DNA from: Candidatus Acidiferrum sp.
GTDB taxonomy: Bacteria > Verrucomicrobiota > Verrucomicrobiia > Limisphaerales > UBA11358
Reading direction: 5' to 3'
Assembly (NCBI GenBank): GCA_035506715.1
Contig: DATJOW010000095.1
Coordinates: forward strand, 5,393-69,392
DNA length: 64,000 nucleotides
Shown here: piece by piece, positions 1 to 64,000 of the stretch
Layout of the letters: each line of letters starts with the position of its first letter
Position numbering within the stretch: position 1 is the first letter of the stretch
The notes under the pieces: generated by a model
Database searches by the model: none
Told to the model about the DNA's origin: nothing
Seen by the model: the letters and a program-made list of their open reading frames with translations, nothing else
Made by a program: the position numbers and the translations under genes

Positions 1-536
1 CCGCGCGCGGGCGGGTCCCCGTGCGGGAATTTTTCCAGCAGCCGGACCGTGCCGAGCGAAAAGCTGTGGGCGAAATGCTTGTGCTCGCCCCGGCCCAGAA
101 TGAATTCCGTGCTGCCGCCGCCGACGTCCAGCAACAGCAGCGGCGTCCGGGCCAGCTCCGGGTCGGTCGTCACCCCCTGAAACGCCCACTCGGCCTCCTG
201 GTTGCCGGAGATGATTTCCACCTTCAGTTTCGCCGCGGCCTCGATGGCGGAAATCAGGTCGTCAGGATTGACCGCATCGCGCGCGGCGCTGGTGGCGATG
301 ACGCGCACCGCTGCGGCGCCTTGCTTGCGGGCGATCCGGGCGAAATCGGCGACGGCGTTGGCCGAATGGGCCACCGGCTCCAGTTGCAGCCGGTGAGTCT
401 CATAAAACCCGCGGCCCAGGCGGGTCTGCCGGCTTTCCTCATGCACCGGCTGCACGTCACGGCCGGCCACATCGGCCACCAACAGCTTGATCGAGTTGGT
501 GCCGACATCAATCACGGCGCGACGGACCGGTTGCAT
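1..536 (-). CDS. ppx: Ppx/GppA-family exopolyphosphatase, N-terminal part (gene continues past the window start)
   Basis: Open-ended, so absent from the ORF track. The reverse complement from the ATG (complement of 534-536) reads MQPVRRAVIDVGTNSIKLLVADVAGRDV...ATSAARDA...LLLLDVGGGSTEFILGRGEH. These are the DxGTNS and DxGGGSTE phosphate-binding motifs of Ppx/GppA. The + ORF 21..656 is its antisense shadow. Confidence 0.85.
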   Translation of the reverse strand, partial: MQPVRRAVIDVGTNSIKLLVADVAGRDVQPVHEESRQTRLGRGFYETHRLQLEPVAHSANAVADFARIARKQGAAAVRVIATSAARDAVNPDDLISAIEAAAKLKVEIISGNQEAEWAFQGVTTDPELARTPLLLLDVGGGSTEFILGRGEHKHFAHSFSLGTVRLLEKFPHGDPPAR

Positions 537-757
537 GGCGGGGCAGAGTATGCGGGGGGCGCGGAAACACCCAAGCGAAAAAGACCGCCCGGCGGCGCGT
601 CCCGGCTCGGAAGCCGGGAATTTGCGGGCTTGGCAGGAATTGTCACTCAAATGTAACTTGGCCGCGGTGGATTTGATCCATCCTGTGCCGGCAGAGCTCA
701 AGGCGGACGGCCACGGCGCCGGGCTTTGCCGTACCGGAACCTATCAGGCATCGCACC

Positions 758-1669
758 ATGAGCTGGCAAAAACGGGCGGACCCATCCAGGCCGCAGAGCG
801 TCGATGTGCTGCAGCACCTCCGGGAATCGCTGCAGACGCAGTGGCGGCGCTATCGCAAGCGGTTAAAACGCTGCCAGCAGCATTTTTCCGAGGATGCCGT
901 GCATGCTTCGCGCGTGGAGACGCGCCGGCTGCTGTCGATCCTGGAATTGATCGGCGCGTTTGTGCCCGAAAGCGACCTCCGCAAAGTCCGCCGCGACCTC
1001 AAGCGGCATCTCAACACTTTTGACCAACTACGGGATACCCAGGTCCAGCTGACGTATGTGGAGCGCATGGCCGGCAGTTTTCCCGATGCCTGGCCGTTTC
1101 ATGAGTGGCTGCGGGAACGCAAGGTGCGCTTCACCCGCAAAACCCGCAAGGCCGTCAAACAGATTAAGATCAGGCGCCTGGGCCGGCACCGGGCAGCCCT
1201 GGAAAGGGAAATCCGCCGCCAGCGCAAGCAGATTACCCGGGAACAGGCGTTTCAGGTGGTCGAGCGCGCCATCCATCAGGCGTTTGCCCAGGTGGCGCAA
1301 TTGTGCCGGCGGGTGCGGGCCACCGATACCCGGACCATTCACCGCACGCGGATCGCCTTCAAGCGCTTCCGCTACATGGTCGAGGCGATGGCGCCGCTGC
1401 TGCCCGCCGTCACCCAGGAACATCACCGGGCCATGCGCGGTTACCAGTGCATGATGGGCGACATCCAGGACATGGAAGTATTGCTGGCGGCCCTGGATAA
1501 ATTCGTGCAAAAAGAGGCGGTGGACCTGGCGTCGGCCCGGCGATTGAAGCGGGAACTGGCGCGCTGGCGCGAGATGCTGATCCAGGTTTATTTGAATGCC
1601 GCGGACCGGCTGCAGCGGTTCTGGCCGCCACCGGACCCGGGAAGCAAAAACGGACCTAAAGAATCATGA
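758..1669 (+). CDS. CHAD domain protein (polyphosphate-associated)
   Basis: 303-aa helical, His/Arg-rich ORF with CHAD-like segments (VHASRVETRRLLSILE, IHRTRIAFKRFRYMVEAM). Lies between ppx and sixA. Confidence 0.75.
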   Translation: MSWQKRADPSRPQSVDVLQHLRESLQTQWRRYRKRLKRCQQHFSEDAVHASRVETRRLLSILELIGAFVPESDLRKVRRDLKRHLNTFDQLRDTQVQLTYVERMAGSFPDAWPFHEWLRERKVRFTRKTRKAVKQIKIRRLGRHRAALEREIRRQRKQITREQAFQVVERAIHQAFAQVAQLCRRVRATDTRTIHRTRIAFKRFRYMVEAMAPLLPAVTQEHHRAMRGYQCMMGDIQDMEVLLAALDKFVQKEAVDLASARRLKRELARWREMLIQVYLNAADRLQRFWPPPDPGSKNGPKES

Positions 1670-2169
1670 ACCTTTACCTGCTTCGTCACGGCATCGCGGT
1701 GGAGCCCGGAACCGCCGGCTACGAGCTGGATTCCGAACGGCCCCTCACCGCCAAAGGCAAGAACCGCCTGCGGGCCGCGGCCCGGGCCATGGAGGCGCTC
1801 GAGCTTTCGTTTGACGTGATTCTCACCAGCCCGTACCTGCGGGCGAGGCAGACGGCCGAAATCATTGCCAAGGATCTCGGGCTGAGGAAAAGACTGGCCT
1901 TTTGCGACGAACTGACCCCGGCCGGCAACCCACGGCTGCTGATCCAACAACTGAACCAGATCCGGCCCGAACCGAAAAACGTCCTGCTGGTCGGCCACGA
2001 GCCGTATCTGGGCAAGCTCATCGCGCTGCTGGCGGCCGGGAACACCAGCCTGGAAATTGATTTTAAGAAGGGCGGCCTGTGCAAACTGGAGACTGAATTC
2101 CTGCTGTATGGCCGGTGCGCCCGACTGGTTTGGCTGCTCACCCCGCGACAATTGGAAAAGCTGGCCTGA
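1666..2169 (+). CDS. sixA: Phosphohistidine phosphatase SixA
   Basis: N-terminal LLRHGIA (RHG catalytic motif), TSPYLRARQTA, LLVGHEP. 167 aa. Its start overlaps the CHAD stop (ATGA). Confidence 0.85.
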   Translation: MNLYLLRHGIAVEPGTAGYELDSERPLTAKGKNRLRAAARAMEALELSFDVILTSPYLRARQTAEIIAKDLGLRKRLAFCDELTPAGNPRLLIQQLNQIRPEPKNVLLVGHEPYLGKLIALLAAGNTSLEIDFKKGGLCKLETEFLLYGRCARLVWLLTPRQLEKLA

Positions 2170-2174
2170 CCCGG

Positions 2175-2555
2175 TCAGCCGACGCGAAAGGAGATGCGCT
2201 GGATCAGGTTCCGGCCGAAACTGTGCTGCAGCCGGTCGAGGATTTCCTTGCGGCGATAACGGACAATTTCCGAAAGCCAGACGCTGCTGTCCACGTTCAC
2301 GAACAACGTCCCGTTCCGGATGCCCGCCGGCTGCGCGTGCGCGACGATGTTCGGGTCGATGAGCGAATTCCAGACCTTGATGATTTCCGCCTCGGCCTGC
2401 CGCTGGTCGAGGCGCAAGCCCTTCGTCACACCCGGCAGCAGGTCATCCACGCGGCGCGCCCGTACGGCCCGCGCGGTTTCCAGCGGGGCGAAATCCGCGC
2501 CGCGCCATTGCGCGAGGACGCGCTGGCGGGCGGATATCTTCTTTGGCGCTGGCAT
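2175..2555 (-). CDS. DUF721 (DciA-like) domain protein
   Basis: IIKVWNSLIDPNIVAHAQPAGIRNGTLFVNVDSSVWLSEIVRYRRKEILDRL matches the DUF721 core pattern. I prefer the ATG at 2555 over the TTG at 2573 used by the ORF track. Confidence 0.6.
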   Translation of the reverse strand: MPAPKKISARQRVLAQWRGADFAPLETARAVRARRVDDLLPGVTKGLRLDQRQAEAEIIKVWNSLIDPNIVAHAQPAGIRNGTLFVNVDSSVWLSEIVRYRRKEILDRLQHSFGRNLIQRISFRVG

Positions 2556-2579
2556 GGCTCCGATTTGCCCCAATCTGGA

Positions 2580-2607
2580 CTGAAAACCGAACGCTGAAAA
2601 CCGAAAA
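2580..2607. repeat. Heptamer-phased tandem array CTGAAAA CCGAACG CTGAAAA CCGAAAA (14-nt unit x2)
   Basis: Read directly from the sequence. On the minus strand it is TTTTCGG TTTTCAG CGTTCGG TTTTCAG, immediately upstream of the DUF721 start. It is followed by the small GC hairpin GATCGCCG(2614-2621)/CGGCGATC(2630-2637). Confidence 0.7.
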
Positions 2608-2691
2608 CTCTCCGATCGCCGCCCCCGGCCGGCGATCCGGCGGCGACTTTTGGGCTTGCAATTTTATACTTTGTGTGGCAAAGTCATTGAC

Positions 2692-3306
2692 ATGGAATCG
2701 AATTGGGCCGAAAGACACCTGCAAACCATCCGGACCTTGATGGAACGTTCCGCCATCTACCGCCGGGCGCTGGCGCCCATCATGCTCTTTGCCGGCGGGA
2801 TTGGGCTGCTGACGATGGTGCTGGGGTTGTGTTTTGACATCAATTCCAGCCGCGGTTTTTGCGGACTTTGGCTGGCGGCGGCGGTGGTAGCGGTGGCCGG
2901 GGCTTTCTGCCTTGCCCGGCGGCAGGCCATCCAGGATCGCGAGCCGTTCTGGTCGCCACCCACCCGGCGGGTCACCCAGGCGCTGGTGCCGCCCCTGCTC
3001 GCGGGATTCTGCCTGGGATTGCTCCTGCTGGTCTTCGGTCGCGGCATTGAGCTGGCAGTGGCACTGATCTGGATTTTGTTTTACGGTTGCGCGCTGCACG
3101 CCGCCGGGTTTTTCATGCCGCGGGGAATCAAATGGTTTGGCTGGATTTTTATGTTCAGTTCCTGCGCCATTTTTTGCGTTTTCCTGTTCCGTTGGGTCGA
3201 TTTTACCGTCAATCCGCATGAGTTGATGGGCCTGTTCTTCGGCATCCTGCATCTGATGTATGGCGCGTATTTGTATCTGACGGAGAAAGGAAAGAATGCG
3301 GTGTGA
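2692..3306 (+). CDS. Polytopic membrane protein, function unknown
   Basis: ORF 2650..3306, with the internal ATG at 2692 (MESNWAERHLQ) preferred. It has several long hydrophobic segments. Its stop overlaps the GTG start of the downstream regulator (GTGA at 3303-3306). Confidence 0.6.
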   Translation: MESNWAERHLQTIRTLMERSAIYRRALAPIMLFAGGIGLLTMVLGLCFDINSSRGFCGLWLAAAVVAVAGAFCLARRQAIQDREPFWSPPTRRVTQALVPPLLAGFCLGLLLLVFGRGIELAVALIWILFYGCALHAAGFFMPRGIKWFGWIFMFSSCAIFCVFLFRWVDFTVNPHELMGLFFGILHLMYGAYLYLTEKGKNAV

Positions 3307-3608
3307 ACCCGGAACCTTTTCTCCAGCTCGATCGTGTGATCCACGAGAAAGGCCGGCTGGCCATCATGTCCATGCTCGCCGCGGCGCCCGAACTGTCCTT
3401 CACCGAGCTGCGCGACGCGCTGGCCATGACCGACGGCAATCTCACCACGCACATCCGCGCCCTGCAGCAGGAAGGCTACGTGGCGGTGGCCAAATCGTTC
3501 CAAAACCGCCGCCCGCTCACGACCTGCGCACTGACGGCGGCCGGGCGCAAGGCGTTTGGTGATTACATCAACCTGCTCGAGCAAATCGTCCGGCAAACCA
3601 AAAAGTAA
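3303..3608 (+). CDS. Winged-helix transcriptional regulator (HTH_34/ArsR-MarR-like)
   Basis: 101 aa. RVIHEKGRLAIMSMLAA...FTELRDALAMTDGNLTTHIRALQQEGYVAV is a typical wHTH recognition helix plus wing. Confidence 0.7.
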   Translation: MNPEPFLQLDRVIHEKGRLAIMSMLAAAPELSFTELRDALAMTDGNLTTHIRALQQEGYVAVAKSFQNRRPLTTCALTAAGRKAFGDYINLLEQIVRQTKK

Positions 3609-3643
3609 ACCCATGATTGAACAACCTGGAAACGTCATGGTCT

Positions 3644-3666
3644 TTTACTTTGTATCACAAAGTAAA
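3644..3666. promoter_or_regulatory. Perfect 23-bp AT-rich palindrome TTTACTTTGT-atc-ACAAAGTAAA abutting the ispH ATG
   Basis: Arms at 3644-3653 and 3657-3666 are exact reverse complements. The last A is the A of the ispH ATG (3666). It lies between the wHTH regulator and ispH. Confidence 0.55.
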
Positions 3667-4565
3667 TGGCGATGTTGATTATGAAAATCATTCGAGCCGA
3701 GCATTTGGGCATGTGTTTCGGGGTGAAAGACGCCATCGCGCTGGCGCAGGAGGCCGCGAAACACAGCCCGCTGACCGTCCTGGGCGACCTCGTCCACAAC
3801 GAAGCCGTGCTGGCGGATTTGCGGGCGGCGGGCCTCCGGTTTGCTCAACAGCCGGGCGAGGTGCAAACGCGCGCCGTGATGATCACGGCGCACGGGGCTT
3901 CGGAACGGGCCAAGAACGCGGTTCGCGCTCGCGGCCTGAACGTGCTGGAGGCGACCTGCCCGCTGGTGCACGTCGCCCATCGCAGCCTGTTCCGGTTGGT
4001 CCGGGACGGGTTTCATCCGGTCGTCGTCGGGAAACGCGACCACGTGGAGGTGCGCGGTTTGACCGGGGACCTCGATAATTTCGACGTGGTGCTGGACGAG
4101 GACGACGTGTCCCGATTGCGCGAGCGGCCGCGCTTCGGCGTCGTGGCCCAAACCACCCAGCCGATTGAGAGAGTACGGCAGTTGGTCCAGTTGCTGCGGG
4201 AACGTTTCCCCCGATCGGAGATCCGGTTCATCGACACAGTCTGCCAGCCGACCAAGCAGCGGCAACATGCGGCGGTTGAACTGGCCCAAAAATGCGACGT
4301 GGTTGTGGTCATCGGCGGCGCGCATAGCAACAACACCCACGAACTGGCCAATACCTGTGCCCGCTATTGCCATCGGGTGCACCACGTGCAAACCGCCGCC
4401 GACCTGCACGACGAGTGGTTTCATCCCTCCGACATCGTGGGGATCACAGCAGGCACTTCCACACCCGACGCAATCGTTGCCGGAGTTGAACAGGCGCTTC
4501 ACCAGTTGGCCGACCGGGGCACCGCGCCCCGCCTGGAAACGGTTGGCAGTTCAATCCAAAAATGA
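3666..4565 (+). CDS. ispH: 4-hydroxy-3-methylbut-2-enyl diphosphate reductase IspH/LytB
   Basis: The three cluster-ligand Cys contexts are present (HLGMCFGV, EATCPLVHV, FIDTVCQPT), along with GGAHSNNT. 299 aa. Confidence 0.9.
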   Translation: MAMLIMKIIRAEHLGMCFGVKDAIALAQEAAKHSPLTVLGDLVHNEAVLADLRAAGLRFAQQPGEVQTRAVMITAHGASERAKNAVRARGLNVLEATCPLVHVAHRSLFRLVRDGFHPVVVGKRDHVEVRGLTGDLDNFDVVLDEDDVSRLRERPRFGVVAQTTQPIERVRQLVQLLRERFPRSEIRFIDTVCQPTKQRQHAAVELAQKCDVVVVIGGAHSNNTHELANTCARYCHRVHHVQTAADLHDEWFHPSDIVGITAGTSTPDAIVAGVEQALHQLADRGTAPRLETVGSSIQK

Positions 4566-6136
4566 ATCCGTTTACTTCCTGGTTTGAAAAGGTGCCCGAC
4601 GATCCGTTCTATCAGCCGCGCCCGCCGCTTTGGTTGCCGCGCGAAATGTCGGAGGCGCCGTCCCTGCCGGCGCCTTTGCCCGGCCGCCGGCCGGAACCAC
4701 GGACATCGCTGCTGATCAATCCGTTTTATGCCAAATCTCCCCACGGAAGTTTTGGCAAGCACGTGCTTACGCCGACGCTCGCGCTGACATCGGTGGCCGG
4801 CGCGACCCCGGCGCACTGGCAAGTGCGTTACTGGGATGAAAATCTGTTGCAGGGCCCGCCACCGAACGAGCCCTTGCCGGAGGTGGTGGGCATCACGGTG
4901 CACCTGACGTTTGCCCGGCGGGCGTACGAGCTGGCGGCGTGGTACCGCGCCCAGGGGAGCAGGGTCATTCTCGGCGGCCTGCATGTTCAATCCTGCCCGG
5001 CGGAGGTAGCGCCGCACGCCGATGCGGTGGCCATCGGCGATGGTGTCCAGCTTTGGCCCGAAATCCTAAACGATGTTGAACACGGCCGGTTGAGACCGCG
5101 CTACGAGGCGACTTATGAGCGGCCTTATGCGCTCGACCCGCCGCCGCGCCGTGATTTGCTTGCGCGCAACAGCTATTTGACGACCGCCAGCCTCATCGCC
5201 ACGCGCGGCTGCCACAATCGCTGCGATTTTTGCTACCTGTCCACCGAAGGCCTGCGGATGCCCTACCGCGTGCGCGACCCGGAAGACATCCGCCGGCAGT
5301 TCGCCGCCGACGGCCAGCCCTACGCCGTGTTCATTGACAATAATCTGGGTTCGCAGCACGACTATCTGCGCAAGCTCTGCCGTGCTCTGCGGCCGGCAAA
5401 AAAAATCTGGAGCGCGGCGGTCACCCTCGATGTCACGGATGAGCCGGCCCTCGTGCGGGAAATGGCGCTGGCCGGCTGCACCGGCGTGTTCATCGGGTTC
5501 GAGTCGCTCACGGATGAAAATCTCACGGCGGCGCGGAAACGCACGCCGCGGGCGGAGGATTATGCGCGGCGGGTCCGTCTTTTTCATGAGCATGGCATCC
5601 AGGTCAATGGCAGCTTTGTCGTCGGGTTCGACGGTGACAGCAAGGATACCTTCCCGACGCTGGTCCAATGGATCGAGGCCAACCGGATGGAATGCGCCAC
5701 GTTCCACATTCTGACGCCGTATCCGGGGACGCCGCTGTTCCGGCGGCTGGAAGCCGAGGGACGGCTGTTGCATCGCGACTGGGAGAAGTACGACACCGCG
5801 CACGTGGTCTTCCGCCCGAAGCGGCTCACACCGGAGGAGTTGTTGCTGGGCTATGACTGGCTCTACCGGCGGTTGTTCTCGCACGCCTCCATCTGGCGGC
5901 GGCGGCCGGCGGAACTCGCGGCGCTGCCCGCTTATTTCGCCGGCAGCTATCTCTACAAGCGGTCAAACCGGCTCTGGCGTTTCCTCATTCGACATCAACT
6001 GGTTCACGCCGCCTGGCGGCCGCTGGTGGAAGTGACCCGCTGGCGGCACCTGGCCTTCCGCCGCCGCCTGGCAGCCCGGTTGGAAACGCAAAAAGGTCCA
6101 GCGGTTTGCGGAACGCCCTTTCCGGCCAGCGTATGA
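4562..6136 (+). CDS. B12-binding-domain radical SAM protein (class B)
   Basis: N-terminal Rossmann-like B12-binding region (LLINPFY...VVGITVHL...VILGGLH), then the radical SAM motif RGCHNRCDFCY. Its start overlaps the ispH stop (ATGA). Confidence 0.8.
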   Translation: MNPFTSWFEKVPDDPFYQPRPPLWLPREMSEAPSLPAPLPGRRPEPRTSLLINPFYAKSPHGSFGKHVLTPTLALTSVAGATPAHWQVRYWDENLLQGPPPNEPLPEVVGITVHLTFARRAYELAAWYRAQGSRVILGGLHVQSCPAEVAPHADAVAIGDGVQLWPEILNDVEHGRLRPRYEATYERPYALDPPPRRDLLARNSYLTTASLIATRGCHNRCDFCYLSTEGLRMPYRVRDPEDIRRQFAADGQPYAVFIDNNLGSQHDYLRKLCRALRPAKKIWSAAVTLDVTDEPALVREMALAGCTGVFIGFESLTDENLTAARKRTPRAEDYARRVRLFHEHGIQVNGSFVVGFDGDSKDTFPTLVQWIEANRMECATFHILTPYPGTPLFRRLEAEGRLLHRDWEKYDTAHVVFRPKRLTPEELLLGYDWLYRRLFSHASIWRRRPAELAALPAYFAGSYLYKRSNRLWRFLIRHQLVHAAWRPLVEVTRWRHLAFRRRLAARLETQKGPAVCGTPFPASV

Positions 6137-7554
6137 ATAAAGCCGTCTCCCATGAGCCGGTTCCGATTTCCGCCGCGGGTGCGGCGGCAAATCTCCGGAA
6201 GCGTATCCTGTTGATCACGCCGGAAAACCCGGAGATCAACCGGGTCCGCCGGAGACAACTCAACAATTTCACGCAAATAACCATGCCCTACCTGGCGGGG
6301 TTTATTGACGAAGCCCGCTACCAGATCGAGTTGGTGGACGAATACAACCAGCGCGTTCCTTACGCGCGTCCGGTGGATCTCGTGGCCATCACGGTGAACA
6401 CGCCCAATGCGCCGCACTGCTACCGGATGGCGGCGCGCTTCCGGGCGCGCGGCGCCCGGGTGGTGATGGGCGGGCCGCACGCCACGTTGCGGCCGGATGA
6501 GGCGGCCCGGCACTGCGACCATCTGGTGGAGGGTGAAGCGGAGGAGACCTGGCCGCAGTTCCTCGACGAGTTTTACCGCGGGTGCGCCGTCCCGCGCTAT
6601 CAATCCGCCCGCCCGCCATCGCTGGCCGGTCTGCCTGTTCCGCGGCGTGATCTGATTCGGCGCCGGTATTTCACCAAGGGGGCGGTGTTCGCCACCCGCG
6701 GCTGCCCGTACCATTGCAGCTACTGCAATCTCAAACAGATTTACCACGCCGGCTTCCGCACCCGGCCGGTGCCCGAGGTGCTGGCGGATATTCAAAGCAT
6801 GTCCAACCGGTATTTCGTTTTCTGGGACGACAATTTTTTCGGCGATGTGGACTATGCCGCCCGGCTGCTGACCGCGTTGAAGCCGCTGCACCGGCGTTGG
6901 GCGGCCCAAGTGAGCATTGATCGGTGCACCGATGACCGGCTCTTGCAGCTGGCCCGCGACGCCGGATGTGTCTATCTGTTCATCGGCCTGGAATCCTTCT
7001 CCGAGGCCGGCCTGGCCAGCGTGAACAAGGGATTCAACCACGTGTCGCGCTACGCGGAACTCATCCGGCGCATCCATCGCCACGGCATCTGCGTGCAGGC
7101 GGGCGTCATGTTCGGCTTTGATGCCGACGGCAACGATGTTTTTGCACGGACGCTGGCAGCCTGCGAATCCATGGGCATTGACGGCGTGACGGTGAGCGTG
7201 TTGACGCCGCTCCCCGGGACGAGGCTGTATGAAGAAATGAAACGCGCCGGCCGGCTGGCCAGCGATGACTGGGCCTGGTTCAATGGCAAGACGCGCGTGG
7301 CGTTCCGGCCGCAGCAAATGTCCGCCGAAGAGTTGTTTGCCGGTTACCTGTGGTTCCGGCGGCAATTCTATTCGTTCCGGTCCCTGTTCAAGCGGATGGC
7401 GGTGTCGCGCACGAATCTCGTCCACAATTTTCTGGTCAACCTCGGCTACCGCTGGTCGCTGGAACCGGTTGGGAGTGAAGCCGGGCAACCAAGGCCTGTC
7501 CCCGCGGCGCGGGCGGGGAAATTTATCGGCGCGAAAATGGCCACGGCAGTTTAG
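6133..7554 (+). CDS. B12-binding-domain radical SAM protein (class B), paralogue of the preceding gene
   Basis: ILLITPENP...VAITVNT...VVMGGPH followed by RGCPYHCSYCN. The ATG at 6133 overlaps the upstream stop (ATGA 6133-6136). Confidence 0.8.
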   Translation: MNKAVSHEPVPISAAGAAANLRKRILLITPENPEINRVRRRQLNNFTQITMPYLAGFIDEARYQIELVDEYNQRVPYARPVDLVAITVNTPNAPHCYRMAARFRARGARVVMGGPHATLRPDEAARHCDHLVEGEAEETWPQFLDEFYRGCAVPRYQSARPPSLAGLPVPRRDLIRRRYFTKGAVFATRGCPYHCSYCNLKQIYHAGFRTRPVPEVLADIQSMSNRYFVFWDDNFFGDVDYAARLLTALKPLHRRWAAQVSIDRCTDDRLLQLARDAGCVYLFIGLESFSEAGLASVNKGFNHVSRYAELIRRIHRHGICVQAGVMFGFDADGNDVFARTLAACESMGIDGVTVSVLTPLPGTRLYEEMKRAGRLASDDWAWFNGKTRVAFRPQQMSAEELFAGYLWFRRQFYSFRSLFKRMAVSRTNLVHNFLVNLGYRWSLEPVGSEAGQPRPVPAARAGKFIGAKMATAV

Positions 7555-7593
7555 GGAAATGACTTTAGCGGTGGCGCGGCGTTTGCCACTCTT

Positions 7594-8781
7594 ATGAAAA
7601 CGCGAATGAAACGAATTCTGGCCGGATTAACGGCTTTGACCATCGCGGCGTTCCTCTGGCTGCCATGCCTGCATCTCCTTTTCGCCCGGCCCGCTTCCAA
7701 CCTCCGACAGGACCCGGGTCTTTCACCCCGGGCGCGCCAACTGGCGGCCCGGCATTTGCAGCTCTGGACTGAACCCGCGTTACGTGAAACGGAGCTCAAA
7801 AAAATGCGGGCGAGCAACGCGGAATGGGATTTCATGGGGCGCAGCTATCTGGTCTGGTCGCTGGCCAACATGGCCCTGCGCGACCCGGCCGCCCGGGCGC
7901 GTTACCTGCAGACGATGGACCAGATCATCAAGGAAACCCTGCGGCTCGAGCAACAGGAAGGCATGTATTTCTTTCTGATGCCCTACGCCAGGGACCGGCA
8001 CTATCTGGCGCAACCGGCGCACAGCCTCTTTCTGGACAGCGAGATCGCCCTGATGCTGGCCGCGCGCCGGGTGGTGGCCGAGAAACCGGAATACAAAACC
8101 CTGCTGGCCGAACGCGTGAACGGCATGGTCGAGCGCTTCCGGCAAAGTCCGCACCTGCTGCTGGAAAGTTATCCCGACGAATGCTGGATGTTCGATCACT
8201 GCATTGCGCTGGATGCCATCAAGCTGGCCGATTACCTCGACGGCTCCGATCACTCGGCGTTGATTCGCGACTGGCTCACGATGGCCAAACGCAAGCTGGT
8301 GGACCGCGAATCGGGCCTCCTGATTTCCAGTTTCACGGCCGACGGTGTCCCGCTGGACGGCCCGGAGGGCTCCAGCATCTGGATGGTGGTGCACAGCCTG
8401 CAATTGCTCGATGAGGACTTTGCCCGCGACCAGTATCAACGCGCCCGGAAGGAACTGGGCGAAACCACCCTGGGCTTCGGATACGCCCACGAATGGCCGA
8501 AATCGTGGAAAGGCCAGGCGGACGTGGATTCGGGCCCGATTGTTCCCGGATTCAACATCAGCGCCGGTTCGAGCGGCATGGCGTTCGTCGGTGCCGCCTC
8601 GTTCGGGGACGACCAGTTCCTGGTGCCGCTGGCGGCCACCCTGGATTTTGCCGGGTTTCCCTCGCGGTCCCACGGCCGGCTGAAATATTGCGCGAGCAAT
8701 GAGGTGGGCGACGCGGCCTTGCTGTATGCGGCGACCCTCGGACCGCTTTGGCAAAAGGTGAAAACCGGAATCAAACCATGA
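7594..8781 (+). CDS. Signal-anchored all-alpha protein; possible linalool dehydratase/isomerase (Ldi)-like (alpha/alpha)6 barrel
   Basis: N-terminal hydrophobic anchor (ILAGLTALTIAAFLWL). The segment SYPDECWMFDHCIALDAIKLADYLDGSDHSALIRDWLTMAKRKLVDRESGLL resembles, from my memory only, the Cys-pair active-site region of Ldi. Not verified. Confidence 0.35.
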   Translation: MKTRMKRILAGLTALTIAAFLWLPCLHLLFARPASNLRQDPGLSPRARQLAARHLQLWTEPALRETELKKMRASNAEWDFMGRSYLVWSLANMALRDPAARARYLQTMDQIIKETLRLEQQEGMYFFLMPYARDRHYLAQPAHSLFLDSEIALMLAARRVVAEKPEYKTLLAERVNGMVERFRQSPHLLLESYPDECWMFDHCIALDAIKLADYLDGSDHSALIRDWLTMAKRKLVDRESGLLISSFTADGVPLDGPEGSSIWMVVHSLQLLDEDFARDQYQRARKELGETTLGFGYAHEWPKSWKGQADVDSGPIVPGFNISAGSSGMAFVGAASFGDDQFLVPLAATLDFAGFPSRSHGRLKYCASNEVGDAALLYAATLGPLWQKVKTGIKP

Positions 8782-9125
8782 TAAGAGTTTTCTGGCAGAA
8801 GCTGGCGCTCTTCCGGCGGGCTGAATTTCTCTCGGCCCGGGACTTGTGGCAGCGGGCCGTCGCCATCAGCGCCTTGTTTTTATTGGCGCATCTTGCCGGC
8901 CTTCGTGAATTTACCAGTGTCTTGAACGGAACGGTTGGCTCGACGGCCGTGGATGCGAGGCTGGGGATTTTTCTGGCGGCATTTTATATCCTGTTGTACC
9001 TGGCGTTCGTTGTCCTGGTGCCCGTGTTGATCCTCGCCGCAATGATCCTTGCAATTTGGCAACGATGCGTGCGCGCATCAGGCAGGTCTCGAACAACTGA
9101 ACGGGTTGGAAACGATCTGGTCTAA
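8778..9125 (+). CDS. Small membrane protein
   Basis: The ATG at 8778 overlaps the upstream stop (ATGA). Two hydrophobic helices (AISALFLLAHLAGL; IFLAAFYILLYLAFVVLVPVLILAAMILAIW). Confidence 0.55.
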   Translation: MIRVFWQKLALFRRAEFLSARDLWQRAVAISALFLLAHLAGLREFTSVLNGTVGSTAVDARLGIFLAAFYILLYLAFVVLVPVLILAAMILAIWQRCVRASGRSRTTERVGNDLV

Positions 9126-9139
9126 AAGACGACTACGTT

Positions 9140-9862
9140 ATGAAGTACCTGAAGCTGCCTTTTCAGCGCGAGACCCGGGCGCCCGTGCTGGCGTTATTGT
9201 TCGCCTCCGCCATCAGCCTGGTCCTGGTCGGCGCGTGCATGGTTTGGACGAAAAATCTCCACTACGGCCTGCTGGTCTGGAATCTGTTTCTGGCCTGGCT
9301 GCCGCTCGGGTTCGCCCTGCTGGCGCGGGATGCTCTGCGCTCGTCGCCGGAGCGGACGTGGCGTTTTTGGGGTCTGGCCGCCCTTTGGCTGCTGTTCTTT
9401 CCCAATGCCCCATACATTTTTACCGACCTGGTGCACCTCTGGACGAGCTTCCGGCTGCAGTTCTGGATTGACCTCACTTTGATCCTGCTGTGCGCGCTGA
9501 CCGGGCTGGTGCTCGGTTTTGTCTCGCTGTACCTGATGCAATCCGTCGTAGCCCGGCGGTTCGGCCGCGCGGCGGGCTGGTTGTTTGTGGTGCTGGCCAC
9601 GGGGCTGTGCAGCATCGGCATCTATCTGGGCCGGTTTCTCCGCTTCAACAGCTGGGACGTGTTCCTGCGGCCGGGCAAAATTTATCACGGCCTGGACGCC
9701 TGGGCCGCCAGTCCGATGATCAACACGGCGTCCGCGGCGTTTCTGGTGGTCTTTTCGGTGTTCGTTTTTATCGCCTACCTGATGCTTTATGCCTTGACAC
9801 GGCTGCCCCACGCCGATGTCGGTCCCCTCTCCGCGGAGAACCGCCGGCGGGAAGACCCCTGA
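9140..9862 (+). CDS. Integral membrane protein, DUF1361-like
   Basis: Six or more hydrophobic segments. The FFPNAPYIFTDLVHL and RFNSWDV motifs resemble DUF1361 as I recall it. Confidence 0.5.
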   Translation: MKYLKLPFQRETRAPVLALLFASAISLVLVGACMVWTKNLHYGLLVWNLFLAWLPLGFALLARDALRSSPERTWRFWGLAALWLLFFPNAPYIFTDLVHLWTSFRLQFWIDLTLILLCALTGLVLGFVSLYLMQSVVARRFGRAAGWLFVVLATGLCSIGIYLGRFLRFNSWDVFLRPGKIYHGLDAWAASPMINTASAAFLVVFSVFVFIAYLMLYALTRLPHADVGPLSAENRRREDP

Positions 9863-10172
9863 GGTTCGCAAGCATCCGTCGCTTGGCCCCAAACAAATTT
9901 GACCGCCTGGCGCGCCATGCAAACCATGTGCGGAACGGAACTTCAACGGCACTAGGACGGGCGCGCCTCAACCGCTTCGAGCTTTTCTTCCAAATCTGAC
10001 TCGCGAACCAGGCTGTCCGCGCTCCGTGCAGCGTGGCACTGCTTTCCCTTTTGGCGGACAACTCGCCGCATATTCCTGTGTGTTGTCCTATAATTGAGAA
10101 AAATATAAGCTGAAAAACACTGAAAGAAACGCGCTCGCCCTCACGAGTTATAGGCGGATGCAATCATCACTT

Positions 10173-11054
10173 ATGAAAACAACCATTAAAAGGCACCTCC
10201 CCGGGTATCCCGCGCGGGCAACCTGGCACCTCCATGCCCCTCCAGCGTTTACTCTCATCGAGTTACTCGTGGTCATCGCCACGCTGGCCGTGCTGTCGGC
10301 GATGCTCCTGCCCGCGCTGGCGGGGACGCGGGCGCAACCCAAGACGACGGCCTGCGCCGCCAACTTCCGGCAATGGACGGTGTCGGTCAATTTGTACGCC
10401 AACGACCACCTGGATTGGCTGCCACGTTTTGATTGGAACGGCGGCGGCGGCAGTTATCTCTGGGATGTTTCGACCAACTTCATTCCCGGCCTGGCGCCTT
10501 ATGGATTGACCGTCCCGATGTGGTTTTGTCCCGTCCGGCCCAACGAATTTGACGATGCGCAAAAAGGATACGGCAAGCCCATCGTCACCATCCAAGACCT
10601 GCAGGCAACTTTTGGCAGCGGTCCCTTCATCGAGGTCATCTTAAGGCATAACTGGTGGGGGCAGCGCAGCGGGGTGATTCCGGCTAGTTCCGGTTCTCTT
10701 TTCCCGCCGGACTCAAATTCCAATCCACTGTTTCTGGCGCTGAATTCATGGGCGAGGGGCACCCCGCTCGGCCTTTACGGCGCCCCCAGAAAACTGCACG
10801 ACAACGCGGCTGCGCATGTGCCGTTCATCAGCGACAAGGCTGGTTCCAGTCTCCATAGTTCTCAAGGATTTGCCATGCCCCAGTCCGGCAAGGCGTCAAC
10901 CAGTCCCAACGATTGCAGTCCCAACACCGCGCATTTCGTCAATGGCGTCCTGCTGGGCGTCAATGCCGCCTACGCCGACGGTCACGTGGAACCGCACAGC
11001 AAGGTCCAGATGAACTGCGGCTATTCTCAAGGCGACCCCTACTGGTTTTACTGA
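10173..11054 (+). CDS. Prepilin-type N-terminal cleavage/methylation domain protein (DUF1559/H-X9-DG pseudopilin family)
   Basis: FTLIELLVVIATLAVLSAMLLPAL prepilin motif. C-terminal HFVNGVLLGVNAAYADGHV (H-X9-DG-like). I prefer the ATG at 10173. Confidence 0.85.
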   Translation: MKTTIKRHLPGYPARATWHLHAPPAFTLIELLVVIATLAVLSAMLLPALAGTRAQPKTTACAANFRQWTVSVNLYANDHLDWLPRFDWNGGGGSYLWDVSTNFIPGLAPYGLTVPMWFCPVRPNEFDDAQKGYGKPIVTIQDLQATFGSGPFIEVILRHNWWGQRSGVIPASSGSLFPPDSNSNPLFLALNSWARGTPLGLYGAPRKLHDNAAAHVPFISDKAGSSLHSSQGFAMPQSGKASTSPNDCSPNTAHFVNGVLLGVNAAYADGHVEPHSKVQMNCGYSQGDPYWFY

Positions 11055-11085
11055 CTTTATGAACCACACCTGAAAGGAATTTCGT

Positions 11086-14000
11086 ATGCAGACAAACAAT
11101 TTCTCTGCGTTCCTTGAAAACTTGTTCAACCTGAAGGCACCACGCCGTTCTGCTCTCGAGCGCGCGATGCTGCTGTTCGGGATGGTTGCCGGTGTGGCTG
11201 TATCGTCCACCTCCATTCGGGCCGACTGGCCACCGGCGCAGTTGGTGTCGGCGCACGATCCGGCCGTGGTGCCGCCGGCCGGTGGCAACGGTGATTGGCT
11301 GGATGCCTCGGTCAGTCCCGACGGCCGGTTCGCGGTCTTTTCCAGCGCCGCCGGTGACCTCGTGCCGGGCGACGACCGGCAGTTCGTTTTGAATGTGTAC
11401 CTGCGCGATCGAGCCAGCAACACCACCGTCCGGGTCATCCAGAATCTGGCCGGAACCGGCGGGGGCAATGCGCCGTCGTATTTCGGCCAGGTCTCCACCA
11501 ACGGCCAGTTCGTCCTCTTCGAGAGCGGTGCCAACAACCTGGCGGCCGCCGACACCAACTTCAGCGGGGACATTTTCGTTCGCAACGTGCCGGCCGGGAC
11601 CAACATCCTCGTGAGCGTGGCGGCCAATGGCGGGCCGGCCAATGGCAGCTCTTACGATGCCGTGATGACACCGGACGGCCGCTACGTGGCCTTTGTCAGC
11701 CAGGCAACCAACCTGGTGGCCGGCGACAACAATGGATCATCCGATGTTTTCCTGCGGGATCTGGTGGCCGGCACCACCACCTTGATAAGCGTCGGCGCAA
11801 CCGGATCAGGGACAACCATGGCTGCGCCACAAATTACGCCGGATGGGCGGTATGTGGCGTTTTTCAGCACGGCCACGGGACTGGTGGCCAACGGCAACCC
11901 GTCCGCGAACGGCGAGATTTATGTGCGTGACCGTTTGGGAGGAACGACGCGGTGGGCCAGCACCAATGCCGCGGCCATGGTGCAGGCCGCGTTCGGCGCA
12001 GCCGCCCCGACCGTCATCGTTTCCTATCGGCCACGCTTGAGTGATGACGCGCGATACGTAGCCTTTATGTCCGGAGCCACGAACGTGACCAAAGGCGCGG
12101 TCGTTCTGCTGTATGACCGGTTGGCAAACACGACCACGCTGGTCACAACCAACGCGCTGGCATCTTTAGCCGCTGGCACCTCGTATCCGCCAGCTTACGG
12201 GACGACGGAAAACCGGTTTGGCCCCGAGATGACACCAGACGGACGGTTCATCGCTTATGCGAGCCGCGAACCCGCCGCGGGTGGAACGAATGCAAGCGTT
12301 CACGTGTGGGATTCGCTGGCCAGGTCCGACTGGGCGGTGAGCACCAATGCGAACGGCGTCCCGACCAACACGATTTCCTACACGCCGGCGCTCAGCGGCA
12401 ACGGCGGCTTTGTCGCGTTTCTCAGCAACGCGACGAACCTGGTCGCCAACCCGGTGTCGCCCGCCTTTCACTTGTATCTTTGCAACCTCCAAATCGGCGC
12501 CCTGCAATTGGTGGACGTGGACACCAACGGCACGGGATCAACCGACGTCGGGAACACCTTCCCCAGCCTGAGCGCGGATGGGCAGATGGTGATTTTCACC
12601 GCACCGGATGGCGGTTTCGTTTCCGGGGACTGGAACAATGCCTCCGACGTGTTCGCGCGGGACACGCTGGCCGGAACGAACGAGCTGATTTCACAGCGGA
12701 ACCCGGCGCTGGCTTCGGCGGTGGGCAACGGCCTCACCCGCAAGTCGCCTTATTCCCTCAGCAGCGACGGCCGCTGGTTCGTGTTTGAAAGTTCCGCCAA
12801 TGATTTGTTGCCGAACGACACCAACGGCTGTTACGACATCTTTCTCAAAGATCTGTGGACCGGCCAGATCGCTCTTGTCAGTGCCGCGGCGGACGGCACC
12901 CCGGCATTGGGCGGCAACAGTTATGGCGGGGTGTTCAGTGCCAATGGCCGGTACGTGGTTTTTGCCGGCGCGGCGACCAACCTGGCCGCGACCGCGACGG
13001 CTACGAACCTTAATATTTATCGCAAAGACCTGCTGACCGGCGCCCTTCTGCTGGTCAGCGTGGCCAGCAACGGCACTGGCGCTGCGGACGGCAACTGTTG
13101 GGACGCGGTCGTCAGCGCGGACGGGCGGTATGTGACCTTCCTGAGCACGGCCCAGAATCTAACTCCCGGCACCTCCACCGCCGGCCCCGCCAACACCTTC
13201 TGGCGCGACATGAATGCCGGCAGCACCGTCGTGTTGAACTCCGCCAATCTCAACTCCACGTTCCTGCCGTCGATGAGCGCCAACGGGCGCTTCGTGGCCT
13301 ATCAAACCAACCAATTGAACCAGATGAGAATTCGGGACACGCAGCTGGGCCGGGATATCTACACCAATTCGGCAACGATCCTGTCGGCCGCCATCAGCCC
13401 GGACGGCACCCGCATTCTCTACCGGCGGACTTCGCCCGACCAGGTATGTGTGGATCAGATTGCGACCCGCGTGGTGCTCCTGTCCTTCAGCAGCACCGCT
13501 CCGGTTCAAAGTTCCGGCCAGTGGAGCAGCGATAGCCGCTACGTCGTATTTGCCGGAAACACCAACGCGACCACTGCGACCTTTGTCGGCGATCTGGCCG
13601 CGAGCAATATAGCGCTGGTCAGCTTTAACGCCGCCAATGGCAGCGTGGCCAACGCGCCTTCGGATACGCCCATGATCAGCGGGGATGGTCGCTACGTAGC
13701 CTACCGCAGTTACGCCACCAACATCGTCACCGGCGACACCAATCCGGCGCCGAAAATCTTTCTGTTCGACCGGTTCTCCAATCAAAATGCAATCCTCAGC
13801 CCCTCCCAAATTGACGCCGCGCCTGCGCCGTGGATTTCCGTGCCGGTCATCAGTGGCGGCGCGGATAATGTGGTGTTCCTGAGCGCCGGATCCGATTTGG
13901 TGACGAACGATTTGAATCGCGTTCCCGATGCCTTCGCCGTCCGGGTGCTATACCACATCCAGATGACACCGGTGACCGCGCCCGGCGGGACCACCGCGCT

Positions 14001-14172
14001 GACCTGGCAGACGGTGCCCGCGCGAACCTACGCGGTGGAGTTCAAGAATAACTTGAGCGACCCGCAATGGCAGGATTCGGGCGCGACCATCTCGTTCGTC
14101 AGCAACGAAGGCATGGCCACCGTGCCGGTGGATCAGCCGAGCCGATTTTATCGCGTCGTCGAAAATCAATGA
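11086..14172 (+). CDS. Secreted PD40/TolB-like beta-propeller repeat protein (about 16 repeats) with a C-terminal beta-sandwich tail
   Basis: Sixteen recurrences of the pattern S/TPDGRyVaFxSxAtNLvxxDtNgxxDvFlrD (for example SPDGRFAVFSS, TPDGRYVAFVS, SADGRYVTFLS). The tail ends ...YAVEFKNNLSDPQWQD...SRFYRVVENQ. Confidence 0.8.
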   Translation: MQTNNFSAFLENLFNLKAPRRSALERAMLLFGMVAGVAVSSTSIRADWPPAQLVSAHDPAVVPPAGGNGDWLDASVSPDGRFAVFSSAAGDLVPGDDRQFVLNVYLRDRASNTTVRVIQNLAGTGGGNAPSYFGQVSTNGQFVLFESGANNLAAADTNFSGDIFVRNVPAGTNILVSVAANGGPANGSSYDAVMTPDGRYVAFVSQATNLVAGDNNGSSDVFLRDLVAGTTTLISVGATGSGTTMAAPQITPDGRYVAFFSTATGLVANGNPSANGEIYVRDRLGGTTRWASTNAAAMVQAAFGAAAPTVIVSYRPRLSDDARYVAFMSGATNVTKGAVVLLYDRLANTTTLVTTNALASLAAGTSYPPAYGTTENRFGPEMTPDGRFIAYASREPAAGGTNASVHVWDSLARSDWAVSTNANGVPTNTISYTPALSGNGGFVAFLSNATNLVANPVSPAFHLYLCNLQIGALQLVDVDTNGTGSTDVGNTFPSLSADGQMVIFTAPDGGFVSGDWNNASDVFARDTLAGTNELISQRNPALASAVGNGLTRKSPYSLSSDGRWFVFESSANDLLPNDTNGCYDIFLKDLWTGQIALVSAAADGTPALGGNSYGGVFSANGRYVVFAGAATNLAATATATNLNIYRKDLLTGALLLVSVASNGTGAADGNCWDAVVSADGRYVTFLSTAQNLTPGTSTAGPANTFWRDMNAGSTVVLNSANLNSTFLPSMSANGRFVAYQTNQLNQMRIRDTQLGRDIYTNSATILSAAISPDGTRILYRRTSPDQVCVDQIATRVVLLSFSSTAPVQSSGQWSSDSRYVVFAGNTNATTATFVGDLAASNIALVSFNAANGSVANAPSDTPMISGDGRYVAYRSYATNIVTGDTNPAPKIFLFDRFSNQNAILSPSQIDAAPAPWISVPVISGGADNVVFLSAGSDLVTNDLNRVPDAFAVRVLYHIQMTPVTAPGGTTALTWQTVPARTYAVEFKNNLSDPQWQDSGATISFVSNEGMATVPVDQPSRFYRVVENQ

Positions 14173-14302
14173 AGCCGCACCGTTGACTTGTCCGCCGAGC
14201 CCCATCAGAGAAAACGTGAGGGGCGTGGACCAAGTCTGTCAAAACCGGTTGATGGCACCAGCCAGACAAATTTACCGGCCGGGCGCGTCCAACGGTTAGA
14301 CC

Positions 14303-14821
14303 ATGCGCGGACCGGATCTTGAACGGCTCTACGACGAGCACGCCCAGTCGCTTTACGCTTTTCTCCTGCATCTCACCCGCGACGAGGCCGATACCCGGGA
14401 TTTGCTCCAAGAGGTCTTCATTAAACTGGCCCGCCATCCGGAATGGTTGGACGGCGTCCGCGACGAGCGCGCGTTCCTTATCCGGCTGGCGCACAATGCA
14501 GCGATTGACCTCATGCGCCGGCGCGGCGTACGGGAGCGGGCCCGGGACAACTGCGCCAGAGAAACTTCTTCTCTCTTTGCCCCCGCCCCGGATCCGGACA
14601 CGGAAATCTTTCGCGAGGAACTGTCGCGGGCGCTGGCCGAACTGCCGCCGGAGCAACGGGCCGTGGTGCATTTGAAGTTGTGGGCCGGTCTGACCTTCGA
14701 GGAAATCGCCGACACCCAGGAGATTCCGCTCAACACGGCGGCCAGCCGGTACCGCTATGGTCTAGACAAATTGCGCGAGCGGCTGCGTCCTCTTTACGAA
14801 GAAATGAAGCAGGCAGAATGA
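14303..14821 (+). CDS. ECF-type RNA polymerase sigma factor
   Basis: Region 2 (DLLQEVFIKLA...FLIRLAHNAAIDLMRRR) and region 4 (LPPEQRAVVHLKLWAGLTFEEIADTQEIPLNTAASRYRYGLDKLR). Confidence 0.9.
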   Translation: MRGPDLERLYDEHAQSLYAFLLHLTRDEADTRDLLQEVFIKLARHPEWLDGVRDERAFLIRLAHNAAIDLMRRRGVRERARDNCARETSSLFAPAPDPDTEIFREELSRALAELPPEQRAVVHLKLWAGLTFEEIADTQEIPLNTAASRYRYGLDKLRERLRPLYEEMKQAE

Positions 14822-15252
14822 TGAATGAAGAAACGGAACCGTTTGAACGGCGCTTGAGCCGTCAGCCATTGCGGCAGATTCCCGCCGGCTGGCGCAAGGA
14901 AATCCTGGGCGAGGCGGACAAGGTAGGGACAGCGCGTCGCGCTGTCCGCGGACGCCGCAGCGCGGCGTCCCTACCCGACTGGATTTCAAATTTGCTGTGG
15001 CCTCATCCCGCCGCCTGGGCGGGGCTGGCAGCAGTTTGGCTTGTTGTACTTGCCGTGAACGTTTCGATCCGCGACCGCGCACCGGCGCTGGCGGAAAAAT
15101 TCACGCCGCCGCCGGAAGTAATGGTGGAACTGAAACGACAGCAACGGTTGCTGGCGGAGTTGATCGGACCGCGCGAGGCCCGTGATGCCGACCGCGCCAA
15201 ACCGTTGGTGCCGCGGCCGCGAACGGAGAGCGGCGAGTTTGTGGCGGTGTGA
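14818..15252 (+). CDS. Putative single-pass anti-sigma factor
   Basis: The ATG at 14818 overlaps the sigma stop (ATGA). One TM segment (AAWAGLAAVWLVVLAVNV). The call rests on position only; no conserved anti-sigma motif was recognised. Confidence 0.5.
   Translation: MMNEETEPFERRLSRQPLRQIPAGWRKEILGEADKVGTARRAVRGRRSAASLPDWISNLLWPHPAAWAGLAAVWLVVLAVNVSIRDRAPALAEKFTPPPEVMVELKRQQRLLAELIGPREARDADRAKPLVPRPRTESGEFVAV
14922..14975. repeat. REP-like nested palindrome (54 nt) inserted in frame in the anti-sigma gene
   Basis: Outer stem GGTAGGGAC/GTCCCTACC encloses two perfect hairpins: GACAGCGCG-t-CGCGCTGTC (its outer GAC is shared with the 3' end of the outer-stem arm) and GGACGCCGC-agc-GCGGCGTCC. It translates as VGTARRAVRGRRSAASLP. 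Confidence 0.75.
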
Positions 15253-15348
15253 ACCTTTATTGTCGGCGACGACGTAAGGAGTCTCATTTCAAAGCCGCAA
15301 ACCGAATGACCAGAGACTCGTCACCTTGGCTCCTGCAAAATCGATTGT

Positions 15349-17109
15349 ATGAATGAAGAACCCAAAAGCATCTGGAAAAAATCGTTGACCGGCTGGTGCA
15401 TCCTGTCCGTTGTCGCGTTGCTTCTGGCTTTCGCGGGATTTCTAGCGGCGCTGGCGAGCAGTCTATTTCATTTCGACAACAGCAAACTTTTCGGCCTGTC
15501 TTTTTTTGTCAACTGGCTGATTCTCACCATTGGCGCGGCAGCCACCTTTCTGGTGTTGATCCTGCTCTTCCGCTTCATCCGGTGGCTGTATTGTTGGCGT
15601 AACTTCAAGCGATTTCTTTTCGCGGTCGCGTGTCTGGCCACACTGATCGCGTTGTTCTACGCCGAGGAAGACTGGCGCGGCAAACATGCCTGGGAAACAT
15701 TCAAACGCGAGTGGGAGGCCAAAGGCGAACGTTTCGATCGCGCCAGCGTGGTTCCGCCGCCGGTGCCGGACGACCAGAATTTTGCGCTGACGCCGATTGT
15801 CTTTACCAGTTACGGCCAATTGCTGACGCGCGACGGGAAATTCATTCCCTGGGCTGAACGCGACACCAACTTCGTCAACCGGCTGCAAGTGAACATTGGT
15901 GGCCCCCAGCCCTGGCCGACCAATGGTGATTGGCGCCTGGCGCGCGTCAGCGATTTAAGCGCCTGGCAACAGTATTATCGGGCCCTGGCCGCCAAAACGA
16001 ATCAGTTCCCCGTCCCGCCCCAACCGGTATCGCCCGCCGCCGATGTCCTCTTCGCGTTGGGCAAGTACGATTCAACGATCGAGGAGCTGCGGCAAGCCGG
16101 CCAACTGCCTGATTCACGTTTTCCGCTGGAATATGACAAGGATGACCCGGCGGCGATGCTGTTGCCGCACCTAGCGCCGCTGAAAAATTGCGCCCAGGTT
16201 TTACAATTGCGCGCCTTGGCGGAATTGCAGAACGGCCAAAGCGACCGGGCGCTGGCCGACGTAAAACTCATTTTGCGCCTGGCGGATTCGCTCCGCTCGG
16301 AGCCCATTCTGATTTCGCAGCTGGTCCGCGCTGCACTGGTGAATCTCGCGCTCCAGCCGATCTGGGAGGGGCTCCGGCAACGCCAATGGTCGGACGCCCA
16401 ATTGATCGAACTGGGAAATGACCTGGCGAAGACAGATTTTTTGGCTGCCAGCGAACTTGCCTTGCGCGGAGAACGCATCTGGGGTGTTGAAATCATAGAA
16501 TATTTGCGACATTTGACTTACCGGGAAAGGCTGCGCACCCTTTCCGCTTTTGGCAGCAATCTCAAACTCGAGGACGAAATTTTCCTTTGTCTCGGCCCGG
16601 CTGGATGGTTTGACCAAAGCGAACTCCGAATTAGTCGTTTCCTTCTCCGGCACTATTCGCCGGTGGTAAATCTTGACCGGCAAATAGTTTCTCCTGTTGC
16701 TGTGCGAAACGCGGATGAGGCATTCGGCGCGGAAGTTGGCCATTCCGGCAATGGTAATTTTTTTGAGCGATTATTACTGTCGGCCGCGGGCAACGTAGTG
16801 GAGAAATTAGCCTGCGGGCAAAATGCGGTGAACCTGGCGCGTACGGCCTGTGCGTTGGAGCGTTACCGCCTCGCGCATGGCCAATATCCGGAATCGCTGG
16901 ACGCGCTGGTGCCGCAATTCATCGCCCAGCCGCTGCATGATGTCATCAACGGCCAACCGCTGCATTATCGACGCACGAATGATGGCCAATTCGTCCTTTA
17001 TTCCGTCGGCTGGAACGAGACGGATGACGGCGGGGAAGTCGGCTTCACCAAACAAGGCGGTCTGGACATCAGCACCGGTGACTGGGTCTGGCAGTATCCG
17101 CAGAAATAA
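15349..17109 (+). CDS. Membrane protein, unknown function, with a GspG-like C-terminal motif
   Basis: Three N-terminal TM helices. The C-terminus LHYRRTNDGQFVLYSVGWNETDDGGEV resembles the conserved C-terminal sheet of type II secretion pseudopilins. Confidence 0.5.
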   Translation: MNEEPKSIWKKSLTGWCILSVVALLLAFAGFLAALASSLFHFDNSKLFGLSFFVNWLILTIGAAATFLVLILLFRFIRWLYCWRNFKRFLFAVACLATLIALFYAEEDWRGKHAWETFKREWEAKGERFDRASVVPPPVPDDQNFALTPIVFTSYGQLLTRDGKFIPWAERDTNFVNRLQVNIGGPQPWPTNGDWRLARVSDLSAWQQYYRALAAKTNQFPVPPQPVSPAADVLFALGKYDSTIEELRQAGQLPDSRFPLEYDKDDPAAMLLPHLAPLKNCAQVLQLRALAELQNGQSDRALADVKLILRLADSLRSEPILISQLVRAALVNLALQPIWEGLRQRQWSDAQLIELGNDLAKTDFLAASELALRGERIWGVEIIEYLRHLTYRERLRTLSAFGSNLKLEDEIFLCLGPAGWFDQSELRISRFLLRHYSPVVNLDRQIVSPVAVRNADEAFGAEVGHSGNGNFFERLLLSAAGNVVEKLACGQNAVNLARTACALERYRLAHGQYPESLDALVPQFIAQPLHDVINGQPLHYRRTNDGQFVLYSVGWNETDDGGEVGFTKQGGLDISTGDWVWQYPQK

Positions 17110-17110
17110 A

Positions 17111-17245
17111 AGCTCCAAGCTCCAACATCCAAGCTCCAGAGAAATCTCAAGCCTCAAGCGCCAAACCAAAACCATCATCGCCGCGTTTTCTTGTTTGGCT
17201 GTTGGAATTTCTCTGGAGCTTGGTGCCTGGAATTTGGGGGTTTTT
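17111..17245. repeat. Long imperfect inverted repeat built from period-7 units
   Basis: Left arm: AGCTCCA AGCTCCA ACATCCA AGCTCCA GAGAAAT CTCAAGC CTCAAGC GCCAAAC. The 17-nt core CCAAGCTCCAGAGAAAT (17129-17145) is perfectly complementary to 17207-17223. The element ends in GGGGGTTTTT. Confidence 0.75.
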
Positions 17246-17275
17246 ATCCATACCCATCCGTGGTTAAATGGCCTC

Positions 17276-18652
17276 ATGAAAATCACCAACCTGAATCCGG
17301 ACACGGACATTGGCGCGAGCGCGTGGCTGGTGGAGGTGGACGACCACCGCATTTTGCTCGACGCCGGCATGCACCCGAAGCGGGAGGGGCGGGCCGGCCT
17401 GCCGCTATTCGGCAAGGCGGGGAACGCCGAAGTGGACGCCATCGCGATTTCGCACTGCCACCACGATCACGTCGGGGGGCTGCCGGTGGCCTGCCGCCAT
17501 TTTCCCCGGGCGCACGTGCTGATGACCGAGCTGAGCTATTTCATCGTCGAGCGCGTGCTGCACAATTCGGTGAATGTGATGACCCGCCAGCGGGATGAGC
17601 TGGGCATCCGGGAATATCCGCTTTATTCACATGACGAGGTGGATGACCTCGCTCCCGTGTTTCAGGGCTTCAAATACAATCGTGAAATCGAATGGGCGGC
17701 GTTCCACAAGGCCCGCGCGGGGCAGCCGTCGCCAACGCTCGAGTTTTTCGACGCCGGCCACACGCTGGGCTCGGCGGGCATCCTGATCCGCGGCCGCAAG
17801 GAAACGCTGTTTTACACCGGCGACGTGTGTTTTCACGACCAGACGATTTTGCGGGCGGCGCGGTTTAAGGACGTCAAAGCCGACGTGCTCATCATGGAAA
17901 CGACGCGGGGCAACCGCGCGCTGCCACCGGGCCGTTCGCGGAGCGATGAAATCGAGCGGCTCGCCGCGGCCATTCAACATGCGCTCAAGCGCAAGGGTTG
18001 CGTGCTGATCCCGTCGTTCGCGCTGGGGCGCACCCAGGAAATTTTGGCCCTGCTGGCGCTGCTCATGCGCGCGGGCAAATTGAAGCGGCAGCCGGTTTAC
18101 ATCGGCGGGCTGGGCCGCGTGTTCACGGAAATTTACGATCTGGAAGCGCACCGGACGCACCGGCAGCATCCGCACCTGCAACTGCACGAGGCGTTGGAAC
18201 TCATCGTGCTCGAGCCGGGTCAGGCGGAAAAAATGAAGCTGGGAGGAGGGCGCATTTTCGTGATCACCGCCGGCATGATGAGCGAGAACACCGCCGCGCA
18301 CGACCTGGCCGCGCGCATGATCGGCGATGAACGGCAATCGATCTTCTTTGTCGGTTACGCGGATCCGGAGACGCCAGGCGGACGGTTGAAGGCGGCCCGG
18401 CCGGGGGAAACCTTCCTGTTAAGCCCCAGCGCCGGACGGTTGACGCGCCGGTGCGCGGTGTTGGACTTTGATTTGACGGCGCACGCCCACCGCCAGGATT
18501 TGCTGGAGTTCGTGGGGCAGGTTTCCCCCCGCGCCGTCCTGCTGGGCCACGGCGGTGAGGAATCCCGCGCCTGGTTTGTGTCCCAAATCCGCGCCCGCCA
18601 CCCCAAAATCAAGATTCTTCAGCCGCAGCCGGCCAAGGCCCTTTCGGTATAA
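17276..18652 (+). CDS. MBL-fold metallo-hydrolase of the beta-CASP (RNA-metabolising) type
   Basis: HCHHDHVGGLP (HxHxDH) and later beta-CASP-like segments (LIMETTRGN, GRTQEIL, LGHGGEE). The in-frame ATG at 17276 is preferred over the long upstream extension from 16850. Confidence 0.8.
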   Translation: MKITNLNPDTDIGASAWLVEVDDHRILLDAGMHPKREGRAGLPLFGKAGNAEVDAIAISHCHHDHVGGLPVACRHFPRAHVLMTELSYFIVERVLHNSVNVMTRQRDELGIREYPLYSHDEVDDLAPVFQGFKYNREIEWAAFHKARAGQPSPTLEFFDAGHTLGSAGILIRGRKETLFYTGDVCFHDQTILRAARFKDVKADVLIMETTRGNRALPPGRSRSDEIERLAAAIQHALKRKGCVLIPSFALGRTQEILALLALLMRAGKLKRQPVYIGGLGRVFTEIYDLEAHRTHRQHPHLQLHEALELIVLEPGQAEKMKLGGGRIFVITAGMMSENTAAHDLAARMIGDERQSIFFVGYADPETPGGRLKAARPGETFLLSPSAGRLTRRCAVLDFDLTAHAHRQDLLEFVGQVSPRAVLLGHGGEESRAWFVSQIRARHPKIKILQPQPAKALSV

Positions 18653-18659
18653 ACAGAAA

Positions 18660-18690
18660 ACCGCCGGCCGAGAGACTCTCGGCCGGCGGT
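18660..18690. terminator. Perfect GC-rich hairpin between convergent genes (intrinsic terminator for pilC, possibly bidirectional)
   Basis: ACCGCCGGCCGAGAG-A-CTCTCGGCCGGCGGT. On the minus strand it is followed by TTTTCTGTTT. Confidence 0.7.
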
Positions 18691-18708
18691 CGGTTCGCTG
18701 ATATCAGG

Positions 18709-19923
18709 TTAATGCCCGCCGCCGTTGACGATGTTGGCCAGGTTGAAAATCGGCAGGAACATGCAGATGACCATGCCGCCGATGACGATGCCCAGGAACA
18801 CGATCAGCATGGGCTCGAGCAGCGACATGAGGCCGGAGAGGGTCGATTCGATTTCTTCGTCGAGGAAGTTCGAGACGCGCTCCAACATGTTGTCGATGTT
18901 GCCGGTTTGTTCGCCGGCGCTCAACATGCGGATGATCATGCTCGGGAAGATCGGATTCTTGCCCAAGGCCACCGAGATGCCTTCGCCCCGCTCGATGTCG
19001 CTCGAGGCGGTTTTGATGGCCTTTTCCATGATGACGTTGCCGACGGTTTGGGAAACGATCTGGAGCACTTCCAGGATGGGCACGCCGCTGCGGACGAGCG
19101 AGGCCAGCGTGCGGGTGAAACGGACCAGGCAGATTTTATGCGCGATGGGACCAAAAATCGGGAGTTTGATGCGGCGTGAATCCCAAAAGATGCGGCCGGA
19201 CTTGGTCTTGATGAAGGAGAGCCAGCCCCAGACGGCAGCGCCGCCGGCGATGAAAATCAGGAGTAAAAACCGTTTGACTATTTCGCTGAGGTCGATCATG
19301 AACTGCGTCGGGCCGGGCAGGCTGGCGCCGAACCCGGCGTAAACCTCCTTGAAGGTCGGAATGACCTTGACCATGAGAAAGATGGTGATGCCAATGGCTA
19401 CAATGCTGACCGCCGTCGGATACATCAAAGCCGTCTTGACCTTTTTGCGAAGGCGCTCGGCGTTTTCCAGATACGTCGCCAGGCGCGAGAGGATTTCGGC
19501 GAGCAAACCGCCTTTTTCGCCCGCGGACACCATGGAATAATAGAGGCGACTGAAGGTCTTGGGATGCTTCTGCAGGGCCTCGGAAAAACTCTCGCCGCTT
19601 TCCACGCGGGTGCAGACGTCCCGGATCACGTCGCGCATGACCTTGTTGGCCGTCTGGTCCGCGAGGGCCTGCAGCGCCTGCACGATGGCGATACCGGCCT
19701 CGATCATGGTGGCCAGTTGGCGCGTGAAAACAACCAGGTCGGCCAACGCCACCGCACCCCCTTTGGTTTTGCCCTTTTTGGAAATTTTTTCCTGGATGGA
19801 CACCACCAGCAGATTGCGGTTCAGCAGCGCGGCAATGGCGGCCTGCTCCGTTGCGGCTTCGACCGAACTGCTAATTTCCCGGCCGGTGGCCGTTTCCCGG
19901 GCGATGTAGGCAAATGATGGCAT
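18709..19923 (-). CDS. Type II secretion / type IV pilus platform protein (GspF/PilC family)
   Basis: 404 aa from the ATG at 19923 (MPSFAYIARE...). Two T2SSF repeats are present (LATMIEAGIAIVQAL...; LASLVRSGVPILEVL...), and the protein has the typical three-TM architecture. Confidence 0.85.
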   Translation of the reverse strand: MPSFAYIARETATGREISSSVEAATEQAAIAALLNRNLLVVSIQEKISKKGKTKGGAVALADLVVFTRQLATMIEAGIAIVQALQALADQTANKVMRDVIRDVCTRVESGESFSEALQKHPKTFSRLYYSMVSAGEKGGLLAEILSRLATYLENAERLRKKVKTALMYPTAVSIVAIGITIFLMVKVIPTFKEVYAGFGASLPGPTQFMIDLSEIVKRFLLLIFIAGGAAVWGWLSFIKTKSGRIFWDSRRIKLPIFGPIAHKICLVRFTRTLASLVRSGVPILEVLQIVSQTVGNVIMEKAIKTASSDIERGEGISVALGKNPIFPSMIIRMLSAGEQTGNIDNMLERVSNFLDEEIESTLSGLMSLLEPMLIVFLGIVIGGMVICMFLPIFNLANIVNGGGH

Positions 19924-20323
19924 AATGTTGCTTGGCAATAACTCGCGTTTTAAATGTCCTGCCCCGATGGCAATCTTGCCCCGGGCCTTTGCCGTCCGAG
20001 AAAGCACGATTTGTTCCAATTGGCAGCCTGGGTCGCCCAACCGGCGGTATCCCTAACACTCCTTCCGGCTTGACTTTACGCGTCCGGGCCTCGTTCGGAT
20101 TCGAGCAAAACGCGGCTGCAACGCGTATTTTTGATGCAACATGTTGGTTTCAAGCAGGTTGTGGTTGTTTGTTTCCCTAAAAAATTTGTTGTCAATTTTA
20201 TAGAATTCCCTTATTTTCGTGGCAATTGCACCTTTGGGTGCCGGGGTAAACCGTTTTTTTGCCCCGTGTGTGCGCAGGCACAAAAGAGAGAAAACATTAA
20301 ACAAACAACATCGGAGGAACCAG

Positions 20324-21565
20324 ATGAAGTTTAATAAATGGACATTAGGTCTGGCGGCGCTAGGGGTGGTCAGTCTTGCCTCGGCGGCTCGCGCAGACGA
20401 AGCAAAAATGAGCCAGGTGCAAACCGCGCTCTCCAACACCACGCTGAGTGGTTATGTTGACACCTCAATCAATTGGAACCCATCCGGCGGTGGCAGCATC
20501 GCGCCCGTTGCGTTCCAAGGCATATCCAGCAGCCCCAAAGCCAACGGATTCAACCTGAACGTGATTGACCTCGCTCTGGACAAACCTGAAGACGAAGGTC
20601 CTTGGGCCTCGGGTTATCACGTTGAACTGTGGGTGGGGCCGGATGCCGACACCTTGGGCACCCAATCATCAGGCGGGTCGACGAGCGATTTTGCCATCCG
20701 CCAAGCCTACATTACGCTGCGCACTCCGGTGGGCAATGGCATTGACTGGAAAGTTGGCGTCTTCGACACCATCATCGGTTACGAATCCACCAGCTCGCCG
20801 CTGAATCCGAATTACACCCACTCCTACGGCTACTCCATGGAACCGACCACCCACACCGGCTTGTTGGCGACGTACCGGTTCTGCGATGCGCTGTCGGTGA
20901 CCGCCGGCATGGCGGACAGCAAGGGGCCGGTGGTCAACGACCGCACTCCTCAAACCACTGCCCCGGTCGCGGCCGATACATTCCTGGCGTACATGGGTTC
21001 CGTCTCGCTGACTGCTCCGGACAGCTGGGGCTGGGCCAAGGGTGCGACCTTGTCCGTCGGCGTGGTCACGGGCGACGGCAGCAACGGTGCCTATGGCAAC
21101 GACGCCACGACCAGTTGGTACGTGGGCGGCGTTCTGCCGACTCCCAATTCCAACCTCAAGCTGGGCGCCTCGTTCGATTACCTGACCGACTATAACCATC
21201 CGGGCTTCCCGGGTTACGGCACGAGTGCCGGCGGTCCGGGAACTGGCCCCGGCGGCAATCCGTGGGCGTTGGCGGTTTACGCCAATTTCCAGGCGACTCA
21301 GAAAATGTCGCTCAACGGCCGCTTTGAATGGGCCAAGAGCTATCTCTCGACGGTCGCCGGATTCAACAACCTGTCGTCGCAGCAGAATGCCATTGCCTTC
21401 ACTGGCACCATCCAGTACGACCTCTGGGCCAACGTGCTGACGCGGCTGGAATTCCGCTGGGATCACGCCAGCACCGGCATTTATGGCGGCAGCCTCAATG
21501 GCAGCAAAACGCCTGGGGAAGAGAACGCCATCATGGTGGCGCTGCAGGCCATTTATAAGTTCTAA
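20324..21565 (+). CDS. Outer-membrane porin-like beta-barrel protein
   Basis: Signal peptide MKFNKWTLGLAALGVVSLASAARA. GGAGGA lies 6 nt upstream of the ATG. Alternating beta-strand pattern. C-terminal ...ALQAIYKF with a terminal Phe. Confidence 0.7.
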   Translation: MKFNKWTLGLAALGVVSLASAARADEAKMSQVQTALSNTTLSGYVDTSINWNPSGGGSIAPVAFQGISSSPKANGFNLNVIDLALDKPEDEGPWASGYHVELWVGPDADTLGTQSSGGSTSDFAIRQAYITLRTPVGNGIDWKVGVFDTIIGYESTSSPLNPNYTHSYGYSMEPTTHTGLLATYRFCDALSVTAGMADSKGPVVNDRTPQTTAPVAADTFLAYMGSVSLTAPDSWGWAKGATLSVGVVTGDGSNGAYGNDATTSWYVGGVLPTPNSNLKLGASFDYLTDYNHPGFPGYGTSAGGPGTGPGGNPWALAVYANFQATQKMSLNGRFEWAKSYLSTVAGFNNLSSQQNAIAFTGTIQYDLWANVLTRLEFRWDHASTGIYGGSLNGSKTPGEENAIMVALQAIYKF

Positions 21566-21588
21566 TCTGGGCCAAGACCAAACGACCA

Positions 21589-21620
21589 CCCCCTTCCGCT
21601 AAAATCGGGAGGGGGTTTTT
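21589..21620 (+). terminator. Rho-independent terminator of the porin gene
   Basis: CCCCCTTCCG-ctaaaat-CGGGAGGGGG followed by TTTTT. Confidence 0.75.
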
Positions 21621-21715
21621 ATTTGCATTTACGATTTACGATTTACGATTTACGATTGCTCCGGGGCTCCGAAACGGTGGGAAAATCACAAATCATCAAT
21701 CGTAAATCATAAATG
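21621..21715 (+). repeat. Heptamer-array element: (ATTTACG)x4-ATTGC, 22-nt spacer, inverted array GGAAAAT CACAAAT CATCAAT CGTAAAT CATAAAT
   Basis: Read directly. The last unit plus G forms TAAATG, which contains the metF start (21713). It is homologous to the element at 36343..36419. Confidence 0.8.
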
Positions 21716-22606
21716 CCCGTTCATTTCATTCGCGACATTTACGCAGCCAAAGGGGCGGCCAAACAGCCGGTCATCTCTTTTGAATTTTTCCCTCCTAAAA
21801 CAGAGGAAGGGGACCGCGCCCTGCTGGAACGCCAGGTCCCGGCCCTGTTGGCGGCCCGGCCGGATTTTTGTTCCGTCACCTACGGCGCCGGCGGCAGCAC
21901 GCGCGACAAGACGCTGATGATTGTGGACCGCATTCAGCGGCAATACGGGTTGACGACGCTGGCGCATCTGACCTGTGTGGGCCACACCCGGGCGCAGGTG
22001 CAGGAGCTCCTGGAGAAAATCCGTGGGTTGGGCTGTAAAAATATCCTGGCCTTGCGCGGCGATCCTCCGGCGGGCGGCGTTTTTCAGCCGGCTCCCGGCG
22101 GTTTCGAATTCGCCGGGCAACTGGTCCGGCTCATCCGTGACGCGGGTGACTTCTCCATCGGGGTCGCCGGCTTTCCCGAGGGGCACCTTGCCTGTCCGGA
22201 CGGCAAGCAGGCCGACTGGTGGCACTTGCGCGAAAAGGTGGAGGCTGGCGCGGACTTTGTGCTGACCCAGCTGTTCTTTGACAACGCGGATTATTTTGAA
22301 TTTCGGGAGTACGTTGGCGGCCGCCTGGGGGTCCGCGTGCCATTGGTCCCGGGAATTGTGCCCATCCTGAGCGCCGGCCAAATCACAAAATTCATCCAGG
22401 TCTGTGGCGCCAAAATCCCGCCGCCGCTGCGCACCCGGCTTGATCAATTGGCGGAGGACGATGAGGCCGCCGCTGAATTTGGCATCGAGTACGCCACCCG
22501 CCAGTGCCAGGATTTGTTGCGGGCAGGCGTGCCCGGGTTGCATTTTTACACGCTGAACAAATCGCGGTCCACCGTCCAGGTGCTGAAGAACCTCGGTCTG
22601 GCCTGA
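21713..22606 (+). CDS. metF: 5,10-methylenetetrahydrofolate reductase MetF
   Basis: ISFEFFPPKT, VTYGAGGSTR, LTCVGH, TQLFFD motifs. 297 aa. Confidence 0.9.
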   Translation: MPVHFIRDIYAAKGAAKQPVISFEFFPPKTEEGDRALLERQVPALLAARPDFCSVTYGAGGSTRDKTLMIVDRIQRQYGLTTLAHLTCVGHTRAQVQELLEKIRGLGCKNILALRGDPPAGGVFQPAPGGFEFAGQLVRLIRDAGDFSIGVAGFPEGHLACPDGKQADWWHLREKVEAGADFVLTQLFFDNADYFEFREYVGGRLGVRVPLVPGIVPILSAGQITKFIQVCGAKIPPPLRTRLDQLAEDDEAAAEFGIEYATRQCQDLLRAGVPGLHFYTLNKSRSTVQVLKNLGLA

Positions 22607-22629
22607 ACCCGGCCACCCCGCTCCGCGCG

Positions 22630-23598
22630 CTACAAGCCCAGGTTGTTGGCCATGATGCCAATGACGGTTAACGGCCCCTGGTCCTCCAAGCTGTCGGCCG
22701 CCTTGTCCACCTTCTGCAGGGTGAGTTTGGCGTTTTTATAAAATTCCTGGTCGTTGACGAGCTTGCCGATGGTGCCCTCGCCGTGGTTGACCTTCAGCAA
22801 TATCTGCTCCAGGTTGGTCATCGAGGCCGTGGTGGCGTTGTAAAGCGTCGGGTCGGTCACCAGTTTGCCGATCGTGCCCTGGCCATTGGTGATTCCGCTG
22901 ACGACGCCCCGCACTTCGGCGACGGTGTCTTGCAGGTTGGTGACGGTGACCAGCGCGGTATTGTAAAGGGCATCCGAGTAGATCAATTTGCCCACCGTGC
23001 CCTGGCCGCTGGCAATCTGGCCGGAAATGTTTTCGATGTTGGAGATGGCCCCCCCGATGTGGCCGCTGTTTTGTTTGACGAAATCCACCAGCGGCCCCAT
23101 CAGGTTGTTGATGGTGTCGGGGGTGAAACTCTTGGTGAGATTTTGGATGCCGGTCGTGGCCCCATCCAGCTTGGTCATGATGGCGTTGAGGTCTGGCTGC
23201 TCCTCCGTCACCAGCACCATGCCGTCGGTCGCGCGCGGCGCCTCCGGCGAGCCAAAATCAACCGCGACAAAGTTCTGCCCCATCAGGCCGGCGAATTTCA
23301 CGACCGCCTTGCTGTCCGTTTTAACGATGGCGTCCTTTCGAAGTTTCATCGTCACCTTGACCTTGTTGCCGGCGAGTTCGATTTTTTCGACCCGGCCGAT
23401 TTCGACGCCGGCCATCTTCACGGCGTTACCCAACTTGAGATCCTGCACGGTGTCGAACAGAGCGCCGAGCCGGTACCCTCCCCGGAACGATTCGACGCCG
23501 CCGAGGGTTTCGGTTATCACCCAGGCGGCAAATACGGCCAGCACCACAAAGTAGCCCAGCCGGGTTTCAAGTGAATGTTTTGTAGTCATAAATATCAA
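22630..23598 (-). CDS. mlaD: MCE/MlaD-family substrate-binding protein with a C-terminal repeat extension
   Basis: N-terminal TM plus MCE domain (VKMAGVEIGRVEKIEL). C-terminal repeats GQGTVGKL / GQGTIGKLV / GEGTIGKLV. Confidence 0.8.
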   Translation of the reverse strand: MIFMTTKHSLETRLGYFVVLAVFAAWVITETLGGVESFRGGYRLGALFDTVQDLKLGNAVKMAGVEIGRVEKIELAGNKVKVTMKLRKDAIVKTDSKAVVKFAGLMGQNFVAVDFGSPEAPRATDGMVLVTEEQPDLNAIMTKLDGATTGIQNLTKSFTPDTINNLMGPLVDFVKQNSGHIGGAISNIENISGQIASGQGTVGKLIYSDALYNTALVTVTNLQDTVAEVRGVVSGITNGQGTIGKLVTDPTLYNATTASMTNLEQILLKVNHGEGTIGKLVNDQEFYKNAKLTLQKVDKAADSLEDQGPLTVIGIMANNLGL

Positions 23599-24356
23599 GC
23601 TTCGCGTTTAAAGTCGGCATGCAGGAAGGTCTGCACCAGGGGGTCGGGATGGCGCTTCACCTCGTCCGGCGTGCCGATCGTGAGAATCCGGCCTTCGTTG
23701 ATGACGGCGATCCGGTCGGCCACCCCAAACGCCAGGTCGCGGTCGTGCGACACCACGAGCGAGGTGACGTGAATGCGCTGTTGGAGCTGCAAAATTTCCT
23801 CGCCGATCACCACCGACGAAAGCGGATCGAGCTCGCTCGTGGGTTCGTCGTAAAGAATCAACTGCGGCTCGATGACCAGCGCCCGGGCGATGGCGGCACG
23901 CTTCTTCATGCCCCCCGAAAGCTCGGCGGGCATTTTTGCCTCCGTCCCCTTGAGGCCGACGTCTTCAAGCTTTTCGGCGACGATCCGCGTTATTTCTTCC
24001 GGCGGCTTCAGACGGTGCTCGCTGAGGTACAACCCGACGTTCTCCCCGACGGTCAATGAGTTCAGCAGGGCGCCGGACTGGAAGACCATGGCCAACCGGT
24101 ACTGATTGGCCACTTCCGAGGACTGGATGGATTGGCCGTTGACAAGAATTTCGCCGGCATCGGGCGGCTCCAGCCCGATCAGGTGCCGGAGCAGCACGCT
24201 TTTGCCGCTGCCGCTGGGTCCCATGATGACAAAGATTTCACCCGGCTGGACCTCGAAATCGATGCCGTTGAGCACGGGTTGCTTGCCGAAGCTTTTATGC
24301 AGCCCTCGCACTTGCAGGCTGACCCCGGTTTGTGGTTTGGCAGTGGCGTCCGTCAT
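23595..24356 (-). CDS. mlaF: ABC transporter ATP-binding protein (MlaF-like)
   Basis: Walker A GPSGSGKS, signature LSGGMKKR, Walker B LILYDEPTS. 4-nt overlaps with both neighbours. Confidence 0.85.
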   Translation of the reverse strand: MTDATAKPQTGVSLQVRGLHKSFGKQPVLNGIDFEVQPGEIFVIMGPSGSGKSVLLRHLIGLEPPDAGEILVNGQSIQSSEVANQYRLAMVFQSGALLNSLTVGENVGLYLSEHRLKPPEEITRIVAEKLEDVGLKGTEAKMPAELSGGMKKRAAIARALVIEPQLILYDEPTSELDPLSSVVIGEEILQLQQRIHVTSLVVSHDRDLAFGVADRIAVINEGRILTIGTPDEVKRHPDPLVQTFLHADFKREA

Positions 24357-25090
24357 TTCAAGAGCACGCGGGTCAACACGTAGTCAAATATCACAATCAA
24401 CACGATGGAATTGACGACGGCCTTGGTCACCGAGCGGCCGATGCCGCGCGGACCGCCGATGGTCGCCAGGCCCTGATGGCAGGAGACCACCCCGATGATC
24501 AAGGCGAAACAAAAGCTTTTGAACACGCCGTTGACCACGTCCTTCACTTCCACCACGTCCCGCAAATTGGCCCAGTAAGCCTGGAACGGAATGGCAATGT
24601 GGCTGTTGGTCTTGGCCACGATCGCGCCGCCCAGCCAGCCGACCAAAATGGCGAACGTCACCAGCATCGGCAACGCCACGGCGATGGCGAGGAGCCGCGG
24701 CAGGACCAGATAGTGAACCGGATTGATGTTCATGGTCCGCAATGCATCCACCTCCTGGTAAACGCGCATGGACCCGATTTCCGCCGCCATGGCCGAGCCA
24801 ATCCGCCCCGCGATCAGGATGGCCATCATCACCGGCGCCAGTTCCTTGGCCATGGAAATTCCGACGATGCCGCCCACGGCGCCGGCCAGGCCGCGCTCGA
24901 CCAGCACCGGGCCGGTTTGCAGGGCAATGACCGCACCGATGAAGAACGACAGCACGCAGACCATCAGCAAACTGGCGTTGCCGATTTCGAAAAACTGGTC
25001 AAAAACCTTCTGCCGTTGCCGCCACGCCAGCGGCAGAGACAACAGGGTGCGCCAAAAGAGCAGGACGATTTCGCCAATGTTCTCAAACAT
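24353..25090 (-). CDS. mlaE: ABC transporter permease (MlaE-like)
   Basis: 245 aa, 5-6 TM segments. ...SMAKELAPVMMAILIAGRIGSAMAAEIGSMRVYQEVDALRTM... is the MlaE signature region. Confidence 0.85.
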   Translation of the reverse strand: MFENIGEIVLLFWRTLLSLPLAWRQRQKVFDQFFEIGNASLLMVCVLSFFIGAVIALQTGPVLVERGLAGAVGGIVGISMAKELAPVMMAILIAGRIGSAMAAEIGSMRVYQEVDALRTMNINPVHYLVLPRLLAIAVALPMLVTFAILVGWLGGAIVAKTNSHIAIPFQAYWANLRDVVEVKDVVNGVFKSFCFALIIGVVSCHQGLATIGGPRGIGRSVTKAVVNSIVLIVIFDYVLTRVLLK

Positions 25091-25093
25091 AAT

Positions 25094-26566
25094 TCAACCT
25101 GGCGGCGCCGCCGCCGATCCGCGTTTTTGATACACTGGGATGAAAAACAATCGCGTCTGCTTCATTTCCGGACCCGATTGATACTGAAAAAGCCCGAACA
25201 GGAGCGAGCATTTTTTCGAGACAGCGGTCGTGTCGCGGCGATATAAATTCCAGAGCAACGACTGGCTGGCTGCTCCGATCTTCGGATTGGACTCCGATCG
25301 CCACACCGACCATAACGGCGACCAGTTCCGTTCCACACCCCGGTTGTCCGGCAGCGCGGTTTCAACCAGCGCGAGGATTTGCAGTCGGCGGTTGCCGTTG
25401 AATTCGCGGTGCCAGACGAATAAGGGCCAAAGGTCCAGGCGCTTGCGCTCCGCGCCGGTCTCGAGATTTTTTTCCTTCACATCCTGAAACAGGTAAAACA
25501 AGACCCGCGTTCGCTCCCGGTCCAGCGTCTCGGCGTGCCGACGGTCGTGCTTGTAAAGCGGCCAAAGGTAATACTCGCTGTCAAAACTGTCGTTATGCGC
25601 ACGGCTGAACAGGGGCCAAAACCGGGTCGTGGTCTTGCCTTCGCCGCGGGCGATGTCGATAATCGGCCAGGGGCCTTCCCATTCGTGGTATTTTTTCGCG
25701 CGGTCATCAATCCAGGTGAACAACGGCCAGATCACCGTGGTCACGTCACGTTGGGGCGAGCGGGTCAGGCTGTAAAACAGCAGGGTCGCGCGGAACTTCT
25801 CCGGATTGTCGGTGCCCAGCCCGTTGTTCTGCCGGAAATAGACCGGCCAAAGGGCGAAAAACCGGTCATGGCCGCCGATGACTTCGGTTTCGCCGAACCC
25901 ATTGGTGCTGCGGGTCACGTCCTTGTGCTCGTTCCCGACCAGCGGCCAGCATTGCCAGCCCCGCAACCCGTCTCCGTGCCGCAGATGAAAAATCGGGAAC
26001 AGATAATTGTCCGTCACCACGTCGCGCTTGCGGGTCTCGCTGTAAAGTGGAAACAGAAAGACAAAAATGTCGTCGCGGAACAGCCGGTCCTTGATGTGTC
26101 CGTAAATCGGGATCAGGGCAGTGTAATTCCGGTTGGTATCGGGCGAGCGCTGCTGAAAATAGATGGGGAAAAGGGTGACTCGTTTTGCCTGCTGGGCATT
26201 CTGATTCTGGCCGCCGGCAAAACTGAACAATTCCAAAAACTGGCCGCGATACTCCATGCCAAAACGTTCGTACGTCAGCAACGGATATAAAAGGTCGAAT
26301 TCCTTGGATTCCGTGTCCGGATCGGTGTCGTAGGAAAGCAGTGGCGGGATGGCCCAGGTCGTTTCCGAATCTCTGCTTTGGTCGTAAAAGAACGGCCCGA
26401 CCGCTTCGGTGCGATGGCCGGATCCCAGCGTCAGGACAAATTTCTCGTAGAGGGGGCCGGCACACACCTCATTCTCCGCCCCAAGAGCGGCCATTGAGCC
26501 CAGCGCCAGCCCCAAGCTGATGATCCGCAAGCCGAGGGCGAAAATGTTTAGTCGGTCAGACATCAT
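25094..26566 (-). CDS. Secreted repeat protein of unknown function, first gene of the Mla-type operon
   Basis: Signal peptide, then about twenty recurrences of an aromatic-Pro motif (LYPLLTY, LFPIYF, LIPIYG, LFPLYS, LFPIFH, LWPVYF, IWPLFT, FWPLFS, LWPLYK, LWPLFV, ...). Only 3 nt separate it from mlaE. Confidence 0.6.
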   Translation of the reverse strand: MMSDRLNIFALGLRIISLGLALGSMAALGAENEVCAGPLYEKFVLTLGSGHRTEAVGPFFYDQSRDSETTWAIPPLLSYDTDPDTESKEFDLLYPLLTYERFGMEYRGQFLELFSFAGGQNQNAQQAKRVTLFPIYFQQRSPDTNRNYTALIPIYGHIKDRLFRDDIFVFLFPLYSETRKRDVVTDNYLFPIFHLRHGDGLRGWQCWPLVGNEHKDVTRSTNGFGETEVIGGHDRFFALWPVYFRQNNGLGTDNPEKFRATLLFYSLTRSPQRDVTTVIWPLFTWIDDRAKKYHEWEGPWPIIDIARGEGKTTTRFWPLFSRAHNDSFDSEYYLWPLYKHDRRHAETLDRERTRVLFYLFQDVKEKNLETGAERKRLDLWPLFVWHREFNGNRRLQILALVETALPDNRGVERNWSPLWSVWRSESNPKIGAASQSLLWNLYRRDTTAVSKKCSLLFGLFQYQSGPEMKQTRLFFIPVYQKRGSAAAPPG

Positions 26567-26736
26567 TCTGATGTTGATTATGAGGTGCGGCTAGGCCTAA
26601 TTTTGAAGACGGAATCGACATGGCGTTATCGTTAACTGGTTGGCGATTCTCTTCGTTTCGGGTTGTTAACAGCTTGGTTTAACATTGATGTTGACTTCCT
26701 GCCGTTTTTCTTTATGTTTTTCATACACTTGAGGTT

Positions 26737-29490
26737 TTACCTCGGTTCCTCCTGACCCGGCGTCGACGGCGAGTTGTCGGCGCTGGGTTGTTTTATTAGC
26801 GGGCGCCACCGGCCCAGCAAATTCAAAAGCGCCGGGACCAATGTCAATCCGGCAACCATGCACGCCGCGATGCCGGTGGCCATGACACAGCCTAAGCTGT
26901 GAATGCCGCGGTCTTTGGCGATGATCAAACTGCCGAAACCGGCGATGGCCGTCAATCCGGATACCAGAACCGCTTTGCCGGTACTGCGTGCCAGAATGCT
27001 GGGGGTCCGTTCTTCGGCAAATCGATTGAGGATGTGAATGCCATTGGTCACGCCGATGCCGATGACCAGCGGCAGCGTCATGATGTTCGCGAGATTGACG
27101 GGAATCCCCAGCCAGCCCATCAAACCCGCCAGCCACAGGGTGCCGATGCCGACCGGCAACAACGCCAGTATCACCGAAAGGAGGCTGCGGAAATGGACGA
27201 AAATCAGGAGCACGATTGCCGCCAGTGAATACCACGCCGCTTGAATGTAACTGTCCTTCAACAATTCCTCATACTCATAAAGTTGCACGGGGGTCCCGGT
27301 GACACTGGGATCCACCGTCCGCAATTCCGTGATGAATTTTTTCTGATTGTCCCGCTGCCACATGTTATCCCGCGGAAAGACGTGCAGCAGAAATTTTCCG
27401 GTCTCTCCCACGAACTGGTCGCGGAAGGCCCCGGGCAGATCCTGCAGGTGGACCGGTGCCGTATTGTCCTGATGAAGCAGCAACTGAAAGGTTGCCCGCA
27501 TGTCGTTGAACAGCGCTTGCTGGAACTGCGCCAGCTTGTCCGCGTGCGCCGCCAGCGCATTGGTGTCGCCCGCCAGCATCGTCTTGCGCAGATCTTCAAT
27601 CGCCTGGCGCAAGGCGACCAGATTGCCGGCCAGCTCCCGGTCGCTGTCACCCACTTCGTCCCGGGCCAGCCCCAGATAACCGTAAAGTCCGAATAAAGTC
27701 CGACTGAAGGCGTAGATATCGAGCGGCTGCAGATCCGGTTCTCCGAACTCCAGCGGCGCCAATTGCCGCTTGATTCGACCGATGAGGTTGAGCTTTTCGG
27801 CGTTGCTCGCGTTGAGAAAATTCTCAAACAGGCTGATGGGGGGCTCCACATCTGCCACGGTCGGCAATCGTTTGATCCGGGCGACCAGGTCAATGGCGTT
27901 GGTCACCGAATCGGCGACCACGGCCGCTTCCAGCAGGGATTGGTCGGCCGCCAGCAGCTTATGCTCGTACACCACCGAGGGGAGTCCGATGCTCTGCAAT
28001 TTTTCCAGGTTGTAGTCAAAATAGACCTTGCGCGCCTGGTGCCAGGCCAGCGCGCATAGCGCGGTGGTGAGAATCACGACCAGCACCGGCCGTTGCAGCC
28101 ACAAGTTTTCGATGCGGGCCCGGGTAACGTCCTCGGCGGCTTGATGGTCGATGACGTTTTGCCGCCCCCGCAGGAGCAGTGCCGGCAACAGGGTCATCAT
28201 GGGTATGAAGCAGATCAGCAGGCCGCCGCCACAAATCACTCCCAGTTCCTGGATCCCTTTGAAATGGGTGAACGCCATCGCCAAGAAGGCGCCCGCGGTG
28301 GTCAGGGCACCGGTGAAAATGCCCTGGCCGGTGAAGACCATCGCCTTCGTCAGCGCCGCCTCTTCGGTTTTGCCGTGCCTCAACTCTTCCTCATAGCGGG
28401 TGATCAGGTGGACCCCGTAATCGATGGCCAGGCCGATCAGCATGGGGACAAAGGGCAGGGTCAAGACATTCAAGTGCCCAATGGCCAGCGTGGTGAAAGC
28501 CAGGGTATAGGCCATTCCCACCACCAGGCAGATCGTCGCTTTTACTGGCCGGCCGGTCTCGTTGTAGCCGTAAATGAAAATCAAAACACAGAGCACCAGC
28601 GACACAATGCTGGCGAGCGTGATATCCTTCTGGGACTGCATGGTCTCGTCATAATCGAGCACCGGTTCGCCGATCAGTCCGACATTGAGGCCGGGCACCT
28701 CGTGTTGTGTCTCTTGAATCAGCTCGCGCAGCCGTTCAATCGCGGCGCCGTTCAGTTCATTGGTTGGGGCATGCGACTTGACCAGAAAAATCCGGCCGCG
28801 GTCATAGGTCAGGTAGATATTCGTTTCGCTGCCGGCATTGAACAGCGACGCAACGCTCGGCGAGGGCGGCGTGCCGGACCGGTTCAGGCTGTCGGCCGCC
28901 TGCGTCACGATGCGGGTCAAGGCCGGCAGCGCCTGCACGAGCGATTCCGTCTGGGCGTTCGTTTCCCGCGGCGCAGTCCGGAAGCTGGTGTTGACCTGCT
29001 CGAAGAAGGAGATGAGATTGGTGGTCGGGGTAAATCGGCGGATAAACGGCAGGGTGCCCTCCAGGACTCTTTCCAGCTCCACCAAATCTTCCTCATCGGC
29101 AAACAACAGGGCCTTTGCCCCCATGACCGAGAGGCTCTTCTGGAAAAACACATCCCGGAACAGGTTGGTTTCGGCCTCCATTTTGGCGGCGATGCGCTCG
29201 ATAAACTGGCGGTTTTTCTCAATGTTTTCACTCTCCACCACCACCACCAGATCGTTGCCTTGTTGGGGAAATTCCCTTTGCAGCGCCAGAAAATTCTGAT
29301 GGTACTTCTGGTTGGCCCCGACCAGATTGTCGCGGTTCATGTCGGTTTTCAGATACGCATGGGTGTAGACCACACATACCCCGAACAGCACGGCTTGCGG
29401 GTAAATGAACCAGCGCGGGTGGCGAAATATCGCCGCCGCCAGCCAGGCCAGCAACCGGGCAAGGAGGGTGTCGGGGCTTAATGCTTTCAT
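26737..29490 (-). CDS. RND-superfamily MMPL/HpnN-like lipid exporter
   Basis: 917 aa. Two 6-TM bundles, each preceded by a large soluble loop. The N-terminus (RHPRWFIYPQAVLFGVCVVY) and overall layout resemble HpnN/MMPL transporters rather than AcrB. Confidence 0.7.
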   Translation of the reverse strand: MKALSPDTLLARLLAWLAAAIFRHPRWFIYPQAVLFGVCVVYTHAYLKTDMNRDNLVGANQKYHQNFLALQREFPQQGNDLVVVVESENIEKNRQFIERIAAKMEAETNLFRDVFFQKSLSVMGAKALLFADEEDLVELERVLEGTLPFIRRFTPTTNLISFFEQVNTSFRTAPRETNAQTESLVQALPALTRIVTQAADSLNRSGTPPSPSVASLFNAGSETNIYLTYDRGRIFLVKSHAPTNELNGAAIERLRELIQETQHEVPGLNVGLIGEPVLDYDETMQSQKDITLASIVSLVLCVLIFIYGYNETGRPVKATICLVVGMAYTLAFTTLAIGHLNVLTLPFVPMLIGLAIDYGVHLITRYEEELRHGKTEEAALTKAMVFTGQGIFTGALTTAGAFLAMAFTHFKGIQELGVICGGGLLICFIPMMTLLPALLLRGRQNVIDHQAAEDVTRARIENLWLQRPVLVVILTTALCALAWHQARKVYFDYNLEKLQSIGLPSVVYEHKLLAADQSLLEAAVVADSVTNAIDLVARIKRLPTVADVEPPISLFENFLNASNAEKLNLIGRIKRQLAPLEFGEPDLQPLDIYAFSRTLFGLYGYLGLARDEVGDSDRELAGNLVALRQAIEDLRKTMLAGDTNALAAHADKLAQFQQALFNDMRATFQLLLHQDNTAPVHLQDLPGAFRDQFVGETGKFLLHVFPRDNMWQRDNQKKFITELRTVDPSVTGTPVQLYEYEELLKDSYIQAAWYSLAAIVLLIFVHFRSLLSVILALLPVGIGTLWLAGLMGWLGIPVNLANIMTLPLVIGIGVTNGIHILNRFAEERTPSILARSTGKAVLVSGLTAIAGFGSLIIAKDRGIHSLGCVMATGIAACMVAGLTLVPALLNLLGRWRPLIKQPSADNSPSTPGQEEPR

Positions 29491-29507
29491 GCCTCAGGTC
29501 CCGCCGG

Positions 29508-30239
29508 TTACGTCCCGGAAATGTCGGCGTTGGAATGCACTTCCTTCACGTCATCATGTTCCTCCAGCGCCTCGATCAGTTGATTCACCGCCTTTATGGC
29601 TCCCGCCTCAGTCAAAGCGACTGTCAACGTGGGCAGCGCGGTGATTTCCGCCGCCTCGCACCTGATGTTCCTGGCTTCAATCTGTTGGTGCACCGCCTCA
29701 AAGCGGCCTGGTGCGGTTAGAATTTCATACCCCTGCGGCTCGGCCTTGAAATCCTCCGCTCCCGCCTCCAGCACCAGTTCCATCAACTGATCCTCGTCGG
29801 CGGCTTCCCGCGAGACAATGATTTGCCCCTTGCGATGAAACAGCCGGCTGACCGAGCCGGGGGTGGCAATGCTGCCCCCGCTTTTAGTCACGAGGCTGCG
29901 GATTTCCGATGCCGTGCGATTCCGATTGTCCGTGCTGACCTCCACGAGTAATGCCACGCCGCCGGGGCCGTAAATCTCGTAGGTCAGATCCTCAAAATCC
30001 GCCCCCTCGCCGCCGCCAGTGCCCTTTTTGATGGCGCGCTCGATGTTGTCCTTGGGCATGTTCGCGGTGCGGCACTTCAGCAGCACCATCCGCAGACGCG
30101 GATTCATGTCCGGATCGCCGCCGCCGATTTTGGCGGCAATGGTGATCTCGCGGGCCAGTTTGGAGAAAATCTTGCCGCGTTTGGCGTCAATCGCGCCCTT
30201 GAAATGCTTGACCTTCGCCCATTTGCTGTGTCCGGCCAT
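29508..30239 (-). CDS. yebC: YebC/PmpR-family transcriptional regulator
   Basis: MAGHSKWAKVKHFKGAIDAKRGKIFSKLAREITIAAKIGGGDPDMNPRLR is the canonical N-terminus. Confidence 0.9.
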   Translation of the reverse strand: MAGHSKWAKVKHFKGAIDAKRGKIFSKLAREITIAAKIGGGDPDMNPRLRMVLLKCRTANMPKDNIERAIKKGTGGGEGADFEDLTYEIYGPGGVALLVEVSTDNRNRTASEIRSLVTKSGGSIATPGSVSRLFHRKGQIIVSREAADEDQLMELVLEAGAEDFKAEPQGYEILTAPGRFEAVHQQIEARNIRCEAAEITALPTLTVALTEAGAIKAVNQLIEALEEHDDVKEVHSNADISGT

Positions 30240-30321
30240 GAATTAATTTTGGTTTGAGGGATGACGCTGCCATGCCGTTGCCAGGCGTGCGCCCGAAAGG
30301 GAACTCGCGGGCGGCAAAAGC

Positions 30322-30657
30322 TCAGGCCGCCTCGACATAAACCGCGGTGCCGTAGCACAAGACCTCGGTGATGCCCGCCGCGATTTCCGTCGCGTCGTAC
30401 CGCACCCCGATGACGGCGTTGGCGCCCAATTCGCCGGCGTGCGTGAGCATCAGGTTATACGCATCGCCCCGCGCCTGTTCGCAAAGGTTGGTGTACAGCG
30501 AGATGTTCCCGCCGAAAATGGCCTGGATGCTCGCGCCCATGTTGCCGATGACGGAACGCGACCGCACAATGATGCCGCGTACAACGCCGAACGACTTCGT
30601 CACCCGGTAGCCGGGGAGCTCGAAAGTCGTGGTTGTCAATGGATGTGTCAGACTCAT
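30322..30657 (-). CDS. YbjQ/UPF0145 family protein
   Basis: 111 aa from the ATG at 30657. ...GVVRGIIVRSRSVIGNMGASIQAIFGG...ANAVIGVRYDATEI... is typical of UPF0145. Confidence 0.8.
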   Translation of the reverse strand: MSLTHPLTTTTFELPGYRVTKSFGVVRGIIVRSRSVIGNMGASIQAIFGGNISLYTNLCEQARGDAYNLMLTHAGELGANAVIGVRYDATEIAAGITEVLCYGTAVYVEAA

Positions 30658-30721
30658 AGGGCCATGATTGAACACGACCCCGCAAACCGACAAAAGCGAA
30701 AAGTTCCCCCGCGGCTGGGCC

Positions 30722-31159
30722 TCAAGGTGAAAGCCAGGCGAAGGCCGGCAAATTTCGCAACACCGTGAACAGCGCAATAACGATCAAGACCCCCCACCCG
30801 GCTCCGGCTGGCAGGCGCACCGTCGCCGGACGGCGCCGGATCCGCCGCCCCACCCACCAGACACCCCAGACGCCCAGCGCAACCAGGGCCAGGACGAACA
30901 GCGCGTTGTCGCGCAGCGCGCGAAGCAGATGGCCGTGCAACAATTGATACGCCGCCCGCGTCCCGCCGCAACCCGGGCAGTTCCAGCCGGTCAATTGGTG
31001 GAACAAGCAAACCGGATAAAAACCGCTCCGGGCGGGATCGAAAAAGAACAGCACCGCCCCCGAGCCCAGCACCGCCATCGTCAGCGCCAGCGCCGCAAAC
31101 AGGGCCGGCGACGAAGATACGGCGATTCTGGGCGGCAAGGATCGGGATTCCTCAGACAT
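30722..31159 (-). CDS. DUF2752 membrane protein
   Basis: CLFHQLTGWNCPGCGGTRA motif plus hydrophobic helices. Confidence 0.75.
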   Translation of the reverse strand: MSEESRSLPPRIAVSSSPALFAALALTMAVLGSGAVLFFFDPARSGFYPVCLFHQLTGWNCPGCGGTRAAYQLLHGHLLRALRDNALFVLALVALGVWGVWWVGRRIRRRPATVRLPAGAGWGVLIVIALFTVLRNLPAFAWLSP

Positions 31160-31165
31160 CGTGGA

Positions 31166-31672
31166 TTAAAACGTCTTGAGCTGCCATTCAAATCGCCCCG
31201 GGTGGAGCGCCAGCTGGAGCAGGGTCAGCCCGAATCCCAGCAGAAGTCCGGCGGCGGATAGAATCAACCCGGTAATGGCCAGGGTGCGGCCCGCATAAAG
31301 CTCCGGATGCCGGTTGATTTGTGACCAGCCGATCAGCGAGCAGATTAGCCCGAGCAGGCTGAGAGGCGCCCCACAGCAACAACAGCAGGTCAGCGATAAA
31401 ATGCCGCAGATCAGCCCCGCCGCCGCGAAGAAATTCGTCCGGCGCCGGACGCTCGCCGGCGCCAGGGCCGGCCAAGGCCCAATCACCGGCGGCGGAGGCG
31501 GGGCAAACTGGCTCGCAAATTCAGGCAGCCGGCCGAGGAGGTTCCATTCCGCCGCTCCGGGCGCAAGCGTCTGGGTCTGCGCGTTGGCCCGGCCCTCGGC
31601 AATCCATTGTCGCAATTGGCCGGCTGTAGCCGGGCCGTATTCTCTGCCATCGGCGCCGATGATTCGGTACAT
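31166..31672 (-). CDS. GYF_2 (DUF4339) domain protein with a Cys-rich C-terminal membrane region
   Basis: MYRIIGADGREYGPATAGQLRQWIAEGR...AEWNLLGRLPEF, then TM helices including LTCCCCCGAPL. Confidence 0.65.
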   Translation of the reverse strand: MYRIIGADGREYGPATAGQLRQWIAEGRANAQTQTLAPGAAEWNLLGRLPEFASQFAPPPPPVIGPWPALAPASVRRRTNFFAAAGLICGILSLTCCCCCGAPLSLLGLICSLIGWSQINRHPELYAGRTLAITGLILSAAGLLLGFGLTLLQLALHPGRFEWQLKTF

Positions 31673-31675
31673 GGT

Positions 31676-31975
31676 TCAAAGGTGTTTCGTTTTTCTCAGA
31701 ATGAACAGCCCGATGATGATCGCCACCACCAGCAATCCGATTCCCGCCGCCAGCCACCGCCCGCGACCCGAGGCGGAGGCTCTGGCTTGCTGCTTTTGCC
31801 GGGCGGCAAAACTTTCCGCAAACTCCGGCAGGTCGCTCAGAAACACCCAGTCGGCCGCGCCCTCCGGCATGACGGGGGTCTTGGGCTCCACCCGGCCTTC
31901 CCGGATCCATTGCTTCACCGTTTGGGCGGGCATCGCATCGTATTCATTTCCGTCTGATCCTAGAATCTTGTACAT
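31676..31975 (-). CDS. GYF_2 (DUF4339) domain protein with one C-terminal TM; paralogue of the downstream gene
   Basis: From the ATG at 31975: MYKILGSDGNEYDAMPAQTVKQWIREGR...ADWVFLSDLPEF, then WLAAGIGLLVVAIIIGLFIL. Confidence 0.65.
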   Translation of the reverse strand: MYKILGSDGNEYDAMPAQTVKQWIREGRVEPKTPVMPEGAADWVFLSDLPEFAESFAARQKQQARASASGRGRWLAAGIGLLVVAIIIGLFILRKTKHL

Positions 31976-31985
31976 ACACGCTCCG

Positions 31986-32783
31986 CTAATCTTCTTCACC
32001 CCGCTTGAGCGCGCCGCCCATGTCCGCGCACACGCCCCGCCGGGCTTCGGCAACAAAATTAAGCATGTTTATTGCCACGGGAGAGGCGAATTCCTTCCGC
32101 GCGGCTTCGACGGCCGCCCGCAAATTCTGTCCGCTGCGGAACAAGGCGTGGTACAGCCGCTTCAATTCCAGCCGCTGTTCGGCTGTGACGCCGGCCCGCC
32201 GCAGGCCGATGATGTTCAACCCGCAAATTTCGTTGATGCGCATTGCGATGGTGAACGGCGGCACATCCTGGCTGATGGCCGAGCCGCCTTGCATCAGCGC
32301 CAACGTGCCCACCCGGCAGAACTGGTGGATGAGGCAGTTACCGGAAATGAACGCGCCATCTTGCACGACGGCATGTCCCGCCACCATCGCGCCGCCCCCC
32401 AGGATCACGTGATCGCCCACCACTACATTGTGCCCGACGTGACAATGCGGAGTCAGAAAATTGTGCGAGCCGATGACCGTTTCCCCCTCCAGCGTGGCGG
32501 CGCAGTTCACCGTGACATGTTCGCGAAAGCGGTTGTGGTCGCCGATGCGCAGTCGCGTCGGCTCGCCTTTGTATTTCACGTCCACCGGCTCATCGCCAAT
32601 GACACAGCCCGCGTAAAACCGATTGTGCGCGCCAGCGGTCGTCTGCCCCGTGAGATAAACGAGCGGCCCGACGACGCAATGCGCGCCCAGCGCCACGCCT
32701 TCGTCAATCACCGCCTGAGCGCCGACCTCAACGGTTGAATCCAGTTTTGCTTTCGGATGAATGACGGCTGTTGGATGAATCAC
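31986..32783 (-). CDS. lpxA: Acyl-ACP--UDP-N-acetylglucosamine O-acyltransferase LpxA
   Basis: MIHPTAVIHPKAKL..., hexapeptide repeats, ...GDHNRFREHVTV...GSHNFLTPHCHVGHN..., and a C-terminal helical domain (GLNIIGLRRAG). Confidence 0.9.
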   Translation of the reverse strand: MIHPTAVIHPKAKLDSTVEVGAQAVIDEGVALGAHCVVGPLVYLTGQTTAGAHNRFYAGCVIGDEPVDVKYKGEPTRLRIGDHNRFREHVTVNCAATLEGETVIGSHNFLTPHCHVGHNVVVGDHVILGGGAMVAGHAVVQDGAFISGNCLIHQFCRVGTLALMQGGSAISQDVPPFTIAMRINEICGLNIIGLRRAGVTAEQRLELKRLYHALFRSGQNLRAAVEAARKEFASPVAINMLNFVAEARRGVCADMGGALKRGEED

Positions 32784-32930
32784 AGACTAAAAGTGACGCA
32801 TTCGCCCCGGTTGCCAAGTTCAAAATGCCGCCCCAACGCGAAGAGGCTTTGTCCGGATGGATTTGCATGGTAAATTGCACGGGCCGAAATGAGCGTCACC
32901 ATCCAGTCTGAACCGGCAGGAGAGCAAACT

Positions 32931-32958
32931 CCGCCATCCGCCATCCGCCATCCGCCCT
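32931..32958. repeat. Heptamer tandem array (CCGCCAT)x3 + CCGCCCT inside the U32 N-terminus
   Basis: Read directly. Translates as PPSAIRHPP. Confidence 0.7.
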
Positions 32959-33822
32959 TGCCGGAGTTGCTCGCGCCCGCTGGGGACTGGGATTGCGTAC
33001 GCGCCGCGGTCGAGAACGGCGCCGATGCGATTTATTTCGGCCTCGAAAAATTCAACGCCCGGATGCGGGCGCAGAACTTCACCTCGGCCGATCTGCCTTG
33101 CTTGATGGATTTTCTGCACCGGCGCGGCGTGCGCGGCTATGTCACTCTCAACACGCTGGTTTTTGAGCAGGAACTCGCCGACGCCGAAAAATATTTGCGC
33201 ACGATGATCGCCGCCGGGGTGGACGCCGTCGTGGTCCAGGATGTGGGCATCTGCCGGCTGATCCGGCGGCTTTCGCCCGATTTACCGATTCACGCTTCGA
33301 CCCAGATGACCATCACCAGCGCCGCCGGCGTGGATTTCGCCCGCGACCTCGGCTGCAGCCTGGTCGTGCTCGCCCGCGAATGTTCCATCAAGGAAATCGA
33401 GAAAATCCAAGCCATACAAGGCAAGGCGGGCCGTCTCTTGCCCGCCGTATCCTCCTTTACCAACGACGGCGCGATAGCGACATCGCGCCCCACCATTCTC
33501 CCCCTGGAAGTTTTTGTCCACGGCGCTCTCTGCGTTGCTTACTCGGGCCAATGCCTGACCAGCGAGGCGCTCGGTGGTCGCTCGGCCAACCGCGGCGAAT
33601 GCGCCCAAGCCTGCCGCATGCCTTACGAACTCCTGTCCGACGGGCAACTCGTGCCGCTGGGTGACCGGAAATATCTGCTGAGCCCGCAGGACCTGGCCGG
33701 GCTGGACGTGTTGCCGGAATTGATTCGAGCGGGCGTGGCCTCGCTGAAAATCGAGGGCCGGCTCAAATCCCCCGAATACGTGGCGAATATCACGCGGATT
33801 TACCGCCAAGCGCTGGATAATT

Positions 33823-33890
33823 GCGGAATGCAGAATGCGGAATGTGAAATGCTATCTGCCTCAGCCAGTCCGAAATCCGAAATCCGAAAT
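33823..33890. repeat. Paired heptamer arrays GCGGAAT GCAGAAT GCGGAAT GTGAAAT / 19-nt spacer / (CCGAAAT)x3, at the U32 frameshift
   Basis: Read directly. Total length is 68 nt, which is not a multiple of 3. The left arm has 4 units and the right arm 3. Confidence 0.8.
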
Positions 33891-34649
33891 ATGAGATGGA
33901 GATGGCTTTCTCCCGCGGCTTGCACACCGGCTGGTTCGGCGGCACCAACAATCAGCAACTCGTACACGCCCGCTTCGGAAAAAAACGCGGGGTCTATCTC
34001 GGTGAAGTGAAAAAGGTTTTGCGCGACGCGGTTGTGGTCAAACTGAAAGGCCCGTTGAAGCCGGGCGACGGCGTGGTGTTTGACGCCGGCAAGCCGGCGG
34101 AACCCGAGGAGGGCGGGCGGGTTTACGAAATCCGAAAGGCAAGGCGCGGTGTCCCTACCGCGCCGAAAGCACGGCTCGCTACGGAGGGCGAGCCCCACCA
34201 GGTCGAACTCCATTTCGGCCGCGGCGACATCCATTTCGCGCGCGTTCACGTCGGCGACAAACTGTGGAAGACCAGCGACCCGGAACTGGACCGACGCCTC
34301 CGCCAAAGCTTCGCCGGTGCTACGCCCAGATTCCAGCGACCGATTGAAATCGAAGTGCACGGCATCGCCGGCAAGGCGCTGACCCTGATTGCCCATGATG
34401 AATTCGGCAACATTGCCAAAGTGGAATCATCCATGCCGCTGGCCCGGGCGGATAAACATCCGCTCACGACGGACCGTTTGCGCGAACAATTGGGCCGGTT
34501 GGGGGGCACGCCGTTCCGGCTCGGTGGGTTAAAAAACCTTTTGTCGGGTGACGTGCTGCTGCCGGTCAGCGAGCTGAATCGCTTGCGCCGCGAAATCGTC
34601 GGCGAACTGGAAAGGCGGCGCACCCAGCCTAAGCGTTGGACGCTTTCTG

Positions 34650-34733
34650 ATTGCCGGTTGCCGGTTGCCGATTGCCGATTGAGCGACGATGCGGGCGCAG
34701 CCAAAAATCCGCAATCCGCAATCCGCAATCCGC
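34650..34733. repeat. Paired inverted heptamer arrays ATTGCCG GTTGCCG GTTGCCG ATTGCCG / 28-nt spacer / (AATCCGC)x4, in frame inside the U32 gene
   Basis: 84 nt = 28 codons. Translates as DCRLPVADCRLSDDAGAAKNPQSAIRNPQ. The arms are complementary at 5-6 of 7 positions per unit. Confidence 0.8.
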
Positions 34734-34873
34734 AATTGATTGTTCTGGTCCGCAACCTGCCCCAACTCGAAGCCGCGCTGAAATGCGGGGTGACAACCGT
34801 CTATTGCGAATTTGAAGACCCCAAGAAATACCGCGACGCGGTCACGCTGTTCCACGCGGCCTTCGATCGCCAA

Positions 34874-34930
34874 GGTAGGCCGGGCGGTCCTCTGCCCGCC
34901 GGCGGCGCGCACGGAGTGACGCGCCCTACC
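34874..34930. repeat. REP-like nested palindrome (57 nt), in frame inside the U32 gene
   Basis: Outer stem GGTAGG/CCTACC. Inner hairpin GGCGCG-cacggagtga-CGCGCC plus an imperfect CCGGGCGG/CCCGCCGG hairpin. Translates as GRPGGPLPAGGAHGVTRPT. Confidence 0.65.
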
Positions 34931-35627
34931 ATCTGGGTTGCGCCTCCAAGAATTTTCAAGCCGGGCGAGGACTGGACGCTGGAACAGGTGCGCTCCGGCA
35001 ACGCCGATGGTTATTTAATCCGCAATTACGATCACTTGAAATTCTTCGCGAACGACCGGCGCGTCGGTGATTACTCGCTCAACATCGCCAACCGGCTGGC
35101 GGCGGATTATTTCAAGAACCCATGCGGCCTGGAGCGGGTGACGGCGAGCTACGATTTGAATTTCCAGCAGCTCGAAGCGTTGTTGACCGCCGCGCCGCCC
35201 GAGTGGTTCGAGGTGACCATCCACCAGCACATGCCGATGTTTCACATGGAGCATTGCGTGTTCTGCGCGTTCCTTTCCACCGGCACGGACTTCCGGAACT
35301 GCGGCCGCCCCTGCGACGTGCACGACGTGAAGCTGCGCGACCGCATGGGCGCGGAGCATCCGGTGAAGGCCGACGTCGGCTGCCGCAACACGGTGTTCAA
35401 CGCGCTGGCCCAGACCGGCGCGGAATATGTGTCGCGGATGATCGAACTGGGCGTGCGACATTTCCGCGTGGAATTCCTCAACGAAGCGCCGGAACAGGTG
35501 ATGCAAACCATTGCCAAGTATCATCAGCTATTGCGCGGTGAAATCACCGGCACGCAGCTCTGGCGCAAATTGAAACTGTTCAACCAGCTCGGCGTCACCC
35601 GGGGGCAAATCGGGAAGTAGAACAGGC

Positions 35628-36338
35628 TTACTGGTAGAAGTATCCCAACTCGCGCAGCGATGCGTAGTCCTTCGGCCGGTCCGGTGTGGCACGGCCGATG
35701 ATGATGTGGTCCAGCACCTCGATTTTCAAAAGCTGGCCGGCGCGGATTAAATCGCGCGTCACCTTGATGTCCGCCTCGCTGGGCGTGGGGTCGCCGCTGG
35801 GATGGTTGTGCACCAGCACAATGGCCGCCGCGTTGGCCGCGATGGCCGACCGGAACACCTCGCGCGGATGCACCAGGATGGTGTCGAGCGTGCCGTGCGA
35901 AATGTCCTCCACCCGGATCAGCCGCCGCCGCGTGTTCAACAGGAGCGCCTGGAAGGTTTCGACGCTTTTCACCAGGTTTTGCTCGCGCAGCAGCCGGACG
36001 ATGGCCTCCGGATTGTCGAGCACCGGCGATTCGCGCTGCAAATCCTTGGCCATCGCGCGGGCCAGCGCAAACGCGGCCACCAGCGTCACCGCCTTGTCGC
36101 GCCCGATGCCCTTGACGGTCTGCAAATCGTCCACCGAAGTTTGGGCCAATGACTGGAGAGTGCCGAATTTGTGGAGCAGTTGCCGGCCGATTTCGACGGC
36201 GTTGGCGCCTTTCAGGCCGGTGCGCAGCAGGATGGCGACCAGTTCGGCGTGCGTCAGAGCGTCCGGCCCGCGCTCGGCCAACCGTTCGCGCGGCCGTTCG
36301 CTCAGCGGCTGGTCCTTCAGTCGCAGCCCCTCTGACAT
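35628..36338 (-). CDS. radC: RadC-family JAB-domain protein
   Basis: N-terminal HhH region (ERLAERGPDALTHAELVAILLRTG) and the C-terminal JAMM motif LVHNHPSGDPTPSEAD. Confidence 0.9.
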   Translation of the reverse strand: MSEGLRLKDQPLSERPRERLAERGPDALTHAELVAILLRTGLKGANAVEIGRQLLHKFGTLQSLAQTSVDDLQTVKGIGRDKAVTLVAAFALARAMAKDLQRESPVLDNPEAIVRLLREQNLVKSVETFQALLLNTRRRLIRVEDISHGTLDTILVHPREVFRSAIAANAAAIVLVHNHPSGDPTPSEADIKVTRDLIRAGQLLKIEVLDHIIIGRATPDRPKDYASLRELGYFYQ

Positions 36339-36342
36339 GGTG

Positions 36343-36419
36343 ATTTACGATTTACGATTTACAATTTACGATTGCAACTCAATTTCAACGCCGCCCGTGT
36401 CAAGCGTCAATCGTAAATG
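36343..36419 (+). repeat. Second copy of the heptamer-array element: ATTTACG ATTTACG ATTTACA ATTTACG ATTGC, spacer, CGTCAAT CGTAAAT
   Basis: Shares (ATTTACG)n-ATTGC and the 12-mer TCAATCGTAAAT with 21621..21715. Its TAAATG contains the start of the AddA-like gene (36417). The left end begins 4 nt from the radC start codon. Confidence 0.8.
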
Positions 36420-39400
36420 GCATCATCGAACAAAGACAAAAACCCTCTGACCGAGGCGCAGCGGGAAGCCGTGAAAGCGCGCGGCAACGTGCTCGTCATG
36501 GCCGGCGCCGGCACCGGCAAAACCCACACTCTGGTCGAGCGCTGCCTGCATTGCCTTTGCGAGGAGCGGCCGCCCGCGTCGCTCGAGGAAATCGTCGTCG
36601 TTACCTTCACCGAAGCCGCCGCCGCCGAGATGCGCCAGCGCCTGCGCGAGCGGCTGGAGGAAAAACTCAAGGCGGAGCCCGACGAACCGCGCTGGGTGGA
36701 ACAGCTCACCCTCTTCGACACGGCCCACATTGGCACGCTCCACAGCTTCTGTCTTAAGCTCATCCGCGAACATTTCCATGCCCTCGGCCTCGATCCGCAG
36801 CTGGCCGTGCTCGACGAGGGTGAGGCCCGGCTGCTCGCCGAGGAAACGCTCGAAGCCGAATTGCAGGGCCACTACGCCGGCAAAAGCGAGCCGGCCAAAG
36901 CCGTTCAGCAATTGATCCAGGTTTACGGGGGCGGGCGTGACGAGGCCATCCGCCGGCTGGTCCTGCGACTGCACCACTACGCCCAAACCCGGCCCGATGC
37001 CGACGGCTGGCTGGCGCGGCAGATTGAAAAATTTTCGGTCCCTACCCCGGACGAGTGGCAAAAGTGGCTGCTCGCGGCGATTCAGGATTGGCGCGACGAA
37101 TGGCTGCCGGCTCTGGCAGCCCTTGGAACGCCGAACTCCAATTCGGCACGTTTCCGGGCGGATGACCTTCAAGGCGAACCGGAGTTCGGCGCTCCACCGG
37201 CAAACGAGAAAGCCGCCGAAATGGAGGGTGTTCTCCGGTTGTTGCCCGCTGATTTTTCGCGCGAAGCCGCCGCTGAAATTCTGGCGCAAATCATCGCCGC
37301 CGATGGTCAATGGCCGGCAAAACGCAAAACCGTCTTGCGCAAACCGCTGGCCGGCTTTTTTGATGACGCCCGTTTTCTCCTCTCCCTCGCGGCGGTTAAA
37401 AACGGCGCCGATCCGCTGGCTGAAGACTGGGCCCCGATCCGGAGCCACATGGACGCATTGCTGCGCCTGACTCAGGGGTTTGCCGCCCGGTTCGCGGCCC
37501 GCAAGCGCGAGGAGGGCGTCCTGGATTTCCACGACCTGGAACAATTCGCCCTGAAACTGCTCTGGGATTCTTCGACGGGCCGGCCGAGCGCCATCGCCGG
37601 CCGCTGGCGGGAAAAAATCCGGTTTGTCTTCGTGGACGAATACCAGGATATCAACGCCGCGCAGGATAAAATCATCCAAGCGTTGAGCCGGGAGGGATCC
37701 GCGGCGAATCGCTTCCTGGTTGGCGATGTGAAACAAAGCATTTACCGGTTCCGGCTGGCTGACCCGGAAATTTTCCGCACCTACGCTCAAACCTGGCGCG
37801 GCAAAAAGGGCCGGACCATCCCGCTCACCGAAAACTTTCGCAGCCGCGAGGGCTTGCTCGATTTCGTCAATGCGGTCTTCCAGCCGCTCCTGCGCGAGGA
37901 CATCGGCGGCATTGGCTATGACGCCGAGGCGCAATTGCAGTTTGGCGCGCCGCAGTCGCGCACTCCGCTTGGCACCGCCACCGATCCGGCGCCGCGCGCC
38001 GAATTGCTTCTGCGCCTCAAGTCCGGCCGCGATGACACGGCGTCGGGCGACAGCGATGGCGACGACGAACTCGCGGATTTGCTGGACACGGAGAAGGAGG
38101 CGCGCTGGCTGGCGCAGCGGCTGAAAGAATTGCACGAGGCCGGGCATAGAATTGTCTGGGACGAGAAACAACAGGTTTCCCGTCCAGCGGAATGGCGCGA
38201 CATGGCGGTGTTGTTGCGGGCGCCGGCCGGCAAAGCGGAAGTTTATGCGAAGGAATTCCAGGGCGCCGGGGTGCCGCTGGTCGTCGCGCGCGGCGGGTTC
38301 TATGACAGCAGCGAAATTCTGGATTTGCTGAGCCTGCTGCAATTGCTTGACAACCCTTTGCAGGACGTGCCGGTCATTGCGGTGCTGCGGTCGCCGCTGG
38401 TGGGGCTGTCGCTTGACGAGCTTGCTCAAATCCGGCTGGCGGCCAGGGGCCATTTCTGGACGGCGCTGAACCGAGCGCGGGTTGCGGATTGCGGATTACG
38501 GAAGGAAACGACGCACAAAATCGGAAAATTTCTGGAGCGGTTCCCGCGCTGGCGGCGACTGGCGCGGCAGGGATCGCTGTCACAGTGTCTGGAAAGCGTG
38601 CTGGGGGAAACGTTTTACGCCGACTGGCTGGCCGCCCGGCCGCGCGGAGCGCAGCGGCGGGCCAAGATTGAGCGCCTGCTGGCGCTGACGCAAAAGTTCG
38701 ATCAATTGCCGCGGCAGGGGCTGTTCCGCTTCCTGCAATTTATCGAAGCGCAGCGCGAGACCGGGGCTGAACCGGAGGTCGGCGCGGTTCCCGGCGAAGA
38801 TGCAGTGCGGCTGATGAGCATCCACCAGAGCAAGGGTTTGGAGTTCCCGATCGTCGCGCTGGCCGACCTCGCAAAACCGTTCAACACCCAGGAGCTTCGC
38901 AGTGAAATCATTTTGGATGGAACCTACGGCCTTTGCCCAATTGTCCAGTCCCGGAATCGGATGTCAGGTTATCCCAGCCTGCCGCACTGGCTGGCACGGT
39001 CGCATCAGCGCCGCGAACAATGGGGCGAGGAATTGCGCCTGCTCTACGTCGCCCTGACCCGAGCCCGCGATTTTCTCCTCCTGACCGGCACCGTTTCCAA
39101 AAAGAAAGGGGAGATGCTGGGGACCGGGTCCCCGCCCTTGACGACCCCCGCCATCCTCGCGGCCAACAGTTATGCTGACTGGCTCGGCTTATGGTTGGGC
39201 GGACAGCCGGCTCCAAATGGGATCGGCGGCAACTTGCCGTATTTGCGCTGGCGGCTGGCGGAGGATGCCGAATTGCTGGTGGAATCACCGGGAGCAGCGG
39301 TGGAATCAGGACCGCCGGCTTGGGACCCGCAAACCGGGCCGGCCCTGCAAAAGAGGCTGGCCTGGGATTATCCGTTCGCCGCAGCCACCCGCCGCGCGGC

Positions 39401-40067
39401 CAAGACCACCGTCACCACGTTGCGCCGGCAGGCGACCGAGGAACCGGAAGATGAGGCGGAGGCGCTGTTTCGGGTTTCTCGTTTTCCGCTTTCAGCCGGA
39501 CGGCGCGCCAAAAGAGGCTCGGCCACACAATTGAGCGCGGCTGACACCGGCACGGCTCACCATAAATTCCTGCAACACTTCGCGCTGGACGCCGCGTCAT
39601 CGGTCGCAGCGCTGGAGGCGGAGGCGAATCGTCTGGAACGGGCGAGGATCCTTTCGGCCGCCGAGGGTGCGGCCTTGAATTTGTCGGACATCGCGGCGTT
39701 CTGGAACTCGGACCCGGGAAAACGAATCCGCGCTCAAGCCACCCAGCTTCGGCGCGAACTGGCATTCACCGCGCGCTTCAGCCCGGCGGAACTGGAAACC
39801 GCCACCGGGGTGAAGGCGGCGCCCGGATTGGAGGACGAATTCGTCATCGTGCAAGGCGTGGCGGATCTCGTCACGCTGTTGCCGCAGGAAATCTGGCTGG
39901 TAGATTTTAAGACGGATGATATCCCGGCGGGGGAACTGGCGGGACGGGTTCAGGCCTATGCTCCGCAGCTGAGATTGTACGCGATGGCGCTGGAAAGAAT
40001 TTATGGACGGCCGGTTACGAACCGCTGGCTGCATTTTTTGGCCAGCCGCCGGACGGAGAAGATTTAA
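36417..40067 (+). CDS. UvrD/Rep-type helicase fused to a PD-(D/E)XK nuclease (AddA/PcrA-like)
   Basis: Walker A AGAGTGKT, motif II FVDEYQD, later helicase motifs (TIHQSKGLEF, YVALTRAR). C-terminal nuclease motif QGVADLV...IWLVDFKTD. 1216 aa. Confidence 0.85.
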   Translation: MASSNKDKNPLTEAQREAVKARGNVLVMAGAGTGKTHTLVERCLHCLCEERPPASLEEIVVVTFTEAAAAEMRQRLRERLEEKLKAEPDEPRWVEQLTLFDTAHIGTLHSFCLKLIREHFHALGLDPQLAVLDEGEARLLAEETLEAELQGHYAGKSEPAKAVQQLIQVYGGGRDEAIRRLVLRLHHYAQTRPDADGWLARQIEKFSVPTPDEWQKWLLAAIQDWRDEWLPALAALGTPNSNSARFRADDLQGEPEFGAPPANEKAAEMEGVLRLLPADFSREAAAEILAQIIAADGQWPAKRKTVLRKPLAGFFDDARFLLSLAAVKNGADPLAEDWAPIRSHMDALLRLTQGFAARFAARKREEGVLDFHDLEQFALKLLWDSSTGRPSAIAGRWREKIRFVFVDEYQDINAAQDKIIQALSREGSAANRFLVGDVKQSIYRFRLADPEIFRTYAQTWRGKKGRTIPLTENFRSREGLLDFVNAVFQPLLREDIGGIGYDAEAQLQFGAPQSRTPLGTATDPAPRAELLLRLKSGRDDTASGDSDGDDELADLLDTEKEARWLAQRLKELHEAGHRIVWDEKQQVSRPAEWRDMAVLLRAPAGKAEVYAKEFQGAGVPLVVARGGFYDSSEILDLLSLLQLLDNPLQDVPVIAVLRSPLVGLSLDELAQIRLAARGHFWTALNRARVADCGLRKETTHKIGKFLERFPRWRRLARQGSLSQCLESVLGETFYADWLAARPRGAQRRAKIERLLALTQKFDQLPRQGLFRFLQFIEAQRETGAEPEVGAVPGEDAVRLMSIHQSKGLEFPIVALADLAKPFNTQELRSEIILDGTYGLCPIVQSRNRMSGYPSLPHWLARSHQRREQWGEELRLLYVALTRARDFLLLTGTVSKKKGEMLGTGSPPLTTPAILAANSYADWLGLWLGGQPAPNGIGGNLPYLRWRLAEDAELLVESPGAAVESGPPAWDPQTGPALQKRLAWDYPFAAATRRAAKTTVTTLRRQATEEPEDEAEALFRVSRFPLSAGRRAKRGSATQLSAADTGTAHHKFLQHFALDAASSVAALEAEANRLERARILSAAEGAALNLSDIAAFWNSDPGKRIRAQATQLRRELAFTARFSPAELETATGVKAAPGLEDEFVIVQGVADLVTLLPQEIWLVDFKTDDIPAGELAGRVQAYAPQLRLYAMALERIYGRPVTNRWLHFLASRRTEKI
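37129..37191. repeat. 63-nt palindromic segment in frame inside the helicase gene
   Basis: 11-nt perfect inverted termini CGCCGAACTCC / GGAGTTCGGCG. Terminal mini-hairpins CCGAA..TTCGG and CGAAC-cgga-GTTCG. Encodes the low-complexity stretch PNSNSARFRADDLQGEPEFG. Confidence 0.5.
38481..38501. repeat. Heptamer tandem array GTTGCGG ATTGCGG ATTACGG inside the helicase gene
   Basis: Read directly. Same unit family as 33823 and the reverse complement of 34706-34733. Confidence 0.6.
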
Positions 40068-40999
40068 CCGGGTGATTCCAGGGCAAACTCGTCTCCGGCT
40101 TCGGCCGGGGCCGGCGCGGCGGTTTTTTCCACCGGCTTGTCAGACGGTTTCTCCGCTGCTTTTTTAACCGGTGCGGAGGAGGCGGCGGGGGCCTTTTCGC
40201 CGTGGGGTTTGGCTGGCGCCGCCGCATCGCGCAATCGTACCAGCGCCGGGCGCAACGGCTGGCCTTGAAACGTGTATCCGCAACCAACCGTTTCCGCCAC
40301 CACCGCGCCGGCCGCCGGCACCTGTCCATCCACGGCTTTTTGATGCTCGGCATTGAAAGGCTCACCGGCCGCGACGACAAACGGCACGAGCCCGAGCCGA
40401 CGGGACACATCGCGGCAGGCGTTCTGGAAATTGGTGACCGGGGTGGTGAACTTGGCATCGCCGGACCGTGCGGCAGCCGTGTGCAAGGCATAAACGTGGT
40501 CGAGGATGGTCACCAGCACCTGCAGCCACTCGACCTCGCCGCGCCGCAGTTTCTCCACTTCCAACTTGAGGCTGGCTTTCTCGGTGTCGTTCATTTTCTT
40601 CATGAAATCGCTGAACTCAATGACCTCATTGGTCATGCGGTCGGCGATGGCCTTGGCCGCCACAGTGGTCTTTTCCGCCTGGCCGCGGATGGATTCTTCC
40701 GCCGCCGTCCAGTGATTGGTCGCCGAGGAAATCTGCGCGGCGAGCTTTTCGAGATTTTGAATCTTGTCGGCGATGGCGCCGAGGGCGTTCACTTCGAGGG
40801 CTTTGCCCATGGCGCGGTAATCAAGGAGGTACGGGATGACGCTCAGCGCGGCGCCCAGGACCACGCAGCCGGTGGCGAGGAAGGCCCAATGACCGGGAAG
40901 CGGCGAATGATTGACGATGACAAAACCGAAGACCAGCAGCAGTACGCCCCCGACCAGAAACGGCCACTTGGGGATCTGCCAATTCGTGGTGTCGTTCAT
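40064..40999 (-). CDS. Membrane-anchored coiled-coil protein with a GrpE-like C-terminal domain
   Basis: Two N-terminal TM helices and a central helical region. The stretch ...LQVLVTILDHVYAL...RRLGLVPFVVAAGEPFNAEHQKAV...GAVVAETVGCGYTFQGQPLRPALVRL parallels the GrpE dimerisation/beta-domain pattern (FDPxxHeAv ... GYxlxxrvlRpAxV). A Pro/Ala/Lys-rich tail follows. Confidence 0.55.
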   Translation of the reverse strand: MNDTTNWQIPKWPFLVGGVLLLVFGFVIVNHSPLPGHWAFLATGCVVLGAALSVIPYLLDYRAMGKALEVNALGAIADKIQNLEKLAAQISSATNHWTAAEESIRGQAEKTTVAAKAIADRMTNEVIEFSDFMKKMNDTEKASLKLEVEKLRRGEVEWLQVLVTILDHVYALHTAAARSGDAKFTTPVTNFQNACRDVSRRLGLVPFVVAAGEPFNAEHQKAVDGQVPAAGAVVAETVGCGYTFQGQPLRPALVRLRDAAAPAKPHGEKAPAASSAPVKKAAEKPSDKPVEKTAAPAPAEAGDEFALESPG

Positions 41000-41089
41000 G
41001 CCGCCAGTTTCGGCAAAACCGGCGGCGAGTCAAGCAAACGCCTTGCTTTCTCCTCGACGAACGCCTTGCCGGTCACGAATCATTCGCCG

Positions 41090-41980
41090 GTGCGCATCTG
41101 CGTGATTTTCAACCCGGCGGCCCGCGGCAACAAGGCCCGGCGGTTCCGCCGCGAACTGGATGCCATCGGCACGCACTGCGCGCTGAAGGCGACGGCCGCC
41201 GCCGGGGACGCCCGCCGGCTGGCGGCGGAGGCGGTGCAGGAAGGATTCGACCTGGTTGTGGCCGCCGGCGGCGACGGAACGGTGAACGAGGTGCTCAACG
41301 GCCTCGGCGATGTCCCGGACGGGTTCGCGCGGGCGCGCCTGGGGGTGCTGCCGCTCGGCACCGTCAACGTTTTTGCGCGCGAACTCAATCTGCCCTGCCG
41401 CATCGACCGGGCCTGGGCGGTTTTGCGGCGCGGCCGCGAAATGGTGATGGATCGGCCGAGCGCCGAATTCAACGACCGCGGCGTGCGACGAAAACAGTAT
41501 TTCGCCCAGCTCGCCGGGGCTGGGTTGGACGCCCGCGCCATTGAATTGGTGAACTGGGAACACAAAAAGAAGGTCGGGGCGCTCGCTTACTTTCTCGCCG
41601 GGGTGAAGGCGCTGCGGGAATCCAAATCCAAAATTATCGTCCTAGCGGATGGGCGGAAAGTCGCGGGTGAACTCGTTTTGATCGGCAATGGTCGGTTATA
41701 CGCCGGCCCGTTCGGGGTCTTTCCGGCGGCGGATTTGCGCGATGGGGCGCTGGATGTGTGCGTCTTTCCGCGAGTCAACTGGCTGACGTTTTTGCGCTGC
41801 GCTCCCGGCTTGCTCCTGCGCCACAAATTGCCCGAGGGGGTCGTGCACCGGTTGCATGCGACCACGTTCGAGCTGGCAGGGGAACCGCCGGCGGCCTTTG
41901 AACTGGACGGCGAGTGGGCGGGCCGCCTGCCGGTGACTTTTTCCGTCGAACGTGAAAAGTTGCGCGTGATCGTGCCTTAG
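41090..41980 (+). CDS. Diacylglycerol/lipid kinase family protein (YegS/DagK-like)
   Basis: ICVIFNPAARG..., AAGGDGTVNEVLNG, LGVLPLGTVNVFAREL. The start is uncertain (GTG 41090 or TTG 41066); the long upstream part of ORF 40202..41980 is antisense shadow. Confidence 0.8.
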   Translation: MRICVIFNPAARGNKARRFRRELDAIGTHCALKATAAAGDARRLAAEAVQEGFDLVVAAGGDGTVNEVLNGLGDVPDGFARARLGVLPLGTVNVFARELNLPCRIDRAWAVLRRGREMVMDRPSAEFNDRGVRRKQYFAQLAGAGLDARAIELVNWEHKKKVGALAYFLAGVKALRESKSKIIVLADGRKVAGELVLIGNGRLYAGPFGVFPAADLRDGALDVCVFPRVNWLTFLRCAPGLLLRHKLPEGVVHRLHATTFELAGEPPAAFELDGEWAGRLPVTFSVEREKLRVIVP

Positions 41981-42026
41981 GCGTCAACACGAAGCGGAGC
42001 ACGGGGGCGCGTCCAAGGACCAGAGT

Positions 42027-42395
42027 CTAGTCCCAGACGCGGAACGGCAGAGCCGCCAATTCCAAAAAGGTTCCGCACTTCGGGCATTTGTCCGGCGGCC
42101 GCCAGGGGCGGACGCGATGGCCGGGAGCAACGGGGCAGGCGGGTTTGTATTTCAGCCAAGAACGCACGCCGCGGGGCGGCAGGCGATTTGACAGCGCGGT
42201 GAAGGCGGGTGCGTGCAACGGCGGATTGTTCTTCTGCCGCAGCGAAGGTTTAAATTTGATGACGGCGTCGTAGAGTGCCTTGCAGTCGCTGCACGCGATG
42301 GTTAGCACGGCGAACTGCAGGCCCTCCTCCGCGCCGCCGGCAACCTGGGCGTGGAAACCGCACTTGGCGCATTCGAACAAATGGGTACGGCCCAT
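42027..42395 (-). CDS. Small zinc-ribbon protein, unknown function
   Basis: CxxC pairs ECAKCG ... CSDCK and a C-terminal CPVAPGH...CPKCG. 122 aa. Confidence 0.5.
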   Translation of the reverse strand: MGRTHLFECAKCGFHAQVAGGAEEGLQFAVLTIACSDCKALYDAVIKFKPSLRQKNNPPLHAPAFTALSNRLPPRGVRSWLKYKPACPVAPGHRVRPWRPPDKCPKCGTFLELAALPFRVWD

Positions 42396-42532
42396 AGTTG
42401 ATGAATCCCAGTAAACGATTCTCCCGATGGAAAAGCCAGCCGGAAACCCGGGGCCCGCACCGATCAGCCGCGCAGCTGGAGCCGCGCAATTGCCTCATGG
42501 GCGGACATCACCGAGCCAATTTTGAAGGCCAT

Positions 42533-42550
42533 TTTAATCCAAGATTAAAT
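42533..42550 (+). promoter_or_regulatory. Variant/half copy of the TTTAATC cis-motif (site 1)
   Basis: TTTAATCcaagATTAAAT. It contains the palindrome TTAATC-caa-GATTAA (42534-42548) and lies 112 nt upstream of lipoprotein P1. Confidence 0.3.
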
Positions 42551-42662
42551 TCCCTTCAGAAACTTTACTTGGCCCAGGTTCAGGCAGAAGTATGCCTTGA
42601 GTGAACGCCTGCGCCCCCGCGTCCACGTATGGGCGATGGCAGGTGCGGGGCGCGGTAGAGAG

Positions 42663-43262
42663 ATGAGGTGGAAGATGACTGACAATTATTTGAAGTTCGT
42701 GACGGTGGCGCTGTTTTGTGCTGCCGGATGCACCACGATCACGCCGACCGCCCGTTTGGAGCCGGTGGGACCCAATCCGACCCTGACCGCTCGAAATGCC
42801 GGTCCGGGGTTTTTGCAGGTTTTCTCAGCCAGAGAAAGAATCCCCGTTGACGTCAACGGCGAGGAGTTCTTTTACGACAACGACTATGGCAGGAATGCCT
42901 TTTTGCGCTATGCGGCGCATACCAGTTATGCCATCTACGCGCCCGATGGCCGCCAAGTGCAGCAAGTGCGCAACAACGCTGGTAATATGAATAATCCCGA
43001 CCCGAGCACCGTGTCGCTGTCCCCAGGGGTTTACGAAGTTGTTGCCGCTGCGGAGGATTACGGGGATGTCACTTACCCGGTGAGAATCCCGGTTGTCATC
43101 GAACCCGGGCTGACGACCAGGGTTCATCTGGACGGGCAGTGGAGCCCGGCTGTCTGCGGCAAACAACAGGACAAGCTGGTCTGCCTGCCCAATGGCCACT
43201 GGGCGGGCTGGCGTTCGCCCCGGCCGGTAGAATCGCCCGCGCTGTCCCAAGCCAACATTTGA
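42663..43262 (+). CDS. Lipoprotein, paralogue family member P1
   Basis: Lipobox VALFCAAGC. Shares LxPVGPxP, LxVFSA, PGxYxVxA, VxIPVVIEPxxTTxVHLDG and LVCLPNGxWAGW with ORFs 44998..45501 and 56422..56967. Confidence 0.7.
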   Translation: MRWKMTDNYLKFVTVALFCAAGCTTITPTARLEPVGPNPTLTARNAGPGFLQVFSARERIPVDVNGEEFFYDNDYGRNAFLRYAAHTSYAIYAPDGRQVQQVRNNAGNMNNPDPSTVSLSPGVYEVVAAAEDYGDVTYPVRIPVVIEPGLTTRVHLDGQWSPAVCGKQQDKLVCLPNGHWAGWRSPRPVESPALSQANI

Positions 43263-43356
43263 ACCCACCCAACCGATTCGCCGGCGGGGGCGGCTCCGGA
43301 CTGAATAGGCCGTTCCGGGTTTCCGCGCCTTTCGTCTCCTGAACCGCCAGTCAATG

Positions 43357-43394
43357 TGAATCGAATTTAATCTGTCGCTCACGCACTTTTAATG
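43357..43394 (+). promoter_or_regulatory. TGAAT-N4-TTTAATC-N15-TTTAATG cis-motif (site 2)
   Basis: TGAATcgaaTTTAATCtgtcgctcacgcactTTTAATG. It ends 11 nt before the porin ATG (43406). Confidence 0.45.
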
Positions 43395-43405
43395 AACGCC
43401 GGATA

Positions 43406-44968
43406 ATGGAGAGCCTCATCGTTTCGATGAGGGCGGCTCAATTCAAGGAGGTCCTGCGGCTGATAGTCATTGGCGCCGCATGGTGTGCGCTGCAGGTTGG
43501 CGCCCAAACCCCACCGGCCGCGTCGCCACCGCCGGCGCCGTCGGATAATCCGCTCTTGGACACACTGATTCAGAAGGGCGTTTTGACCGAAGCCGAGGCC
43601 AGGCGCATTGAGGCGGAGACCGCTGCGCGACAGACCAATGCCGGGTGCCAACTGCCAGCGACCAAATGGAAGATAGCCGACGCCATCAAGACCATCCAAC
43701 TATTCGGCGACCTCCGGTTGCGCTACGAATATCGCGGCGTGGATAATGTTCCGGGTGCAACGCCGTCCACGTATTACCGCGAGCGGTTCCGATATGCTCT
43801 CCGCATCGGTTTGCGCGGCGATCTGCTGGATGATTTCAATTACGGCGTTCGCGTGGAGACATCCAACAATTCGCGCTCACCCTGGGACACGTTTGGCAAC
43901 AACACTACGAGCGGCTCGGTCACGCCCTCGGACAAAAACTCGAGCGGCCTTTATCTGGGCCAGGCCTACCTTGGGTGGCGTCCCGCCAGTTGGTACGAAA
44001 TGACCGTCGGACGGATGCCGATGCCGCTTTATACGACGCCGATGGTTTGGGACTCGGATATCAGCCCGGAGGGGGCGTTCGAAAAATTCAAGCTCTCATG
44101 GGGCGGGATGGACTGGTTTGTGGATTTCGGACAGTTCGATTACCAAGATCCCAACCAAGCCACCGAGGTCCCATCAAGCGACACATTCATCCTCGCCTGG
44201 CAGGCGGGCGCCAGCGGGAAGATCAGCACGGACACGTCGTTTAAGGTGGCGCCGGTGCTGTACACCTATACGGGGGTCGGCAGCACCAACGGCGGGAATG
44301 CCAACGGATTAAATGTTCCTTATGTTGGGCAGGGAAGTCTTGGCTACAATGTGAACTACCAGGGGGGAAACGCTTACAATCAGAACGGCATCAACGATCT
44401 CCTGGTGCTGGAAGTGCCCGCTGAAATTGATTTCAAGATCCGGGAGACCCTGTTGGGCGTTCTCCAAGCGCGGTTATTCGGGGATTTTGCTTACAACCTG
44501 GACGGGGCGGATCGTGCCCGCGCGGCCTTCCACGCCGGCCAGCAATCGGGTGGCCAAGCGTTCCCCGGGGTTGCCGGCCCGGTGACCAGCCAAGTCAAAG
44601 CTTACCAATTCGGGATCGGTATCGGCAGTGCCGGGCCGGCGTATGGGCCGACTCAGGGATTGGTCTACGGTTCGACCTCCCAGAAGAAAACCTGGGAACT
44701 GCGCTTTTATTGGCAGCACATCGAACAATACGCCTTGGATGTCAATCTGCTGGATTCCGACTTCTTCGAAGGGCGGGCGAATCTGCAGGGGTTTTACTCG
44801 GCGTTTGCCTATAGCATCACTGACGACATCATCGGCACCGTTCGGTTCGGCTACGCCAACCAGATCAAAAGCAACCTGGGCACGGGTGGCAATAATCTGG
44901 ATATCCCCGGCATCAATCCGATAAACAATTACCACCTGCTGCAAGTGGATTTAACCTGGCGGTTTTAG
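43406..44968 (+). CDS. PVC-type putative porin (outer-membrane beta-barrel)
   Basis: Signal peptide. N-terminal helix motif LLDTLIQKGVLTEAEARRIEAE. Long alternating beta pattern. C-terminal ...YHLLQVDLTWRF with a terminal Phe. Confidence 0.7.
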   Translation: MESLIVSMRAAQFKEVLRLIVIGAAWCALQVGAQTPPAASPPPAPSDNPLLDTLIQKGVLTEAEARRIEAETAARQTNAGCQLPATKWKIADAIKTIQLFGDLRLRYEYRGVDNVPGATPSTYYRERFRYALRIGLRGDLLDDFNYGVRVETSNNSRSPWDTFGNNTTSGSVTPSDKNSSGLYLGQAYLGWRPASWYEMTVGRMPMPLYTTPMVWDSDISPEGAFEKFKLSWGGMDWFVDFGQFDYQDPNQATEVPSSDTFILAWQAGASGKISTDTSFKVAPVLYTYTGVGSTNGGNANGLNVPYVGQGSLGYNVNYQGGNAYNQNGINDLLVLEVPAEIDFKIRETLLGVLQARLFGDFAYNLDGADRARAAFHAGQQSGGQAFPGVAGPVTSQVKAYQFGIGIGSAGPAYGPTQGLVYGSTSQKKTWELRFYWQHIEQYALDVNLLDSDFFEGRANLQGFYSAFAYSITDDIIGTVRFGYANQIKSNLGTGGNNLDIPGINPINNYHLLQVDLTWRF

Positions 44969-44997
44969 TCCCCGTTCCGGTCCTAGCCCGACGCCCC

Positions 44998-45501
44998 TCA
45001 CGAATTTTTCCTCCAGCCAACCCATCGGCCATCGGGGAGACACACACTGTTGGTTTTCCCCGGCGCTGATTTCACCGGCCGCAAATCGTCGCCATCCAGA
45101 TGCACCGTTGTGGTCTGGTTTGGCTCTATCACGACGGGAACTGTCACCAGGCCGCAGCCATTTGCCCGTGCGACCACGCGATAGTGTCCCGCGGACAAGC
45201 AAACGACGACCGGGCTGTCCCAGGAGCGGCCCGTGTCATTATGCACCCGTTGCAGCAATTTGCCCTCCGGGGAAAGAATGCGGTAATCCGAATATTCCTG
45301 ATCGTAAGGGTCGCGGCTGTTGAAATCCGCATTGGCGGAGGCCGCGGAATAGACGACCAACGAGCCTGTCAGGGCATCCGTGTGCGCAACGATGGCGGGA
45401 GGCGGGCCTACCGGGTCCAGAACCAGTCCGGTTTCTGGCCCCGCGCAACCGGCGAGCAGCAGGCCTGCGCTGCCGCCCACAGCCGCAATTAATAATTTCA
45501 T
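44998..45501 (-). CDS. Lipoprotein, paralogue family member P2
   Basis: Lipobox LLLAGC. LDPVGPPP, LVVYSA, AGHYRVVA, VTVPVVIEPNQTTTVHLDG, SVCLPDGRWVGW. Confidence 0.7.
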   Translation of the reverse strand: MKLLIAAVGGSAGLLLAGCAGPETGLVLDPVGPPPAIVAHTDALTGSLVVYSAASANADFNSRDPYDQEYSDYRILSPEGKLLQRVHNDTGRSWDSPVVVCLSAGHYRVVARANGCGLVTVPVVIEPNQTTTVHLDGDDLRPVKSAPGKTNSVCLPDGRWVGWRKNS

Positions 45502-45547
45502 TTTCTCTTAACTGCTTTGCCACAAGTTCTCAGGATGCGATAGTTTC

Positions 45548-45585
45548 TGAGCAATTTTTAATCTGCCAGTCGGCCAGCCTTAATG
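45548..45585 (+). promoter_or_regulatory. TGAGC-N4-TTTAATC-N15-CTTAATG cis-motif (site 3)
   Basis: TGAGCaattTTTAATCtgccagtcggccagcCTTAATG. It lies 55 nt from the P2 start but is oriented opposite to P2. Confidence 0.35.
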
Positions 45586-45602
45586 CCGCCGGGATTGAAA
45601 GT

Positions 45603-45959
45603 CTAACAGACAGCGACCAGCGATACTGGTTCTTCGTCCGCATCCAGGACGGTCCCGGTGGCGCGTTTGTCCAACATCGGCTTGCCATCCACCAGAAATC
45701 GGTATTGATGATGACCGTGAGGCAGCCAGATCTGGACATACCACCAGCCTTCCTCCCGCTGTTCCATCAGGATGGGGCGCCAGCGATTGAAAGCGCCGGC
45801 CAGTTGCACCGTTCCTGCTCCGGGGGCGGAGCAGTAAAAATTGACGGGCTTGATGCCGTTGTGGCCGGTGTCGATTTCCTTGCCAGGGTTGGTTTGACGC
45901 GTGTTCATAAAATGGACTTTTTCGTTAGTGCTTTCTTTCCGACGTTGAACTGTTTTCAT
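45603..45959 (-). CDS. CBM48/AMPK-beta glycogen-binding-like (E-set) domain protein
   Basis: VNFYCSAPGAGTVQLAGAFNRWRP...GWWYVQIWLPHGHHQYRFLVDGKPMLD. The ATG at 45959 has AAGGAA upstream; 45908 is an alternative start. Confidence 0.65.
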   Translation of the reverse strand: MKTVQRRKESTNEKVHFMNTRQTNPGKEIDTGHNGIKPVNFYCSAPGAGTVQLAGAFNRWRPILMEQREEGWWYVQIWLPHGHHQYRFLVDGKPMLDKRATGTVLDADEEPVSLVAVC

Positions 45960-46680
45960 TGGCGTTCCTTCTTGGGCGCTCGGAATGCATTTGGACTTTC
46001 GGCGGCGCGGGAAAAGAGCGTCTCCGGTCATATCTCGGCTCACGAACCTCGCTGGCATAAAGTCCTTGCCGCCGGTTGCTTCCGCGCTGCGCCGGCCACG
46101 CCCCGATCGGGGTTTGGGGCGGAGCGGGATAGAGAGTAAACCGCATCAGGTGAAAGAGATTCAACGCAGCCACTCCGCCGGTTCGCAGGCGAAAGCACAA
46201 CCCCGGAAGCGTGAGAGGATAAAGCGGACAAAGGATTGCCTCCGGCCGGTCAAGGGGCGGTTCAGGCGCCGTCTCCAGGGCGAGAAACAGCGGTTGCTGC
46301 CCCGCCATTTCCACCTCCAGCAAGGAGGCCACCGCCCCTTCCAGTCCCTGCGCCGGGCGCCGAGGATCTCCCCGCTCCAAGTTCTGGTGCAGCGCCTGAA
46401 ACTCCGCTCCGGTCAATTCCACGGTATCCGCGATCTCCGACGGAAAAATCCAGCGTTCCGGCGGGTTGGAAACCAGATCCAATCGGACCACCTGGCGCGT
46501 GGGAACGGAAGTCAGCGAGTCTCGGCCAACAATAATTATTTTTTGCCGGGTAAAGACCTGGTCCGGTTGAAATTCATTTAGTTTGCGTTTTACCGGAATG
46601 GCTTCGTTTTGTCTGAATCGCTCGACGGAGCCGTCGGTTGCGTAAAGGCGGATTTCCAGATTGGGGGCGAGTGTATCCAT
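45925..46680 (-). CDS. Hypothetical protein
   Basis: 251-aa ORF in operon position between the DUF2934-like and CBM48 genes. No recognisable motif. The C-terminal 50 aa are basic and low-complexity, so the end may be over-extended. Confidence 0.4.
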   Translation of the reverse strand: MDTLAPNLEIRLYATDGSVERFRQNEAIPVKRKLNEFQPDQVFTRQKIIIVGRDSLTSVPTRQVVRLDLVSNPPERWIFPSEIADTVELTGAEFQALHQNLERGDPRRPAQGLEGAVASLLEVEMAGQQPLFLALETAPEPPLDRPEAILCPLYPLTLPGLCFRLRTGGVAALNLFHLMRFTLYPAPPQTPIGAWPAQRGSNRRQGLYASEVREPRYDRRRSFPAPPKVQMHSERPRRNANENSSTSERKH

Positions 46681-46687
46681 AAAATTT

Positions 46688-47035
46688 CTATTGGCAGGCG
46701 GGAGCAGACTGCGGTTCGTGGGCGCCGGGACGCAGAAGGGCCCGGCAGAGGGCCATCACCACCTCCTGCTCTGCCCGAAGCCAATCCTTCATCGCGCCGC
46801 CCGGGGCGCGATCGCCAGCAAACCAGAGATGCTGTTCCCTTTGCTCGATTTGAGTCTGTGCCCGCAGGTGCAGCTCGGTGGCCAGAATTGCCGCCGGCGG
46901 AAGATGGACATAAATCAGCTGGAAGTTTTTCCTTGCGGGTTCGGGGTGCTGCGCGCTGCGCCGACCAGCCAATCGTGCCGGAGGCCACAACTTGGAGCGC
47001 TTCTTCCGCGGGACAGGAGCAAGCGCAGGTTTCAC
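46688..47035 (-). CDS. DUF2934-like small protein
   Basis: The GTG at 47035 overlaps the upstream stop (GTGA). The C-terminal IEQREQHLWFAGDRAPGGAMKDWLRAEQEV resembles the DUF2934 pattern (AYxxWxxxGxxxGxxxxDWxxAExE). Confidence 0.45.
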   Translation of the reverse strand: MKPALAPVPRKKRSKLWPPARLAGRRSAQHPEPARKNFQLIYVHLPPAAILATELHLRAQTQIEQREQHLWFAGDRAPGGAMKDWLRAEQEVVMALCRALLRPGAHEPQSAPACQ

Positions 47036-47355
47036 GGCTGGATCTCCACGACTGAATTGAGGGAACCATAACTGTTCGGCACGTTTTCCGCGGCATCGGG
47101 GTTGTGGATCCACACTCCATTCACGATGAACTTGTACTCGTAGCGACCCGGCGCCAGCAGAAGACGTTTTTCCCACCAGTGATCCTCGCCGTGCCGGCGC
47201 ATCGGCAATTTGCCCGGCGCCCAGTTGTTGAAGTCTCCACACAGGTAAACCTCCTCCGCTTCGAGGCTGTTGAGGACGAACGCCACCTCTCGGGTCCGGG
47301 GTCTGCCGGAAGCGTGGCTGATTCGTCTTGGCTGGTTTTGGCCGGGTTTTGACAT
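47032..47355 (-). CDS. CBM48/AMPK-beta glycogen-binding-like (E-set) domain protein, paralogue of 45603..45959
   Basis: EVAFVLNSLEAEEVYLCGDFNNWAP...WWEKRLLLAPGRYEYKFIVNGVWIHNP. Confidence 0.7.
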   Translation of the reverse strand: MSKPGQNQPRRISHASGRPRTREVAFVLNSLEAEEVYLCGDFNNWAPGKLPMRRHGEDHWWEKRLLLAPGRYEYKFIVNGVWIHNPDAAENVPNSYGSLNSVVEIQP

Positions 47356-47477
47356 GTCTATCCTTTCGTTGCGTTGTTATCTGTTGCCGCGCTCGCCCTT
47401 TGGTGTCAGCGCCTTCGGCCGGGAATCCCTTTTATTCCGGCGACCTCCGCATCCCTGTAATCAATTGACCGATCGAA

Positions 47478-47506
47478 CATTAACCCGCCATGAAGCGGCG
47501 ATTAAA
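47478..47506 (-). promoter_or_regulatory. TTTAATC-N15-GTTAATG cis-motif (site 6, minus strand)
   Basis: The minus strand reads TTTAATCgccgcttcatggcggGTTAATG, 122 nt upstream of the CBM48 operon start. Confidence 0.4.
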
Positions 47507-47560
47507 ACTGGCGGGTCGCGGGGAGGGGGCGGCAGCGGAGCGCCCCCCGGCCGCGCTGTC

Positions 47561-47598
47561 TGAATAATTTTTAATCATTTCTTTAATGCCTTTTAATC
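47561..47598 (+). promoter_or_regulatory. TGAAT-N4-TTTAATC-N5-TTTAATG-N3-TTTAATC cis-motif (site 4)
   Basis: TGAATaattTTTAATCatttcTTTAATGcctTTTAATC. It ends 19 nt before the response-regulator ATG. The outer boxes are 22 nt apart. Confidence 0.5.
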
Positions 47599-47617
47599 AA
47601 CGTTTGGCTCTATACGG

Positions 47618-48313
47618 ATGTCCAACATGGCAATGAGAATTCTCCTGGTGGAAGATGAAAGAAAGGTGGCTGACATCATCGCCCGCGGCCTCAAGGCGGA
47701 GCGGTTTGCGGTTGATGTTGCCCAGGACGGCCAGGGGGGCTGGGAAATGGCTGACGCCTACAACTACGACTTGGTCATTCTTGACCTGATGTTGCCCGGC
47801 CTGAGCGGCACAGAAATCCTGCAACGGATTCGCCGGAAAAACCAGGAGGTGCCCATCTTGATTCTCACCGCCCGGAACGGCATGGCCGATAAAATCAAGA
47901 ATTTCGAGGCCGGCGCCGATGATTATCTGACCAAGCCCTTTGCCTTCGCCGAACTGCTGGTGCGCGTGAAAGCACTCCTGCGTCGAGGGCCGGTGAACCG
48001 ATCCAGCGTATTGCGCGTCGGCGATCTCGAGGTGGACCGGCTTTCCCAACAGGTTCGGCGCGCCGGCCGAAGAATTGAACTGACCGCCAAGGAGTATGCC
48101 TTGCTGGAATACCTGGCGACGCATCCTGACCGGGTGTTCTCGCGAACCATGATCATCGAGCATGTGTGGGACCAGAGTTTTGAGGGGTTGACCAACATTG
48201 TGGATGTCTACGTGCGGCATCTGCGCGAAAAGCTGGATGATCCGCATCCTGTCAAGCTGATCCGCACGGTGCGGGGCGTCGGTTACTGTCTCACCGAGGG
48301 GGGGCAACCATGA
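47618..48313 (+). CDS. OmpR/PhoB-family response regulator (CusR/CopR-like)
   Basis: Receiver domain (ILLVEDE, LVILDLMLPG, TKPF) and a winged-helix output domain (LTAKEYALLEYLATHPDRVFSR...IRTVRGVGY). Confidence 0.9.
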   Translation: MSNMAMRILLVEDERKVADIIARGLKAERFAVDVAQDGQGGWEMADAYNYDLVILDLMLPGLSGTEILQRIRRKNQEVPILILTARNGMADKIKNFEAGADDYLTKPFAFAELLVRVKALLRRGPVNRSSVLRVGDLEVDRLSQQVRRAGRRIELTAKEYALLEYLATHPDRVFSRTMIIEHVWDQSFEGLTNIVDVYVRHLREKLDDPHPVKLIRTVRGVGYCLTEGGQP

Positions 48314-49731
48314 ACACGCGCTCCATCCGGTTCCGCCTGGTCATGTGGTATGCCGGCCTGCTTGCCGGTGTTTTTTTCCTTCTCGTTGTGCTGCTGTACT
48401 TCAACCTGAGGCATTTTCTGGAAAATGATCAGCGCGCGTCGGAGGCGCGTCGCGCACGCCAGATCACCCAAGCCCTGCTGGTTCATGTCAAGCAAACCGG
48501 CGAAGCGTATGTGGCAAGTCAGGTTAAGGATTGGTTCGAGCCGGAGATCAACGGTCGCTTCATCCGGATCACCCGGGCTGATGGTGGCGTAATTTACGAG
48601 TCCGGACCGCCGAAAGATGGCAGTTTCAACCCCCAAGAGGTTCCGGCGCTGACACCATCAGCCCAGGCGGAGTTTTCCCGCAAGCTGGCACTGTCCGGAG
48701 GCAAGACCATGCTGGTCTCGGCCCTGAATTTCCAATCATCGGATCACATCGGCTATCGGGTGGAATTTGGCGAGTTGCTGGATCCGGTGGAAGCGATGTT
48801 AAACCATTTGTTTCTGCAACTGGCCTGGGGCCTGCCCATCGCCGTGCTGGCGGTCGCCGTTGGCGGCTACCTCCTGGTACAACGCGCCTTGCAGCCCGTC
48901 GCGCAAATCACATGTTCGGCTGAGCAGATCTCACAACACAATCTGAGCGAGCGCCTGCCCGTGACCCGGACCGGCGACGAACTGGAACGCCTTTCTCATT
49001 CGCTCAACCGCATGATTGGCCGGCTCGATGATGCCTTTCAAAATTCTAAGCGCTTCGTAGCCGATGCTTCGCATGAGTTGCGTACGCCCCTGACAATCCT
49101 GCGTGGCGAATTGGAGGACCTCGCCGAGAACCAGCGCCTCGACCCCGATTTGCGTTCCCGCCTGGGCAGTCTGCTTGAAGAAGTCGAGCGCCTGGGCAAG
49201 ATCGTCGAGCAGTTGTTCGCGTTGTCGCACCTGGATGCCGGCGAGGCGCAAACCGAGTGGGCGCGTTTTGATCTGGCCACCCTGGCGAAGACTACAGCGG
49301 AACAGATGAGTCTGCTGGCGGAGGACAAAGGCCTCCACATCGTCTGCCATGCCGACCGGAAAGTGCCGGTGGAAGGCGACCGGTCACGGCTCAAACAGGT
49401 GGTGGTGAATCTGCTCGACAACGCGATCAAATACACGCCGGTGCACGGGACTGTTCAATTGAACGTCCGAACCATCAACGGCCATGCCCTGCTCGAGGTG
49501 GCTGACGATGGCATTGGCATTCCGCCCGATGCCCTGCCTCATGTCTTTGAACGCTTCTACCGCGCGGACCCGAGTCGTTCCGGAGATTCGGGTAGCGCCG
49601 GGCTGGGATTGGCCATCGTGAAATCCATCTGTACGGCTCACGGCGCCGAAGTCGAAGTGCAAAGCACCGTCGGCGGCGGCAGCCGGTTCCAGGTCAGGCT
49701 ACCGTTGTCCCGGCAGCCCGACAGCCCCTGA
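48310..49731 (+). CDS. Sensor histidine kinase (heavy-metal-sensor-like architecture)
   Basis: Two TM segments flank a periplasmic domain. HAMP domain, H-box ASHELRTPLT, N box LLDNAIKYT, G boxes DDGIGI and GSAGLGLAIV. 4-nt overlap with the regulator gene. Confidence 0.9.
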   Translation: MNTRSIRFRLVMWYAGLLAGVFFLLVVLLYFNLRHFLENDQRASEARRARQITQALLVHVKQTGEAYVASQVKDWFEPEINGRFIRITRADGGVIYESGPPKDGSFNPQEVPALTPSAQAEFSRKLALSGGKTMLVSALNFQSSDHIGYRVEFGELLDPVEAMLNHLFLQLAWGLPIAVLAVAVGGYLLVQRALQPVAQITCSAEQISQHNLSERLPVTRTGDELERLSHSLNRMIGRLDDAFQNSKRFVADASHELRTPLTILRGELEDLAENQRLDPDLRSRLGSLLEEVERLGKIVEQLFALSHLDAGEAQTEWARFDLATLAKTTAEQMSLLAEDKGLHIVCHADRKVPVEGDRSRLKQVVVNLLDNAIKYTPVHGTVQLNVRTINGHALLEVADDGIGIPPDALPHVFERFYRADPSRSGDSGSAGLGLAIVKSICTAHGAEVEVQSTVGGGSRFQVRLPLSRQPDSP

Positions 49732-49738
49732 TCGCCAT

Positions 49739-50923
49739 ATGAAAATTCCCCAGGTCCATAAGCGTCATATGCTTCGGTTCTTCCGGAGACCCCGGCTGCT
49801 CGGCGTGGCGGCGGCAATTGTCGCGTTCCTTCTGGTTGGGTTTTGGCCTGTTCGCGGCACTCGCACTACCAACGCCGACCCGGTTCTGTCCGCCGCCATC
49901 CCGACCGTGGCCGTGGCCAAGGTCGGCCGGGAAGATCTTTACCAAGAAGTCACCTTTCCTGCCGAATTCCGCCCTTACGAAGAGGTCGAGCTGCACGCCA
50001 AAGTCGCCGGGTATGTAAGGCAAATCAACGTGGACTTCGGTGACCAAGTGAAGGCCGGCCAGCTTCTGGCCACGCTCGAAGTGCCCGAACTGCAGGATGA
50101 ACTGCGCAACGCGATCGCGACGGAACAGAAAACTTCGGCGGATTATACCAATGCGCACCTGATTTACACCCGGTTGCAGGCGGTGAATCAAAAACATCCC
50201 AATCTGGTCGCCCAGCAGGACCTCGACACGGCCGAGGCAAATGAACATACCGCCGCGGCTGCCAGCGCGGCTGCCCGGGCCAATCGGGAGAAATTTCAAA
50301 CCTTGGTGGAATATACAAAGATCACCGCGCCTTTCGACGGCGTCATCACCCATCGCTATGCCGACCCTGGCGCGTTGATCCAGGCCGGAACGGCTTCGGA
50401 TACACAATCATTGCCGTTAGTGCGGCTCTCGGACAACTACCGGCTACGCTTGGATTTTCCCGTGGACGTGGAATACGTGAAGGACATTCAGCTCGGTGAT
50501 CCGGTCAAAGTCAATGTCGAATCGCAGGATGGAAGGACCTTTACCGGCACCATCTCGCGCTTTACCCGCAACGTGAATGACGCCACGCGAAAAATGACAA
50601 CTGAGATCGAGGTGCCGAATCCAACGTTGGCGCTGGTGCCGGGCATGTACGCGTCGGTTGTCTTGAGCGTGGAGAAACGCTCCCAGGTGCTAACCATTCC
50701 GGTCCAAGCGGTGGACGGCGGGCAGAAGAACTTTGTCCGGGTCCTCAATCCCAAGAGCGAAATCGAAGAACGCGCCGTGACCCTGGGTCTGGAAACCCCG
50801 GAGAAATACGAGGTCGTTTCCGGCTTGCGGGAAGGGGAGTTGGTCGTGGTCGGCAACCGATCACAATTTCAGCCCGGACAGAAAGTCGTCCCCAGAGCCA
50901 CCCAGCTGCTTTCCCGGGAATGA
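49739..50923 (+). CDS. Efflux RND periplasmic adaptor (MFP/HlyD family)
   Basis: N-terminal anchor, lipoyl/hairpin/beta-barrel pattern (VAGYVRQINVDFGDQVKAGQLLATLE ... ITAPFDGVIT ...). Confidence 0.85.
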   Translation: MKIPQVHKRHMLRFFRRPRLLGVAAAIVAFLLVGFWPVRGTRTTNADPVLSAAIPTVAVAKVGREDLYQEVTFPAEFRPYEEVELHAKVAGYVRQINVDFGDQVKAGQLLATLEVPELQDELRNAIATEQKTSADYTNAHLIYTRLQAVNQKHPNLVAQQDLDTAEANEHTAAAASAAARANREKFQTLVEYTKITAPFDGVITHRYADPGALIQAGTASDTQSLPLVRLSDNYRLRLDFPVDVEYVKDIQLGDPVKVNVESQDGRTFTGTISRFTRNVNDATRKMTTEIEVPNPTLALVPGMYASVVLSVEKRSQVLTIPVQAVDGGQKNFVRVLNPKSEIEERAVTLGLETPEKYEVVSGLREGELVVVGNRSQFQPGQKVVPRATQLLSRE

Positions 50924-51095
50924 AAATCGAAGTTAAACCATTTGCCAATCGGACCTTTTTTGTTCCACGAATGGTCCACCGGCAAAACGCGAAACCCAGC
51001 CTCGCCCGACCGCCCTCATCGAATCAGCAGCCTTCCGCGGACCGGCTGAAAACCAGAGGCGCGGCCGCGCCCGGAATGTGCGGCTTATCCTGCCA

Positions 51096-51791
51096 ATGAA
51101 AGCGCTGCTGTCCTCCGACCAATTGGCGGCCTTGGGCCGGCTTGATGCCTGCACCCTGGCCAATGCCATTGAAACCTTTCAGGAACGGTTGCGTAACGAG
51201 GGTTTTGCCGATGGCACCGTGCATTGCCTGTTCCCGCAATTGCCGCCCATGGTCGGATTCGCAGCCACGGTCAAAATCCGCGGGTCCGCGCCGCCCACCG
51301 CCGCCAACCCATATCCGGACCGCACCGACTGGTGGGATTATATTCTGTCGCTGCCGGCGCCGCGGGTGCTGGTTGTGCAGGATGTGGCCAGCCGGATCGG
51401 TTTGGGTTCCCTGCTCGGGGCGGTGCACGTCAACATCCTGCGCGCGCTGGGTTGCGTAGGGGCGGTTACCAATGGAGCGGTGCGAGATATCCCGGCGGCA
51501 CGAAATTTAAATTTTCAACTCTTTGCCGGCAGCCTGTCCGTTTCCCACGCTTATGTGCACATTGTGGAGGTGGGGGGCGCGGTCGAAATCGCCGGATTGA
51601 ACATCCGGTCTGGCGATCTGCTGCACGGCGATTTGCATGGCGTCCAAACCGTCCCGCTTGCCATCGCTGGCCGGATTCCGCCCGTGGCGGCCCACATCCT
51701 GGCGCGGGAGCAGGAATTGATTGCGCTCTGCCAAACGGAAAATTTCTCGGTGGAACAATTGCGTACGGCCATCCTGGAGGACGGAACCTAG
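51096..51791 (+). CDS. RraA-like family protein (RraA / HMG-CHA aldolase fold)
   Basis: LDACTLANAIE...VLVVQDV...GSLLGAVHVNILRALGCVGAVTNGAVRD...GDLLHGDLHGV resembles the RraA-like fold pattern. Confidence 0.6.
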   Translation: MKALLSSDQLAALGRLDACTLANAIETFQERLRNEGFADGTVHCLFPQLPPMVGFAATVKIRGSAPPTAANPYPDRTDWWDYILSLPAPRVLVVQDVASRIGLGSLLGAVHVNILRALGCVGAVTNGAVRDIPAARNLNFQLFAGSLSVSHAYVHIVEVGGAVEIAGLNIRSGDLLHGDLHGVQTVPLAIAGRIPPVAAHILAREQELIALCQTENFSVEQLRTAILEDGT

Positions 51792-51810
51792 GCCTTCTCT
51801 CCTTTATTCC

Positions 51811-54800
51811 ATGTCGCGTTTTGCTCTTCGTTATCCCTACCTCATCGTTGTCCTCTGCCTCATTACCTGCGTCGTCGGGGTGACCAGCCTGAGGCAGATG
51901 CCGGTGGATCTGTTCCCGCCCATAAAGATTCCCGTGGTGGTCGTCGCCACCTTCTTTAACGGGATGCCGCCGGAACAGATTGAGACCGACATCACCGGCC
52001 GGTTTGAACGGTTTTTCACGCTCGCTAGTGGCGTGGACCATATTGAATCCCGCTCCCTGCCGGGCGTTAGCCTGATCAAGATTTATTTTCAACCGGGGTT
52101 CAACCCCGATTCCGCCGTCACCAGCATTGCCAACCTGGCCATGGCCGACCTGCGCCGGCTGCCGCCCGGAACCCTGCCACCCGTCGTGCTAAAATTCGAC
52201 GCCTCCAGTCTCCCGGTTTGTTTGATCACCCTCAAGGGTGAGGGATTGAGCGAATCCCAACTCCGTGACCTCGGCCAGTTTGATGTGCGCAATCAGGTCG
52301 CCCACGTGCCCGGTTCGTCGGTCCCTATGCCGTTTGGTGGCCGGTACCGGCAAATCATGGTGTACGTGGATCCGCTCAAGCTCGAGGCGCACCAGTTGAG
52401 TGTCATGGATGTCGTCCGCGCCGTCAATAATGCCAACCTCATCCTGCCCGCCGGCGACGTGAAAATCGGCCCGTATGACTACAACCTCTACGTCAACAGC
52501 CAGATCAACAACCTGCAGGACATCAATCAAGTGCCACTCAAAACCATCAAAAATACCCCGGTGGTAGTCGGCGATGTCGGCAAGGCCGTGGACGCAGCCC
52601 AAATCCAGTACAATGTCGTGCGTGTGGACGGCCAGCCGTCGGTCTATCTGCCCGTGCTCAAACAGGGCGGCGAGGCAAACACCCTCCAGGTCGTGGACGG
52701 CATCAAGAGCGCCATCGGGCACCTGTTCGATGTCCCGAAACAACTCGTGACGAAGGTCGCCTTCGACCAGTCCGTGTTCGTGCGTAACGCCATTGACAAT
52801 TTGGTACACGAGGGGCTCATCGGCTTGGTGCTCACCGGAGTCATGATTCTGGTCTTTCTCGGCAGCGCGCGGGCAACAGCGGCGGTGTTCCTCTCCATTC
52901 CGCTCTCGGCGCTGGCGACGTTCACCGCCCTTCAGTGGGGCAACGGCACCGTCAACACCATGATTTTGGGCGGGCTGGCGCTGGCCTTCTCCCGCCTGAT
53001 TGACAATTCCGTCATCGTGTTGGAAAACATCTTTCGCCACCTCGAGCTCGGCGAACCGCCGGCCATCGCCGCCGAGCGCGGCGGGCACGAGGTCGCCTTA
53101 CCCGTGCTGGCAGCGACATTGACGACCGCCATCGTTTTTTTTCCGGTGACTTTTCTTTACGGCGTCAGCCGGTTTCTGTTCACGGCACTGGCGTTGGCGG
53201 TGATTCTGTCCTTGTTTGCTTCCTACCTCGTAGCCATGACCGTCGTGCCGCTGTTCTGTGCTAGGCTCATCAACCTCCGACAAGCGCAGGATGCAGCGCC
53301 GGCCGCCAGTGCGCCGCTTTCGTGGGGTGCGGGCTTCCACCGCTGGTTCAATTTGAAATTCAAACGGTTGCTCGACCGTTACGAAGGCTGTCTGAAACTG
53401 GCGTTGCTCCGGCCCGTTGCCACTACGCTCGGCATCGCCGGCATTTTCCTCCTGAGCCTCGGACTGTACCCGTTCGTCGGCGAAGCCTATTTCCCGCGTA
53501 CTGATCCGGGCCAGTTTGTCATCAATCTGAAGTCACCGACCGGCACGCGCATCGAGCTGACCGACAAACTGGTGCAAAAGGTCGAGCAGATTGTCCGCCA
53601 GGTCGTCTCCCCCGGGGACCTTAAAATTATCGTCTCCAACACAGGCCTTCAAGCGGGTTTCTCCTCGATATACACACCCAACTCGGGACCCCATACGGCT
53701 TTTGTGCAAGTAGGCCTGAATGCCGGCCACCGGCTCAGTAGCTTTCAATACATGGACCTGATGCGCGCCCGCCTGAAGCGGGAGTTGCCGCAACTCACCG
53801 CCTATTTGCAATCCGGCGGACTGGTGGATGCCATCCTCAACCTGGGTATGCCCGCACCGCTGGATGTCCAAGTGACCGGCATGAACATGGAAAAAACGCA
53901 TCAAATCGCCACTGACATCGCCCGACGCACCCAGGCGCTCCCGGAGGTCAGTGATGTCTTGGTGCCGCAGGACGTGGATAACCCGGCGCTGCAACTGGAC
54001 ATCAACCGCCTCCGGGCCAGCGAACTCGGCCTGAACGAAAAGGAAATCGTCGGCGACGTCATCACCGCGCTCACTTCCGACCAGATGATTGCGCCCAGCT
54101 ACTGGGTGGACCCCAAAAGCGGCAATGACTACCTCCTTACCGTCCAGTATCCGGAGGGCTGCGTGAAGAATCTGGCGGATCTGCGAGCCGTGCCTTTGCG
54201 CGGGCAAAACGTGGCCGCGCCCACCCGGCTCGATAACGTCAGCCGCATTGTCCATCGCGACTCTCCCACGGAAGTGGACCACTACCAGCTCCTGCGGACG
54301 ATGGACGTTTATGTGGCGCCGGCTGGCGAGGATCTCGGTAAGATTTGGCGCGAAGTCCAAGCCATCATTAAAAATTTGGCCCTGCCGGAAAATGTGCGCG
54401 TCACCGTCCGCGGCTCGGCGGAGGCGATGCAGGCATCGTTCCGGAGCTTCGGCCTGGGTCTGATCCTTGCGACGCTGTTGGTGTACTTGATCCTGGTCGC
54501 ACAATTCCAGTCCTTCCTTGATCCGCTGCTGATTATGCTGTCCGTGCCGACGGGATTGACCGGCGTTTTGCTCATGCTGTTTGCCTCCGGGACGACGCTC
54601 AATGTAATGTCGCTCATGGGGGTGGTGATGATGGTGGGCATTGTCGTCTCCAATAGCATTCTGATTGTGGAATTCACCCGGCGCCTGCGAGAGGAGGGGC
54701 GGCCGCTGCGGGAGGCCGTATCCCTAGCCTGCCGCGTGCGCCTCCGGCCGGTGCTGATGACTTCGCTGGCCACGCTCATCGGGTTGATCCCCATGGCAAC

Positions 54801-54984
54801 CAAACTGGGCACCGGCAGCGAAGCCTATGCTCCGCTGGCCCGCGCCATCATCGGGGGTCTGGCGGCGTCGGTGATACTTACCGTTTTTATTGTGCCCTGT
54901 GCGTATTACGCCATTTACCGGCGAAAGGAAATCCCGGCCGATTCAGCGGGTGACGGAACAAACCCCGCGGCTGCCATGCGCTGA
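51811..54984 (+). CDS. RND efflux permease (AcrB/CzcA superfamily)
   Basis: 1057 aa from the ATG at 51811 (MSRFALRYPYLIVVL...). 12-TM layout with two large periplasmic loops and typical TM4/TM10 regions. Confidence 0.9.
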   Translation: MSRFALRYPYLIVVLCLITCVVGVTSLRQMPVDLFPPIKIPVVVVATFFNGMPPEQIETDITGRFERFFTLASGVDHIESRSLPGVSLIKIYFQPGFNPDSAVTSIANLAMADLRRLPPGTLPPVVLKFDASSLPVCLITLKGEGLSESQLRDLGQFDVRNQVAHVPGSSVPMPFGGRYRQIMVYVDPLKLEAHQLSVMDVVRAVNNANLILPAGDVKIGPYDYNLYVNSQINNLQDINQVPLKTIKNTPVVVGDVGKAVDAAQIQYNVVRVDGQPSVYLPVLKQGGEANTLQVVDGIKSAIGHLFDVPKQLVTKVAFDQSVFVRNAIDNLVHEGLIGLVLTGVMILVFLGSARATAAVFLSIPLSALATFTALQWGNGTVNTMILGGLALAFSRLIDNSVIVLENIFRHLELGEPPAIAAERGGHEVALPVLAATLTTAIVFFPVTFLYGVSRFLFTALALAVILSLFASYLVAMTVVPLFCARLINLRQAQDAAPAASAPLSWGAGFHRWFNLKFKRLLDRYEGCLKLALLRPVATTLGIAGIFLLSLGLYPFVGEAYFPRTDPGQFVINLKSPTGTRIELTDKLVQKVEQIVRQVVSPGDLKIIVSNTGLQAGFSSIYTPNSGPHTAFVQVGLNAGHRLSSFQYMDLMRARLKRELPQLTAYLQSGGLVDAILNLGMPAPLDVQVTGMNMEKTHQIATDIARRTQALPEVSDVLVPQDVDNPALQLDINRLRASELGLNEKEIVGDVITALTSDQMIAPSYWVDPKSGNDYLLTVQYPEGCVKNLADLRAVPLRGQNVAAPTRLDNVSRIVHRDSPTEVDHYQLLRTMDVYVAPAGEDLGKIWREVQAIIKNLALPENVRVTVRGSAEAMQASFRSFGLGLILATLLVYLILVAQFQSFLDPLLIMLSVPTGLTGVLLMLFASGTTLNVMSLMGVVMMVGIVVSNSILIVEFTRRLREEGRPLREAVSLACRVRLRPVLMTSLATLIGLIPMATKLGTGSEAYAPLARAIIGGLAASVILTVFIVPCAYYAIYRRKEIPADSAGDGTNPAAAMR

Positions 54985-54995
54985 AAAACTGAACC

Positions 54996-56294
54996 ATGAG
55001 CCGATCTTCCCTCATCGTGCTGGCCGGTGTGCTCGTGATCAACGCGGCTTTGGCGGACGAAACCAATTTCTGGCCGGCGCTGACACTGGCAGACGCCCAG
55101 TCGCTTGCGTTGCGGAATCATCCGCAGGTCGCTGAGGCCAACTACCGCGCTTTGGCAGCCGAGGAAGTCGTCAAAGAGGCCCGCGCCGGCTATTTCCCGA
55201 CGGCCAATCTTTACGCCACGGCCGTGGGCGCGGATGGCGAGGACACCCGCATCCTAGCCGGCGGGCTGAACAATCCCAGCGTTCTCGACCGGGCCGCCGG
55301 CGGCGTGCAGATTAACCAGCTGATCACCGACTTTGGCCGCACGGCCAATCTTGCTGCCAGTTCCAGGTTTCAGGCGCTGGCGGCTGGCCAGAGCGCCAAC
55401 GCCACCCGCGAACAGGTGCTGTTGCAGGTGGACACCGGCTATTTCAGCGCGCTGCAGGCGCAGGCGGTCCTGCACGTTGCCCGACAGACCTTTGACACGC
55501 GGCAACTGCTGCTCGAACAGGTGGCCGCGTTGGCCACCAACAAACTGCGTTCTGATCTGGATGTGAGTTTTGCGCAGGTCGAACTCGAACAGGCCCGCTT
55601 GCTCGTGCAAAAATCCCAGAACGATGCGGATGCCGCCATGGCCAACCTGTCCACGGCGTTGGGGTTTCATGAATATCACCCGTTTCAATTGGTCGAGCAA
55701 CCCCTGCCGGCCGGCGCCGCAACCAATGACGCTTCCCTGCTGGTTCAAATCGCGCTGGCCCAACGGCCGGAACTGCTAAGTCTGCGGGACGCGCGCGACG
55801 CCGCACTGCGTTACGCCCGGTCGCAACGCGATGCTCGGCTGCCGACGATCGCCGCGGTGGGGGTGGCCGGCGACGCCCCCACGCACGATGGGCGGCTGCC
55901 GGACAATTACCTGGCCGGCGGGGTCCAACTCAGCCTGCCTGTGTTTGCCGGCGGTCTTTATCGGGCCCGCCAGCGGGAGGCGGAATTCAGGGCCCAGGCG
56001 GCCACCGAAAGGCTGCGTACGCTGGAGGACAATGTGATTCGCGATGTCCGGATCGCCTGGCTCAACGTCAACAGCGCGCTACAGCAGCTTCGCACCACCA
56101 ACCAACTGCTCAAGCACGCGGCGGAAGCCTACGGCCTCGCCGAAGCGCGCTACCAAAGCGGGATTAGTTCCATTGTCGAACTGAGCCAGGCCCAGCTGAA
56201 CCTGACCACCGCCCAAATTGCAGATTCAAGCGCCCGTTATGATGTGTTGATTCAACAGGCCAACCTGAACTATCAAACCGGCCAACTCCGGTGA
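54996..56294 (+). CDS. TolC-family outer-membrane efflux protein
   Basis: Signal peptide, two OEP repeats, typical LTLADAQSLALRNHPQV start and coiled-coil repeats. Confidence 0.85.
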   Translation: MSRSSLIVLAGVLVINAALADETNFWPALTLADAQSLALRNHPQVAEANYRALAAEEVVKEARAGYFPTANLYATAVGADGEDTRILAGGLNNPSVLDRAAGGVQINQLITDFGRTANLAASSRFQALAAGQSANATREQVLLQVDTGYFSALQAQAVLHVARQTFDTRQLLLEQVAALATNKLRSDLDVSFAQVELEQARLLVQKSQNDADAAMANLSTALGFHEYHPFQLVEQPLPAGAATNDASLLVQIALAQRPELLSLRDARDAALRYARSQRDARLPTIAAVGVAGDAPTHDGRLPDNYLAGGVQLSLPVFAGGLYRARQREAEFRAQAATERLRTLEDNVIRDVRIAWLNVNSALQQLRTTNQLLKHAAEAYGLAEARYQSGISSIVELSQAQLNLTTAQIADSSARYDVLIQQANLNYQTGQLR

Positions 56295-56360
56295 TATCGG
56301 CCGGCGCCAACTTTGACCGCTTCGGCACAGTGTGAACGACCTGAACCCCCGCCAAGCATC

Positions 56361-56398
56361 TGAATGGAATTTAATCCGGCTTTAAATCCCTTTTAATC
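56361..56398 (+). promoter_or_regulatory. TGAAT-N4-TTTAATC-N4-TTTAAAT-N4-TTTAATC cis-motif (site 5)
   Basis: TGAATggaaTTTAATCcggcTTTAAATccctTTTAATC. It ends 23 nt before the P3 ATG and is nearly collinear with site 4. Confidence 0.5.
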
Positions 56399-56421
56399 AG
56401 CCGGTGGCACTTTGTCCGGGT

Positions 56422-56967
56422 ATGAAAGTCGGCAAGTTCCCGCAGACGCAGGTGATTGTCATCGCCCCGTTTTTGCTGGCCGGCTGTGCCTCGCCGCCGG
56501 TCACGCTAAACCCAGTCGGCCCGGCGCCGGTGCGCTCGGCGACTTACCGCCCGCTCGGCGAGTTGCGCGTCTTCTCCGCCGTGGATACACACCAAATCGG
56601 AGAAAACACCTGCTATTATCCGCACACCGGTTACAGCATTTATACCTATCCCGGCAAGTTGTGGAAGTATATCCCGAATCACGTTGACGATGTGGATGAA
56701 ACCCCGACGGTGGTCATCCTTCCTCCCGGCAAATACTTCGTTAAAGCCAAAGCCAATTTTGACGTATGGGGAACCGTGGCCACGACGGTGGTGGTGCCGG
56801 TGGTTGTCCAGGAAGACAAATTAACGGAACTTCACCTGGAAGCGGATTGGAAGGCCCCGGCGAACACACTAACCAACGAATTGGTTTATCTGCCCGGCGG
56901 GAAGCCCGTGGGTTGGGCCAGCCCGCCGGAGTGCAAACCTTTAATTGGGAAAGGCAGCGGGAGTTGA
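56422..56967 (+). CDS. Lipoprotein, paralogue family member P3
   Basis: Lipobox FLLAGC. LNPVGPAP, LRVFSA, PGKYFVKA, VVVPVVVQEDKLTELHLE, LVYLPGGKPVGW. Confidence 0.7.
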   Translation: MKVGKFPQTQVIVIAPFLLAGCASPPVTLNPVGPAPVRSATYRPLGELRVFSAVDTHQIGENTCYYPHTGYSIYTYPGKLWKYIPNHVDDVDETPTVVILPPGKYFVKAKANFDVWGTVATTVVVPVVVQEDKLTELHLEADWKAPANTLTNELVYLPGGKPVGWASPPECKPLIGKGSGS

Positions 56968-57048
56968 ACGCAGTCGGACTTTCGCGATTATGAAAATTTG
57001 CCCGTGCGGGTTTCCTTGAAGGGCCTGTGATTGAAGAGTCGGTCCTGC

Positions 57049-57327
57049 TTACTCCTTCAGCTTCGAATCAATAATGATCGTCACCGGACCGTCGTTGACC
57101 AATTCCACCCGCATATCCGCACCGAATTCACCTGTCTTCACCGCTTTCCCCAAATCGGCACTCATTCTCTGGGTAAAAGCTTCATAAAGCGGAACGGCGA
57201 TCTGGGGAGCGGCGGAGCGGCGGGAGGATGGACGGTTGCCTTTTCGCGTGCTGGCGTAAAGCGTGAACTGACTGATCAACAGAATCTCGCCCCCCAGACT
57301 TCCAACGCGGTGAGTTGACTGATTCGA
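57049..57327 (-). pseudogene. dtd: D-aminoacyl-tRNA deacylase (dtd), 5'-truncated remnant
   Basis: The open frame encodes only the C-terminal two-thirds: ...GSLGGEILLISQFTLYASTRKGNRPS...FGADMRVELVNDGPVTIIIDS (SQFTL and NDGPVT are the Dtd signatures). An in-frame stop lies at 57328-57330. I found no Dtd-like N-terminus in any frame of the AT-richer 57330-57540. Confidence 0.6.
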
Positions 57328-57615
57328 TTAGGAAGGCATCTGCATTTGGAATTCGAGGCGGCACTTTCAGGCCACGAAACGAATTTTTACGAGGTGAGTG
57401 GCTTCAAATCACTGTTGTTTCTGCGGAATCGAGATTTGTGCTTTGTAACATCTCCTTTGCTTCTCGCCGGCATTATACTAAATCACGCCAAAGTATAAGT
57501 ACCAGAAATGTCTTGGAACTTTCTGATGTTTTTGACCTAATCGTTGGTAGGGGAGAAGAAAGCAGCAAGCGTCCATCCGAGCTTACTCCCTTTCAGAGGC
57601 ATTCTCTCCCGTGCT

Positions 57616-58179
57616 ATGGTGGACGTGACCGGCATGTTGCAGGCAATCAAGCGCGGCGAAGCGCAATCGAGCGCAGAACTGCTGCCGTTGGTCTATGACG
57701 AATTGCGGCGCTTGGCCGCGCACAAGCTCTCCCAGGAACGCCCCGGCCAAACCCTGCAACCGACCGCCCTGGTGCACGAGGCGTGGCTTCGCCTGGGCGG
57801 AAAACCAGACGCGGCGTTTGCCAACCAGGCCCACTTCTTCGCCGCCGCCGCCGAAGCCATGCGGCGGATTCTGGTCGAGAACGCCCGCCGCAAGCACCGG
57901 CTCAAGCACGGCGGCGGTCAGCAGCGTGTCGAACTTAACGCACTCGATCTCGCGATCTCCAGCGATGACGGTCAACTGCTGGCCGTGGACGAAGCGCTGG
58001 ACAAACTTGCCGCGCGCGACGCGCCGGCGGCGGACCTGATCAAGCTGAGATTCTTCGCGGGCCTGCCCAACGACGAAGCCGCCCGGCTGCTGGGTCTGCC
58101 GGAGCGCACTGCCAAGCGCACTTGGGCTTACGCGCGCGCCTGGCTTTACGAGGAGTTGAACCGAACCCTCGGATACTGA
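57616..58179 (+). CDS. ECF sigma factor of the kinase-associated type (TIGR02999/ECF43-like)
   Basis: MLQAIKRGEAQSSAELLPLVYDELRRLAAHKL...LQPTALVHEAWLRL... and region 4 (LIKLRFFAGLPNDEAARLLGLPERTAKRTWAYARAWL). The start is ATG 57616 or 57634. Confidence 0.85.
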   Translation: MVDVTGMLQAIKRGEAQSSAELLPLVYDELRRLAAHKLSQERPGQTLQPTALVHEAWLRLGGKPDAAFANQAHFFAAAAEAMRRILVENARRKHRLKHGGGQQRVELNALDLAISSDDGQLLAVDEALDKLAARDAPAADLIKLRFFAGLPNDEAARLLGLPERTAKRTWAYARAWLYEELNRTLGY

Positions 58180-58241
58180 AAGCTCTTGGCCCAAACCGGC
58201 CTGAAACGTCGCACTGATAGTTAGAAGGAACACGTGGCGTT

Positions 58242-61200
58242 ATGGCAACGACCGACAACGGCAACCGCGAGCGGGAAATCTTCGAAGCCGCGCTGGACAT
58301 TGCGCCCGCCGAAGGCAGGCTCAGCTACCTCAAGGGCGCCTGCGGCAAAGACGCGGAGCTGCTGGCCAGAGTGCAGTCGCTCCTGCAAGCTCACGAGACC
58401 GCCGGGGGCTTTTTGCCCGAACAGCCCAAGGCGGCGGCGACAGTCAGCATTGTCACCGAGAAAGCCGGTGACAAGATCGGCCACTACAAACTCCTCCAGC
58501 AAATCGGCGAAGGCGGCTGCGGCGCGGTCTATATGGCCGAACAGGAGGAACCCATCCGGCGGCGGGTCGCCCTTAAAGTCATCAAGCTGGGGATGGACAC
58601 CAAACAGGTGATCGCGCGGTTTGAGGCTGAGCGGCAGGCGCTGGCACTGATGGACCATCCCAACATCGCCAAGGTGCTGGATGCGGGCGCGACCGAGACG
58701 GGCCGGCCTTACTTCGTCATGGAACTGGTGCGGGGCATTCGCATCACCGACTACTGCGACGAGAACAACCTATCGACCGAGGAACGGTTGGACCTGTTTG
58801 TTCAGATCTGTCATGCGGTCCAGCACGCGCATCAGAAGGGCATCATCCACCGCGACATCAAGCCTTCGAACATCCTGGTCACCGCGCACGATGGGAAGCC
58901 GCTGCCGAAGATTATTGATTTTGGGATTGCCAAGGCCACCTCGGGGCAAGTGTTGACGGACAAGACGCTGTTCACGGCGTTCGAGCAGTTTATCGGGACG
59001 CCCGCGTACATGAGTCCGGAGCAGGCGGAGATGAGCACGCTGGACATCGACACGCGTAGCGACATCTATGCGTTGGGGGTGTTGCTCTACGAACTGCTGA
59101 CGGGCCAGACGCCGTTTGACGCGCAGGCATTGGTGGCGGCGGGCTTGAACGAAATGCGGCGGATCATTCGGGAACAGGAGCCGATGCGACCTTCGACGCG
59201 GATCAGCACTTTGGAGGCTGCCGACCAGACCTCGGTAGCCAGGCGACGTCATGCCGAACCGCCGCAACTGATTAATATGGTGCGCGGGGATTTGGACTGG
59301 ATCGCGATGAAGTGCCTCGAGAAGGACCGGACGCGGCGGTACGAGACGGCCAACGGGCTGGCCAGTGACATTTTGTGTTACTTGAACAACGAGCCGGTCT
59401 TGGCGCGTCCACCCGGCAGATTCTACCGGTTCCAGAAGCTTGTACGCAGGAACAAGCTGGCGTTTGCCGCAGGTGCGGTGGTGAGCGGCGTATTGGTCGT
59501 TGGCGTTATCGCGAGCACTTGGCAGGCGGTCCGGGCCACCCGCGCGAGGCACGAAGCAGTCGAAGCGCGCAACCATGAGCAAGAGCTGCGGGAAGCCGCA
59601 CAACAGGCCCAGGCGAATGAAGCCCGAATGCGCGAGCGAGCCGAGAAGGAAGAGTTGGAGGCCCGCCAGCGCGCCTACGCTTCGGACATGCTCATGGCCA
59701 AGCAGGCGCTGGATGCAAACAACCTGGGTCTGGCGCAAGACCTGCTCGACCGGCAGCGTCCTCAGCCCGGCCAAAGAGACATGCGCGACTGGGAATGGCG
59801 TTACCTCTGGCAACAATCCCGCAGCGAGGCCATGTTCACCCTTTGCCGGGAATCGAGCGAGATCGAGTCGCTGGCGGTTTCTCAGGACGGTCAATGGTTG
59901 GCGATTGGGCAGGCCCGGGGCGGGCTAACGGTATGGGACTTGCGCACGCGACAGCAGGTGTTTCAACTGGCGGAAGGCGGCACCGTCCGCGCTGTCTTTT
60001 CACCCACGGGTTCTTTGCTGGCGTTCTCCACCTTGAGCACCTCCACGTCCGGCAAGTTACAAGCTGGTTTGCACCTCTGGAACGCGACAACACGCCAGAT
60101 GACGGCTGAATTGCCGCTGAGCAGTGAGTGCCTCGGGCTGGTGTTTTCCGGGGATGGCCAGACACTTGCCACATGCACCCGGGGCTCGAACGGCCAAGTC
60201 ACTCTGTGGCAAATGCCCGAAGGCAAAGAACTGGTATCCTATCCGGCAACCCCGTTCGGCTATCGGGTAGCAGCAACTCCATTCGCTGCAACACGTGATC
60301 TGCAACTGGCCGCCTACACGCTACCAGCGCCGAAGTTTCGCGTGGTTGACTTGCGCGAGGGCAAGGAGCTTTGGGCAGCCGAACAGGGCGTCCCTGCCGT
60401 TGCCTTTTCACCGGACGGCAAAATCCTGGTGTCCACCGGCGGATATCGCGCATCGGACATCCGTCTCTGGGATGTGGTCAGTGGCAAGGAAATCGGAAGG
60501 CTGGAAGGCCACGGATCCTATGTGATTTCCCTGGTGTTCTGGCCGGACGGCAAAAAGCTGGCCTCAAGCGGCGCAGATCAGACGATTCGGATTTGGGACG
60601 TCGCGAGTCGAAAGTGCCTGGACGTGCTACGCGGTCATCGTCAGGAGGTGTGGCGGCTGGCCTTGTTGCCCGATGACAAAACGCTGGTCAGCGGCTGCAA
60701 GGACGGCACAGTTTGTTTTTGGGACACGTCCGTCACGCACTGGAAGCAGCCCTACATCACTATTCCAGAGAATGTGCTTAACTGGCGCTTTGCGCCCGAC
60801 AGCCGGTCCGTCCTGACTGTAAGCCAGCACGGTCAGGTGTCGCGGTGGACGGGCTCTGATTTCCAACAGAAGGAAGCGCTACTGGAAATTGGGACAAATT
60901 TGTATGCCCCATACTTTTCCCGAGACGGACGCTCCCTGGCGGTCGGCTCCACCAACGGGGTCCTCCAGATTTGGGATGTGTCACGACGGAGTTTAGGGCG
61001 TCAGTGGACGAACACGACGGGTCTGGTGAAGCCGCTGAGTTTTCTCTCAGACGATAACAAGTTGATAACCTGGTCCGCGGTCAGCAATTTGCTTCACGAA
61101 TGGAATCTCACGACTGGCTTGGAGTTACAGACGTGGTGGACATCGTCATCGGTATTCTCGGGGTTTTGCCTTTCGCCTGACGAGCGATCCTGCATGGCTA

Positions 61201-61667
61201 TTGGTCATCTGGGAGACGTTGTCTTCAGGAACTTCGTTGACGAAAGCCAGACGAACGTCAATCTGGACGTTCCGTATGGTGTCCGCGCCAGTTTCTCTCC
61301 TGACGGAAAACTTCTCGCCGTGGCCAGCGAATTCGGTTATGCCCGGGTTTGGGAGACGGCCACGTGGCGGGAGGTGGCCACGTTGCGCGGTGTTCTTCCT
61401 GGCGTTCACTCCGTCGCCTTTTCAGGCGACGGCAAACGTCTGGCGACCGGCGGCGGCACTGGAGAGGCGCTTACACTCTGGGACACCGACAATTGGCAGG
61501 AGGTGCTCATGTTGGAAGGCCAAGGAACAGGGTACGCGATTTCTTTTTCACCCGACGGCAATGCGATTAGCACGATGAACGTGACGCAAAATGTGGACAT
61601 TTGGCGGGCGCCATCGTGGGAGGAGATCGCCGCGGCGGAAAAGACAACATCTGCTTCGGGCCCGTAG
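58242..61667 (+). CDS. Ser/Thr protein kinase with one TM segment and a C-terminal WD40 beta-propeller array
   Basis: Kinase motifs GEGGCGAVY, VALKVIK, HRDIKPSNIL, DFGIA, and TPAYMSPE in the activation segment. TM segment AFAAGAVVSGVLVVGVIAS. Multiple WD40 units follow (IRLWDV, IRIWDV, LQIWDV, ARVWE, LTLWD). Confidence 0.9.
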   Translation: MATTDNGNREREIFEAALDIAPAEGRLSYLKGACGKDAELLARVQSLLQAHETAGGFLPEQPKAAATVSIVTEKAGDKIGHYKLLQQIGEGGCGAVYMAEQEEPIRRRVALKVIKLGMDTKQVIARFEAERQALALMDHPNIAKVLDAGATETGRPYFVMELVRGIRITDYCDENNLSTEERLDLFVQICHAVQHAHQKGIIHRDIKPSNILVTAHDGKPLPKIIDFGIAKATSGQVLTDKTLFTAFEQFIGTPAYMSPEQAEMSTLDIDTRSDIYALGVLLYELLTGQTPFDAQALVAAGLNEMRRIIREQEPMRPSTRISTLEAADQTSVARRRHAEPPQLINMVRGDLDWIAMKCLEKDRTRRYETANGLASDILCYLNNEPVLARPPGRFYRFQKLVRRNKLAFAAGAVVSGVLVVGVIASTWQAVRATRARHEAVEARNHEQELREAAQQAQANEARMRERAEKEELEARQRAYASDMLMAKQALDANNLGLAQDLLDRQRPQPGQRDMRDWEWRYLWQQSRSEAMFTLCRESSEIESLAVSQDGQWLAIGQARGGLTVWDLRTRQQVFQLAEGGTVRAVFSPTGSLLAFSTLSTSTSGKLQAGLHLWNATTRQMTAELPLSSECLGLVFSGDGQTLATCTRGSNGQVTLWQMPEGKELVSYPATPFGYRVAATPFAATRDLQLAAYTLPAPKFRVVDLREGKELWAAEQGVPAVAFSPDGKILVSTGGYRASDIRLWDVVSGKEIGRLEGHGSYVISLVFWPDGKKLASSGADQTIRIWDVASRKCLDVLRGHRQEVWRLALLPDDKTLVSGCKDGTVCFWDTSVTHWKQPYITIPENVLNWRFAPDSRSVLTVSQHGQVSRWTGSDFQQKEALLEIGTNLYAPYFSRDGRSLAVGSTNGVLQIWDVSRRSLGRQWTNTTGLVKPLSFLSDDNKLITWSAVSNLLHEWNLTTGLELQTWWTSSSVFSGFCLSPDERSCMAIGHLGDVVFRNFVDESQTNVNLDVPYGVRASFSPDGKLLAVASEFGYARVWETATWREVATLRGVLPGVHSVAFSGDGKRLATGGGTGEALTLWDTDNWQEVLMLEGQGTGYAISFSPDGNAISTMNVTQNVDIWRAPSWEEIAAAEKTTSASGP

Positions 61668-62084
61668 CAAAAAAACAAGGCCAACCACCTGAAACCGATG
61701 AACCAATCCAAATTCTCCTGACACGACTGTGAGCAAACAGAACAGGAAAAGACGGAGATAATGGAGATCAGAGCTGGTGGGTTCCGTGTTTTAACGAATT
61801 CCAGAGGGCTCACCAATCCGCGAACGTTGACCGGTGAGACAAATCTGATTTTTGACCTGTTTCAGGCCTTGGTTTCCTCTGATTGCTCAGGTTCAACTGA
61901 ATCTTCCCGGTTCAGGGTATAGCTGTAGAAATGCCACCTTGTTCGCCAGGTCGCGGAAGCGTTTCTGAAGAATGTTCGATTTTTTTGGCCCAATTGCGGA
62001 CGAAACGGCGCCTAACTGATTAGGACAGAGAAGTTCGTTCTAACCAACAAGTCTGTGAAAACGACAATCAATGAAGAGGTTATT

Positions 62085-64000
62085 ATGAAAAAGACCGAGA
62101 AAACTATCAAACCCAACAGTCTTTTCCGGCGGCTGGCCGGGACTTTGACAGGTGTTCTGCTGTGGCTAGGCGTCCTGCCTCTGGCCGCGCTCGGCCAGGC
62201 CAACTACGCCACCCCCTACACCTTCATCACCATCGCCGGGAAAAGCTTCTATGGTAGCGCGGACGGGACGAATGGCGCCGCGCAGTTCGCTTTTCCTTTC
62301 GGCACGGCGGTGGACAGCGCGGGCAATATCTTCGTGGCGGACGCAGCGAACTGCACGATTCGGGAAGTGACGCCGGTCGGAACCAATTGGGTAGTGACGA
62401 CCTTGGTCGGACAGGCGGGCAGCGCCGGCACCAATGACGGGACGGGGAACGCCGCGCGGTTCAACGGCCCTGGCGGTGTGGCCGTGGACACGAGCGGCAA
62501 CGTCTATGTGGCGGACACAGGCAACCACACGATCCGAAAAGTGACGCCGGTGGGCGCGAATTGGGTGGTGACGACCCTGGCCGGACTGGGTGGCAGTGCC
62601 GGCAGCGCGAACGGGACGGGGAGTGCCGCCCGGTTTTATTTTCCTCAGGACGTGGCGGTGGACAGCGCGGACAACGTGTATGTGGCGGACTCACTCAACG
62701 ACACCATCCGCAAAGTGACACCAGCGGGGGCAGTGACGACCCTGGCCGGACTGGCGTTCACTGAAGGCACGTCCGACGGAACGGGGAGCGCCGCCCGGTT
62801 CCACTTTCCTCTTGGCGTCACGGTGGATAGCGGGGGCAACGTCTATGTGGCCGACACAGCCAACGCCACCATCCGCAAAGTGACGTCAGCGGGTGTGGTG
62901 ACGACCTGGGCGGGACTGGCGGGCTATAGAGGAACCAACGACGGCACGGGGAACGCCGCGCGGTTTAGCGGGGCGGTTGGCGTGACAGTGGACAACGCCG
63001 GCAACCTCTATGTCGCGGATTACATGAACAATACGATTCGACAAGTGACCCCGGCGCGGCTGGTGACGACCCTAGCCGGCGGGCCGGGCTACAATGCAGG
63101 GAGCGCGGACGGGACGGGGAATGAGGCGCAGTTTTCTTATCCTTATGGCGTGGCGGTGGACAGCGCAGGCAACGTCTACGTGGCGGACACAGGCAACGAC
63201 ACGATCCGGGAAATAATGCCGGTCGGACCCAATTGGGTGGTGACGACGATCGCCGGACACCCAGGCGTTGCCGGCAGCGCGAACGGGACTGGAACCGCCG
63301 CGCGGTTTAACGGGCCTTACGACGTGGCGGTGGACAGTCTGGGCAACCTTTATGTGGCGGACGATTTGAACGACACGATCCGGAAAGTGACGCCGGTCGG
63401 ACCTAATTGGGTGGTGACGACGATTGCCGGATACCCAGGGGTTGACGGCAGCGCGAACGGGACGAACAGCGCCGCGCGGTTTAATTATCCTCAGGGTGTG
63501 GCGGTGGACAACGCGGGTAATCTCTATGTGGCGGATCAAAACAACTCCACCATTCGGGAGGTGGCGCCGGTCGGAACCAATTGGGTGGTGACGACGATTG
63601 CGGGATCCCCAGGTCGTCCTGGCAGCGCGGACGGGACGAACAACGCCGCGCGGTTTTATTATCCTAAGGGCGTGGCGGTGGACACGAACGGCAATGTCTA
63701 TGTGGCGGACCAATTCAACGACACGATCCGAGAAATAACGCCGGTTGGAACGAATTGGGTGGTGACGACTCTGGCCGGACTGGCAGGCGATCATGCCAGC
63801 GCGGACGGGACGAACAGTGCCGCGCGGTTTGCTTATCCTCAGGGTGTGGCGGTGGACAGCGCAGGCAATCTCTATGTGGCGGATGGTGACAACTTCTCAA
63901 TCCGCAAAATGACGCCGGTCGGAACCAATTGGGTAGTGACGACCCTCGCTGGTCAGTCGGGCTATTTTGCCGAGATAGACGGGACGGGGAGCGCCGCGCG
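62085..64000 (+). CDS. Secreted NHL-repeat beta-propeller protein (3' end beyond the window)
   Basis: Open-ended, so absent from the ORF track. ATG at 62085, signal peptide ...LLWLGVLPLAALGQA. At least ten units of xGxADGTGxAARFxxPxGVAVDxxGNxYVADxxNxTIRKVTPxGxxWVVTTLAG. All listed minus-strand ORFs here are shadows. Confidence 0.85.
   Translation, partial: MKKTEKTIKPNSLFRRLAGTLTGVLLWLGVLPLAALGQANYATPYTFITIAGKSFYGSADGTNGAAQFAFPFGTAVDSAGNIFVADAANCTIREVTPVGTNWVVTTLVGQAGSAGTNDGTGNAARFNGPGGVAVDTSGNVYVADTGNHTIRKVTPVGANWVVTTLAGLGGSAGSANGTGSAARFYFPQDVAVDSADNVYVADSLNDTIRKVTPAGAVTTLAGLAFTEGTSDGTGSAARFHFPLGVTVDSGGNVYVADTANATIRKVTSAGVVTTWAGLAGYRGTNDGTGNAARFSGAVGVTVDNAGNLYVADYMNNTIRQVTPARLVTTLAGGPGYNAGSADGTGNEAQFSYPYGVAVDSAGNVYVADTGNDTIREIMPVGPNWVVTTIAGHPGVAGSANGTGTAARFNGPYDVAVDSLGNLYVADDLNDTIRKVTPVGPNWVVTTIAGYPGVDGSANGTNSAARFNYPQGVAVDNAGNLYVADQNNSTIREVAPVGTNWVVTTIAGSPGRPGSADGTNNAARFYYPKGVAVDTNGNVYVADQFNDTIREITPVGTNWVVTTLAGLAGDHASADGTNSAARFAYPQGVAVDSAGNLYVADGDNFSIRKMTPVGTNWVVTTLAGQSGYFAEIDGTGSAA

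Follow-up and report, generated by a model that had tools for sequence, protein, structure and literature searches.

A conserved four-gene unit encodes a putative trans-envelope lipid transporter

The window, i.e., the whole 64,000-nt stretch of Candidatus Acidiferrum sp. DNA analyzed here, includes four tightly coupled genes on the minus strand. With a probability of about 0.5, they encode a single Mpc-like MCE/Mla trans-envelope lipid transporter in which an uncharacterized 490-aa protein built from hairpin repeats (REP) replaces the PqiC-like outer-membrane partner. REP is a good candidate for the partner that the transporter is missing on its outer-membrane side, and a location at the outer membrane is plausible.

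The ORF list shows that the leading gene, REP (25094-26566, minus strand), which codes for a beta-hairpin-repeat protein predicted to be exported, is followed on the same strand by genes for an MlaE-family ABC permease (24353-25090, 245 aa; PF02405, E 3e-72; TIGR00056, 228.7 bits for a cutoff of 212.2), an MlaF-like ABC ATPase (23595-24356, 253 aa; PF00005, ABC_tran, E 1e-33) and a long MlaD (22630-23598, 322 aa; PF02470, E 2e-17). REP and MlaE are separated by a 3-nt gap, and the MlaE/MlaF and MlaF/MlaD ORFs share 4 nt each. MlaD starts at a TTG codon; the 319-aa form present in public records begins at an ATG three codons further on. A first-pass annotation of this DNA had described an Mla-type ABC operon with this gene order, gap and overlaps, and both the ORFs and the Pfam families agree with it. 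The three components of an MCE/Mla ABC core are present: a PF02405 permease, an adjoining ABC ATPase and a membrane-anchored MCE-domain protein. The ATPase reaches just 180 bits with the MlaF equivalog model, whose cutoff is 441, so that it is a generic ABC ATPase which is assigned to the Mla system by its position.

Pfam profiles detect no STAS domain fused to MlaE. On the identical public contig, the 10 kb to each side have no recorded member of the MlaA, MlaC, STAS/MlaB or PqiC families, which bears out the earlier statement that MlaA, MlaB and MlaC homologues are not visible; none of these three is recorded in 11 related contexts either. The canonical proteobacterial Mla pathway (MlaFEDCB plus MlaA) was rejected, since MlaA, MlaB and MlaC were not found nearby and MlaD is not short.

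MlaD is predicted to carry a helical needle with a hydrophobic tip

MlaD has a transmembrane segment at its N-terminus, followed by a single MCE domain (residues 41-145 approximately; the PF02470 match spans residues 41-116) and a helical needle region (residues 146-305 approximately; 22684-23163, minus strand); its C-terminus is a conserved hydrophobic tail, about 17 residues long, GPLTVIGIMANNLGL (22633-22683, minus strand). About 175 residues lie past the MCE domain; canonical-type short MlaD is about 180 aa long and has no needle. The needle region includes three copies of the motif G[QE]GT[VI]GKL, at residues 198, 239 and 273, and the same motif occurs two to four times, often with a 34-residue period, in REP-linked MlaD proteins of other phyla. 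The eight REP-linked MlaD proteins of other phyla all share this kind of ending, a (G/A/V)P-hydrophobic tail whose last residue is usually Phe. This tail would form the tip of the needle.

The precomputed Pfam Helical_needle annotation (PF28544) is faint to unmarked on the window's MlaD and its orthologues; every complete MlaD of the distant REP-linked operons carries both this annotation and the hydrophobic tail. The best solved match of MlaD is Mycobacterium smegmatis Mce1B (8fed_B; residues 13-268, E 7e-12), and it reaches into the needle. The window's MlaD is thus predicted to be a single-MCE protein with a C-terminal helical needle. Long forms account for about 85% of MlaD homologues and are the norm outside Proteobacteria; in the PVC group (Planctomycetes, Verrucomicrobia, Chlamydia), MlaD has no C-terminal barrel (PMC10665443). 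The repeat extension noticed in the first-pass annotation does comprise three repeats, but it is not unusual, as it corresponds to the known needle of long MlaD/MCE proteins. A Veillonella parvula-type MlaD with a C-terminal beta-barrel was also discarded, since just the tail of about 17 hydrophobic residues follows the last repeat.

REP is linked to mla genes across phyla

The REP family comprises about 1,600 clusters at 50% identity, distributed in Verrucomicrobiota, Desulfuromonadales, Abyssubacteria/Poribacteria, Desulfobacca and Nitrospinae. All 85 close loci of the Limisphaerales type show the order REP-MlaE-MlaF-MlaD, within the limits of each contig. We also considered 11 members outside the window's lineage, mostly with 24-35% identity to its REP. 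Ten of them directly adjoin mlaE, and mlaF and a long mlaD are also there wherever the contig reaches; the exception is a Nitrospinae member on a 5.7-kb contig, with no mla gene alongside. The genes of these distant operons are arranged as F-REP-E-D, E-F-D-REP or REP-E-F-D, are flanked by unrelated genes, and include no PqiC-, MlaA- or MlaC-family gene. Because three gene orders occur and the flanks are unrelated, REP is a real fourth component. Its linkage to mla genes, for which the first-pass annotation had asked outside this genome, is conserved across phyla.

The same annotation had considered that REP could fall into a known family unrelated to lipid transport, and none was matched: searches of Pfam, NCBIfam and PDB sequences returned no match for REP. 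Two candidate families were looked at separately. Assignment to the MORN repeats was rejected, as there is no Pfam match, none of 76 members matches MORN at E <= 1, and the resemblance is local and of fold only. The NCBIfam family LA_1737 (Leptospira, NF047486, cutoff 60 bits) is matched by 9 of the 76 members, the four examined individually scoring 13.8-20.3 bits, all under that cutoff, and is not matched by the window's REP; membership in it was rejected as well.

REP is a predicted exported protein with a conserved series of aromatic-Pro turns

The strict motif [LIFWC][FWYI]P[LIV][FYLV] occurs 12 times in REP, where 0.08 copies are expected (maximum 2 in 2,000 shuffles). Degenerate copies (VGPF, PPL, LEL, LLF, GPWPI, LFYL, LWNL, LFGL, FF) raise the number of hydrophobic turns to about 21, so that the earlier count of about twenty aromatic-Pro repeats holds when both types are included. 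Eight of the turn prolines are invariant over 76 sequences with identities down to 23%.

The N-terminus of REP is hydrophobic and signal-like, in accordance with the secretion that had been proposed for the leading protein. The predicted signal peptide, as read from the sequence, spans residues 1-30 approximately (26477-26566, minus strand), with a modeled helix at residues 3-27 and a possible cleavage site A-L-G|A; the window's REP has no lipobox in this region. A hydrophobic signal-like N-terminus is shared by about 90% of full-length family members. Depending on the subfamily, a lipobox is present in 2-19% of the signal-bearing members, the 19% corresponding to one distant subfamily, and in the lipobox-bearing examples listed the residue at +2 is A, S, K, M or R and never Asp. 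At the other end of the protein, a C-terminal aromatic beta-signal is absent from the family: 96 of 306 full-length members end in Lys, the commonest last residue, 31 in Pro and 26 each in Glu and Arg, and Phe, Tyr and Trp add up to 14.

REP is modeled as a hairpin-repeat sheet with one hydrophobic edge

An AlphaFold2 model obtained with a diverse alignment (pLDDT 94.4, pTM 0.83) predicts REP as a single antiparallel meander of 45 short polar strands, each 4-8 residues long, forming about 22 hairpins. In the strand/turn map of this model, the aromatic-Pro motifs are the turns along one edge of the sheet. Over 400 sequences, the columns of these turns have a mean Kyte-Doolittle hydropathy of +1.34, are 1% charged and 34% aromatic, and show a mean entropy of 0.97 bits, against -1.38, 31% charged and 2.33 bits for the columns of the polar turns. 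The aromatic-Pro edge is therefore strongly conserved and hydrophobic, and the opposite edge variable and polar. Positions at least five residues away from the centers of the hydrophobic turns are 31-47% charged and form no alternating hydrophobic face, and the hydrophobic zone is just 2-3 residues deep per strand, approximately. Such a shallow zone suits interfacial binding and a protein interface equally well.

Coevolution analysis couples each strand equally to both neighbors (0.44 across either turn type, for a background of 0.27) and yields no reliable long-range contacts. The high pTM may hint at a compact rather than an extended protein. When compared with solved structures, the model has no global match (TM <=0.21). 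Locally, Foldseek aligns it with the single-layer hairpin sheets of MORN, TCP10 G-box and OspA at probabilities of 0.96-1.0, the MORN-type sheet being the closest. These proteins likewise have arrays of beta-hairpins of about 20 residues in one antiparallel sheet with solvent-exposed faces; unlike REP, they lack aromatic-Pro turns, and neither a global superposition (query-normalized TM <=0.24, target-normalized TM <=0.45) nor a sequence-family match relates them to it. According to the model, REP is all-beta and built of hairpin repeats with one hydrophobic conserved edge.

Comparison with known transporters and proposed role of REP

The Brucella abortus Mpc system (mpcEFDA) likewise consists of four genes, which encode MlaE, MlaF, a single-MCE MlaD of about 330 aa (331 aa in Brucella) with a C-terminal coiled-coil needle, and one exported component; it has no MlaA or MlaC and is proposed to bridge both membranes (PMC12436622). 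Its outer-membrane lipoprotein co-purifies with the other three Mpc proteins (PMC12436622). The two systems differ in their fourth component: Brucella has a PqiC-like lipoprotein for which an octameric ring is predicted (PMC12436622), whereas the window has the unrelated 490-aa REP, whose family usually has no lipid anchor. No REP operon has a PqiC-like lipoprotein (PF03886) recorded as fourth gene; REP stands in that place. MpcE, moreover, has a fused STAS domain, which the window's MlaE lacks. V. parvula shares the MlaEFD core without MlaABC and has a long helical MlaD that is believed to reach across the periplasm, but this MlaD carries its own terminal beta-barrel for insertion into the outer membrane (PMC10665443), whereas the window's MlaD ends in the short tail and window-type operons always have a separate REP gene.

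In E. coli PqiABC, too, a dedicated exported partner keeps the tip of an MCE needle at the outer membrane; PqiB, however, has three MCE domains, the inner membrane contains PqiA and not an ABC transporter, and PqiC is a small alpha/beta lipoprotein forming a toroid (PMC10897342), whereas REP is a sheet of hairpin repeats. Mycobacterial Mce1 (PDB 8fed/8fee/8fef), the best solved match to MlaD, has a YrbE/MlaE-type permease and an MceG/MlaF-type ATPase; it differs in that it is a heterohexamer assembled from six distinct Mce proteins, belongs to a mycomembrane envelope and includes no subunit resembling REP.

We propose that MlaE2F2 would act as the ABC motor in the inner membrane, and that an MlaD hexamer would contribute the MCE ring and, through its C-terminal helices, a hollow needle crossing the periplasm. 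Once exported to the periplasm, REP would join them as the fourth subunit and work at the outer-membrane end. Its roughly 22 hairpins would form a long antiparallel sheet whose faces are polar and one edge of which is an uncharged, conserved aromatic-Pro rim. This rim would lie in the interfacial region of the inner leaflet of the outer membrane or clamp the hydrophobic needle tip, and REP would thereby anchor the needle and open an entry or exit route for lipids. As most members, that of the window included, have no lipid anchor, membrane association would depend on the hydrophobic rim alone. By analogy, REP may do here what the PqiC toroid does for Pqi, MpcA for the Brucella Mpc system and MlaA in E. 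coli. We infer physical contact between REP and MlaD and the placement of REP at the outer membrane, as we do the stoichiometry, the substrate and the direction of transport. More tentatively, REP might constitute a new class of envelope proteins. It would then be the outer-membrane terminus that barrel-less long-MlaD lipid bridges have long been missing and a third independently evolved solution beside MlaA and PqiC, with a fold that has no solved counterpart. If this is true, it would apply to the lipid bridges of Verrucomicrobiota, Desulfuromonadales and several candidate phyla.

Alternative roles of REP

The large beta-barrel or beta-solenoid suggested in the first-pass annotation is right as to an all-beta repeat build; a classical outer-membrane barrel is not what REP looks like. 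A very large, porin-like integral channel plugged by the needle would fit with the export signal and the 45 strands, and the chloroplast TGD system, where an Mla-like transporter is paired with an outer-envelope beta-barrel, offers a precedent. We nevertheless consider it very unlikely: membrane-spanning strands should be amphipathic and about 9 or more residues long, those of REP are too short and highly charged away from the hydrophobic turns, the family has Lys and not a beta-signal at its C-terminus, some members are predicted lipoproteins, and the best 50 Foldseek matches listed include no outer-membrane barrel. REP could otherwise remain in the periplasm, off the outer membrane, either as a sheath or rail along the MlaD needle or as an MlaC-like feeder binding lipids or other substrates. 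The plain signal peptide of most members points in this direction, a fully extended 45-strand sheet would, going by the model, measure about 200 Å, comparable to the periplasm, and MORN-type single-layer sheets, the closest local match, often pack on long helices. This is unlikely, as a shuttle is considered unnecessary in needle-type MCE systems (PMC10665443, PMC12436622), both charged faces of the sheet leave no obvious lipid pocket, the lipobox-bearing members argue for membrane attachment, and the pTM tentatively suggests a compact protein.

A position at the inner membrane, where REP as an uncleaved signal-anchor protein or a retained lipoprotein would surround or regulate the MCE ring of MlaD or the periplasmic face of MlaE, appears improbable. 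It would account for the long N-terminal helix and the weak cleavage site, and mycobacterial Mce systems do have accessory subunits at their inner-membrane end; but the lack of Asp at +2 in the lipobox examples predicts sorting to the outer membrane by the enterobacterial rule, and the conserved hydrophobic tail of MlaD would still need a distal partner. That REP is co-transcribed with the mla genes and serves a function unrelated to lipid transport is suggested by the one member without mla neighbors, yet we regard it as highly improbable, since adjacency in 10 of 11 independent contexts, despite different phyla, reordering and full turnover of the flanks, is hard to explain without a shared function.

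Upstream gene and conserved motifs in the spacer

Directly upstream lies a gene for an HpnN-like RND/MMPL transporter of the HAE3 type (26737-29490, minus strand, 917 aa; PF03176, E 9e-50). Its identification as the hopanoid transporter HpnN was rejected, the scores being 533 bits with TIGR03480 (cutoff 752) and 292 with NF052374 (cutoff 1100). The gene is present in close loci wherever the contig reaches and absent from 11 of 11 distant contexts; it is a lineage neighbor, outside the conserved four-gene unit.

The AT-rich spacer between this gene and REP (26567-26736, minus strand, GC 0.41) is likely to be the regulatory region of the operon. Of 79 related loci with both genes identified, most have an AT-rich spacer, mostly of 100-220 nt to the REP match. 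The GTTAAC pair (26631 and 26665) and the 9-nt direct repeat TGATGTTGA (26569 and 26686) reported earlier are indeed there, but the conserved elements hold just one of each, and GTTAAC is not enriched in the window (3 found, 5.6 expected). The conserved signal is a different pair of motifs, both on the minus strand and each found once in the window: motif A, TCAATGTTAAA (26678-26688), present as a single copy in each of 56 related loci, and motif B, TAACGATAACG (26624-26634), located 54 nt downstream of motif A. Motif B has one copy in each of 54 related loci, and a 55th shows overlapping matches on both strands. In all 37 sequences with both motifs, they are spaced by 53-55 nt.

Results

An ORF scan identified four closely packed genes on the minus strand between positions 22630 and 26566. 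The first of them (25094-26566) encodes the 490-aa aromatic-Pro repeat protein, termed here REP. It is separated by 3 nt from mlaE (24353-25090; 245 aa; PF02405, E 3e-72), which overlaps mlaF (23595-24356; 253 aa; ABC_tran, E 1e-33) by 4 nt. mlaF overlaps in turn by 4 nt mlaD (22630-23598; PF02470, E 2e-17), the product of which is 322 aa long when read from a TTG and 319 aa from the ATG of the public calls. Upstream of REP, also on the minus strand, lies a gene for an HpnN-like RND/MMPL transporter (26737-29490) that scores below both the HpnN and the BstA cutoffs; beyond it are yebC, a divergent MTHFR gene and a BBP2 porin gene.

The linkage of REP to mla genes was analyzed at two distances. 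A genome scan with the close alignment gave only Limisphaerales-type relatives, and distant contexts were sampled one protein at a time. All 85 close loci keep the order (YebC)-HpnN-like-REP-MlaE-MlaF-MlaD as far as their contigs reach; taken alone, they say little about REP, because the whole neighbourhood is conserved there. In the distant sample (11 family members), REP-E-F-D was found in seven, including the complete genome of Geoalkalibacter halelectricus, and the orders F-REP-E-D and E-F-D-REP in one each. Another locus reads REP-E up to the contig end, and a short Nitrospinae contig shows no mla gene beside REP. The genes flanking these loci differ in every case, and none of the 11 has the HpnN-like gene. 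As the linkage is conserved across such distant contexts, we conclude that a specific kind of mla operon has REP as its conserved fourth gene. Complete MlaD proteins encoded in the distant operons are 323-411 aa long, all with the precomputed Helical_needle family, and no PqiC-, MlaA-, MlaC- or STAS-family gene was recorded in the 11 contexts.

In the Limisphaerales-type relatives REP always has the HpnN-like gene as its immediate upstream neighbour, an arrangement never met in other phyla; this hints at a lineage-specific envelope-lipid export island. Unannotated neighbours of the distant operons (proteins of 322, 560, 318 and 216 aa, and a TPR protein) were discarded as further components: they are not REP-like and are not common between loci. 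In G. halelectricus, the gene for a 320-aa TPR protein (7058-8020 of locus L091) shares 20 nt with the start of REP; in most other contexts TPR genes are not adjacent to REP.

The REP family comprises more than 3,000 sequences at 90% clustering and 1,597 clusters at 50% identity with E <= 0.001; wherever a source names a member, the name is 'hypothetical'. The genomes nearest to the window in the close-alignment scan belong to the Limisphaerales/Pedosphaera group of Verrucomicrobiota, and distant members are named from Poribacteria, Abyssubacteria, Desulfobacca, Desulfuromonas, Trichloromonas, Geoalkalibacter and Nitrospinae. Some MAG records with close homologues are labelled Bifidobacteriaceae, Candidatus Acidoferrum, Methylomirabilota or Sulfopaludibacter; as the gene order of their loci is collinear with that of Verrucomicrobiota, errors of binning or naming probably account for these labels. 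Family searches returned no Pfam and no NCBIfam match for REP, and no PDB sequence matched at E <= 10, even with a 76-sequence profile; among the 76 relatives, no Pfam family is common to more than two. The Leptospira family NF047486 ('LA_1737_Cterm', NCBIfam) was considered as a relative and rejected. Its matches to nine members of the diverse alignment A2 (P0210, P0214, P0225, P0237 and five others) are weak and below the 60-bit cutoff, the four examined scoring 14-20 bits. That family, for which we found no literature, may have the same kind of hairpin repeat as REP. One REP member (653 aa; 8001-9962 of locus L090) carries about 150-200 extra N-terminal residues before the hairpin array, and still has MlaE-MlaF-MlaD after it.

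The repeats described in REP by the first-pass annotation are real. The motif [LIFWC][FWYI]P[LIV][FYLV] occurs in 12 copies, while shuffled sequences average 0.08 and never exceed two; with degenerate copies included, about 21 hydrophobic turns are counted. Across the 76 relatives, which go down to 23% identity, only eight turn prolines are invariant, the Trp and Gly beside the turn prolines being nearly so. AlphaFold2 failed with 35 close homologues of at least 62% identity (pLDDT 31) and succeeded only with the 76-sequence alignment (pLDDT 94.4, pTM 0.83). The model consists of an N-terminal helix, corresponding to the signal peptide, followed by 45 strands, each 4-8 residues long, with very short turns between them and one 24-residue insertion holding two short helices; the high pTM hints that the predicted protein is a compact object. 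Turns alternate strictly between a hydrophobic motif edge (LFPL, LWPL, WPL, LFYL, LWNL and others) and a polar edge (RD, DG, EG, DS, GTDNP and so on).

This asymmetry is conserved in the family. In 400 sequences, hydrophobic-turn columns have a mean Kyte-Doolittle hydropathy of +1.34, against -1.38 for polar-turn columns; they contain 1% charged and 34% aromatic residues (polar-turn columns, 31% and 5%), with a column entropy of 0.97 versus 2.33 bits and a Wimley-White interfacial energy per residue of -0.51 versus +0.48 kcal/mol. Hydrophobicity drops within about 3 residues of the turn centre, and farther along the strands 31-47% of residues are charged. Coevolution was analyzed by mean-field DCA with a reduced alphabet on 312 and then 400 sequences (effective numbers 216 and 253). 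Each strand is coupled equally to both neighbours, 0.44 across either turn type over a background of 0.27, as predicted by a continuous antiparallel meander; no consistent or reliable long-range contact was obtained from either alignment. When Foldseek was run on the model, as had been proposed, nothing matched it globally (query-normalised TM at most 0.21 in the PDB and 0.24 among viral models). Confident local matches are to single-layer hairpin sheets (TCP10 G-box, OspA, MORN repeats); other hairpin arrays (WD40, teneurin YD shell) were also matched locally.

An N-terminal export signal is present in about 90% of full-length REP members. The share of sequences with a lipobox is about 2% in the close subfamily, 11% among cluster representatives and 19% in one distant subfamily; among the examples listed, the residue after the lipobox Cys is never Asp. 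By analogy with the enterobacterial sorting rule, the membrane of these lipoprotein members is most likely the outer one.

MlaD carries three copies of G[QE]GT[VI]GKL as part of a repeat. Among solved structures, mycobacterial Mce1B matches it best, with an alignment that covers residues 13-268 and extends well into the helical C-terminal extension or needle. Of eight MlaD proteins from REP-linked operons of other phyla, seven have 2-4 copies of the repeat, often with a spacing of exactly 34 residues, and the remaining one has only the variant GRGTIGGL. The extension is therefore a known needle type and not the unusual feature it had been taken for. All REP-linked MlaD proteins compared have a similar hydrophobic C-terminus, in which (G/A/V)P precedes about 12 hydrophobic residues and the last residue is usually Phe; this tail is encoded at 22633-22683 (minus strand) in the window and recurs in the distant loci L086, L087, L089-L091 and L093-L095. 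It resembles the tip made of a single strand that has been described in some long MlaD proteins lacking a barrel.

The spacer upstream of REP contains two motifs on the minus strand, motif A (TCAATGTTAAA, 26678-26688) and motif B (TAACGWTAAYG; TAACGATAACG, 26624-26634). Either motif is found in a single copy per locus and is unique within the 64-kb window. Both are essentially invariant in about 55 related loci, where the rest of the spacer is free to vary, and they lie 53-55 nt apart in 37/37 sequences carrying both. The two GTTAAC sites and the 9-nt direct repeat noticed earlier in this region do exist, but only one GTTAAC and one 9-mer overlap the motifs, and their other copies are not conserved. 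A simple scan gave no sigma-70-like promoter on the operon strand. An RNA element was rejected on the grounds that the region has no Rfam match and no conserved structure according to RNAalifold. The two motifs are most likely an operator or promoter arrangement acting at the DNA level.

Discussion

The locus is of a known kind, a needle-type MlaEFD lipid transporter. What is new is a widespread fourth component with a confidently predicted architecture and no solved relative. The observation made in the first-pass annotation held, and its interpretation is supported in part. REP had been proposed to be a large beta-barrel or beta-solenoid, possibly the outer-membrane partner of the system. 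A true barrel is unlikely, as the strands of REP are too short and too charged for membrane crossing and the family has no C-terminal aromatic signal. Taken together with the export signal and the lipobox in a minority of members, these sequence features point to a periplasm-facing, peripherally membrane-attached protein.

The model for the operon is Brucella MpcEFDA, in which MlaE and MlaF co-purify with a needle MlaD of 331 aa and a lipoprotein resembling PqiC (PMC12436622). By analogy, MlaE2F2 would drive lipids through the MlaD6 ring and needle to the outer membrane, and REP would stand in for the PqiC-like partner, its conserved aromatic-Pro rim either gripping the hydrophobic needle tip or dipping into the outer membrane at its inner leaflet. 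The analysis shows the conserved linkage, the export signals and an architecture in which one hydrophobic edge is conserved; a REP-MlaD contact, the location of REP, stoichiometry, substrate and direction of transport are inferred. We put the probability that REP is a functional part of the transporter at roughly 0.85; a function unrelated to it would have to be reconciled with a place in the operon kept in different surroundings. Where REP acts is a more tentative matter, and for the outer-membrane end specifically the odds are even at best. Competing roles are those of a periplasmic sheath or lipid-binding protein and of an inner-membrane accessory; the lipobox-bearing members argue rather for the outer membrane.

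It has been argued from phylogenomics that most diderm bacteria have only MlaEFD with a long MlaD (PMC10665443). In that study, long forms account for about 85% of MlaD homologues, a terminal barrel is missing from the MlaD proteins of the PVC group (Planctomycetes, Verrucomicrobia, Chlamydia), and the link between needle and outer membrane in barrel-less MlaD is left unexplained. It is an open question how phospholipids traverse the periplasm of bacteria other than Proteobacteria, and a concrete candidate for the missing piece is this large, multi-phylum, unannotated family, whose genes almost always lie within such operons. This makes the locus of interest for envelope biogenesis. As G. halelectricus, a member of whose proteome belongs to the family, is cultured and its genome (CP092109) is complete, pull-downs, fractionation and deletion phenotypes are feasible. 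A recent PDB entry, 13hr, contains in 8 chains a 312-aa 'Mce/MlaD domain-containing protein', chain I of which matches MlaD residues 14-198 (E 1.4e-4); this may be a system with a long MlaD whose structure has just been solved.

Follow-up and report, generated by a model that had tools for sequence, protein, structure and literature searches.

The window considered here is a stretch of 64,000 nt, on whose plus strand two overlapping open reading frames, ORF1 and ORF2, occupy different frames, each being one half of a single U32 "peptidase" gene of the DUF3656 type (Table 1). The coordinates and the difference in frame, both given in a first-pass annotation of this DNA, were confirmed from the sequence and the ORF calls. 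The last 40 residues of ORF1, encoded from position 33891 to the stop codon, form an out-of-frame tail (NMRWRW...SISVK*), and ORF2 contains the remainder of the first U32 domain (YEMEMAFSRGL...), together with DUF3656 and another U32-like domain. Because the ORF2 frame is closed upstream by a TGA codon, any frame change yielding one uninterrupted product must fall within positions 33848-34007.

Two heptamer arrays separated by a short spacer are located at the break. Tandem Repeats Finder reports the 5' array at 33822-33852 (period 7, 4.4 copies, 79% matches) and the 3' array as a perfect repeat of the same period (3.1 copies, 100% matches). The span 33823-33890 measures 68 nt, and the earlier description of four units plus (CCGAAAT)3 over this total length agrees with both the letters and the repeat calls. 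The 21-mer (CCGAAAT)3 was absent from all 100 dinucleotide-preserving shuffles of the window. The window junction (33816-33895) is 80 nt long and would reach 87 nt with 7 nt more. By frame arithmetic, the addition of 7 nt produces a 912-aa ORF, and the removal of 14 nt produces a 905-aa ORF, in line with the first-pass remark that a two-unit deletion also restores the frame. The peptide across the junction is SEIRNPKYEMEMAFSR in the intact allele vs SEIRNMRWRW in the frameshifted one.

Table 1. Coordinates of features in the window (positions counted from its first letter)
Feature	Position	Strand	Description
Intergenic heptamer hairpin	21627-21714		(ATTTACG)4.4 ... (CATAAAT-like)4.6, between the BBP2 porin and MTHFR genes
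ORF1	32889..34010	+	373 aa; N-terminal part of the U32 gene to ...SPKSEIRN, then out-of-frame tail
TCCGCCA array	32930..32956	+	(TCCGCCA)3.9; in frame, variable N-terminal tail (PPSAIRHPP)
GC-rich perfect palindrome	33468-33489		GGCGCGAT..ATCGCGCC; variable loop at ~aa 194
5' heptamer array	33823..33851	+	GCGGAAT GCAGAAT GCGGAAT GTGAAAT G; imperfect; encodes CGMQNAECEM
TGA	33845-33847	+	Upstream closure of the ORF2 frame
Spacer/loop between arrays	33852..33868	+	CTATCTGCCTCAGCCAG, 17 nt
3' heptamer array	33869..33890	+	(TCCGAAA)3 + T = (CCGAAAT)3; site of the missing unit
ORF2	33896..35620	+	574 aa (first ATG) or 572 aa (second ATG); in the -1 frame with respect to ORF1
A_AAA_AAC	33980..33986	+	Only in-phase canonical -1 slippery heptamer in the ORF overlap
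GC-rich perfect palindrome	34143-34164		GGCGCGGT..ACCGCGCC; variable loop at ~aa 419
Sister element	34649..34736	+	(TTGCCGR)4.7, 25-nt loop, (AATCCGC)4.4; in-frame hairpin in the second hypervariable linker
GATTTAC array	36342-36373		(GATTTAC)4.6, between divergent RadC-like and UvrD/PD-(D/E)XK helicase-nuclease genes; partner arm decayed
GCGGATT array	38477-38502		(GCGGATT)3.7; in frame in the UvrD/PD-(D/E)XK helicase ORF (RVADCGLRKE); partner arm decayed
Long tandem repeat	62306-64000		Period ~174 nt (also called 165, 348), ~10 copies, 73-80% identity, running to the window end

Domain searches place the break inside a single protein domain. The Pfam Peptidase_U32 match in ORF1 ends at profile position 202 of 233, and ORF2 is matched by DUF3656 and by a second U32 domain. 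On the intact 912-aa protein, the U32 match crosses the junction (residues 203-357, profile positions 83-232), so that ORF1 lacks the end of its own domain and the possibility that it is complete alone, left open in the first-pass annotation, falls away. The 912-aa protein scores 283 bits against PF01136 (gathering cut-off 22.4) and 89 bits against PF12392 (cut-off 22.1). Its scores against the NCBIfam equivalogs are below the cut-offs (199 bits vs 534 for TrhP and 162 bits vs 440 for UbiU); judged by these profiles, this enzyme of the U32 family has TrhP and UbiU as its nearest relatives but falls outside both groups. A phmmer search of PDB sequences with the 912-aa protein found no match. 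An AlphaFold2 model based on a 47-sequence alignment (mean pLDDT 55, pTM 0.37) was too poor for placement of the linker or for a fold search.

Contigs carrying either the intact or the split allele were retrieved by exact look-ups of neighbouring proteins. One of them (L083/L090; JGI 3300032829 Ga0335070_10011875, Lox_Sample_1.3) shows 0 SNPs against window positions 30635-39898 (9.26 kb) and carries an additional TCCGAAA after 33868. The JGI contig comes from a wetland soil sample of the Loxahatchee refuge (Everglades), which was sequenced on an Illumina NovaSeq instrument and assembled with metaSPAdes (PMC8067648). The same additional heptamer after 33868 is found in an ENA contig (L084/L088/L089; ERZ27256505 k141_140903) that differs from window positions 27986-36704 (8.7 kb) by 4 SNPs, the SNP positions near the array being 31826, 36557, 36594 and 36629. 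Within the U32 gene, one extra TCCGAAA is the sole difference in 2,739 aligned nt between the window and the intact-allele contigs. These contigs encode a single 912-aa ORF, equal residue for residue to the predicted fusion, and the 912-aa protein is recorded on three contigs. The first-pass prediction that a fourth CCGAAAT would fuse the two ORFs into a 912-aa product reading ...SPKSEIRNPKYEMEMAFSRGL... is therefore borne out by real contigs that carry exactly that product. Tract length is thus polymorphic in near-identical backgrounds (3 vs 4 units), with two states and one variant allele seen. Across all assemblies, the five other period-7 arrays of the compared region show no difference; only the perfect CCGAAAT array varies.

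The three-unit allele is likewise recorded outside the window. ENA contig ERZ27256510 k141_2815590 (70,120 bp) is identical to the window over the gene and stops at window position 60164, and so is not the source of the window; gene callers cut its U32 gene into products of 373 aa and 537 aa. In NCBI, the ORF1 product is identical to HTY87468.1 (373 aa) and the 572-aa form of ORF2 to HTY87469.1, both of which are encoded on one contig (79,856 bp) from a third-party (TPA) MAG. An exact look-up of the 574-aa form of ORF2 found no record, because gene callers chose other starts. The three-unit allele is accordingly present in two assemblies with different contig ends (ERZ27256510 and the NCBI TPA MAG), which possibly derive from the same reads. 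For annotation purposes, HTY87468.1 and HTY87469.1 represent one frameshifted allele, not two proteins. Both NCBI entries bear the label 'Candidatus Acidoferrum sp.', an acidobacterial name. Since the best homologues and the syntenic loci all belong to Limisphaerales or other Verrucomicrobiota, the labelled contig has, to judge from its sequence, probably been mis-binned or mislabelled.

Comparison with orthologues indicates which of the two unit numbers is the older one. Each of the best 120 homologous proteins, all from Limisphaerales and other Verrucomicrobiota, is a single polypeptide of 863-1039 aa. Among 80 orthologue loci taken from reference genomes, both flanking anchors could be located in 79, and the junction length is divisible by 3 in every one of these 79 loci, with none out of frame. 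The idea that the orthologues are two separate genes, which the first-pass annotation had kept as an alternative, does not agree with either result. Three relatives (L001, L091 and L092) possess 4+4 units in an 87-nt in-frame junction, as had been guessed from the sister element of the window. In these relatives and in the four-unit allele, the 87-nt (29-codon) insert is translated in frame between YRQALD and YEMEMAFSRGL. Given that the relatives and the intact allele of the same species all have four units and 87 nt, four units can be regarded as the ancestral state and the window as a contraction. A metagenome scan with the species-specific loop sequence returned 0 matches, and a second metagenome scan found only two related species. 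A further contig of 2,025 bp (L093; ENA ERZ27256600 k141_2046589) contains a variant of the 3' part of the gene, in which the first ~105 nt are unmatched to the window and the next ~70 nt contain several SNPs. This is either a chimeric contig or a rearranged strain, and it was set aside as evidence on array length, since the unmatched first ~105 nt make it uninformative.

The linker in which the break lies, between YRQALD and YEMEMAFSRGL, is hypervariable and ranges from 16 to 69 residues across orthologues. Many Limisphaerales have a strong hairpin encoded at this site, with a sequence family that varies by genome: the arms are GCGGATT / CCGAAAT in L001 (z -4.5), GATTTAC / GTAAATC in L003, L004, L012 and L018 (z -3.4 to -7.7) and GTGACGA / TCGTCAC in L005 and L006 (z -5.0 and -3.3), and non-heptamer palindromes, of at least two kinds, occur in L017, L019, L025, L026 and L031 (z -3.8 to -9.0). 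In other orthologues, a single decayed arm is left in the linker. The presence of unrelated hairpin-forming sequences at one linker site suggests turnover or repeated colonisation of the site. In a separate folding comparison, the elements of L001 and L092 fold better than shuffles (z -3.6 and -2.6). In the species of the window, the 5' arm has diverged, and the element folds no better than shuffles in either allele (z -0.16 and 0.11).

Other parts of the protein show similar variability. The second linker and the N-terminal tail also vary among orthologues, and the second linker holds diverse palindromic inserts; in the window it is occupied by the sister element, with 31-nt arms that are 81% complementary (-40.8 kcal/mol, z -2.5). 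The N-terminal tail contains the TCCGCCA array, and one contig (L085; ERZ27256600 k141_3080606) ends at window position 32955, which is the end of that array. GC-rich perfect palindromes occupy two further variable loops of the U32 protein.

This gene is strongly enriched in period-7 arrays of three or more units. Across 36 verrucomicrobial loci, 44 such arrays were found in 94 kb of U32 gene vs 6 in 184 kb of flanking sequence, a 14-fold higher density (p = 3e-15), and within the gene they cluster at about six protein positions. Five of the eight period-7 arrays of the window lie within the 2.7-kb U32 gene. Generic perfect hairpins are not enriched in the U32 gene (1.1 vs 0.83 per kb), and permissive loops alone may suffice to account for the concentration of arrays. 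The eight period-7 sites of the window do not form a dispersed family, as they differ in units and loops, and no second copy of the junction element was found among them. Three of the arrays outside the gene are listed in Table 1; for the hairpin between the porin and MTHFR genes, the minus-strand fold is the stronger one (-43.5 vs -30.2 kcal/mol). Another heptamer array at 17110 was considered as the site of a second frameshift, joining the ORF pair 15349..17109 and 16850..18652, and was rejected: these are two separate genes, and the array is intergenic because the beta-CASP protein starts well downstream.

On this evidence, the window probably carries a real, non-programmed slipped-strand allele. 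The gene encodes a DUF3656-type U32 protein of ~900 residues, whose first U32 domain is interrupted by a presumed surface linker of hypervariable sequence. In this lineage, the linker is specified by an 87-nt element, normally in frame, in which two heptamer arrays contribute 4+4 units. Slipped-strand mispairing would then have removed one unit from a perfect (CCGAAAT)4 tract (-7 nt), with the result that ORF1 ends in 40 nonsense codons. The other 63% of the protein, to which the last ~30 U32 positions belong, would be reachable only from an internal ATG with neither a recognisable ribosome-binding site nor a promoter. According to this proposal, three-unit and four-unit alleles would coexist in a near-identical background and segregate in a Limisphaerales population of Everglades soil, as a recent and transient loss-of-function polymorphism that could in principle be reversed by regaining a unit. 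The three-unit allele appears to be present in cells and not merely in assemblies. It would be expected to abolish function, and is probably a null allele. The event itself is an ordinary frameshift caused by slippage within a short coding repeat, the mechanism of which is already known; the locus offers a concrete example of how repeat length can be polymorphic in a near-clonal population from the environment.

Alternatively, the organism might have four units throughout, with the three-unit form arising during amplification, error correction or graph simplification. Such an assembly or library artefact would fit the recovery of the intact allele, in an identical background, by another assembler (metaSPAdes). 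It would also fit the fact that both three-unit records could share reads and a similar MEGAHIT-style pipeline, as k141 contig names suggest, and that some contigs end or turn chimeric near repeats of the U32 gene (L085 at 32955 and the start of L093). However, a 28-nt array is far shorter than both Illumina reads and the final k of 141, and a de Bruijn contig should consequently hold only k-mers that are present in the reads. The deletion also amounts to exactly one unit, as replication slippage predicts; the two assemblies agree despite their different contig boundaries; and no other split gene was noticed among window ORFs of at least 200 aa. An artefact is therefore considered unlikely.

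A biological alternative is that the array acts as a contingency locus, that is, a selected and reversible ON/OFF switch of which the window represents the OFF state. Heptanucleotide-repeat slipped-strand switching has been documented for the IgA protease variants of H. influenzae (PMC8178019). In simple-sequence-repeat (SSR) contingency loci of Haemophilus and Neisseria, as at the present locus, a repeat whose unit is not a multiple of 3 lies within an ORF, so that losing a single unit throws the ORF out of frame and shortens its product; here a change of one unit alters the frame of the U32 gene, and both unit numbers occur in near-identical backgrounds. In addition, contigs with no other difference over 9.26 kb have 3 vs 4 units, and since not a single SNP separates them over this distance, the array must have changed faster than base substitutions accumulated. 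Several features nevertheless speak against a selected switch. In contrast to those loci, the tract is very short (only 4 units) and stable, with exactly 4 units in every relative that has the element; the frame is kept in each of the 79 orthologue loci, a single variant allele has been seen, and no variation was observed in the other perfect heptamer arrays of the region compared. A spread of length classes among strains and relatives, some of them out of frame, was sought and not found, as L001, L091, L092, L083 and L084 all have four units, and no sign of switching that is reversible or of high frequency emerged. The product is an intracellular TrhP/UbiU-like enzyme, and such intracellular enzymes are not the usual targets of phase variation. 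The gene also differs from the SSR systems in belonging to an uncultured soil verrucomicrobium. A selected switch thus seems rather improbable. The same doubtful standing applies to a broader version, in which a class of heptamer-hairpin inserts in Limisphaerales colonises coding loops and thereby makes the U32 gene switchable, the 3/4 polymorphism being an ON/OFF snapshot. No description of such heptamer-hairpin elements in Limisphaerales was found in the literature.

The remaining possibility, that the split gene is functional because its fragments are translated separately and assemble, or because translational or transcriptional frameshifting restores the full-length product, is very improbable. 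The ATG of ORF2 does lie exactly where conservation resumes (MEMAFSRGL), the linker that contains the break accommodates inserts of 16-69 residues, and proteins cut at a permissive loop sometimes reassemble from two fragments. Yet ORF2 has neither a preceding Shine-Dalgarno-like sequence, which is absent before both of its ATG codons, nor a promoter, as a search of the U32 gene found no sigma-70-like site. The stop codon of ORF1 lies 114 nt downstream of the ORF2 start, a poor arrangement for translational coupling. As regards frameshifting, a scan for in-phase X_XXY_YYZ sites across the 160-nt overlap identified, in an A7 run, the canonical A_AAA_AAC, which encodes the conserved K-K-R (K367, K368 and R369, all invariant). 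This sole slippery site is situated 84 nt (~30 codons) past 33896, where conservation resumes in the ORF2 frame, and follows ~30 conserved residues that would be misread, many of them invariant (Y337, E340, M341, F343-L347, G350 and W351 before 33980). No orthologue is split or frameshifted, and an Rfam search at E<=1 over positions 32000-37000 gave no match. Programmed -1 ribosomal frameshifting was rejected, as the only slippery site is too far downstream and the orthologues are all single in-frame ORFs. Rescue of the broken gene is unlikely.

The repeat element itself can be compared with two known types of bacterial repeats. Cyanobacterial short tandemly repeated repetitive (STRR) sequences are heptanucleotide arrays. 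They resemble the repeats described here in being dispersed tandem arrays of 7-nt units in a bacterial genome, and cyanobacterial U32 orthologues (e.g., L039, L046 and L052) carry repeat-derived inserts in the same linker. They differ in phylum and in unit sequences, and the arrays of the present lineage often form complementary hairpin pairs and accumulate within a protein-coding gene. Rickettsia palindromic elements (RPE) and intragenic REPs are palindromic repeats located in frame within coding genes (PMC3733652). As in those cases, a short hairpin-forming repeat here adds a translated loop to a protein that is conserved elsewhere along its length, and while some orthologues have the element, others lack it or have a different one. 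Unlike RPE and intragenic REPs, however, the arms are composed of tandem heptamers and not of a unique palindrome, the window copies have no common loop or unit sequence, and the junction copy folds no better than shuffles (z ~0). The occurrence of differing hairpin repeats in the same loops, and the concentration of heptamer arrays in this one gene, may be relevant to the question of how coding sequence tolerates repeats that are selfish or born of slippage. Apart from the heptamer arrays, the window also contains the much longer tandem repeat listed at the end of Table 1.

Follow-up and report, generated by a model that had tools for sequence, protein, structure and literature searches.

A candidate recurrent paired heptanucleotide microsatellite in the predicted interdomain linker of a Limisphaerales U32/DUF3656 gene

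Positions 34650-34733 of the DNA analysed here, a stretch of 64,000 nucleotides from a Limisphaerales genome that is referred to as the window, hold two arrays of a 7-nt unit that face each other inside a coding sequence. The reading that we favour, with a probability of about 0.55, is that these 84 nt are a recurrent paired heptanucleotide microsatellite that took over the linker of a U32/DUF3656 gene and is carried there as a tolerated neutral or selfish passenger. The members of this class would have a common layout, i.e., an (ATTGCGG)-type array, a variable loop and an (AATCCGC)-type array; the class appears to be abundant in this Limisphaerales genome, and the pair under study is predicted to be translated as the interdomain linker of a long U32/DUF3656 protein. 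New here are heptamer-array pairs that are, by prediction, translated, the replacement of a linker without a change in its length, and a hot-spot gene in which one of the occupied places (site 1, see below) is shared by Limisphaerales and Nostocales.

Anatomy of the array pair and its host gene

The left array consists of the units ATTGCCG, GTTGCCG, GTTGCCG and ATTGCCG (34650-34677) and is separated by a 28-nt spacer (34678-34705) from four perfect copies of AATCCGC (34706-34733). Tandem Repeats Finder detected 4.7 copies of a period of 7 with 92% matches in the left arm (34649-34681), and 4.4 copies of the same period with 100% matches in the right arm (34706-34736). The letters, the spacer and the detected arrays all agree with the inverted heptamer arrays reported in a preliminary description of this DNA. 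As an inverted repeat, the two arms are 31 nt each, 81% complementary and 25 nt apart; every unit contributes a C.C mismatch, and the G that replaces A in the two GTTGCCG units gives rise to G.U wobbles. When the 21-mer of the unit was searched for with up to 3 mismatches, the window gave 6 matches versus 0.00 expected from 100 shuffles. These shuffles, together with the array counts given below, rule out a chance origin of the arrays.

The C.C mismatch had been described as systematic. It is indeed present in this copy; nevertheless, it is not a general trait of such pairs. Read on the opposite strand, the left-arm unit is AATCGGC, of which two of the related loci (L039 and L028) have arrays, and in another one (L012) the canonical (ATTGCGG)n-loop-(AATCCGC)n form shows near-perfect pairing as RNA (-46.2 kcal/mol, z = -5.7). 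Since the arms of this canonical form pair well, the mismatch in the window reflects a variant, lineage-specific left-arm unit. The 84 nt had also been said to be exactly 28 codons; they are off the codon boundaries and touch 29 codons (34649-34735), which encode residues 252-280 of the second reading frame of the host gene (ORF2): DCRLPVADCRLSDDAGAAKNPQSAIRNPQ. The coordinates of the pair, of the host reading frames and of other heptamer features of the window are given in Table 1.

Table 1. Heptamer arrays and host reading frames in the window
Feature	Position	Strand	Description
Host ORF1	32889..34010	+	Frame 0; N-terminal end and most of the Peptidase_U32 domain
TCCGCCA array	32930..32956	+	Perfect (TCCGCCA)x3.9; in the N-terminal tail of the same U32 gene; translation PSAIRHPP
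Sister heptamer element, site 1	33819..33889	+	About four AATGCGG-like units on the left, (TCCGAAA)x3 on the right; 71 nt
Host ORF2	33896..35620	+	Frame 2; C-terminal 574 aa of a long U32-family protein
Left arm	34650..34681	+	(RTTGCCG)x4 and a partial ATTG; translation DCRLPVADCRL
Spacer (loop)	34682..34705	+	Translation SDDAGAAK; no likeness to the loops of other copies
Right arm	34706..34736	+	Perfect (AATCCGC)x4.4; translation NPQSAIRNPQ
AAGCTCC-type long hairpin	17108-17244		T-run at its end
ATTTACG-type pair	21625-21716		Between the porin and MTHFR genes
ATTTACG-type pair	36341-36418		Spans all of the 78 nt that separate the divergent genes radC and addA-like
GCGGATT array			Short in-frame (GCGGATT)x3.7 in the addA-like gene

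The protein encoded by ORF2 matches DUF3656 of Pfam at residues 123-242 and has a second, weak U32-like match (Peptidase_U32) at residues 394-553. The repeat-derived segment has a Pfam match on each side and its position is therefore interdomain, which agrees with the linker placement proposed earlier. Each of the best 120 homologues in the database is one continuous protein, 863-1039 aa in length and with an identity of 73-81%, and those with a named source belong to Limisphaerales or Verrucomicrobiota. In an AF2 model of ORF2, which is of low quality (mean pLDDT 49, pTM 0.38), residues 245-276 appear as coil with a pLDDT <50, flanked by a helix (224-243) and a strand (280-285); hence, this model suggests that the segment may be a coil linker between structured elements. 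Public assemblies carry no record of the exact ORF2 product, which was looked up in search of an intact allele. The neighbours of the gene in the window are housekeeping genes, i.e., those for LpxA, RadC, an AddA-like helicase-nuclease, MTHFR, a porin and YebC, and a check of 12 gene products in these 64 kb revealed no transposase, IS or RAYT gene.

Linker sequence, linker length and reading frame

The peptide encoded by the window copy (DCRLPV...NPQSAIRNPQ) is absent from the best 120 orthologues, from 80 related loci and from 97 distant homologues. The preliminary description had considered that orthologues without the repeat might keep this peptide; it is conserved in none of those compared and, judged from these sequences, it is not ancestral. 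The interval that contains the pair (site 2) is delimited by the conserved anchors QPKRW and LI(V/A)LVRN. Between these anchors the 120 orthologues (73-81% identity) carry about 12 unrelated recurring peptide families, which pair freely with the families present at a second variable interval of the same gene (site 1). The NJ tree of these orthologues is star-like, with all of them approx. 11-13% from the query, and for this reason the gain and loss events of the different element types cannot be ordered.

At the DNA level, the site-2 linkers of the related loci are mostly palindromes, and several of them are heptamer-array pairs. The left and right arrays are (ATTGCGG)x4 and AATCCGA-type in L008, ATTGCGG/AATGCGG-type and (AATCCGC)x3-4 in L012, and (AATGCGG/AGTGCGG)n and (ATTCCGC/ACTCCGC)n in L014, L020 and L021, while L032 has a left (ATTGCGG)x4 array and no right one. 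Arrays of the (ATTGCGG)n..(AATCCGC)n type are also present elsewhere in the gene, at site 1 in L002 and L009, and the unit occurs at site 3 in L141. Non-heptamer palindromic families fill the same linkers, in different frames. The suggestion that this copy belongs to a recurring family is thus well founded, given that other species have the unit and the pair architecture at site 2, and that both also occur elsewhere in the gene, in further genes and in intergenic regions.

The distance between the two anchors of site 2 is 96 nt in the window, and its median in the Limisphaerales-type loci is 93 nt; in the cyanobacterial orthologues it goes from 69 to 129 nt, and in four Opitutae orthologues that are free of repeats, from 63 to 93 nt. 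Likewise, in the 97 distant homologues (<50% mutual identity) the linker is about as long, and it contains a weak ALxxLR motif. The pair had been taken for an insertion; however, these lengths reveal no net gain. Given that the 84-nt pair takes up almost the whole interval and that linkers of similar length are found everywhere, most of an older linker would have been displaced. From the lengths, and with the compared orthologues being 73-81% identical, it is probable that repeat DNA replaced a pre-existing linker.

The second hypervariable interval, site 1, is located 800 nt upstream, after the motif YRQALD and inside the U32 domain; in the window it holds the sister element. In L002 and L009 this site is occupied by an in-frame pair of 78 nt, formed by (ATTGCGG-like)x4, a loop and (AATCCGA)x4. 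A different copy, of 75 nt and of the ATTTACG type, is common to six species at this site. The DNA alignment of the sister element with these two copies shows a single 7-nt gap in the right-arm array, which has 3 units instead of 4. A gap of this kind inside the array indicates that arrays change by whole units, and the lack of one unit accounts for the frameshift between ORF1 and ORF2 that splits the gene. The statement that the sister element is out of frame was therefore correct, since its 71 nt separate the two reading frames. Whole-unit change in copy number was observed at this element and not at the copy in 34650-34733.

In each of the 80 related loci, the lengths of the two variable intervals are divisible by 3, and the sole exception is site 1 of the window, where the gene is broken. 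The comparison of these loci provides direct evidence, at the level of sequence, of selection on the frame of the arrays, and it lends weight to the early idea that selection filters the copies that persist in genes. The frameshift of the window could be a mutation that has become fixed or a variant carried by a minority, or it could have arisen in the assembly. Programmed -1 frameshifting was considered as a possible rescue and was discarded: reading of the sequence revealed no slippery heptamer within 33848-33890, and the single canonical one, A AAA AAC (33980-33986), is too far downstream, with conserved residues upstream of it already encoded in the frame of ORF2.

Period-7 arrays in related loci, metagenomes and known repeat systems

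Perfect arrays of at least 3 units occur five times in the window with a period of 7, and not once with periods of 5, 6 or 8-12. The same holds for 45 Limisphaerales-type loci (705 kb), in which 42 strong period-7 arrays were detected versus between 0 and 4 for any other period. A period-7 excess is also seen in the cyanobacterial loci (53 in 527 kb), which is expected because heptamer repeats are known in these organisms. In the Limisphaerales-type loci, the U32 gene accounts for 17% of the DNA and contains 29 of the 42 arrays, i.e., 2.38 versus 0.22 arrays per 10 kb, an enrichment of about 11-fold (p = 2e-13, by a statistic that ignores orthology). These arrays occupy at least five variable sites of the gene, and the cyanobacterial orthologues show no such enrichment. 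The presence of 29 of the 42 arrays in a single gene is not obviously predicted by a purely passive model of permissive linkers.

The units AATCCGC, ACTCCGC, AAATCGT and AATGCGG reappear at sites that are not homologous and across different genes, and many different heptamer units are found, often chained to one another. The units concerned are free of stop codons in every register and on both strands, and a heptamer array yields one and the same cyclic heptapeptide whichever of the three frames is read. In the case of ATTTACG, the reverse sequence includes TAA; copies of this type within genes are edited, and TAA is never in frame (e.g., L006).

A metagenome scan for (AATCCGC)x4 returned at least 120 contigs, from which 80 loci with a G+C content of 41-72% were examined. 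For 132 metagenome arrays, the inverted (ATTGCGG)n partner was found upstream in 42 and downstream in 2. This 42:2 topology indicates that a polar process acts on paired arrays, and the neutral model leaves the bias unexplained. Loop length in the 42 paired copies goes from 0 to 101 nt, and the loops show no similarity across loci, except for two chance or orthologous pairs. The ends of the arrays are hard to define; visual inspection of the flanks, for the copies in the window, in U32 and in metagenomes, gave no sign of target duplications. With unrelated loops and no apparent target duplications, nothing points to the discrete element of the preliminary description. According to crude gene calls based on GC3, the paired copies of the metagenomes are located mainly between divergent genes (5'-5'), with 7 such cases versus 1 convergent. 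The arrays often abut a start codon (...CCGCAATG), as is also the case in the window at 21713 and 36417 (...AAATG).

A search with the two encoded heptapeptide repeats retrieved 1557 proteins at E<=10, from which it is clear that the peptide signatures can be searched for in protein databases, as had been anticipated. Nearly all the best 120 of these 1557 matches are ORFs of approx. 100 aa or less that consist largely of repeat. The sources named among the matches include Nevskiaceae, Bordetella, Pasteurella, Pirellulales, Acidobacteriota, Bacteroidota, Lentimicrobium and Anaerolineae. The search had originally been conceived for PVC proteomes; given sources such as Nevskiaceae, Bordetella, Pasteurella and Anaerolineae, the heptamer unit is not specific to PVC bacteria. 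The taxonomic range of the arrays is an estimate derived from the G+C content (41-72%) of the contigs and from the source names of the peptide matches.

Several of these traits are already known from other systems, namely the excess of heptamer SSRs, inverted arrays, arrays next to start codons, in-frame palindromes and hairpin repeats inside genes; as far as the literature shows, their combination in Verrucomicrobiota has not been previously reported. Heptamer SSRs are over-represented in bacteria, which, according to the accounts given in PMC4692102 and PMC4679880, was ascribed to polymerase slippage (Mrazek et al. 2007). Heptanucleotide SSRs include the cyanobacterial STRR (Calothrix/Nostoc), GGGAATC of Xanthomonas and GGGGAYT of Nostoc (Rehm et al. 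2015, PMC4692102), and inverted heptamer arrays have been noted in Xanthomonas (PMC4692102). In Beggiatoaceae and cyanobacteria, TAACTGA repeats have been described, as well as heptamer arrays that abut start codons (MacGregor 2015, PMC4679880). The window pair resembles these SSRs in its tandem 7-nt unit, present in at least 3 and typically about 4 copies, in the period-7 excess, in the presence of unit variants and in the inverted pairs, which in Xanthomonas are occasional. In addition, arrays of the window type are frequently found right before start codons, and the window units share a GATT/AATC core with those of Xanthomonas and Nostoc. On the other hand, heptanucleotide SSRs have been described as overwhelmingly intergenic, whereas the window pair, the sister element and the N-terminal array are inside one coding gene, which is the local hot spot; the host is a member of the Verrucomicrobiota, and the window units are not G-quadruplex formers. 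No report linking heptanucleotide repeats to Verrucomicrobia was found in the literature.

A different comparison is offered by the Rickettsia palindromic elements (RPEs), in-frame palindromic repeats of housekeeping genes (Ogata et al. 2000, as presented in PMC10969869). In the terms of that account, the window repeat is like an RPE in being palindromic, in frame, located in a gene that is otherwise conserved, and translated (by prediction) as a neutral segment compatible with the fold. As outlined there, RPEs are approx. 100-150 bp long, have a conserved body and encoded peptide, and add length to the protein; in contrast, the window copy shares with its relatives only the heptamer arms, has an unrelated loop and no sequence similarity to RPEs, and leaves the length of the linker unchanged. 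Membership in the RPE family was discarded in view of the other host phylum, the heptamer arms and the lack of a conserved body.

The window pair also has terminal inverted repeats as a MITE does, with its 31-nt arms of 81% complementarity. With REP, REPIN and MITE sequences in general it shares the short imperfect palindromes in many copies, the inverted pair with a loop, which is REPIN-like, and the intergenic copies by gene ends; unlike in those sequences, the arms of the window family are tandem heptamers. A MITE was rejected because the 42 paired copies share no conserved internal sequence, and a REP or REPIN because the window copy is intragenic and the other copies are biased to the 5' ends of genes, not to the 3' ends, as far as crude gene calls indicate. 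The fixed topology, the unrelated loops and the lack of obvious target duplications point to paired heptanucleotide microsatellites, and not to a classical MITE. Finally, the SDRs of Nostoc and other cyanobacteria, described by Elhai et al. in 2008 (Genome Res 18:1484; cited in PMC3116915), are said to be families of approx. 21-27 nt that form hairpins, have spread in the genome and are found inside genes at recurrent places. If so, the window repeats would be like them in being small, hairpin-forming and non-destructive in genes, and the Nostocales orthologues have hairpin repeats at site 1; they would be set apart from SDRs, going by that description, as heptamer arrays.

Origin of the array pair and its meaning for the Limisphaerales

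If the pair is a paired microsatellite carried as a passenger, its arrays would gain and lose 7-nt units through slipped-strand events, and unit variants would spread through an array (homogenisation). Slipped-strand loss of a unit would account for the unit missing from the sister element and for the frameshift of the gene, and the spread of variants for the uniform G-to-C change of the left arm; it is from this uniformity that homogenisation is deduced. The host would tolerate the repeat because the linker needs a rough length and not a given sequence, because the units are stop-free and yield the same cyclic heptapeptide in every frame, and because the whole interval is a multiple of three. 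A benefit to the host need not be assumed, and the passenger may be neutral or selfish. For slippage as the mechanism, the replacement of an ancestral linker, and neutrality, this is what we infer from the comparisons described above. The arrival of a pair at a new site could occur by templated copying, by gene conversion from another array or by local birth. The recurrence of units and topology at unrelated sites, and the non-heptamer palindromes in the same linkers, favour copying from a genomic pool, while repeated local birth is favoured by loops that are unrelated, by flanks with no apparent target duplications and by the very broad taxonomic spread.

Taken to its extreme, local birth would mean that nothing is copied in: a microsatellite would arise in an unconstrained linker through a 7-nt slippage bias, and its inverted partner by template switching or fold-back repair. 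This is rather unlikely in our view, despite the unrelated loops of 0-101 nt without apparent target duplications, the many different and often chained units, the general heptamer excess of bacteria as recounted in PMC4692102, and a unit shared by very different phyla on contigs of 41-72% G+C, which fits convergence; what it does not readily explain is that AATCCGC, ACTCCGC, AAATCGT and AATGCGG recur at non-homologous sites and genes, that one fixed topology dominates the pairs by 42:2, and that non-heptamer palindromic families are found in the same linkers in different frames, a situation that resembles colonisation from a genomic pool. A doubtful possibility is that the hairpins of heptamer arrays, together with the other palindromic families of these places, are exchanged as cassettes at landing pads, i.e., hairpin or linker sites that already exist, by a dedicated copying mechanism that targets structure. 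The domain boundaries of the U32/DUF3656 gene would be such a landing pad, as indicated by the 11-fold enrichment, the at least five sites and the hairpin repeats that Limisphaerales and Nostocales alike carry at site 1; one element would take the place of another without altering the length of the linker, and the 42:2 topology would be the footprint of a polar mechanism. Of still somewhat lower standing is a selected mRNA hairpin (or a DNA cruciform or protein-binding array) at domain boundaries, acting for example in translation pausing or mRNA stability, with the sequence free to change if it remains paired. As RNA, the window pair forms a long hairpin with interruptions (-38.6 kcal/mol, z = -2.7 versus shuffles), the unrelated repeat families at both domain boundaries are all palindromic, and a z < -2 was obtained for 47-53% of the site-1 and site-2 intervals of Limisphaerales versus 11% of the control coding segments, and for 55% of the cyanobacterial orthologues at site 1, which have hairpin repeats there. 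Nevertheless, the signal is absent from half of the Limisphaerales orthologues, from the four Opitutae and from cyanobacterial site 2; every left-arm unit of the window copy carries an uncompensated variant, the sister element is unfolded (z = -0.35, with no hit there in the inverted-repeat search), and no Rfam family matched at the gathering threshold anywhere in the window. A promoter or terminator role of the in-gene copy was also discarded, since there are no consensus matches inside it and the regional counts are not above those of shuffles. That about half of the Limisphaerales linkers fold significantly also counts against a purely neutral model.

A unit of 7 nt is not divisible by three, so that its gain or loss might also turn the U32 gene off and on, in which case the window would represent the OFF state of a phase-variation switch. 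The trait typical of contingency loci is there, i.e., a 7-nt unit inside the U32 ORF; the sister element is one unit short of the in-frame state in a gene that is otherwise intact, and the gene has at least three heptamer arrays in the window and an 11-fold enrichment across the lineage. We consider such a switch very improbable, however, because loss of frame was seen in a single locus out of 81, with no on/off length polymorphism found in the 80 related loci, all of them in frame at both sites; furthermore, the arrays have 3-5 units, which is short for high-rate switching, they lie in linkers in the middle of the gene and away from the start, and orthologous copies of 75 nt and of 78 nt keep identical lengths across species. 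Hardly any credence is given to the idea that the segment is normal coding sequence of ancestral origin with only the look of a repeat, or that the assembly produced it as an artefact. Although a linker of similar length is present in all homologues, the ancestral version is refuted by the comparison with orthologues, and the DNA is made up of two perfect or near-perfect period-7 arrays; an artefact is contradicted by the same arrays in dozens of independent assemblies.

Read as a paired heptanucleotide microsatellite in a tolerant linker, the copy in 34650-34733 bears on how the Limisphaerales, abundant and little-studied Verrucomicrobiota of soil and freshwater, build their proteins, since it indicates that small repeat DNA routinely supplies protein-linker sequence in this group. 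It follows that heptamer microsatellites, usually deemed intergenic curiosities, can be translated. This also has practical consequences: peptides derived from repeats (e.g., NPQSAIR and ADCGLRI) and spurious small ORFs fill gene calls and protein databases, and slips of one unit can split conserved genes in MAGs, so that a check of the reads is advisable before a pseudogene is called. The hypervariable linkers are fine-scale lineage markers, and they constitute a natural experiment on linker length versus linker sequence. If the biases towards a hot-spot gene and towards one topology are mechanistic, they may lead to an unknown process by which repeats spread.

The U32 gene as a site of array accumulation

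In the window, the U32/DUF3656 gene (32889-35620) is present as two overlapping ORFs in different frames; its orthologues each encode one uninterrupted protein. The break corresponds to the loss of 7 nt, that is, one unit, in a (TCCGAAA) array located at 33869-33890. Two further stretches of GC-rich hairpin DNA were found in this gene, and both fall on positions that differ among U32 orthologues. They are translated in frame as RKARRGVPTAPKARLATEGEP (34131-34200) and GRPGGPLPAGGAHGVTRPT (34876-34930).

Repeat and hairpin features of the window
Position	Feature	Composition	Location
14920-14947	GC-rich perfect hairpin	GGTAGGGACAGCGCG TCG CGCGCTGTCC	
17108-17244	long hairpin		directly 3' of the stop codon of ORF 15349..17109
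21625-21716	second ATTTACG-type pair	(ATTTACG)x4.4, 26-nt loop, degenerate complementary array	
34131-34200	GC-rich hairpin DNA	GGCGCGGT..ACCGCGCC and GGCTCGC..GCGAGCC	U32 gene
34876-34930	GC-rich hairpin DNA	GGTAGG...CCTACC	U32 gene
36339-36416	ATTTACG-type heptamer pair		fills the entire 78-nt gap between radC and the addA-like gene
38477-38502	(GCGGATT)x3.7 array		in frame within the AddA-like helicase-nuclease gene
62306-64000	174-nt tandem coding repeat	about 10 copies, 73% identity	continues past the window end

Heptamer arrays also occur at site 3, another variable position of the gene, in the related U32 loci L003, L005, L006, L019, L021, L028 and L070, and in the metagenome contig L141. 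Among the Limisphaerales-type loci (within L001-L080), 29 of the 42 strong period-7 arrays lie inside the U32 gene, which represents 17% of the DNA, and the density of arrays in the gene is approx. 11-fold that of the flanking DNA. The U32 orthologues of Nostocales and other cyanobacteria (L033-L076) match the window's protein at 59-63% identity, a level similar to that seen for other orders of Verrucomicrobiota, e.g., Opitutae. At site 1, the linker position of the sister element, these cyanobacterial genes carry their own hairpin repeats (of the CCTAACCCCCTAACCCCC...GGGAAGGGGGAA type) or heptamer arrays, the latter with the units AGGTCAA in L074 and GGCAGAC in L063; no enrichment of period-7 arrays in the gene was detected for the cyanobacterial orthologues within L001-L080.

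Paired arrays at gene starts

The ATTTACG-type pair at 36339-36416 lies between the divergent genes radC (35628..36338, minus strand) and addA-like (36417..40067, plus strand); a distance of 3 nt separates the start of its left array from the start codon of radC. The final unit of its right arm enters the ATG of addA (CGTAAATG). Likewise, the pair at 21625-21716 is flanked by a terminator-like hairpin 3' of a porin gene and by the MTHFR start codon (21713), which belongs to the last unit of the pair (CATAAATG). The arms of this second pair are 85% complementary (folding z = -3.9) and their mismatches are of the C-to-T type, which would become G.U pairs in a minus-strand transcript.

Paired arrays were also counted in 80 metagenome loci, taken from at least 120 contigs matching (AATCCGC)x4. 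Among the matches examined, the topology (ATTGCGG)n-loop-(AATCCGC)n was found 42 times versus 2 for the reverse, and the loops showed no relation from copy to copy. Where the arrays adjoin the 5' end of a gene, AATCCGC is mostly on the sense strand and the start codon is often the end of the array; this orientation contains no start or stop triplets, and the opposite one contains TTG.

Other repeats and the AddA-like helicase

The arms of the long hairpin at 17108-17244 open with (AAGCTCC)x4, and are 43 nt in length and 77% complementary; its folding energy is -59 kcal/mol (z = -6.9), and its 3' end, GGGGGTTTTT, is terminator-like. The perfect hairpin at 14920-14947 resembles REP-like palindromes of the 'VGQASSLS...RDRQDACPT' type, which other lineages translate as part of their U32 linkers. 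The coding repeat at the window end has the motif ...DSADNVYVAD..N..IRKV..., which we take to resemble NHL/beta-propeller repeats.

The unit of the array at 38477-38502, GCGGATT, is the reverse complement of AATCCGC; the array encodes VADCGLR. Heptamer arrays are also present in ORFs of 1200-1300 residues in the related loci L004 (at 7986), L005 (5648 and 8583) and L001 (17663), which presumably encode the orthologous helicase; the AddA-like helicase gene may be a second hot spot for these arrays.

Follow-up and report, generated by a model that had tools for sequence, protein, structure and literature searches.

A heptanucleotide array in the radC/helicase spacer is one copy of a repeat family spread through a Limisphaerales-type Verrucomicrobiota genome

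We analysed a stretch of 64,000 nucleotides of a Limisphaerales-type Verrucomicrobiota genome (Candidatus Acidiferrum sp., contig DATJOW010000095.1; hereafter the window), in which radC and a gene for a helicase with a nuclease domain diverge from a short gap. Both start codons were pinned by nearby upstream in-frame stops and by N-terminal alignment with orthologues. The helicase carries the Pfam domains UvrD-helicase, UvrD_C and PDDEXK_1, and its coding sequence itself holds an in-frame heptamer array at 38477-38502. The features of the locus are:

35628-36338, minus strand: radC, 236 aa, Pfam RadC and UPF0758_N, without a Shine-Dalgarno sequence
36417-40067, plus strand: AddA-like helicase of the UvrD type, 1216 aa, with a PD-(D/E)XK nuclease domain at its C-terminus, without a Shine-Dalgarno sequence
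36342-36373, minus strand: left array, (GATTTAC)x4.6, 71% A+T (TRF, direct reading and repeat search)
36374-36397, no strand assigned: unique spacer (loop) of 24 nt separating both arms, without heptamer periodicity and unconserved in sister species
36398-36418, plus strand: right arm, built of TGTCAAG, CGTCAAT and CGTAAAT, which are three degenerate units in inverted orientation (inverted-repeat search)

The gap between the radC ATG (36338, minus strand) and the helicase ATG (36417, plus strand) comprises 78 nt (36339-36416). It reads GGT, three units GATTTAC, one unit AATTTAC and GATTG, followed by CAACTCAATTTCAACGCCGCCCG and then by TGTCAAG, CGTCAAT and CGTAA, directly before the ATG. TRF detected the left array with period 7, 4.6 copies and 92% matches (score 57). 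In the sense of radC the array is CAAUCGUAAAUUGUAAAUCGUAAAUCGUAAAUC, and its last base lies 3 nt before the radC ATG; the distance of 4 nt given in a preliminary description of this DNA is confirmed in the ATTTACG register. Two inverted pairs were found by repeat search: 36364-36374 and 36408-36418 pair perfectly (11/11), and 36343-36363 and 36398-36418 are 86% complementary over 21 nt, so that the right arm consists of three degenerate units and not of 12 nt alone. As also described previously, the helicase ATG reaches into the right arm, its A and T being the final two bases of that arm, and an in-frame stop codon, TAA (36414-36416), sits immediately 5' of this ATG. The array accounts for ~53 of the 78 nt and 24 nt are unique, which makes the earlier wording of an almost wholly heptamer-derived gap slightly generous yet fair. 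The argument that both promoters must overlap either the repeat or neighbouring coding sequence is sound, the syntenic spacer being 78 nt long here and 60 and 47 nt (possibly 32 nt) long in two sister species. The motif GATTTACGATTTAC, with at most two mismatches, occurred nine times compared with 0.14 expected, and nine occurrences were reached in none of 100 shuffles.

A scan of positions 36100-36700 for sigma-70 consensus promoters and terminators gave no match, and Rfam 15 covariance models gave none at E ≤1 on either strand of 32500-39000. RNA folding of the radC and helicase leader hairpins yielded z-scores of −1.05 and +0.63, no better than shuffles, and we dropped a structured-RNA reading of the locus for this reason.

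The window contains ~12 arrays of period 7 with ~4 units each and no arrays of any other period. Besides those at the locus, the following are relevant here:

21625-21716, plus strand: element before metF (start 21713), (ATTTACG)x4.4 and ATTG, then a loop and a degenerate second arm in inverted orientation (repeat search and direct reading)
32930-32956, plus strand: (TCCGCCA)x3.9 directly 5' of the TTG at 32958, in the start region of the U32 gene, where LPELLAPAG is conserved (TRF)
33822-33852, plus strand: degenerate GCGGAAT-type array of 4.4 units in the first U32 linker, partner of the array at 33869 (TRF)
33869-33890, plus strand: (TCCGAAA)x3 array within the U32 peptidase gene, with four units in other samples
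34649-34736, plus strand: (GATTGCC)x4.7 and (AATCCGC)x4.4, an in-frame pair in the second U32 linker, the two being inverted repeats of each other apart from one C-C mismatch in each unit

Six arrays with at least three copies have period 7, compared with none at periods 5, 6 and 8-12, and perfect self-match runs of at least 10 numbered seven at period 7 versus zero or one at each other period from 4 to 12. At least eight different unit sequences are present in the 64 kb, and the genes that host or neighbour the arrays are unrelated (metF, U32 peptidase, helicase, radC and others). Start codons are abutted by three or four of the ~12 arrays, whereas ~0.07-0.34 would be expected; all of these arrays have the AAUC-sense orientation and lack a Shine-Dalgarno sequence in every case, as do ~10 of 13 called genes in general. 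The arms of the metF element (33 nt) are 85% complementary, the inverted arm ends in the UAA-AUG of metF, and the RNA fold has a z-score of −2.4; the same sequence is present in sample ERZ27256600. Since an identical element precedes metF, the element has no link to DNA repair, and a DNA-repair regulon or LexA-type operator was discarded on this ground and because related arrays lie inside unrelated open reading frames.

Synteny of radC and the helicase gene was retained only in the sister species L001 and L003 and in the more distant L166 and L167, as judged by RadC-based metagenome and genome scans (L166 and L167 via U32). RadC relatives at 66-84% identity had different neighbours and no array, and the 90% RadC cluster has one member. 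In L001 and L003 (RadC identity ~78%) the radC-proximal array is present with four units and without gaps, and the 40 nt upstream of radC form an ungapped alignment with the window. L001 and L003 match at 37 of these 40 positions versus 63% identity at fourfold sites (P=2×10−5), and the window and L003 at 30 of 40 versus 57% (P=0.014); for the window and L001 the value (28/40) was not significant against fourfold sites (P=0.27). The right arm was not found in L001 or L003, which carry the left array alone. The spacers of L166 and L167 (339 and 127 nt) contain no array and cannot be aligned with the window spacer, which shows that the array is not required for radC/helicase expression.

Period-7 arrays occur at a density of 94 per Mb in the window, 87 per Mb in close relatives and 15 per Mb in other phyla. 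The six arrays of the window are joined by 17 in 196 kb of close relatives, with none at periods 8-12, and the copy number peaks near 4 in the loci and species surveyed. Orthologous arrays retain position and length and change their unit sequence. At the same position of orthologous U32 linkers, the peptide NCGMRNAECGI corresponds to (GCGGAAT)n, NCGLRIADCGI to (GCGGATT)n and LRFTNDDLR to (ACGATTT)n, and the linker arrays of L167 are perfect over 29 and 31 nt despite proteins that are only ~80% identical. Arrays within both the U32 and the helicase coding sequences are also found in relatives. The radC/helicase spacer is one copy of this lineage-wide heptanucleotide microsatellite family, whose members have ~4 units (28-32 nt) and are usually arranged as imperfect inverted pairs; members occur throughout this Limisphaerales-type genome and those of its relatives, some located in gene leaders, others in frame within protein linkers. 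A GATT core common to the units was sought in the window; it fails with the units CGTCACC, CTTTGGA and AAGCTCC of the relatives, and was rejected. When other loci were searched for (CGTAAAT)2, only four sites were obtained, and a start codon comes next at just one of them, the radC orthologue of L003.

The strain is represented by four recorded contigs, and DNA was read for three of them (L081, L082 and L083), which are independent assemblies from three different samples. The source metagenomes are ERZ27256510, ERZ27256505, ERZ27256600 and JGI 3300032829. The spacer at 36339-36416 did not differ among these, consensus assemblies being of a kind that hides low-frequency length variants. The sole indel among strains was one TCCGAAA unit in the array at 33869, 2.5 kb from the spacer (6.7 kb compared with L081, with no substitutions; 20.7 kb compared with L170). 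With the three units of the window this array splits the U32 peptidase gene; with the four units found elsewhere the gene is a single open reading frame of 912 aa. Slippage by 7 nt is real within the heptamer-array family. It had been invoked for the radC/helicase array in particular, where none was observed in the three assemblies.

To our knowledge, the over-representation of heptamers in bacteria has been recognized since 2007 and has no accepted mechanism or function. The radC/helicase element is best read as a member of this known, unexplained class of heptanucleotide repeats, with which it shares the head-to-tail 7-nt unit, the excess of period 7 and the occurrence at many unrelated loci. 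One dominant unit per genome, a trait of the TAACTGA, GGGAATC and GGACCGG examples that lies outside the general definition of the class, was not found in the 64 kb. The verrucomicrobial lineage provides a dense natural data set, with ~90 arrays per Mb, arrays at start codons and in frame, and inverted pairs, and the one-unit change that splits the U32 gene catches slippage in the act. With this material, the question of why the unit has seven nucleotides can be tackled by comparing genomes and by read-level data from populations.

In marine Beggiatoaceae, Cyanobacteria and Bacteroidetes, TAACTGA direct repeats are located, in two to six copies, a few nucleotides upstream of start codons (PMC4679880). 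Like the arrays described here, they are mostly forward, take the place of a recognizable ribosome-binding site, precede unrelated genes and are sometimes found inside open reading frames (PMC4679880); they differ in having one dominant unit per genome instead of many units, in that inverted partner arrays are unreported, and in phylum. Geobacter metallireducens carries four-heptamer elements (Gmet_H4##, consensus GGACCGG) and five-heptamer MTYCTGA sites (PMC2700814). Their four to five tandem heptamers per element, their tens of copies and their genic and intergenic locations resemble our arrays, and at Geobacter locus L073 two arrays lie 42 nt apart. However, they have a single GC-rich consensus, are annotated as putative regulatory RNA or global-regulator sites, and adjacency to start codons is unreported for them (PMC2700814). 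The GGGAATC repeats of Xanthomonas and the STRR heptamers of Nostoc and Calothrix are intergenic simple sequence repeats (SSRs), some of them in inverted pairs, and persist at corresponding gene junctions of related species while varying in length and sequence (PMC4692102), traits that ours share; they belong to other lineages and are G-rich and G-quadruplex-capable, whereas the units here are A/T-rich or mixed. An excess of heptamer SSRs over other unit sizes was reported by Mrazek et al. in 2007, as cited in PMC4692102.

For the element as a whole, the explanation that we favour from the sequence, with about even confidence, is that of a heptamer-family array that is fixed rather than switching and would serve as an A/T-rich promoter and leader module without a Shine-Dalgarno site. 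Arrays would arise and be kept homogeneous by 7-nt slippage, and the array between radC and the helicase gene would most likely act as core promoter and short leader combined. The invariant CGTAAAT unit 19-25 nt before the radC ATG is a putative −10 element, and TTGCAA (TTTCCA in the sister species), 17 nt further upstream, is a putative −35 element; this would be a weak pair, with matches at only 4/6 positions for the −35 and 3/6 for the −10 element, and would produce a near-leaderless radC mRNA. Owing to the palindromic layout, both divergent genes would receive the same A/U-rich sense tract of (C/U)GU(A/C)AAU repeats leading directly up to an AUG that lacks a Shine-Dalgarno sequence, and an unstructured tract of this kind would correspond to the start-region type used by initiation without that sequence. 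Base pairing between the two arms could moreover occlude the helicase AUG, in a hairpin that is statistically ordinary and unconserved. Much of the family may nonetheless be functionless at the RNA or promoter level, as units are unrelated and arrays lie inside open reading frames.

The same observations give some room, in our estimate about half as much, to a neutral or selfish origin, in which a slippage-born microsatellite hairpin is tolerated in a permissive spacer and has no role in radC/helicase expression. Units vary by locus, arrays in protein linkers are simply translated in frame, L166 and L167 do without the array, the right arm is unconserved and the hairpins fold no better than shuffles; moreover, polymerase slippage has been credited with heptamer over-representation (Mrazek 2007, as quoted in PMC4692102). 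However, the radC-proximal 40 nt of L001 and L003 are far better conserved than fourfold sites and free of indels, arrays next to start codons are more frequent than expected by chance, and the copy number is tightly clustered near 4 rather than geometrically distributed.

The preliminary description had seen in the array a slipped-strand phase-variation switch for two repair genes, that is, a switch or rheostat in which gain or loss of 7-nt units alters promoter or leader geometry on both sides. The model for such a mechanism is the SSR (ATCTTTC)n in the 5'-UTR of hmw1A and hmw2A of H. influenzae, which has 11-63 copies and varies between and within strains (PMC12721329). Both arrays place a 7-nt unit between promoter and start codon, with copy-number change as the proposed control variable, and in both the repeat is the left arm of a hairpin whose right arm lies downstream. 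In hmw the right arm is G-rich and non-repetitive, RNase III processing is involved and the gene encodes an adhesin (PMC12721329), whereas the array studied here has 4.6 copies, is invariant in the assemblies read, has a right arm of inverted units and lies between housekeeping genes. Expression can be modulated by a heptamer SSR that pairs with a right arm, as in hmw (PMC12721329), the perfect array at 33869 shifts by one unit between otherwise identical strains, and the radC/helicase array unavoidably overlaps promoter or leader space, as expected of a contingency locus with its tandem SSR in the promoter or 5' leader (3 nt from the radC ATG, with the helicase ATG included in the right arm). 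However, copy number did not differ among the consensus assemblies of L081, L082 and L083, four units are kept in L001 and L003, and the tract, at 4.6 units with one imperfect and 92% matches, is neither long nor near-perfect compared with the 11-63 copies of hmw. The preliminary description had itself proposed that an invariant array length would speak against a switch, and as far as consensus assemblies and sister species go the length is invariant. Together with the four units kept across species, the housekeeping role of the repair genes and the identical copy before metF, these findings leave the switch unsupported; we consider it improbable, and advise against an annotation of the spacer as a phase-variable DNA-repair gene switch.

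We are equally doubtful of a more comprehensive scheme, in which ~4-unit arrays, usually in inverted pairs, would form a maintained Limisphaerales-type system: modules of 28-32 nt would be read single-stranded at start codons by a multi-OB-fold or oligomeric protein, homogenized by active 7-nt slippage, and within open reading frames would also act on housekeeping genes as contingency switches of the frameshift type, an example being the three- and four-unit alleles of the U32 peptidase gene. A slightly slimmer chance still attaches to the array as a set of sites bound by a protein that recognizes single-stranded RNA or DNA at ~7 nt per domain (cold-shock-domain or S1-type OB folds), four units being the footprint of one protein or oligomer that would exert post-transcriptional control over array-carrying genes. 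The copy number of ~4 across loci and species and the common sense orientation of start-adjacent arrays would agree with this, the same proteins have been suggested as candidates for TAACTGA repeats (PMC4679880), and 49 elements of 'four tandem heptanucleotide' type are known within and between genes of Geobacter metallireducens (PMC2700814). However, the great diversity of units (GATTTAC, TCCGCCA, AAGCTCC, CGTCACC, CTTTGGA and others) argues against one sequence-specific reader, coding arrays are limited by reading frame rather than by footprint, and a candidate protein was not identified.

Insertion of a miniature mobile palindrome (MITE- or REP-like) into the radC/helicase gap and before metF is very improbable: the two copies do have the same arms (ATTTACGATTG ... 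CAATCGTAAAT), similar sizes (77 and 92 nt) and terminal inverted repeats (21 nt at 86% and 33 nt at 85%), and linkers of U32 orthologues hold other palindromic REP-like inserts (GQASSLS..DRQDACPT and SSRGNEAHSS..LLTSAAT), but by inspection the loops of the copies at 21625 and 36342 are unrelated, neither copy has an evident target-site duplication at its flanks, a transposase is absent nearby, L001 and L003 have the left array without the right arm, and at orthologous sites the units change their sequence in situ. Protein linkers likewise tolerate in-frame short hairpin-forming repeats of two other kinds, Rickettsia palindromic elements and REP-type palindromes; in these the consensus is conserved over the full length and they are regarded as mobile, whereas here only the 7-nt periodicity is common to the copies and the loops are unrelated.

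The gap between the divergent radC and AddA-like helicase genes is built of a heptamer element, as the preliminary description had proposed; direct reading, TRF, an inverted-repeat search and a chance estimate all confirmed this. The two genes start at the following positions:

36336-36338, minus strand: radC start codon (CAT)
36417, plus strand: helicase start codon (ATG)

Read directly, the radC end of the spacer is GGT followed by GATTTAC GATTTAC GATTTAC AATTTAC GATTG, the middle is a unique 24-nt stretch (CAACTCAATTTCAACGCCGCCCG), and the helicase end is TGTCAAG CGTCAAT CGTAA, followed by the ATG. Both start codons are adjoined by an array. TRF described the left array as period 7 with 4.6 copies and 92% matches. 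In the repeat search the right arm (36398-36418, 21 nt) was 86% complementary to 36343-36363 and therefore represents three degenerate inverted units, an arm of more than 12 nt; its final 11 nt are the perfect complement of 36364-36374. The repeat pattern (nine matches; 0.14 expected) is far beyond chance. The radC product carries the Pfam domains RadC and UPF0758_N, and the helicase is termed AddA-like because UvrD-helicase, UvrD_C and PDDEXK_1 are present. Neither gene has a Shine-Dalgarno sequence, and each is monocistronic as judged by gene orientation and thus needs its own promoter.

The element is a member of a family and not a repair-gene device. A sister copy (21625-21716), with the same unit and arm ends (ATTTACGATTG ... 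CAATCGTAAAT), sits between the terminator of a porin gene and metF, whose ATG lies inside the right arm. Directly ahead of this metF element, 3' of the porin-like gene, we observed a clean intrinsic-terminator-like hairpin at 21588-21616 (ACCCCCTTCCG ... CGGGAGGGGGT, then TTTTTATTT). The window holds about 12 period-7 arrays of diverse units, including TCCGCCA, TCCGAAA, GATTGCC, AATCCGC, GCGGATT and AAGCTCC. Six period-7 arrays had at least three near-perfect copies, compared with none for periods 5, 6 and 8-12, and perfect self-match runs of at least 10 numbered seven for period 7 versus 0-1 for each other period. Array density was 94/Mb in the window, 87/Mb in close relatives (196 kb) and 15/Mb in other phyla (1.5 Mb). 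Copy number clusters at about four units, and the majority of arrays are paired, 15-40 nt apart, as imperfect inverted repeats; the pair at 34649-34736 has one C-C mismatch per unit. Three to four of the ~12 abut start codons (~0.07-0.34 expected).

Heptamer arrays were also seen in other settings. At 17100-17225, an (AAGCTCC)x4 array right after a stop codon provides the 5' side of a long hairpin, in which AGCTCCAGAGAAAT pairs with ATTTCTCTGGAGCT ~60 nt downstream (MFE -43.6 kcal/mol, z = -5.3; none of 200 shuffles folded as well). Two helicase orthologues (L137, 375-1480; L166, 18442-19568) contain three to four intra-ORF arrays of ~4 units each (ATTTACG/ATTTGCG, GAAAACT, CTTTGGA twice, CAGAGGT, GTTCGGA, ATCCGCC).

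Four contigs carry an identical RadC sequence, and we compared the DNA of three, from different samples. Compared with the window, L081 (JGI 3300032829) had no substitutions in 6,711 nt and L083 (ERZ27256505) three in 4,106 nt; the radC-helicase spacers of both were identical to the window's, as was the metF element in ERZ27256600. In two sister-species loci (L001, L003; RadC 77-78% identical) the helicase/radC synteny is kept, with spacers of 47 nt (32 nt with an upstream in-frame ATG) and 60 nt, respectively. The 40 nt upstream of radC aligned without gaps among the window, L001 and L003, with four units retained but degenerate (radC sense):

Window: CGTAAAT TGTAAAT CGTAAAT CGTAAAT CACC-ATG
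L003: CGTAAGG CGGAAAT CGTAAAT GGTAAAC CATC-ATG

Against 57-64% identity at fourfold-degenerate radC sites, these 40 nt matched at 37 positions between L001 and L003 (P = 2e-5) and at 30 between the window and L003 (P = 0.014); the 28 matches between the window and L001 were not significant. The helicase-side arm showed no conservation in L001 and L003, and the spacers of L166 and L167, more distant relatives that keep the synteny, are 339 and 127 nt long and lack arrays. On this alignment, the radC-proximal array looks constrained. Given the identical same-strain spacers and the four ungapped units in L001 and L003, length is fixed in the population sample and sister species. A phase-variable switch for radC and helicase, as suggested earlier, is therefore unsupported, and the comparison of array length among relatives that had been proposed revealed no variation in L081 and L083.

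The palindrome may supply the same A/U-rich sense tract to each divergent gene. An invariant CGTAAAT lies 19-25 nt ahead of the radC ATG, with TTGCAA (TTTCCA in L001 and L003) 17 nt further upstream. These could form a weak putative -10/-35 pair with a leader of ~4 nt, a low-confidence proposal because a stricter consensus scan of the region found no promoter. An RNA hairpin across the two arms folded no better than shuffles, and the element had no match in Rfam.

Slippage by 7 nt is real in the heptamer family. In alignments of up to 20.7 kb containing 20 substitutions, a single indel separated L081, L083 and L170 from the window, namely one TCCGAAA unit at 33868/33869 in this array:

33869-33890: TCCGAAA array inside the U32 (DUF3656) peptidase gene (32889/32958-35620)

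There are three units in the window, against four in the two other samples. The 4-unit allele encodes the peptidase as one 912-aa ORF; the 3-unit allele, recorded only on the window's contig, is frameshifted and split into 373-aa and 537-aa ORFs. Slippage by 7 nt is thus demonstrated for an array 2.5 kb away, but a switch at the radC/helicase spacer is not supported. In H. influenzae hmw, which is the best characterised of the heptamer switches, the tract comprises 11-63 units (PMC12721329), compared with 4.6 here.

Separately, a 400-nt patch (16599-16998) inside a 586-aa ORF without Pfam match (~15349-17109, plus strand) accounts for 17 of the 20 substitutions that distinguish ERZ27256505 from the window over 20.7 kb. 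Many of these substitutions have 3-nt spacing, suggesting a recombination-imported segment.

Across 23 U32 orthologues sharing 74-81% identity, the arrays map onto three variable linkers (query residues about 10-22, 310-335 and 588-617; alignment A1). One linker position carries different arrays by lineage: NCGMRNAECGI, encoded by (GCGGAAT)n; NCGLRIADCGI, by (GCGGATT)n; and LRFTNDDLR...RKSEIVNHKYEM, by (ACGATTT)n...(CGTAAAT)n, the last being the unit of the radC array. Other orthologues have unrelated palindromic inserts at this position; the REP-like inserts in the linkers translate as GQASSLS..DRQDACPT, SSRGNEAHSS..LLTSAAT and SEGRVPRAPN..GLAELAPP. All three linkers are hot spots, occupied by heptamer arrays or other inserts that differ by lineage. 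The orthologous arrays of L167 form perfect repeats of 29 and 31 nt despite divergence, which requires continuing homogenisation or selection. In orthologue P0014, a 7-aa gap equals three heptamer units, compatible with slippage filtered by reading frame.

An excess of bacterial heptamer SSRs has been described (Mrazek 2007, as quoted in PMC4692102), with examples including Xanthomonas GGGAATC and Nostoc STRR (PMC4692102). Geobacter has intragenic and intergenic 'four tandem heptanucleotide' elements (PMC2700814), and Beggiatoaceae TAACTGA repeats lie immediately upstream of start codons (PMC4679880); the hmw switch is a further example. The radC/helicase element extends this class to a new lineage and is set apart by multiple unit sequences, inverted pairing and a copy number near four. 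The element itself is of modest interest, the family of higher interest.

The window corresponds to contig k141_2815590 of ENA ERZ27256510. All close RadC and U32 homologues belong to Verrucomicrobiota (Verrucomicrobiia, Limisphaerales), so a binning error probably explains why NCBI assigns RadC (HTY87470.1; 35628-36338) to the MAG 'Candidatus Acidoferrum sp.' (Acidobacteriota). At 62306-64000, long units of 165-174 nt (super-unit 348 nt) are repeated in tandem, with ~5-10 copies at 73-80% identity; they extend to the window's end and resemble a repeat-domain protein gene.
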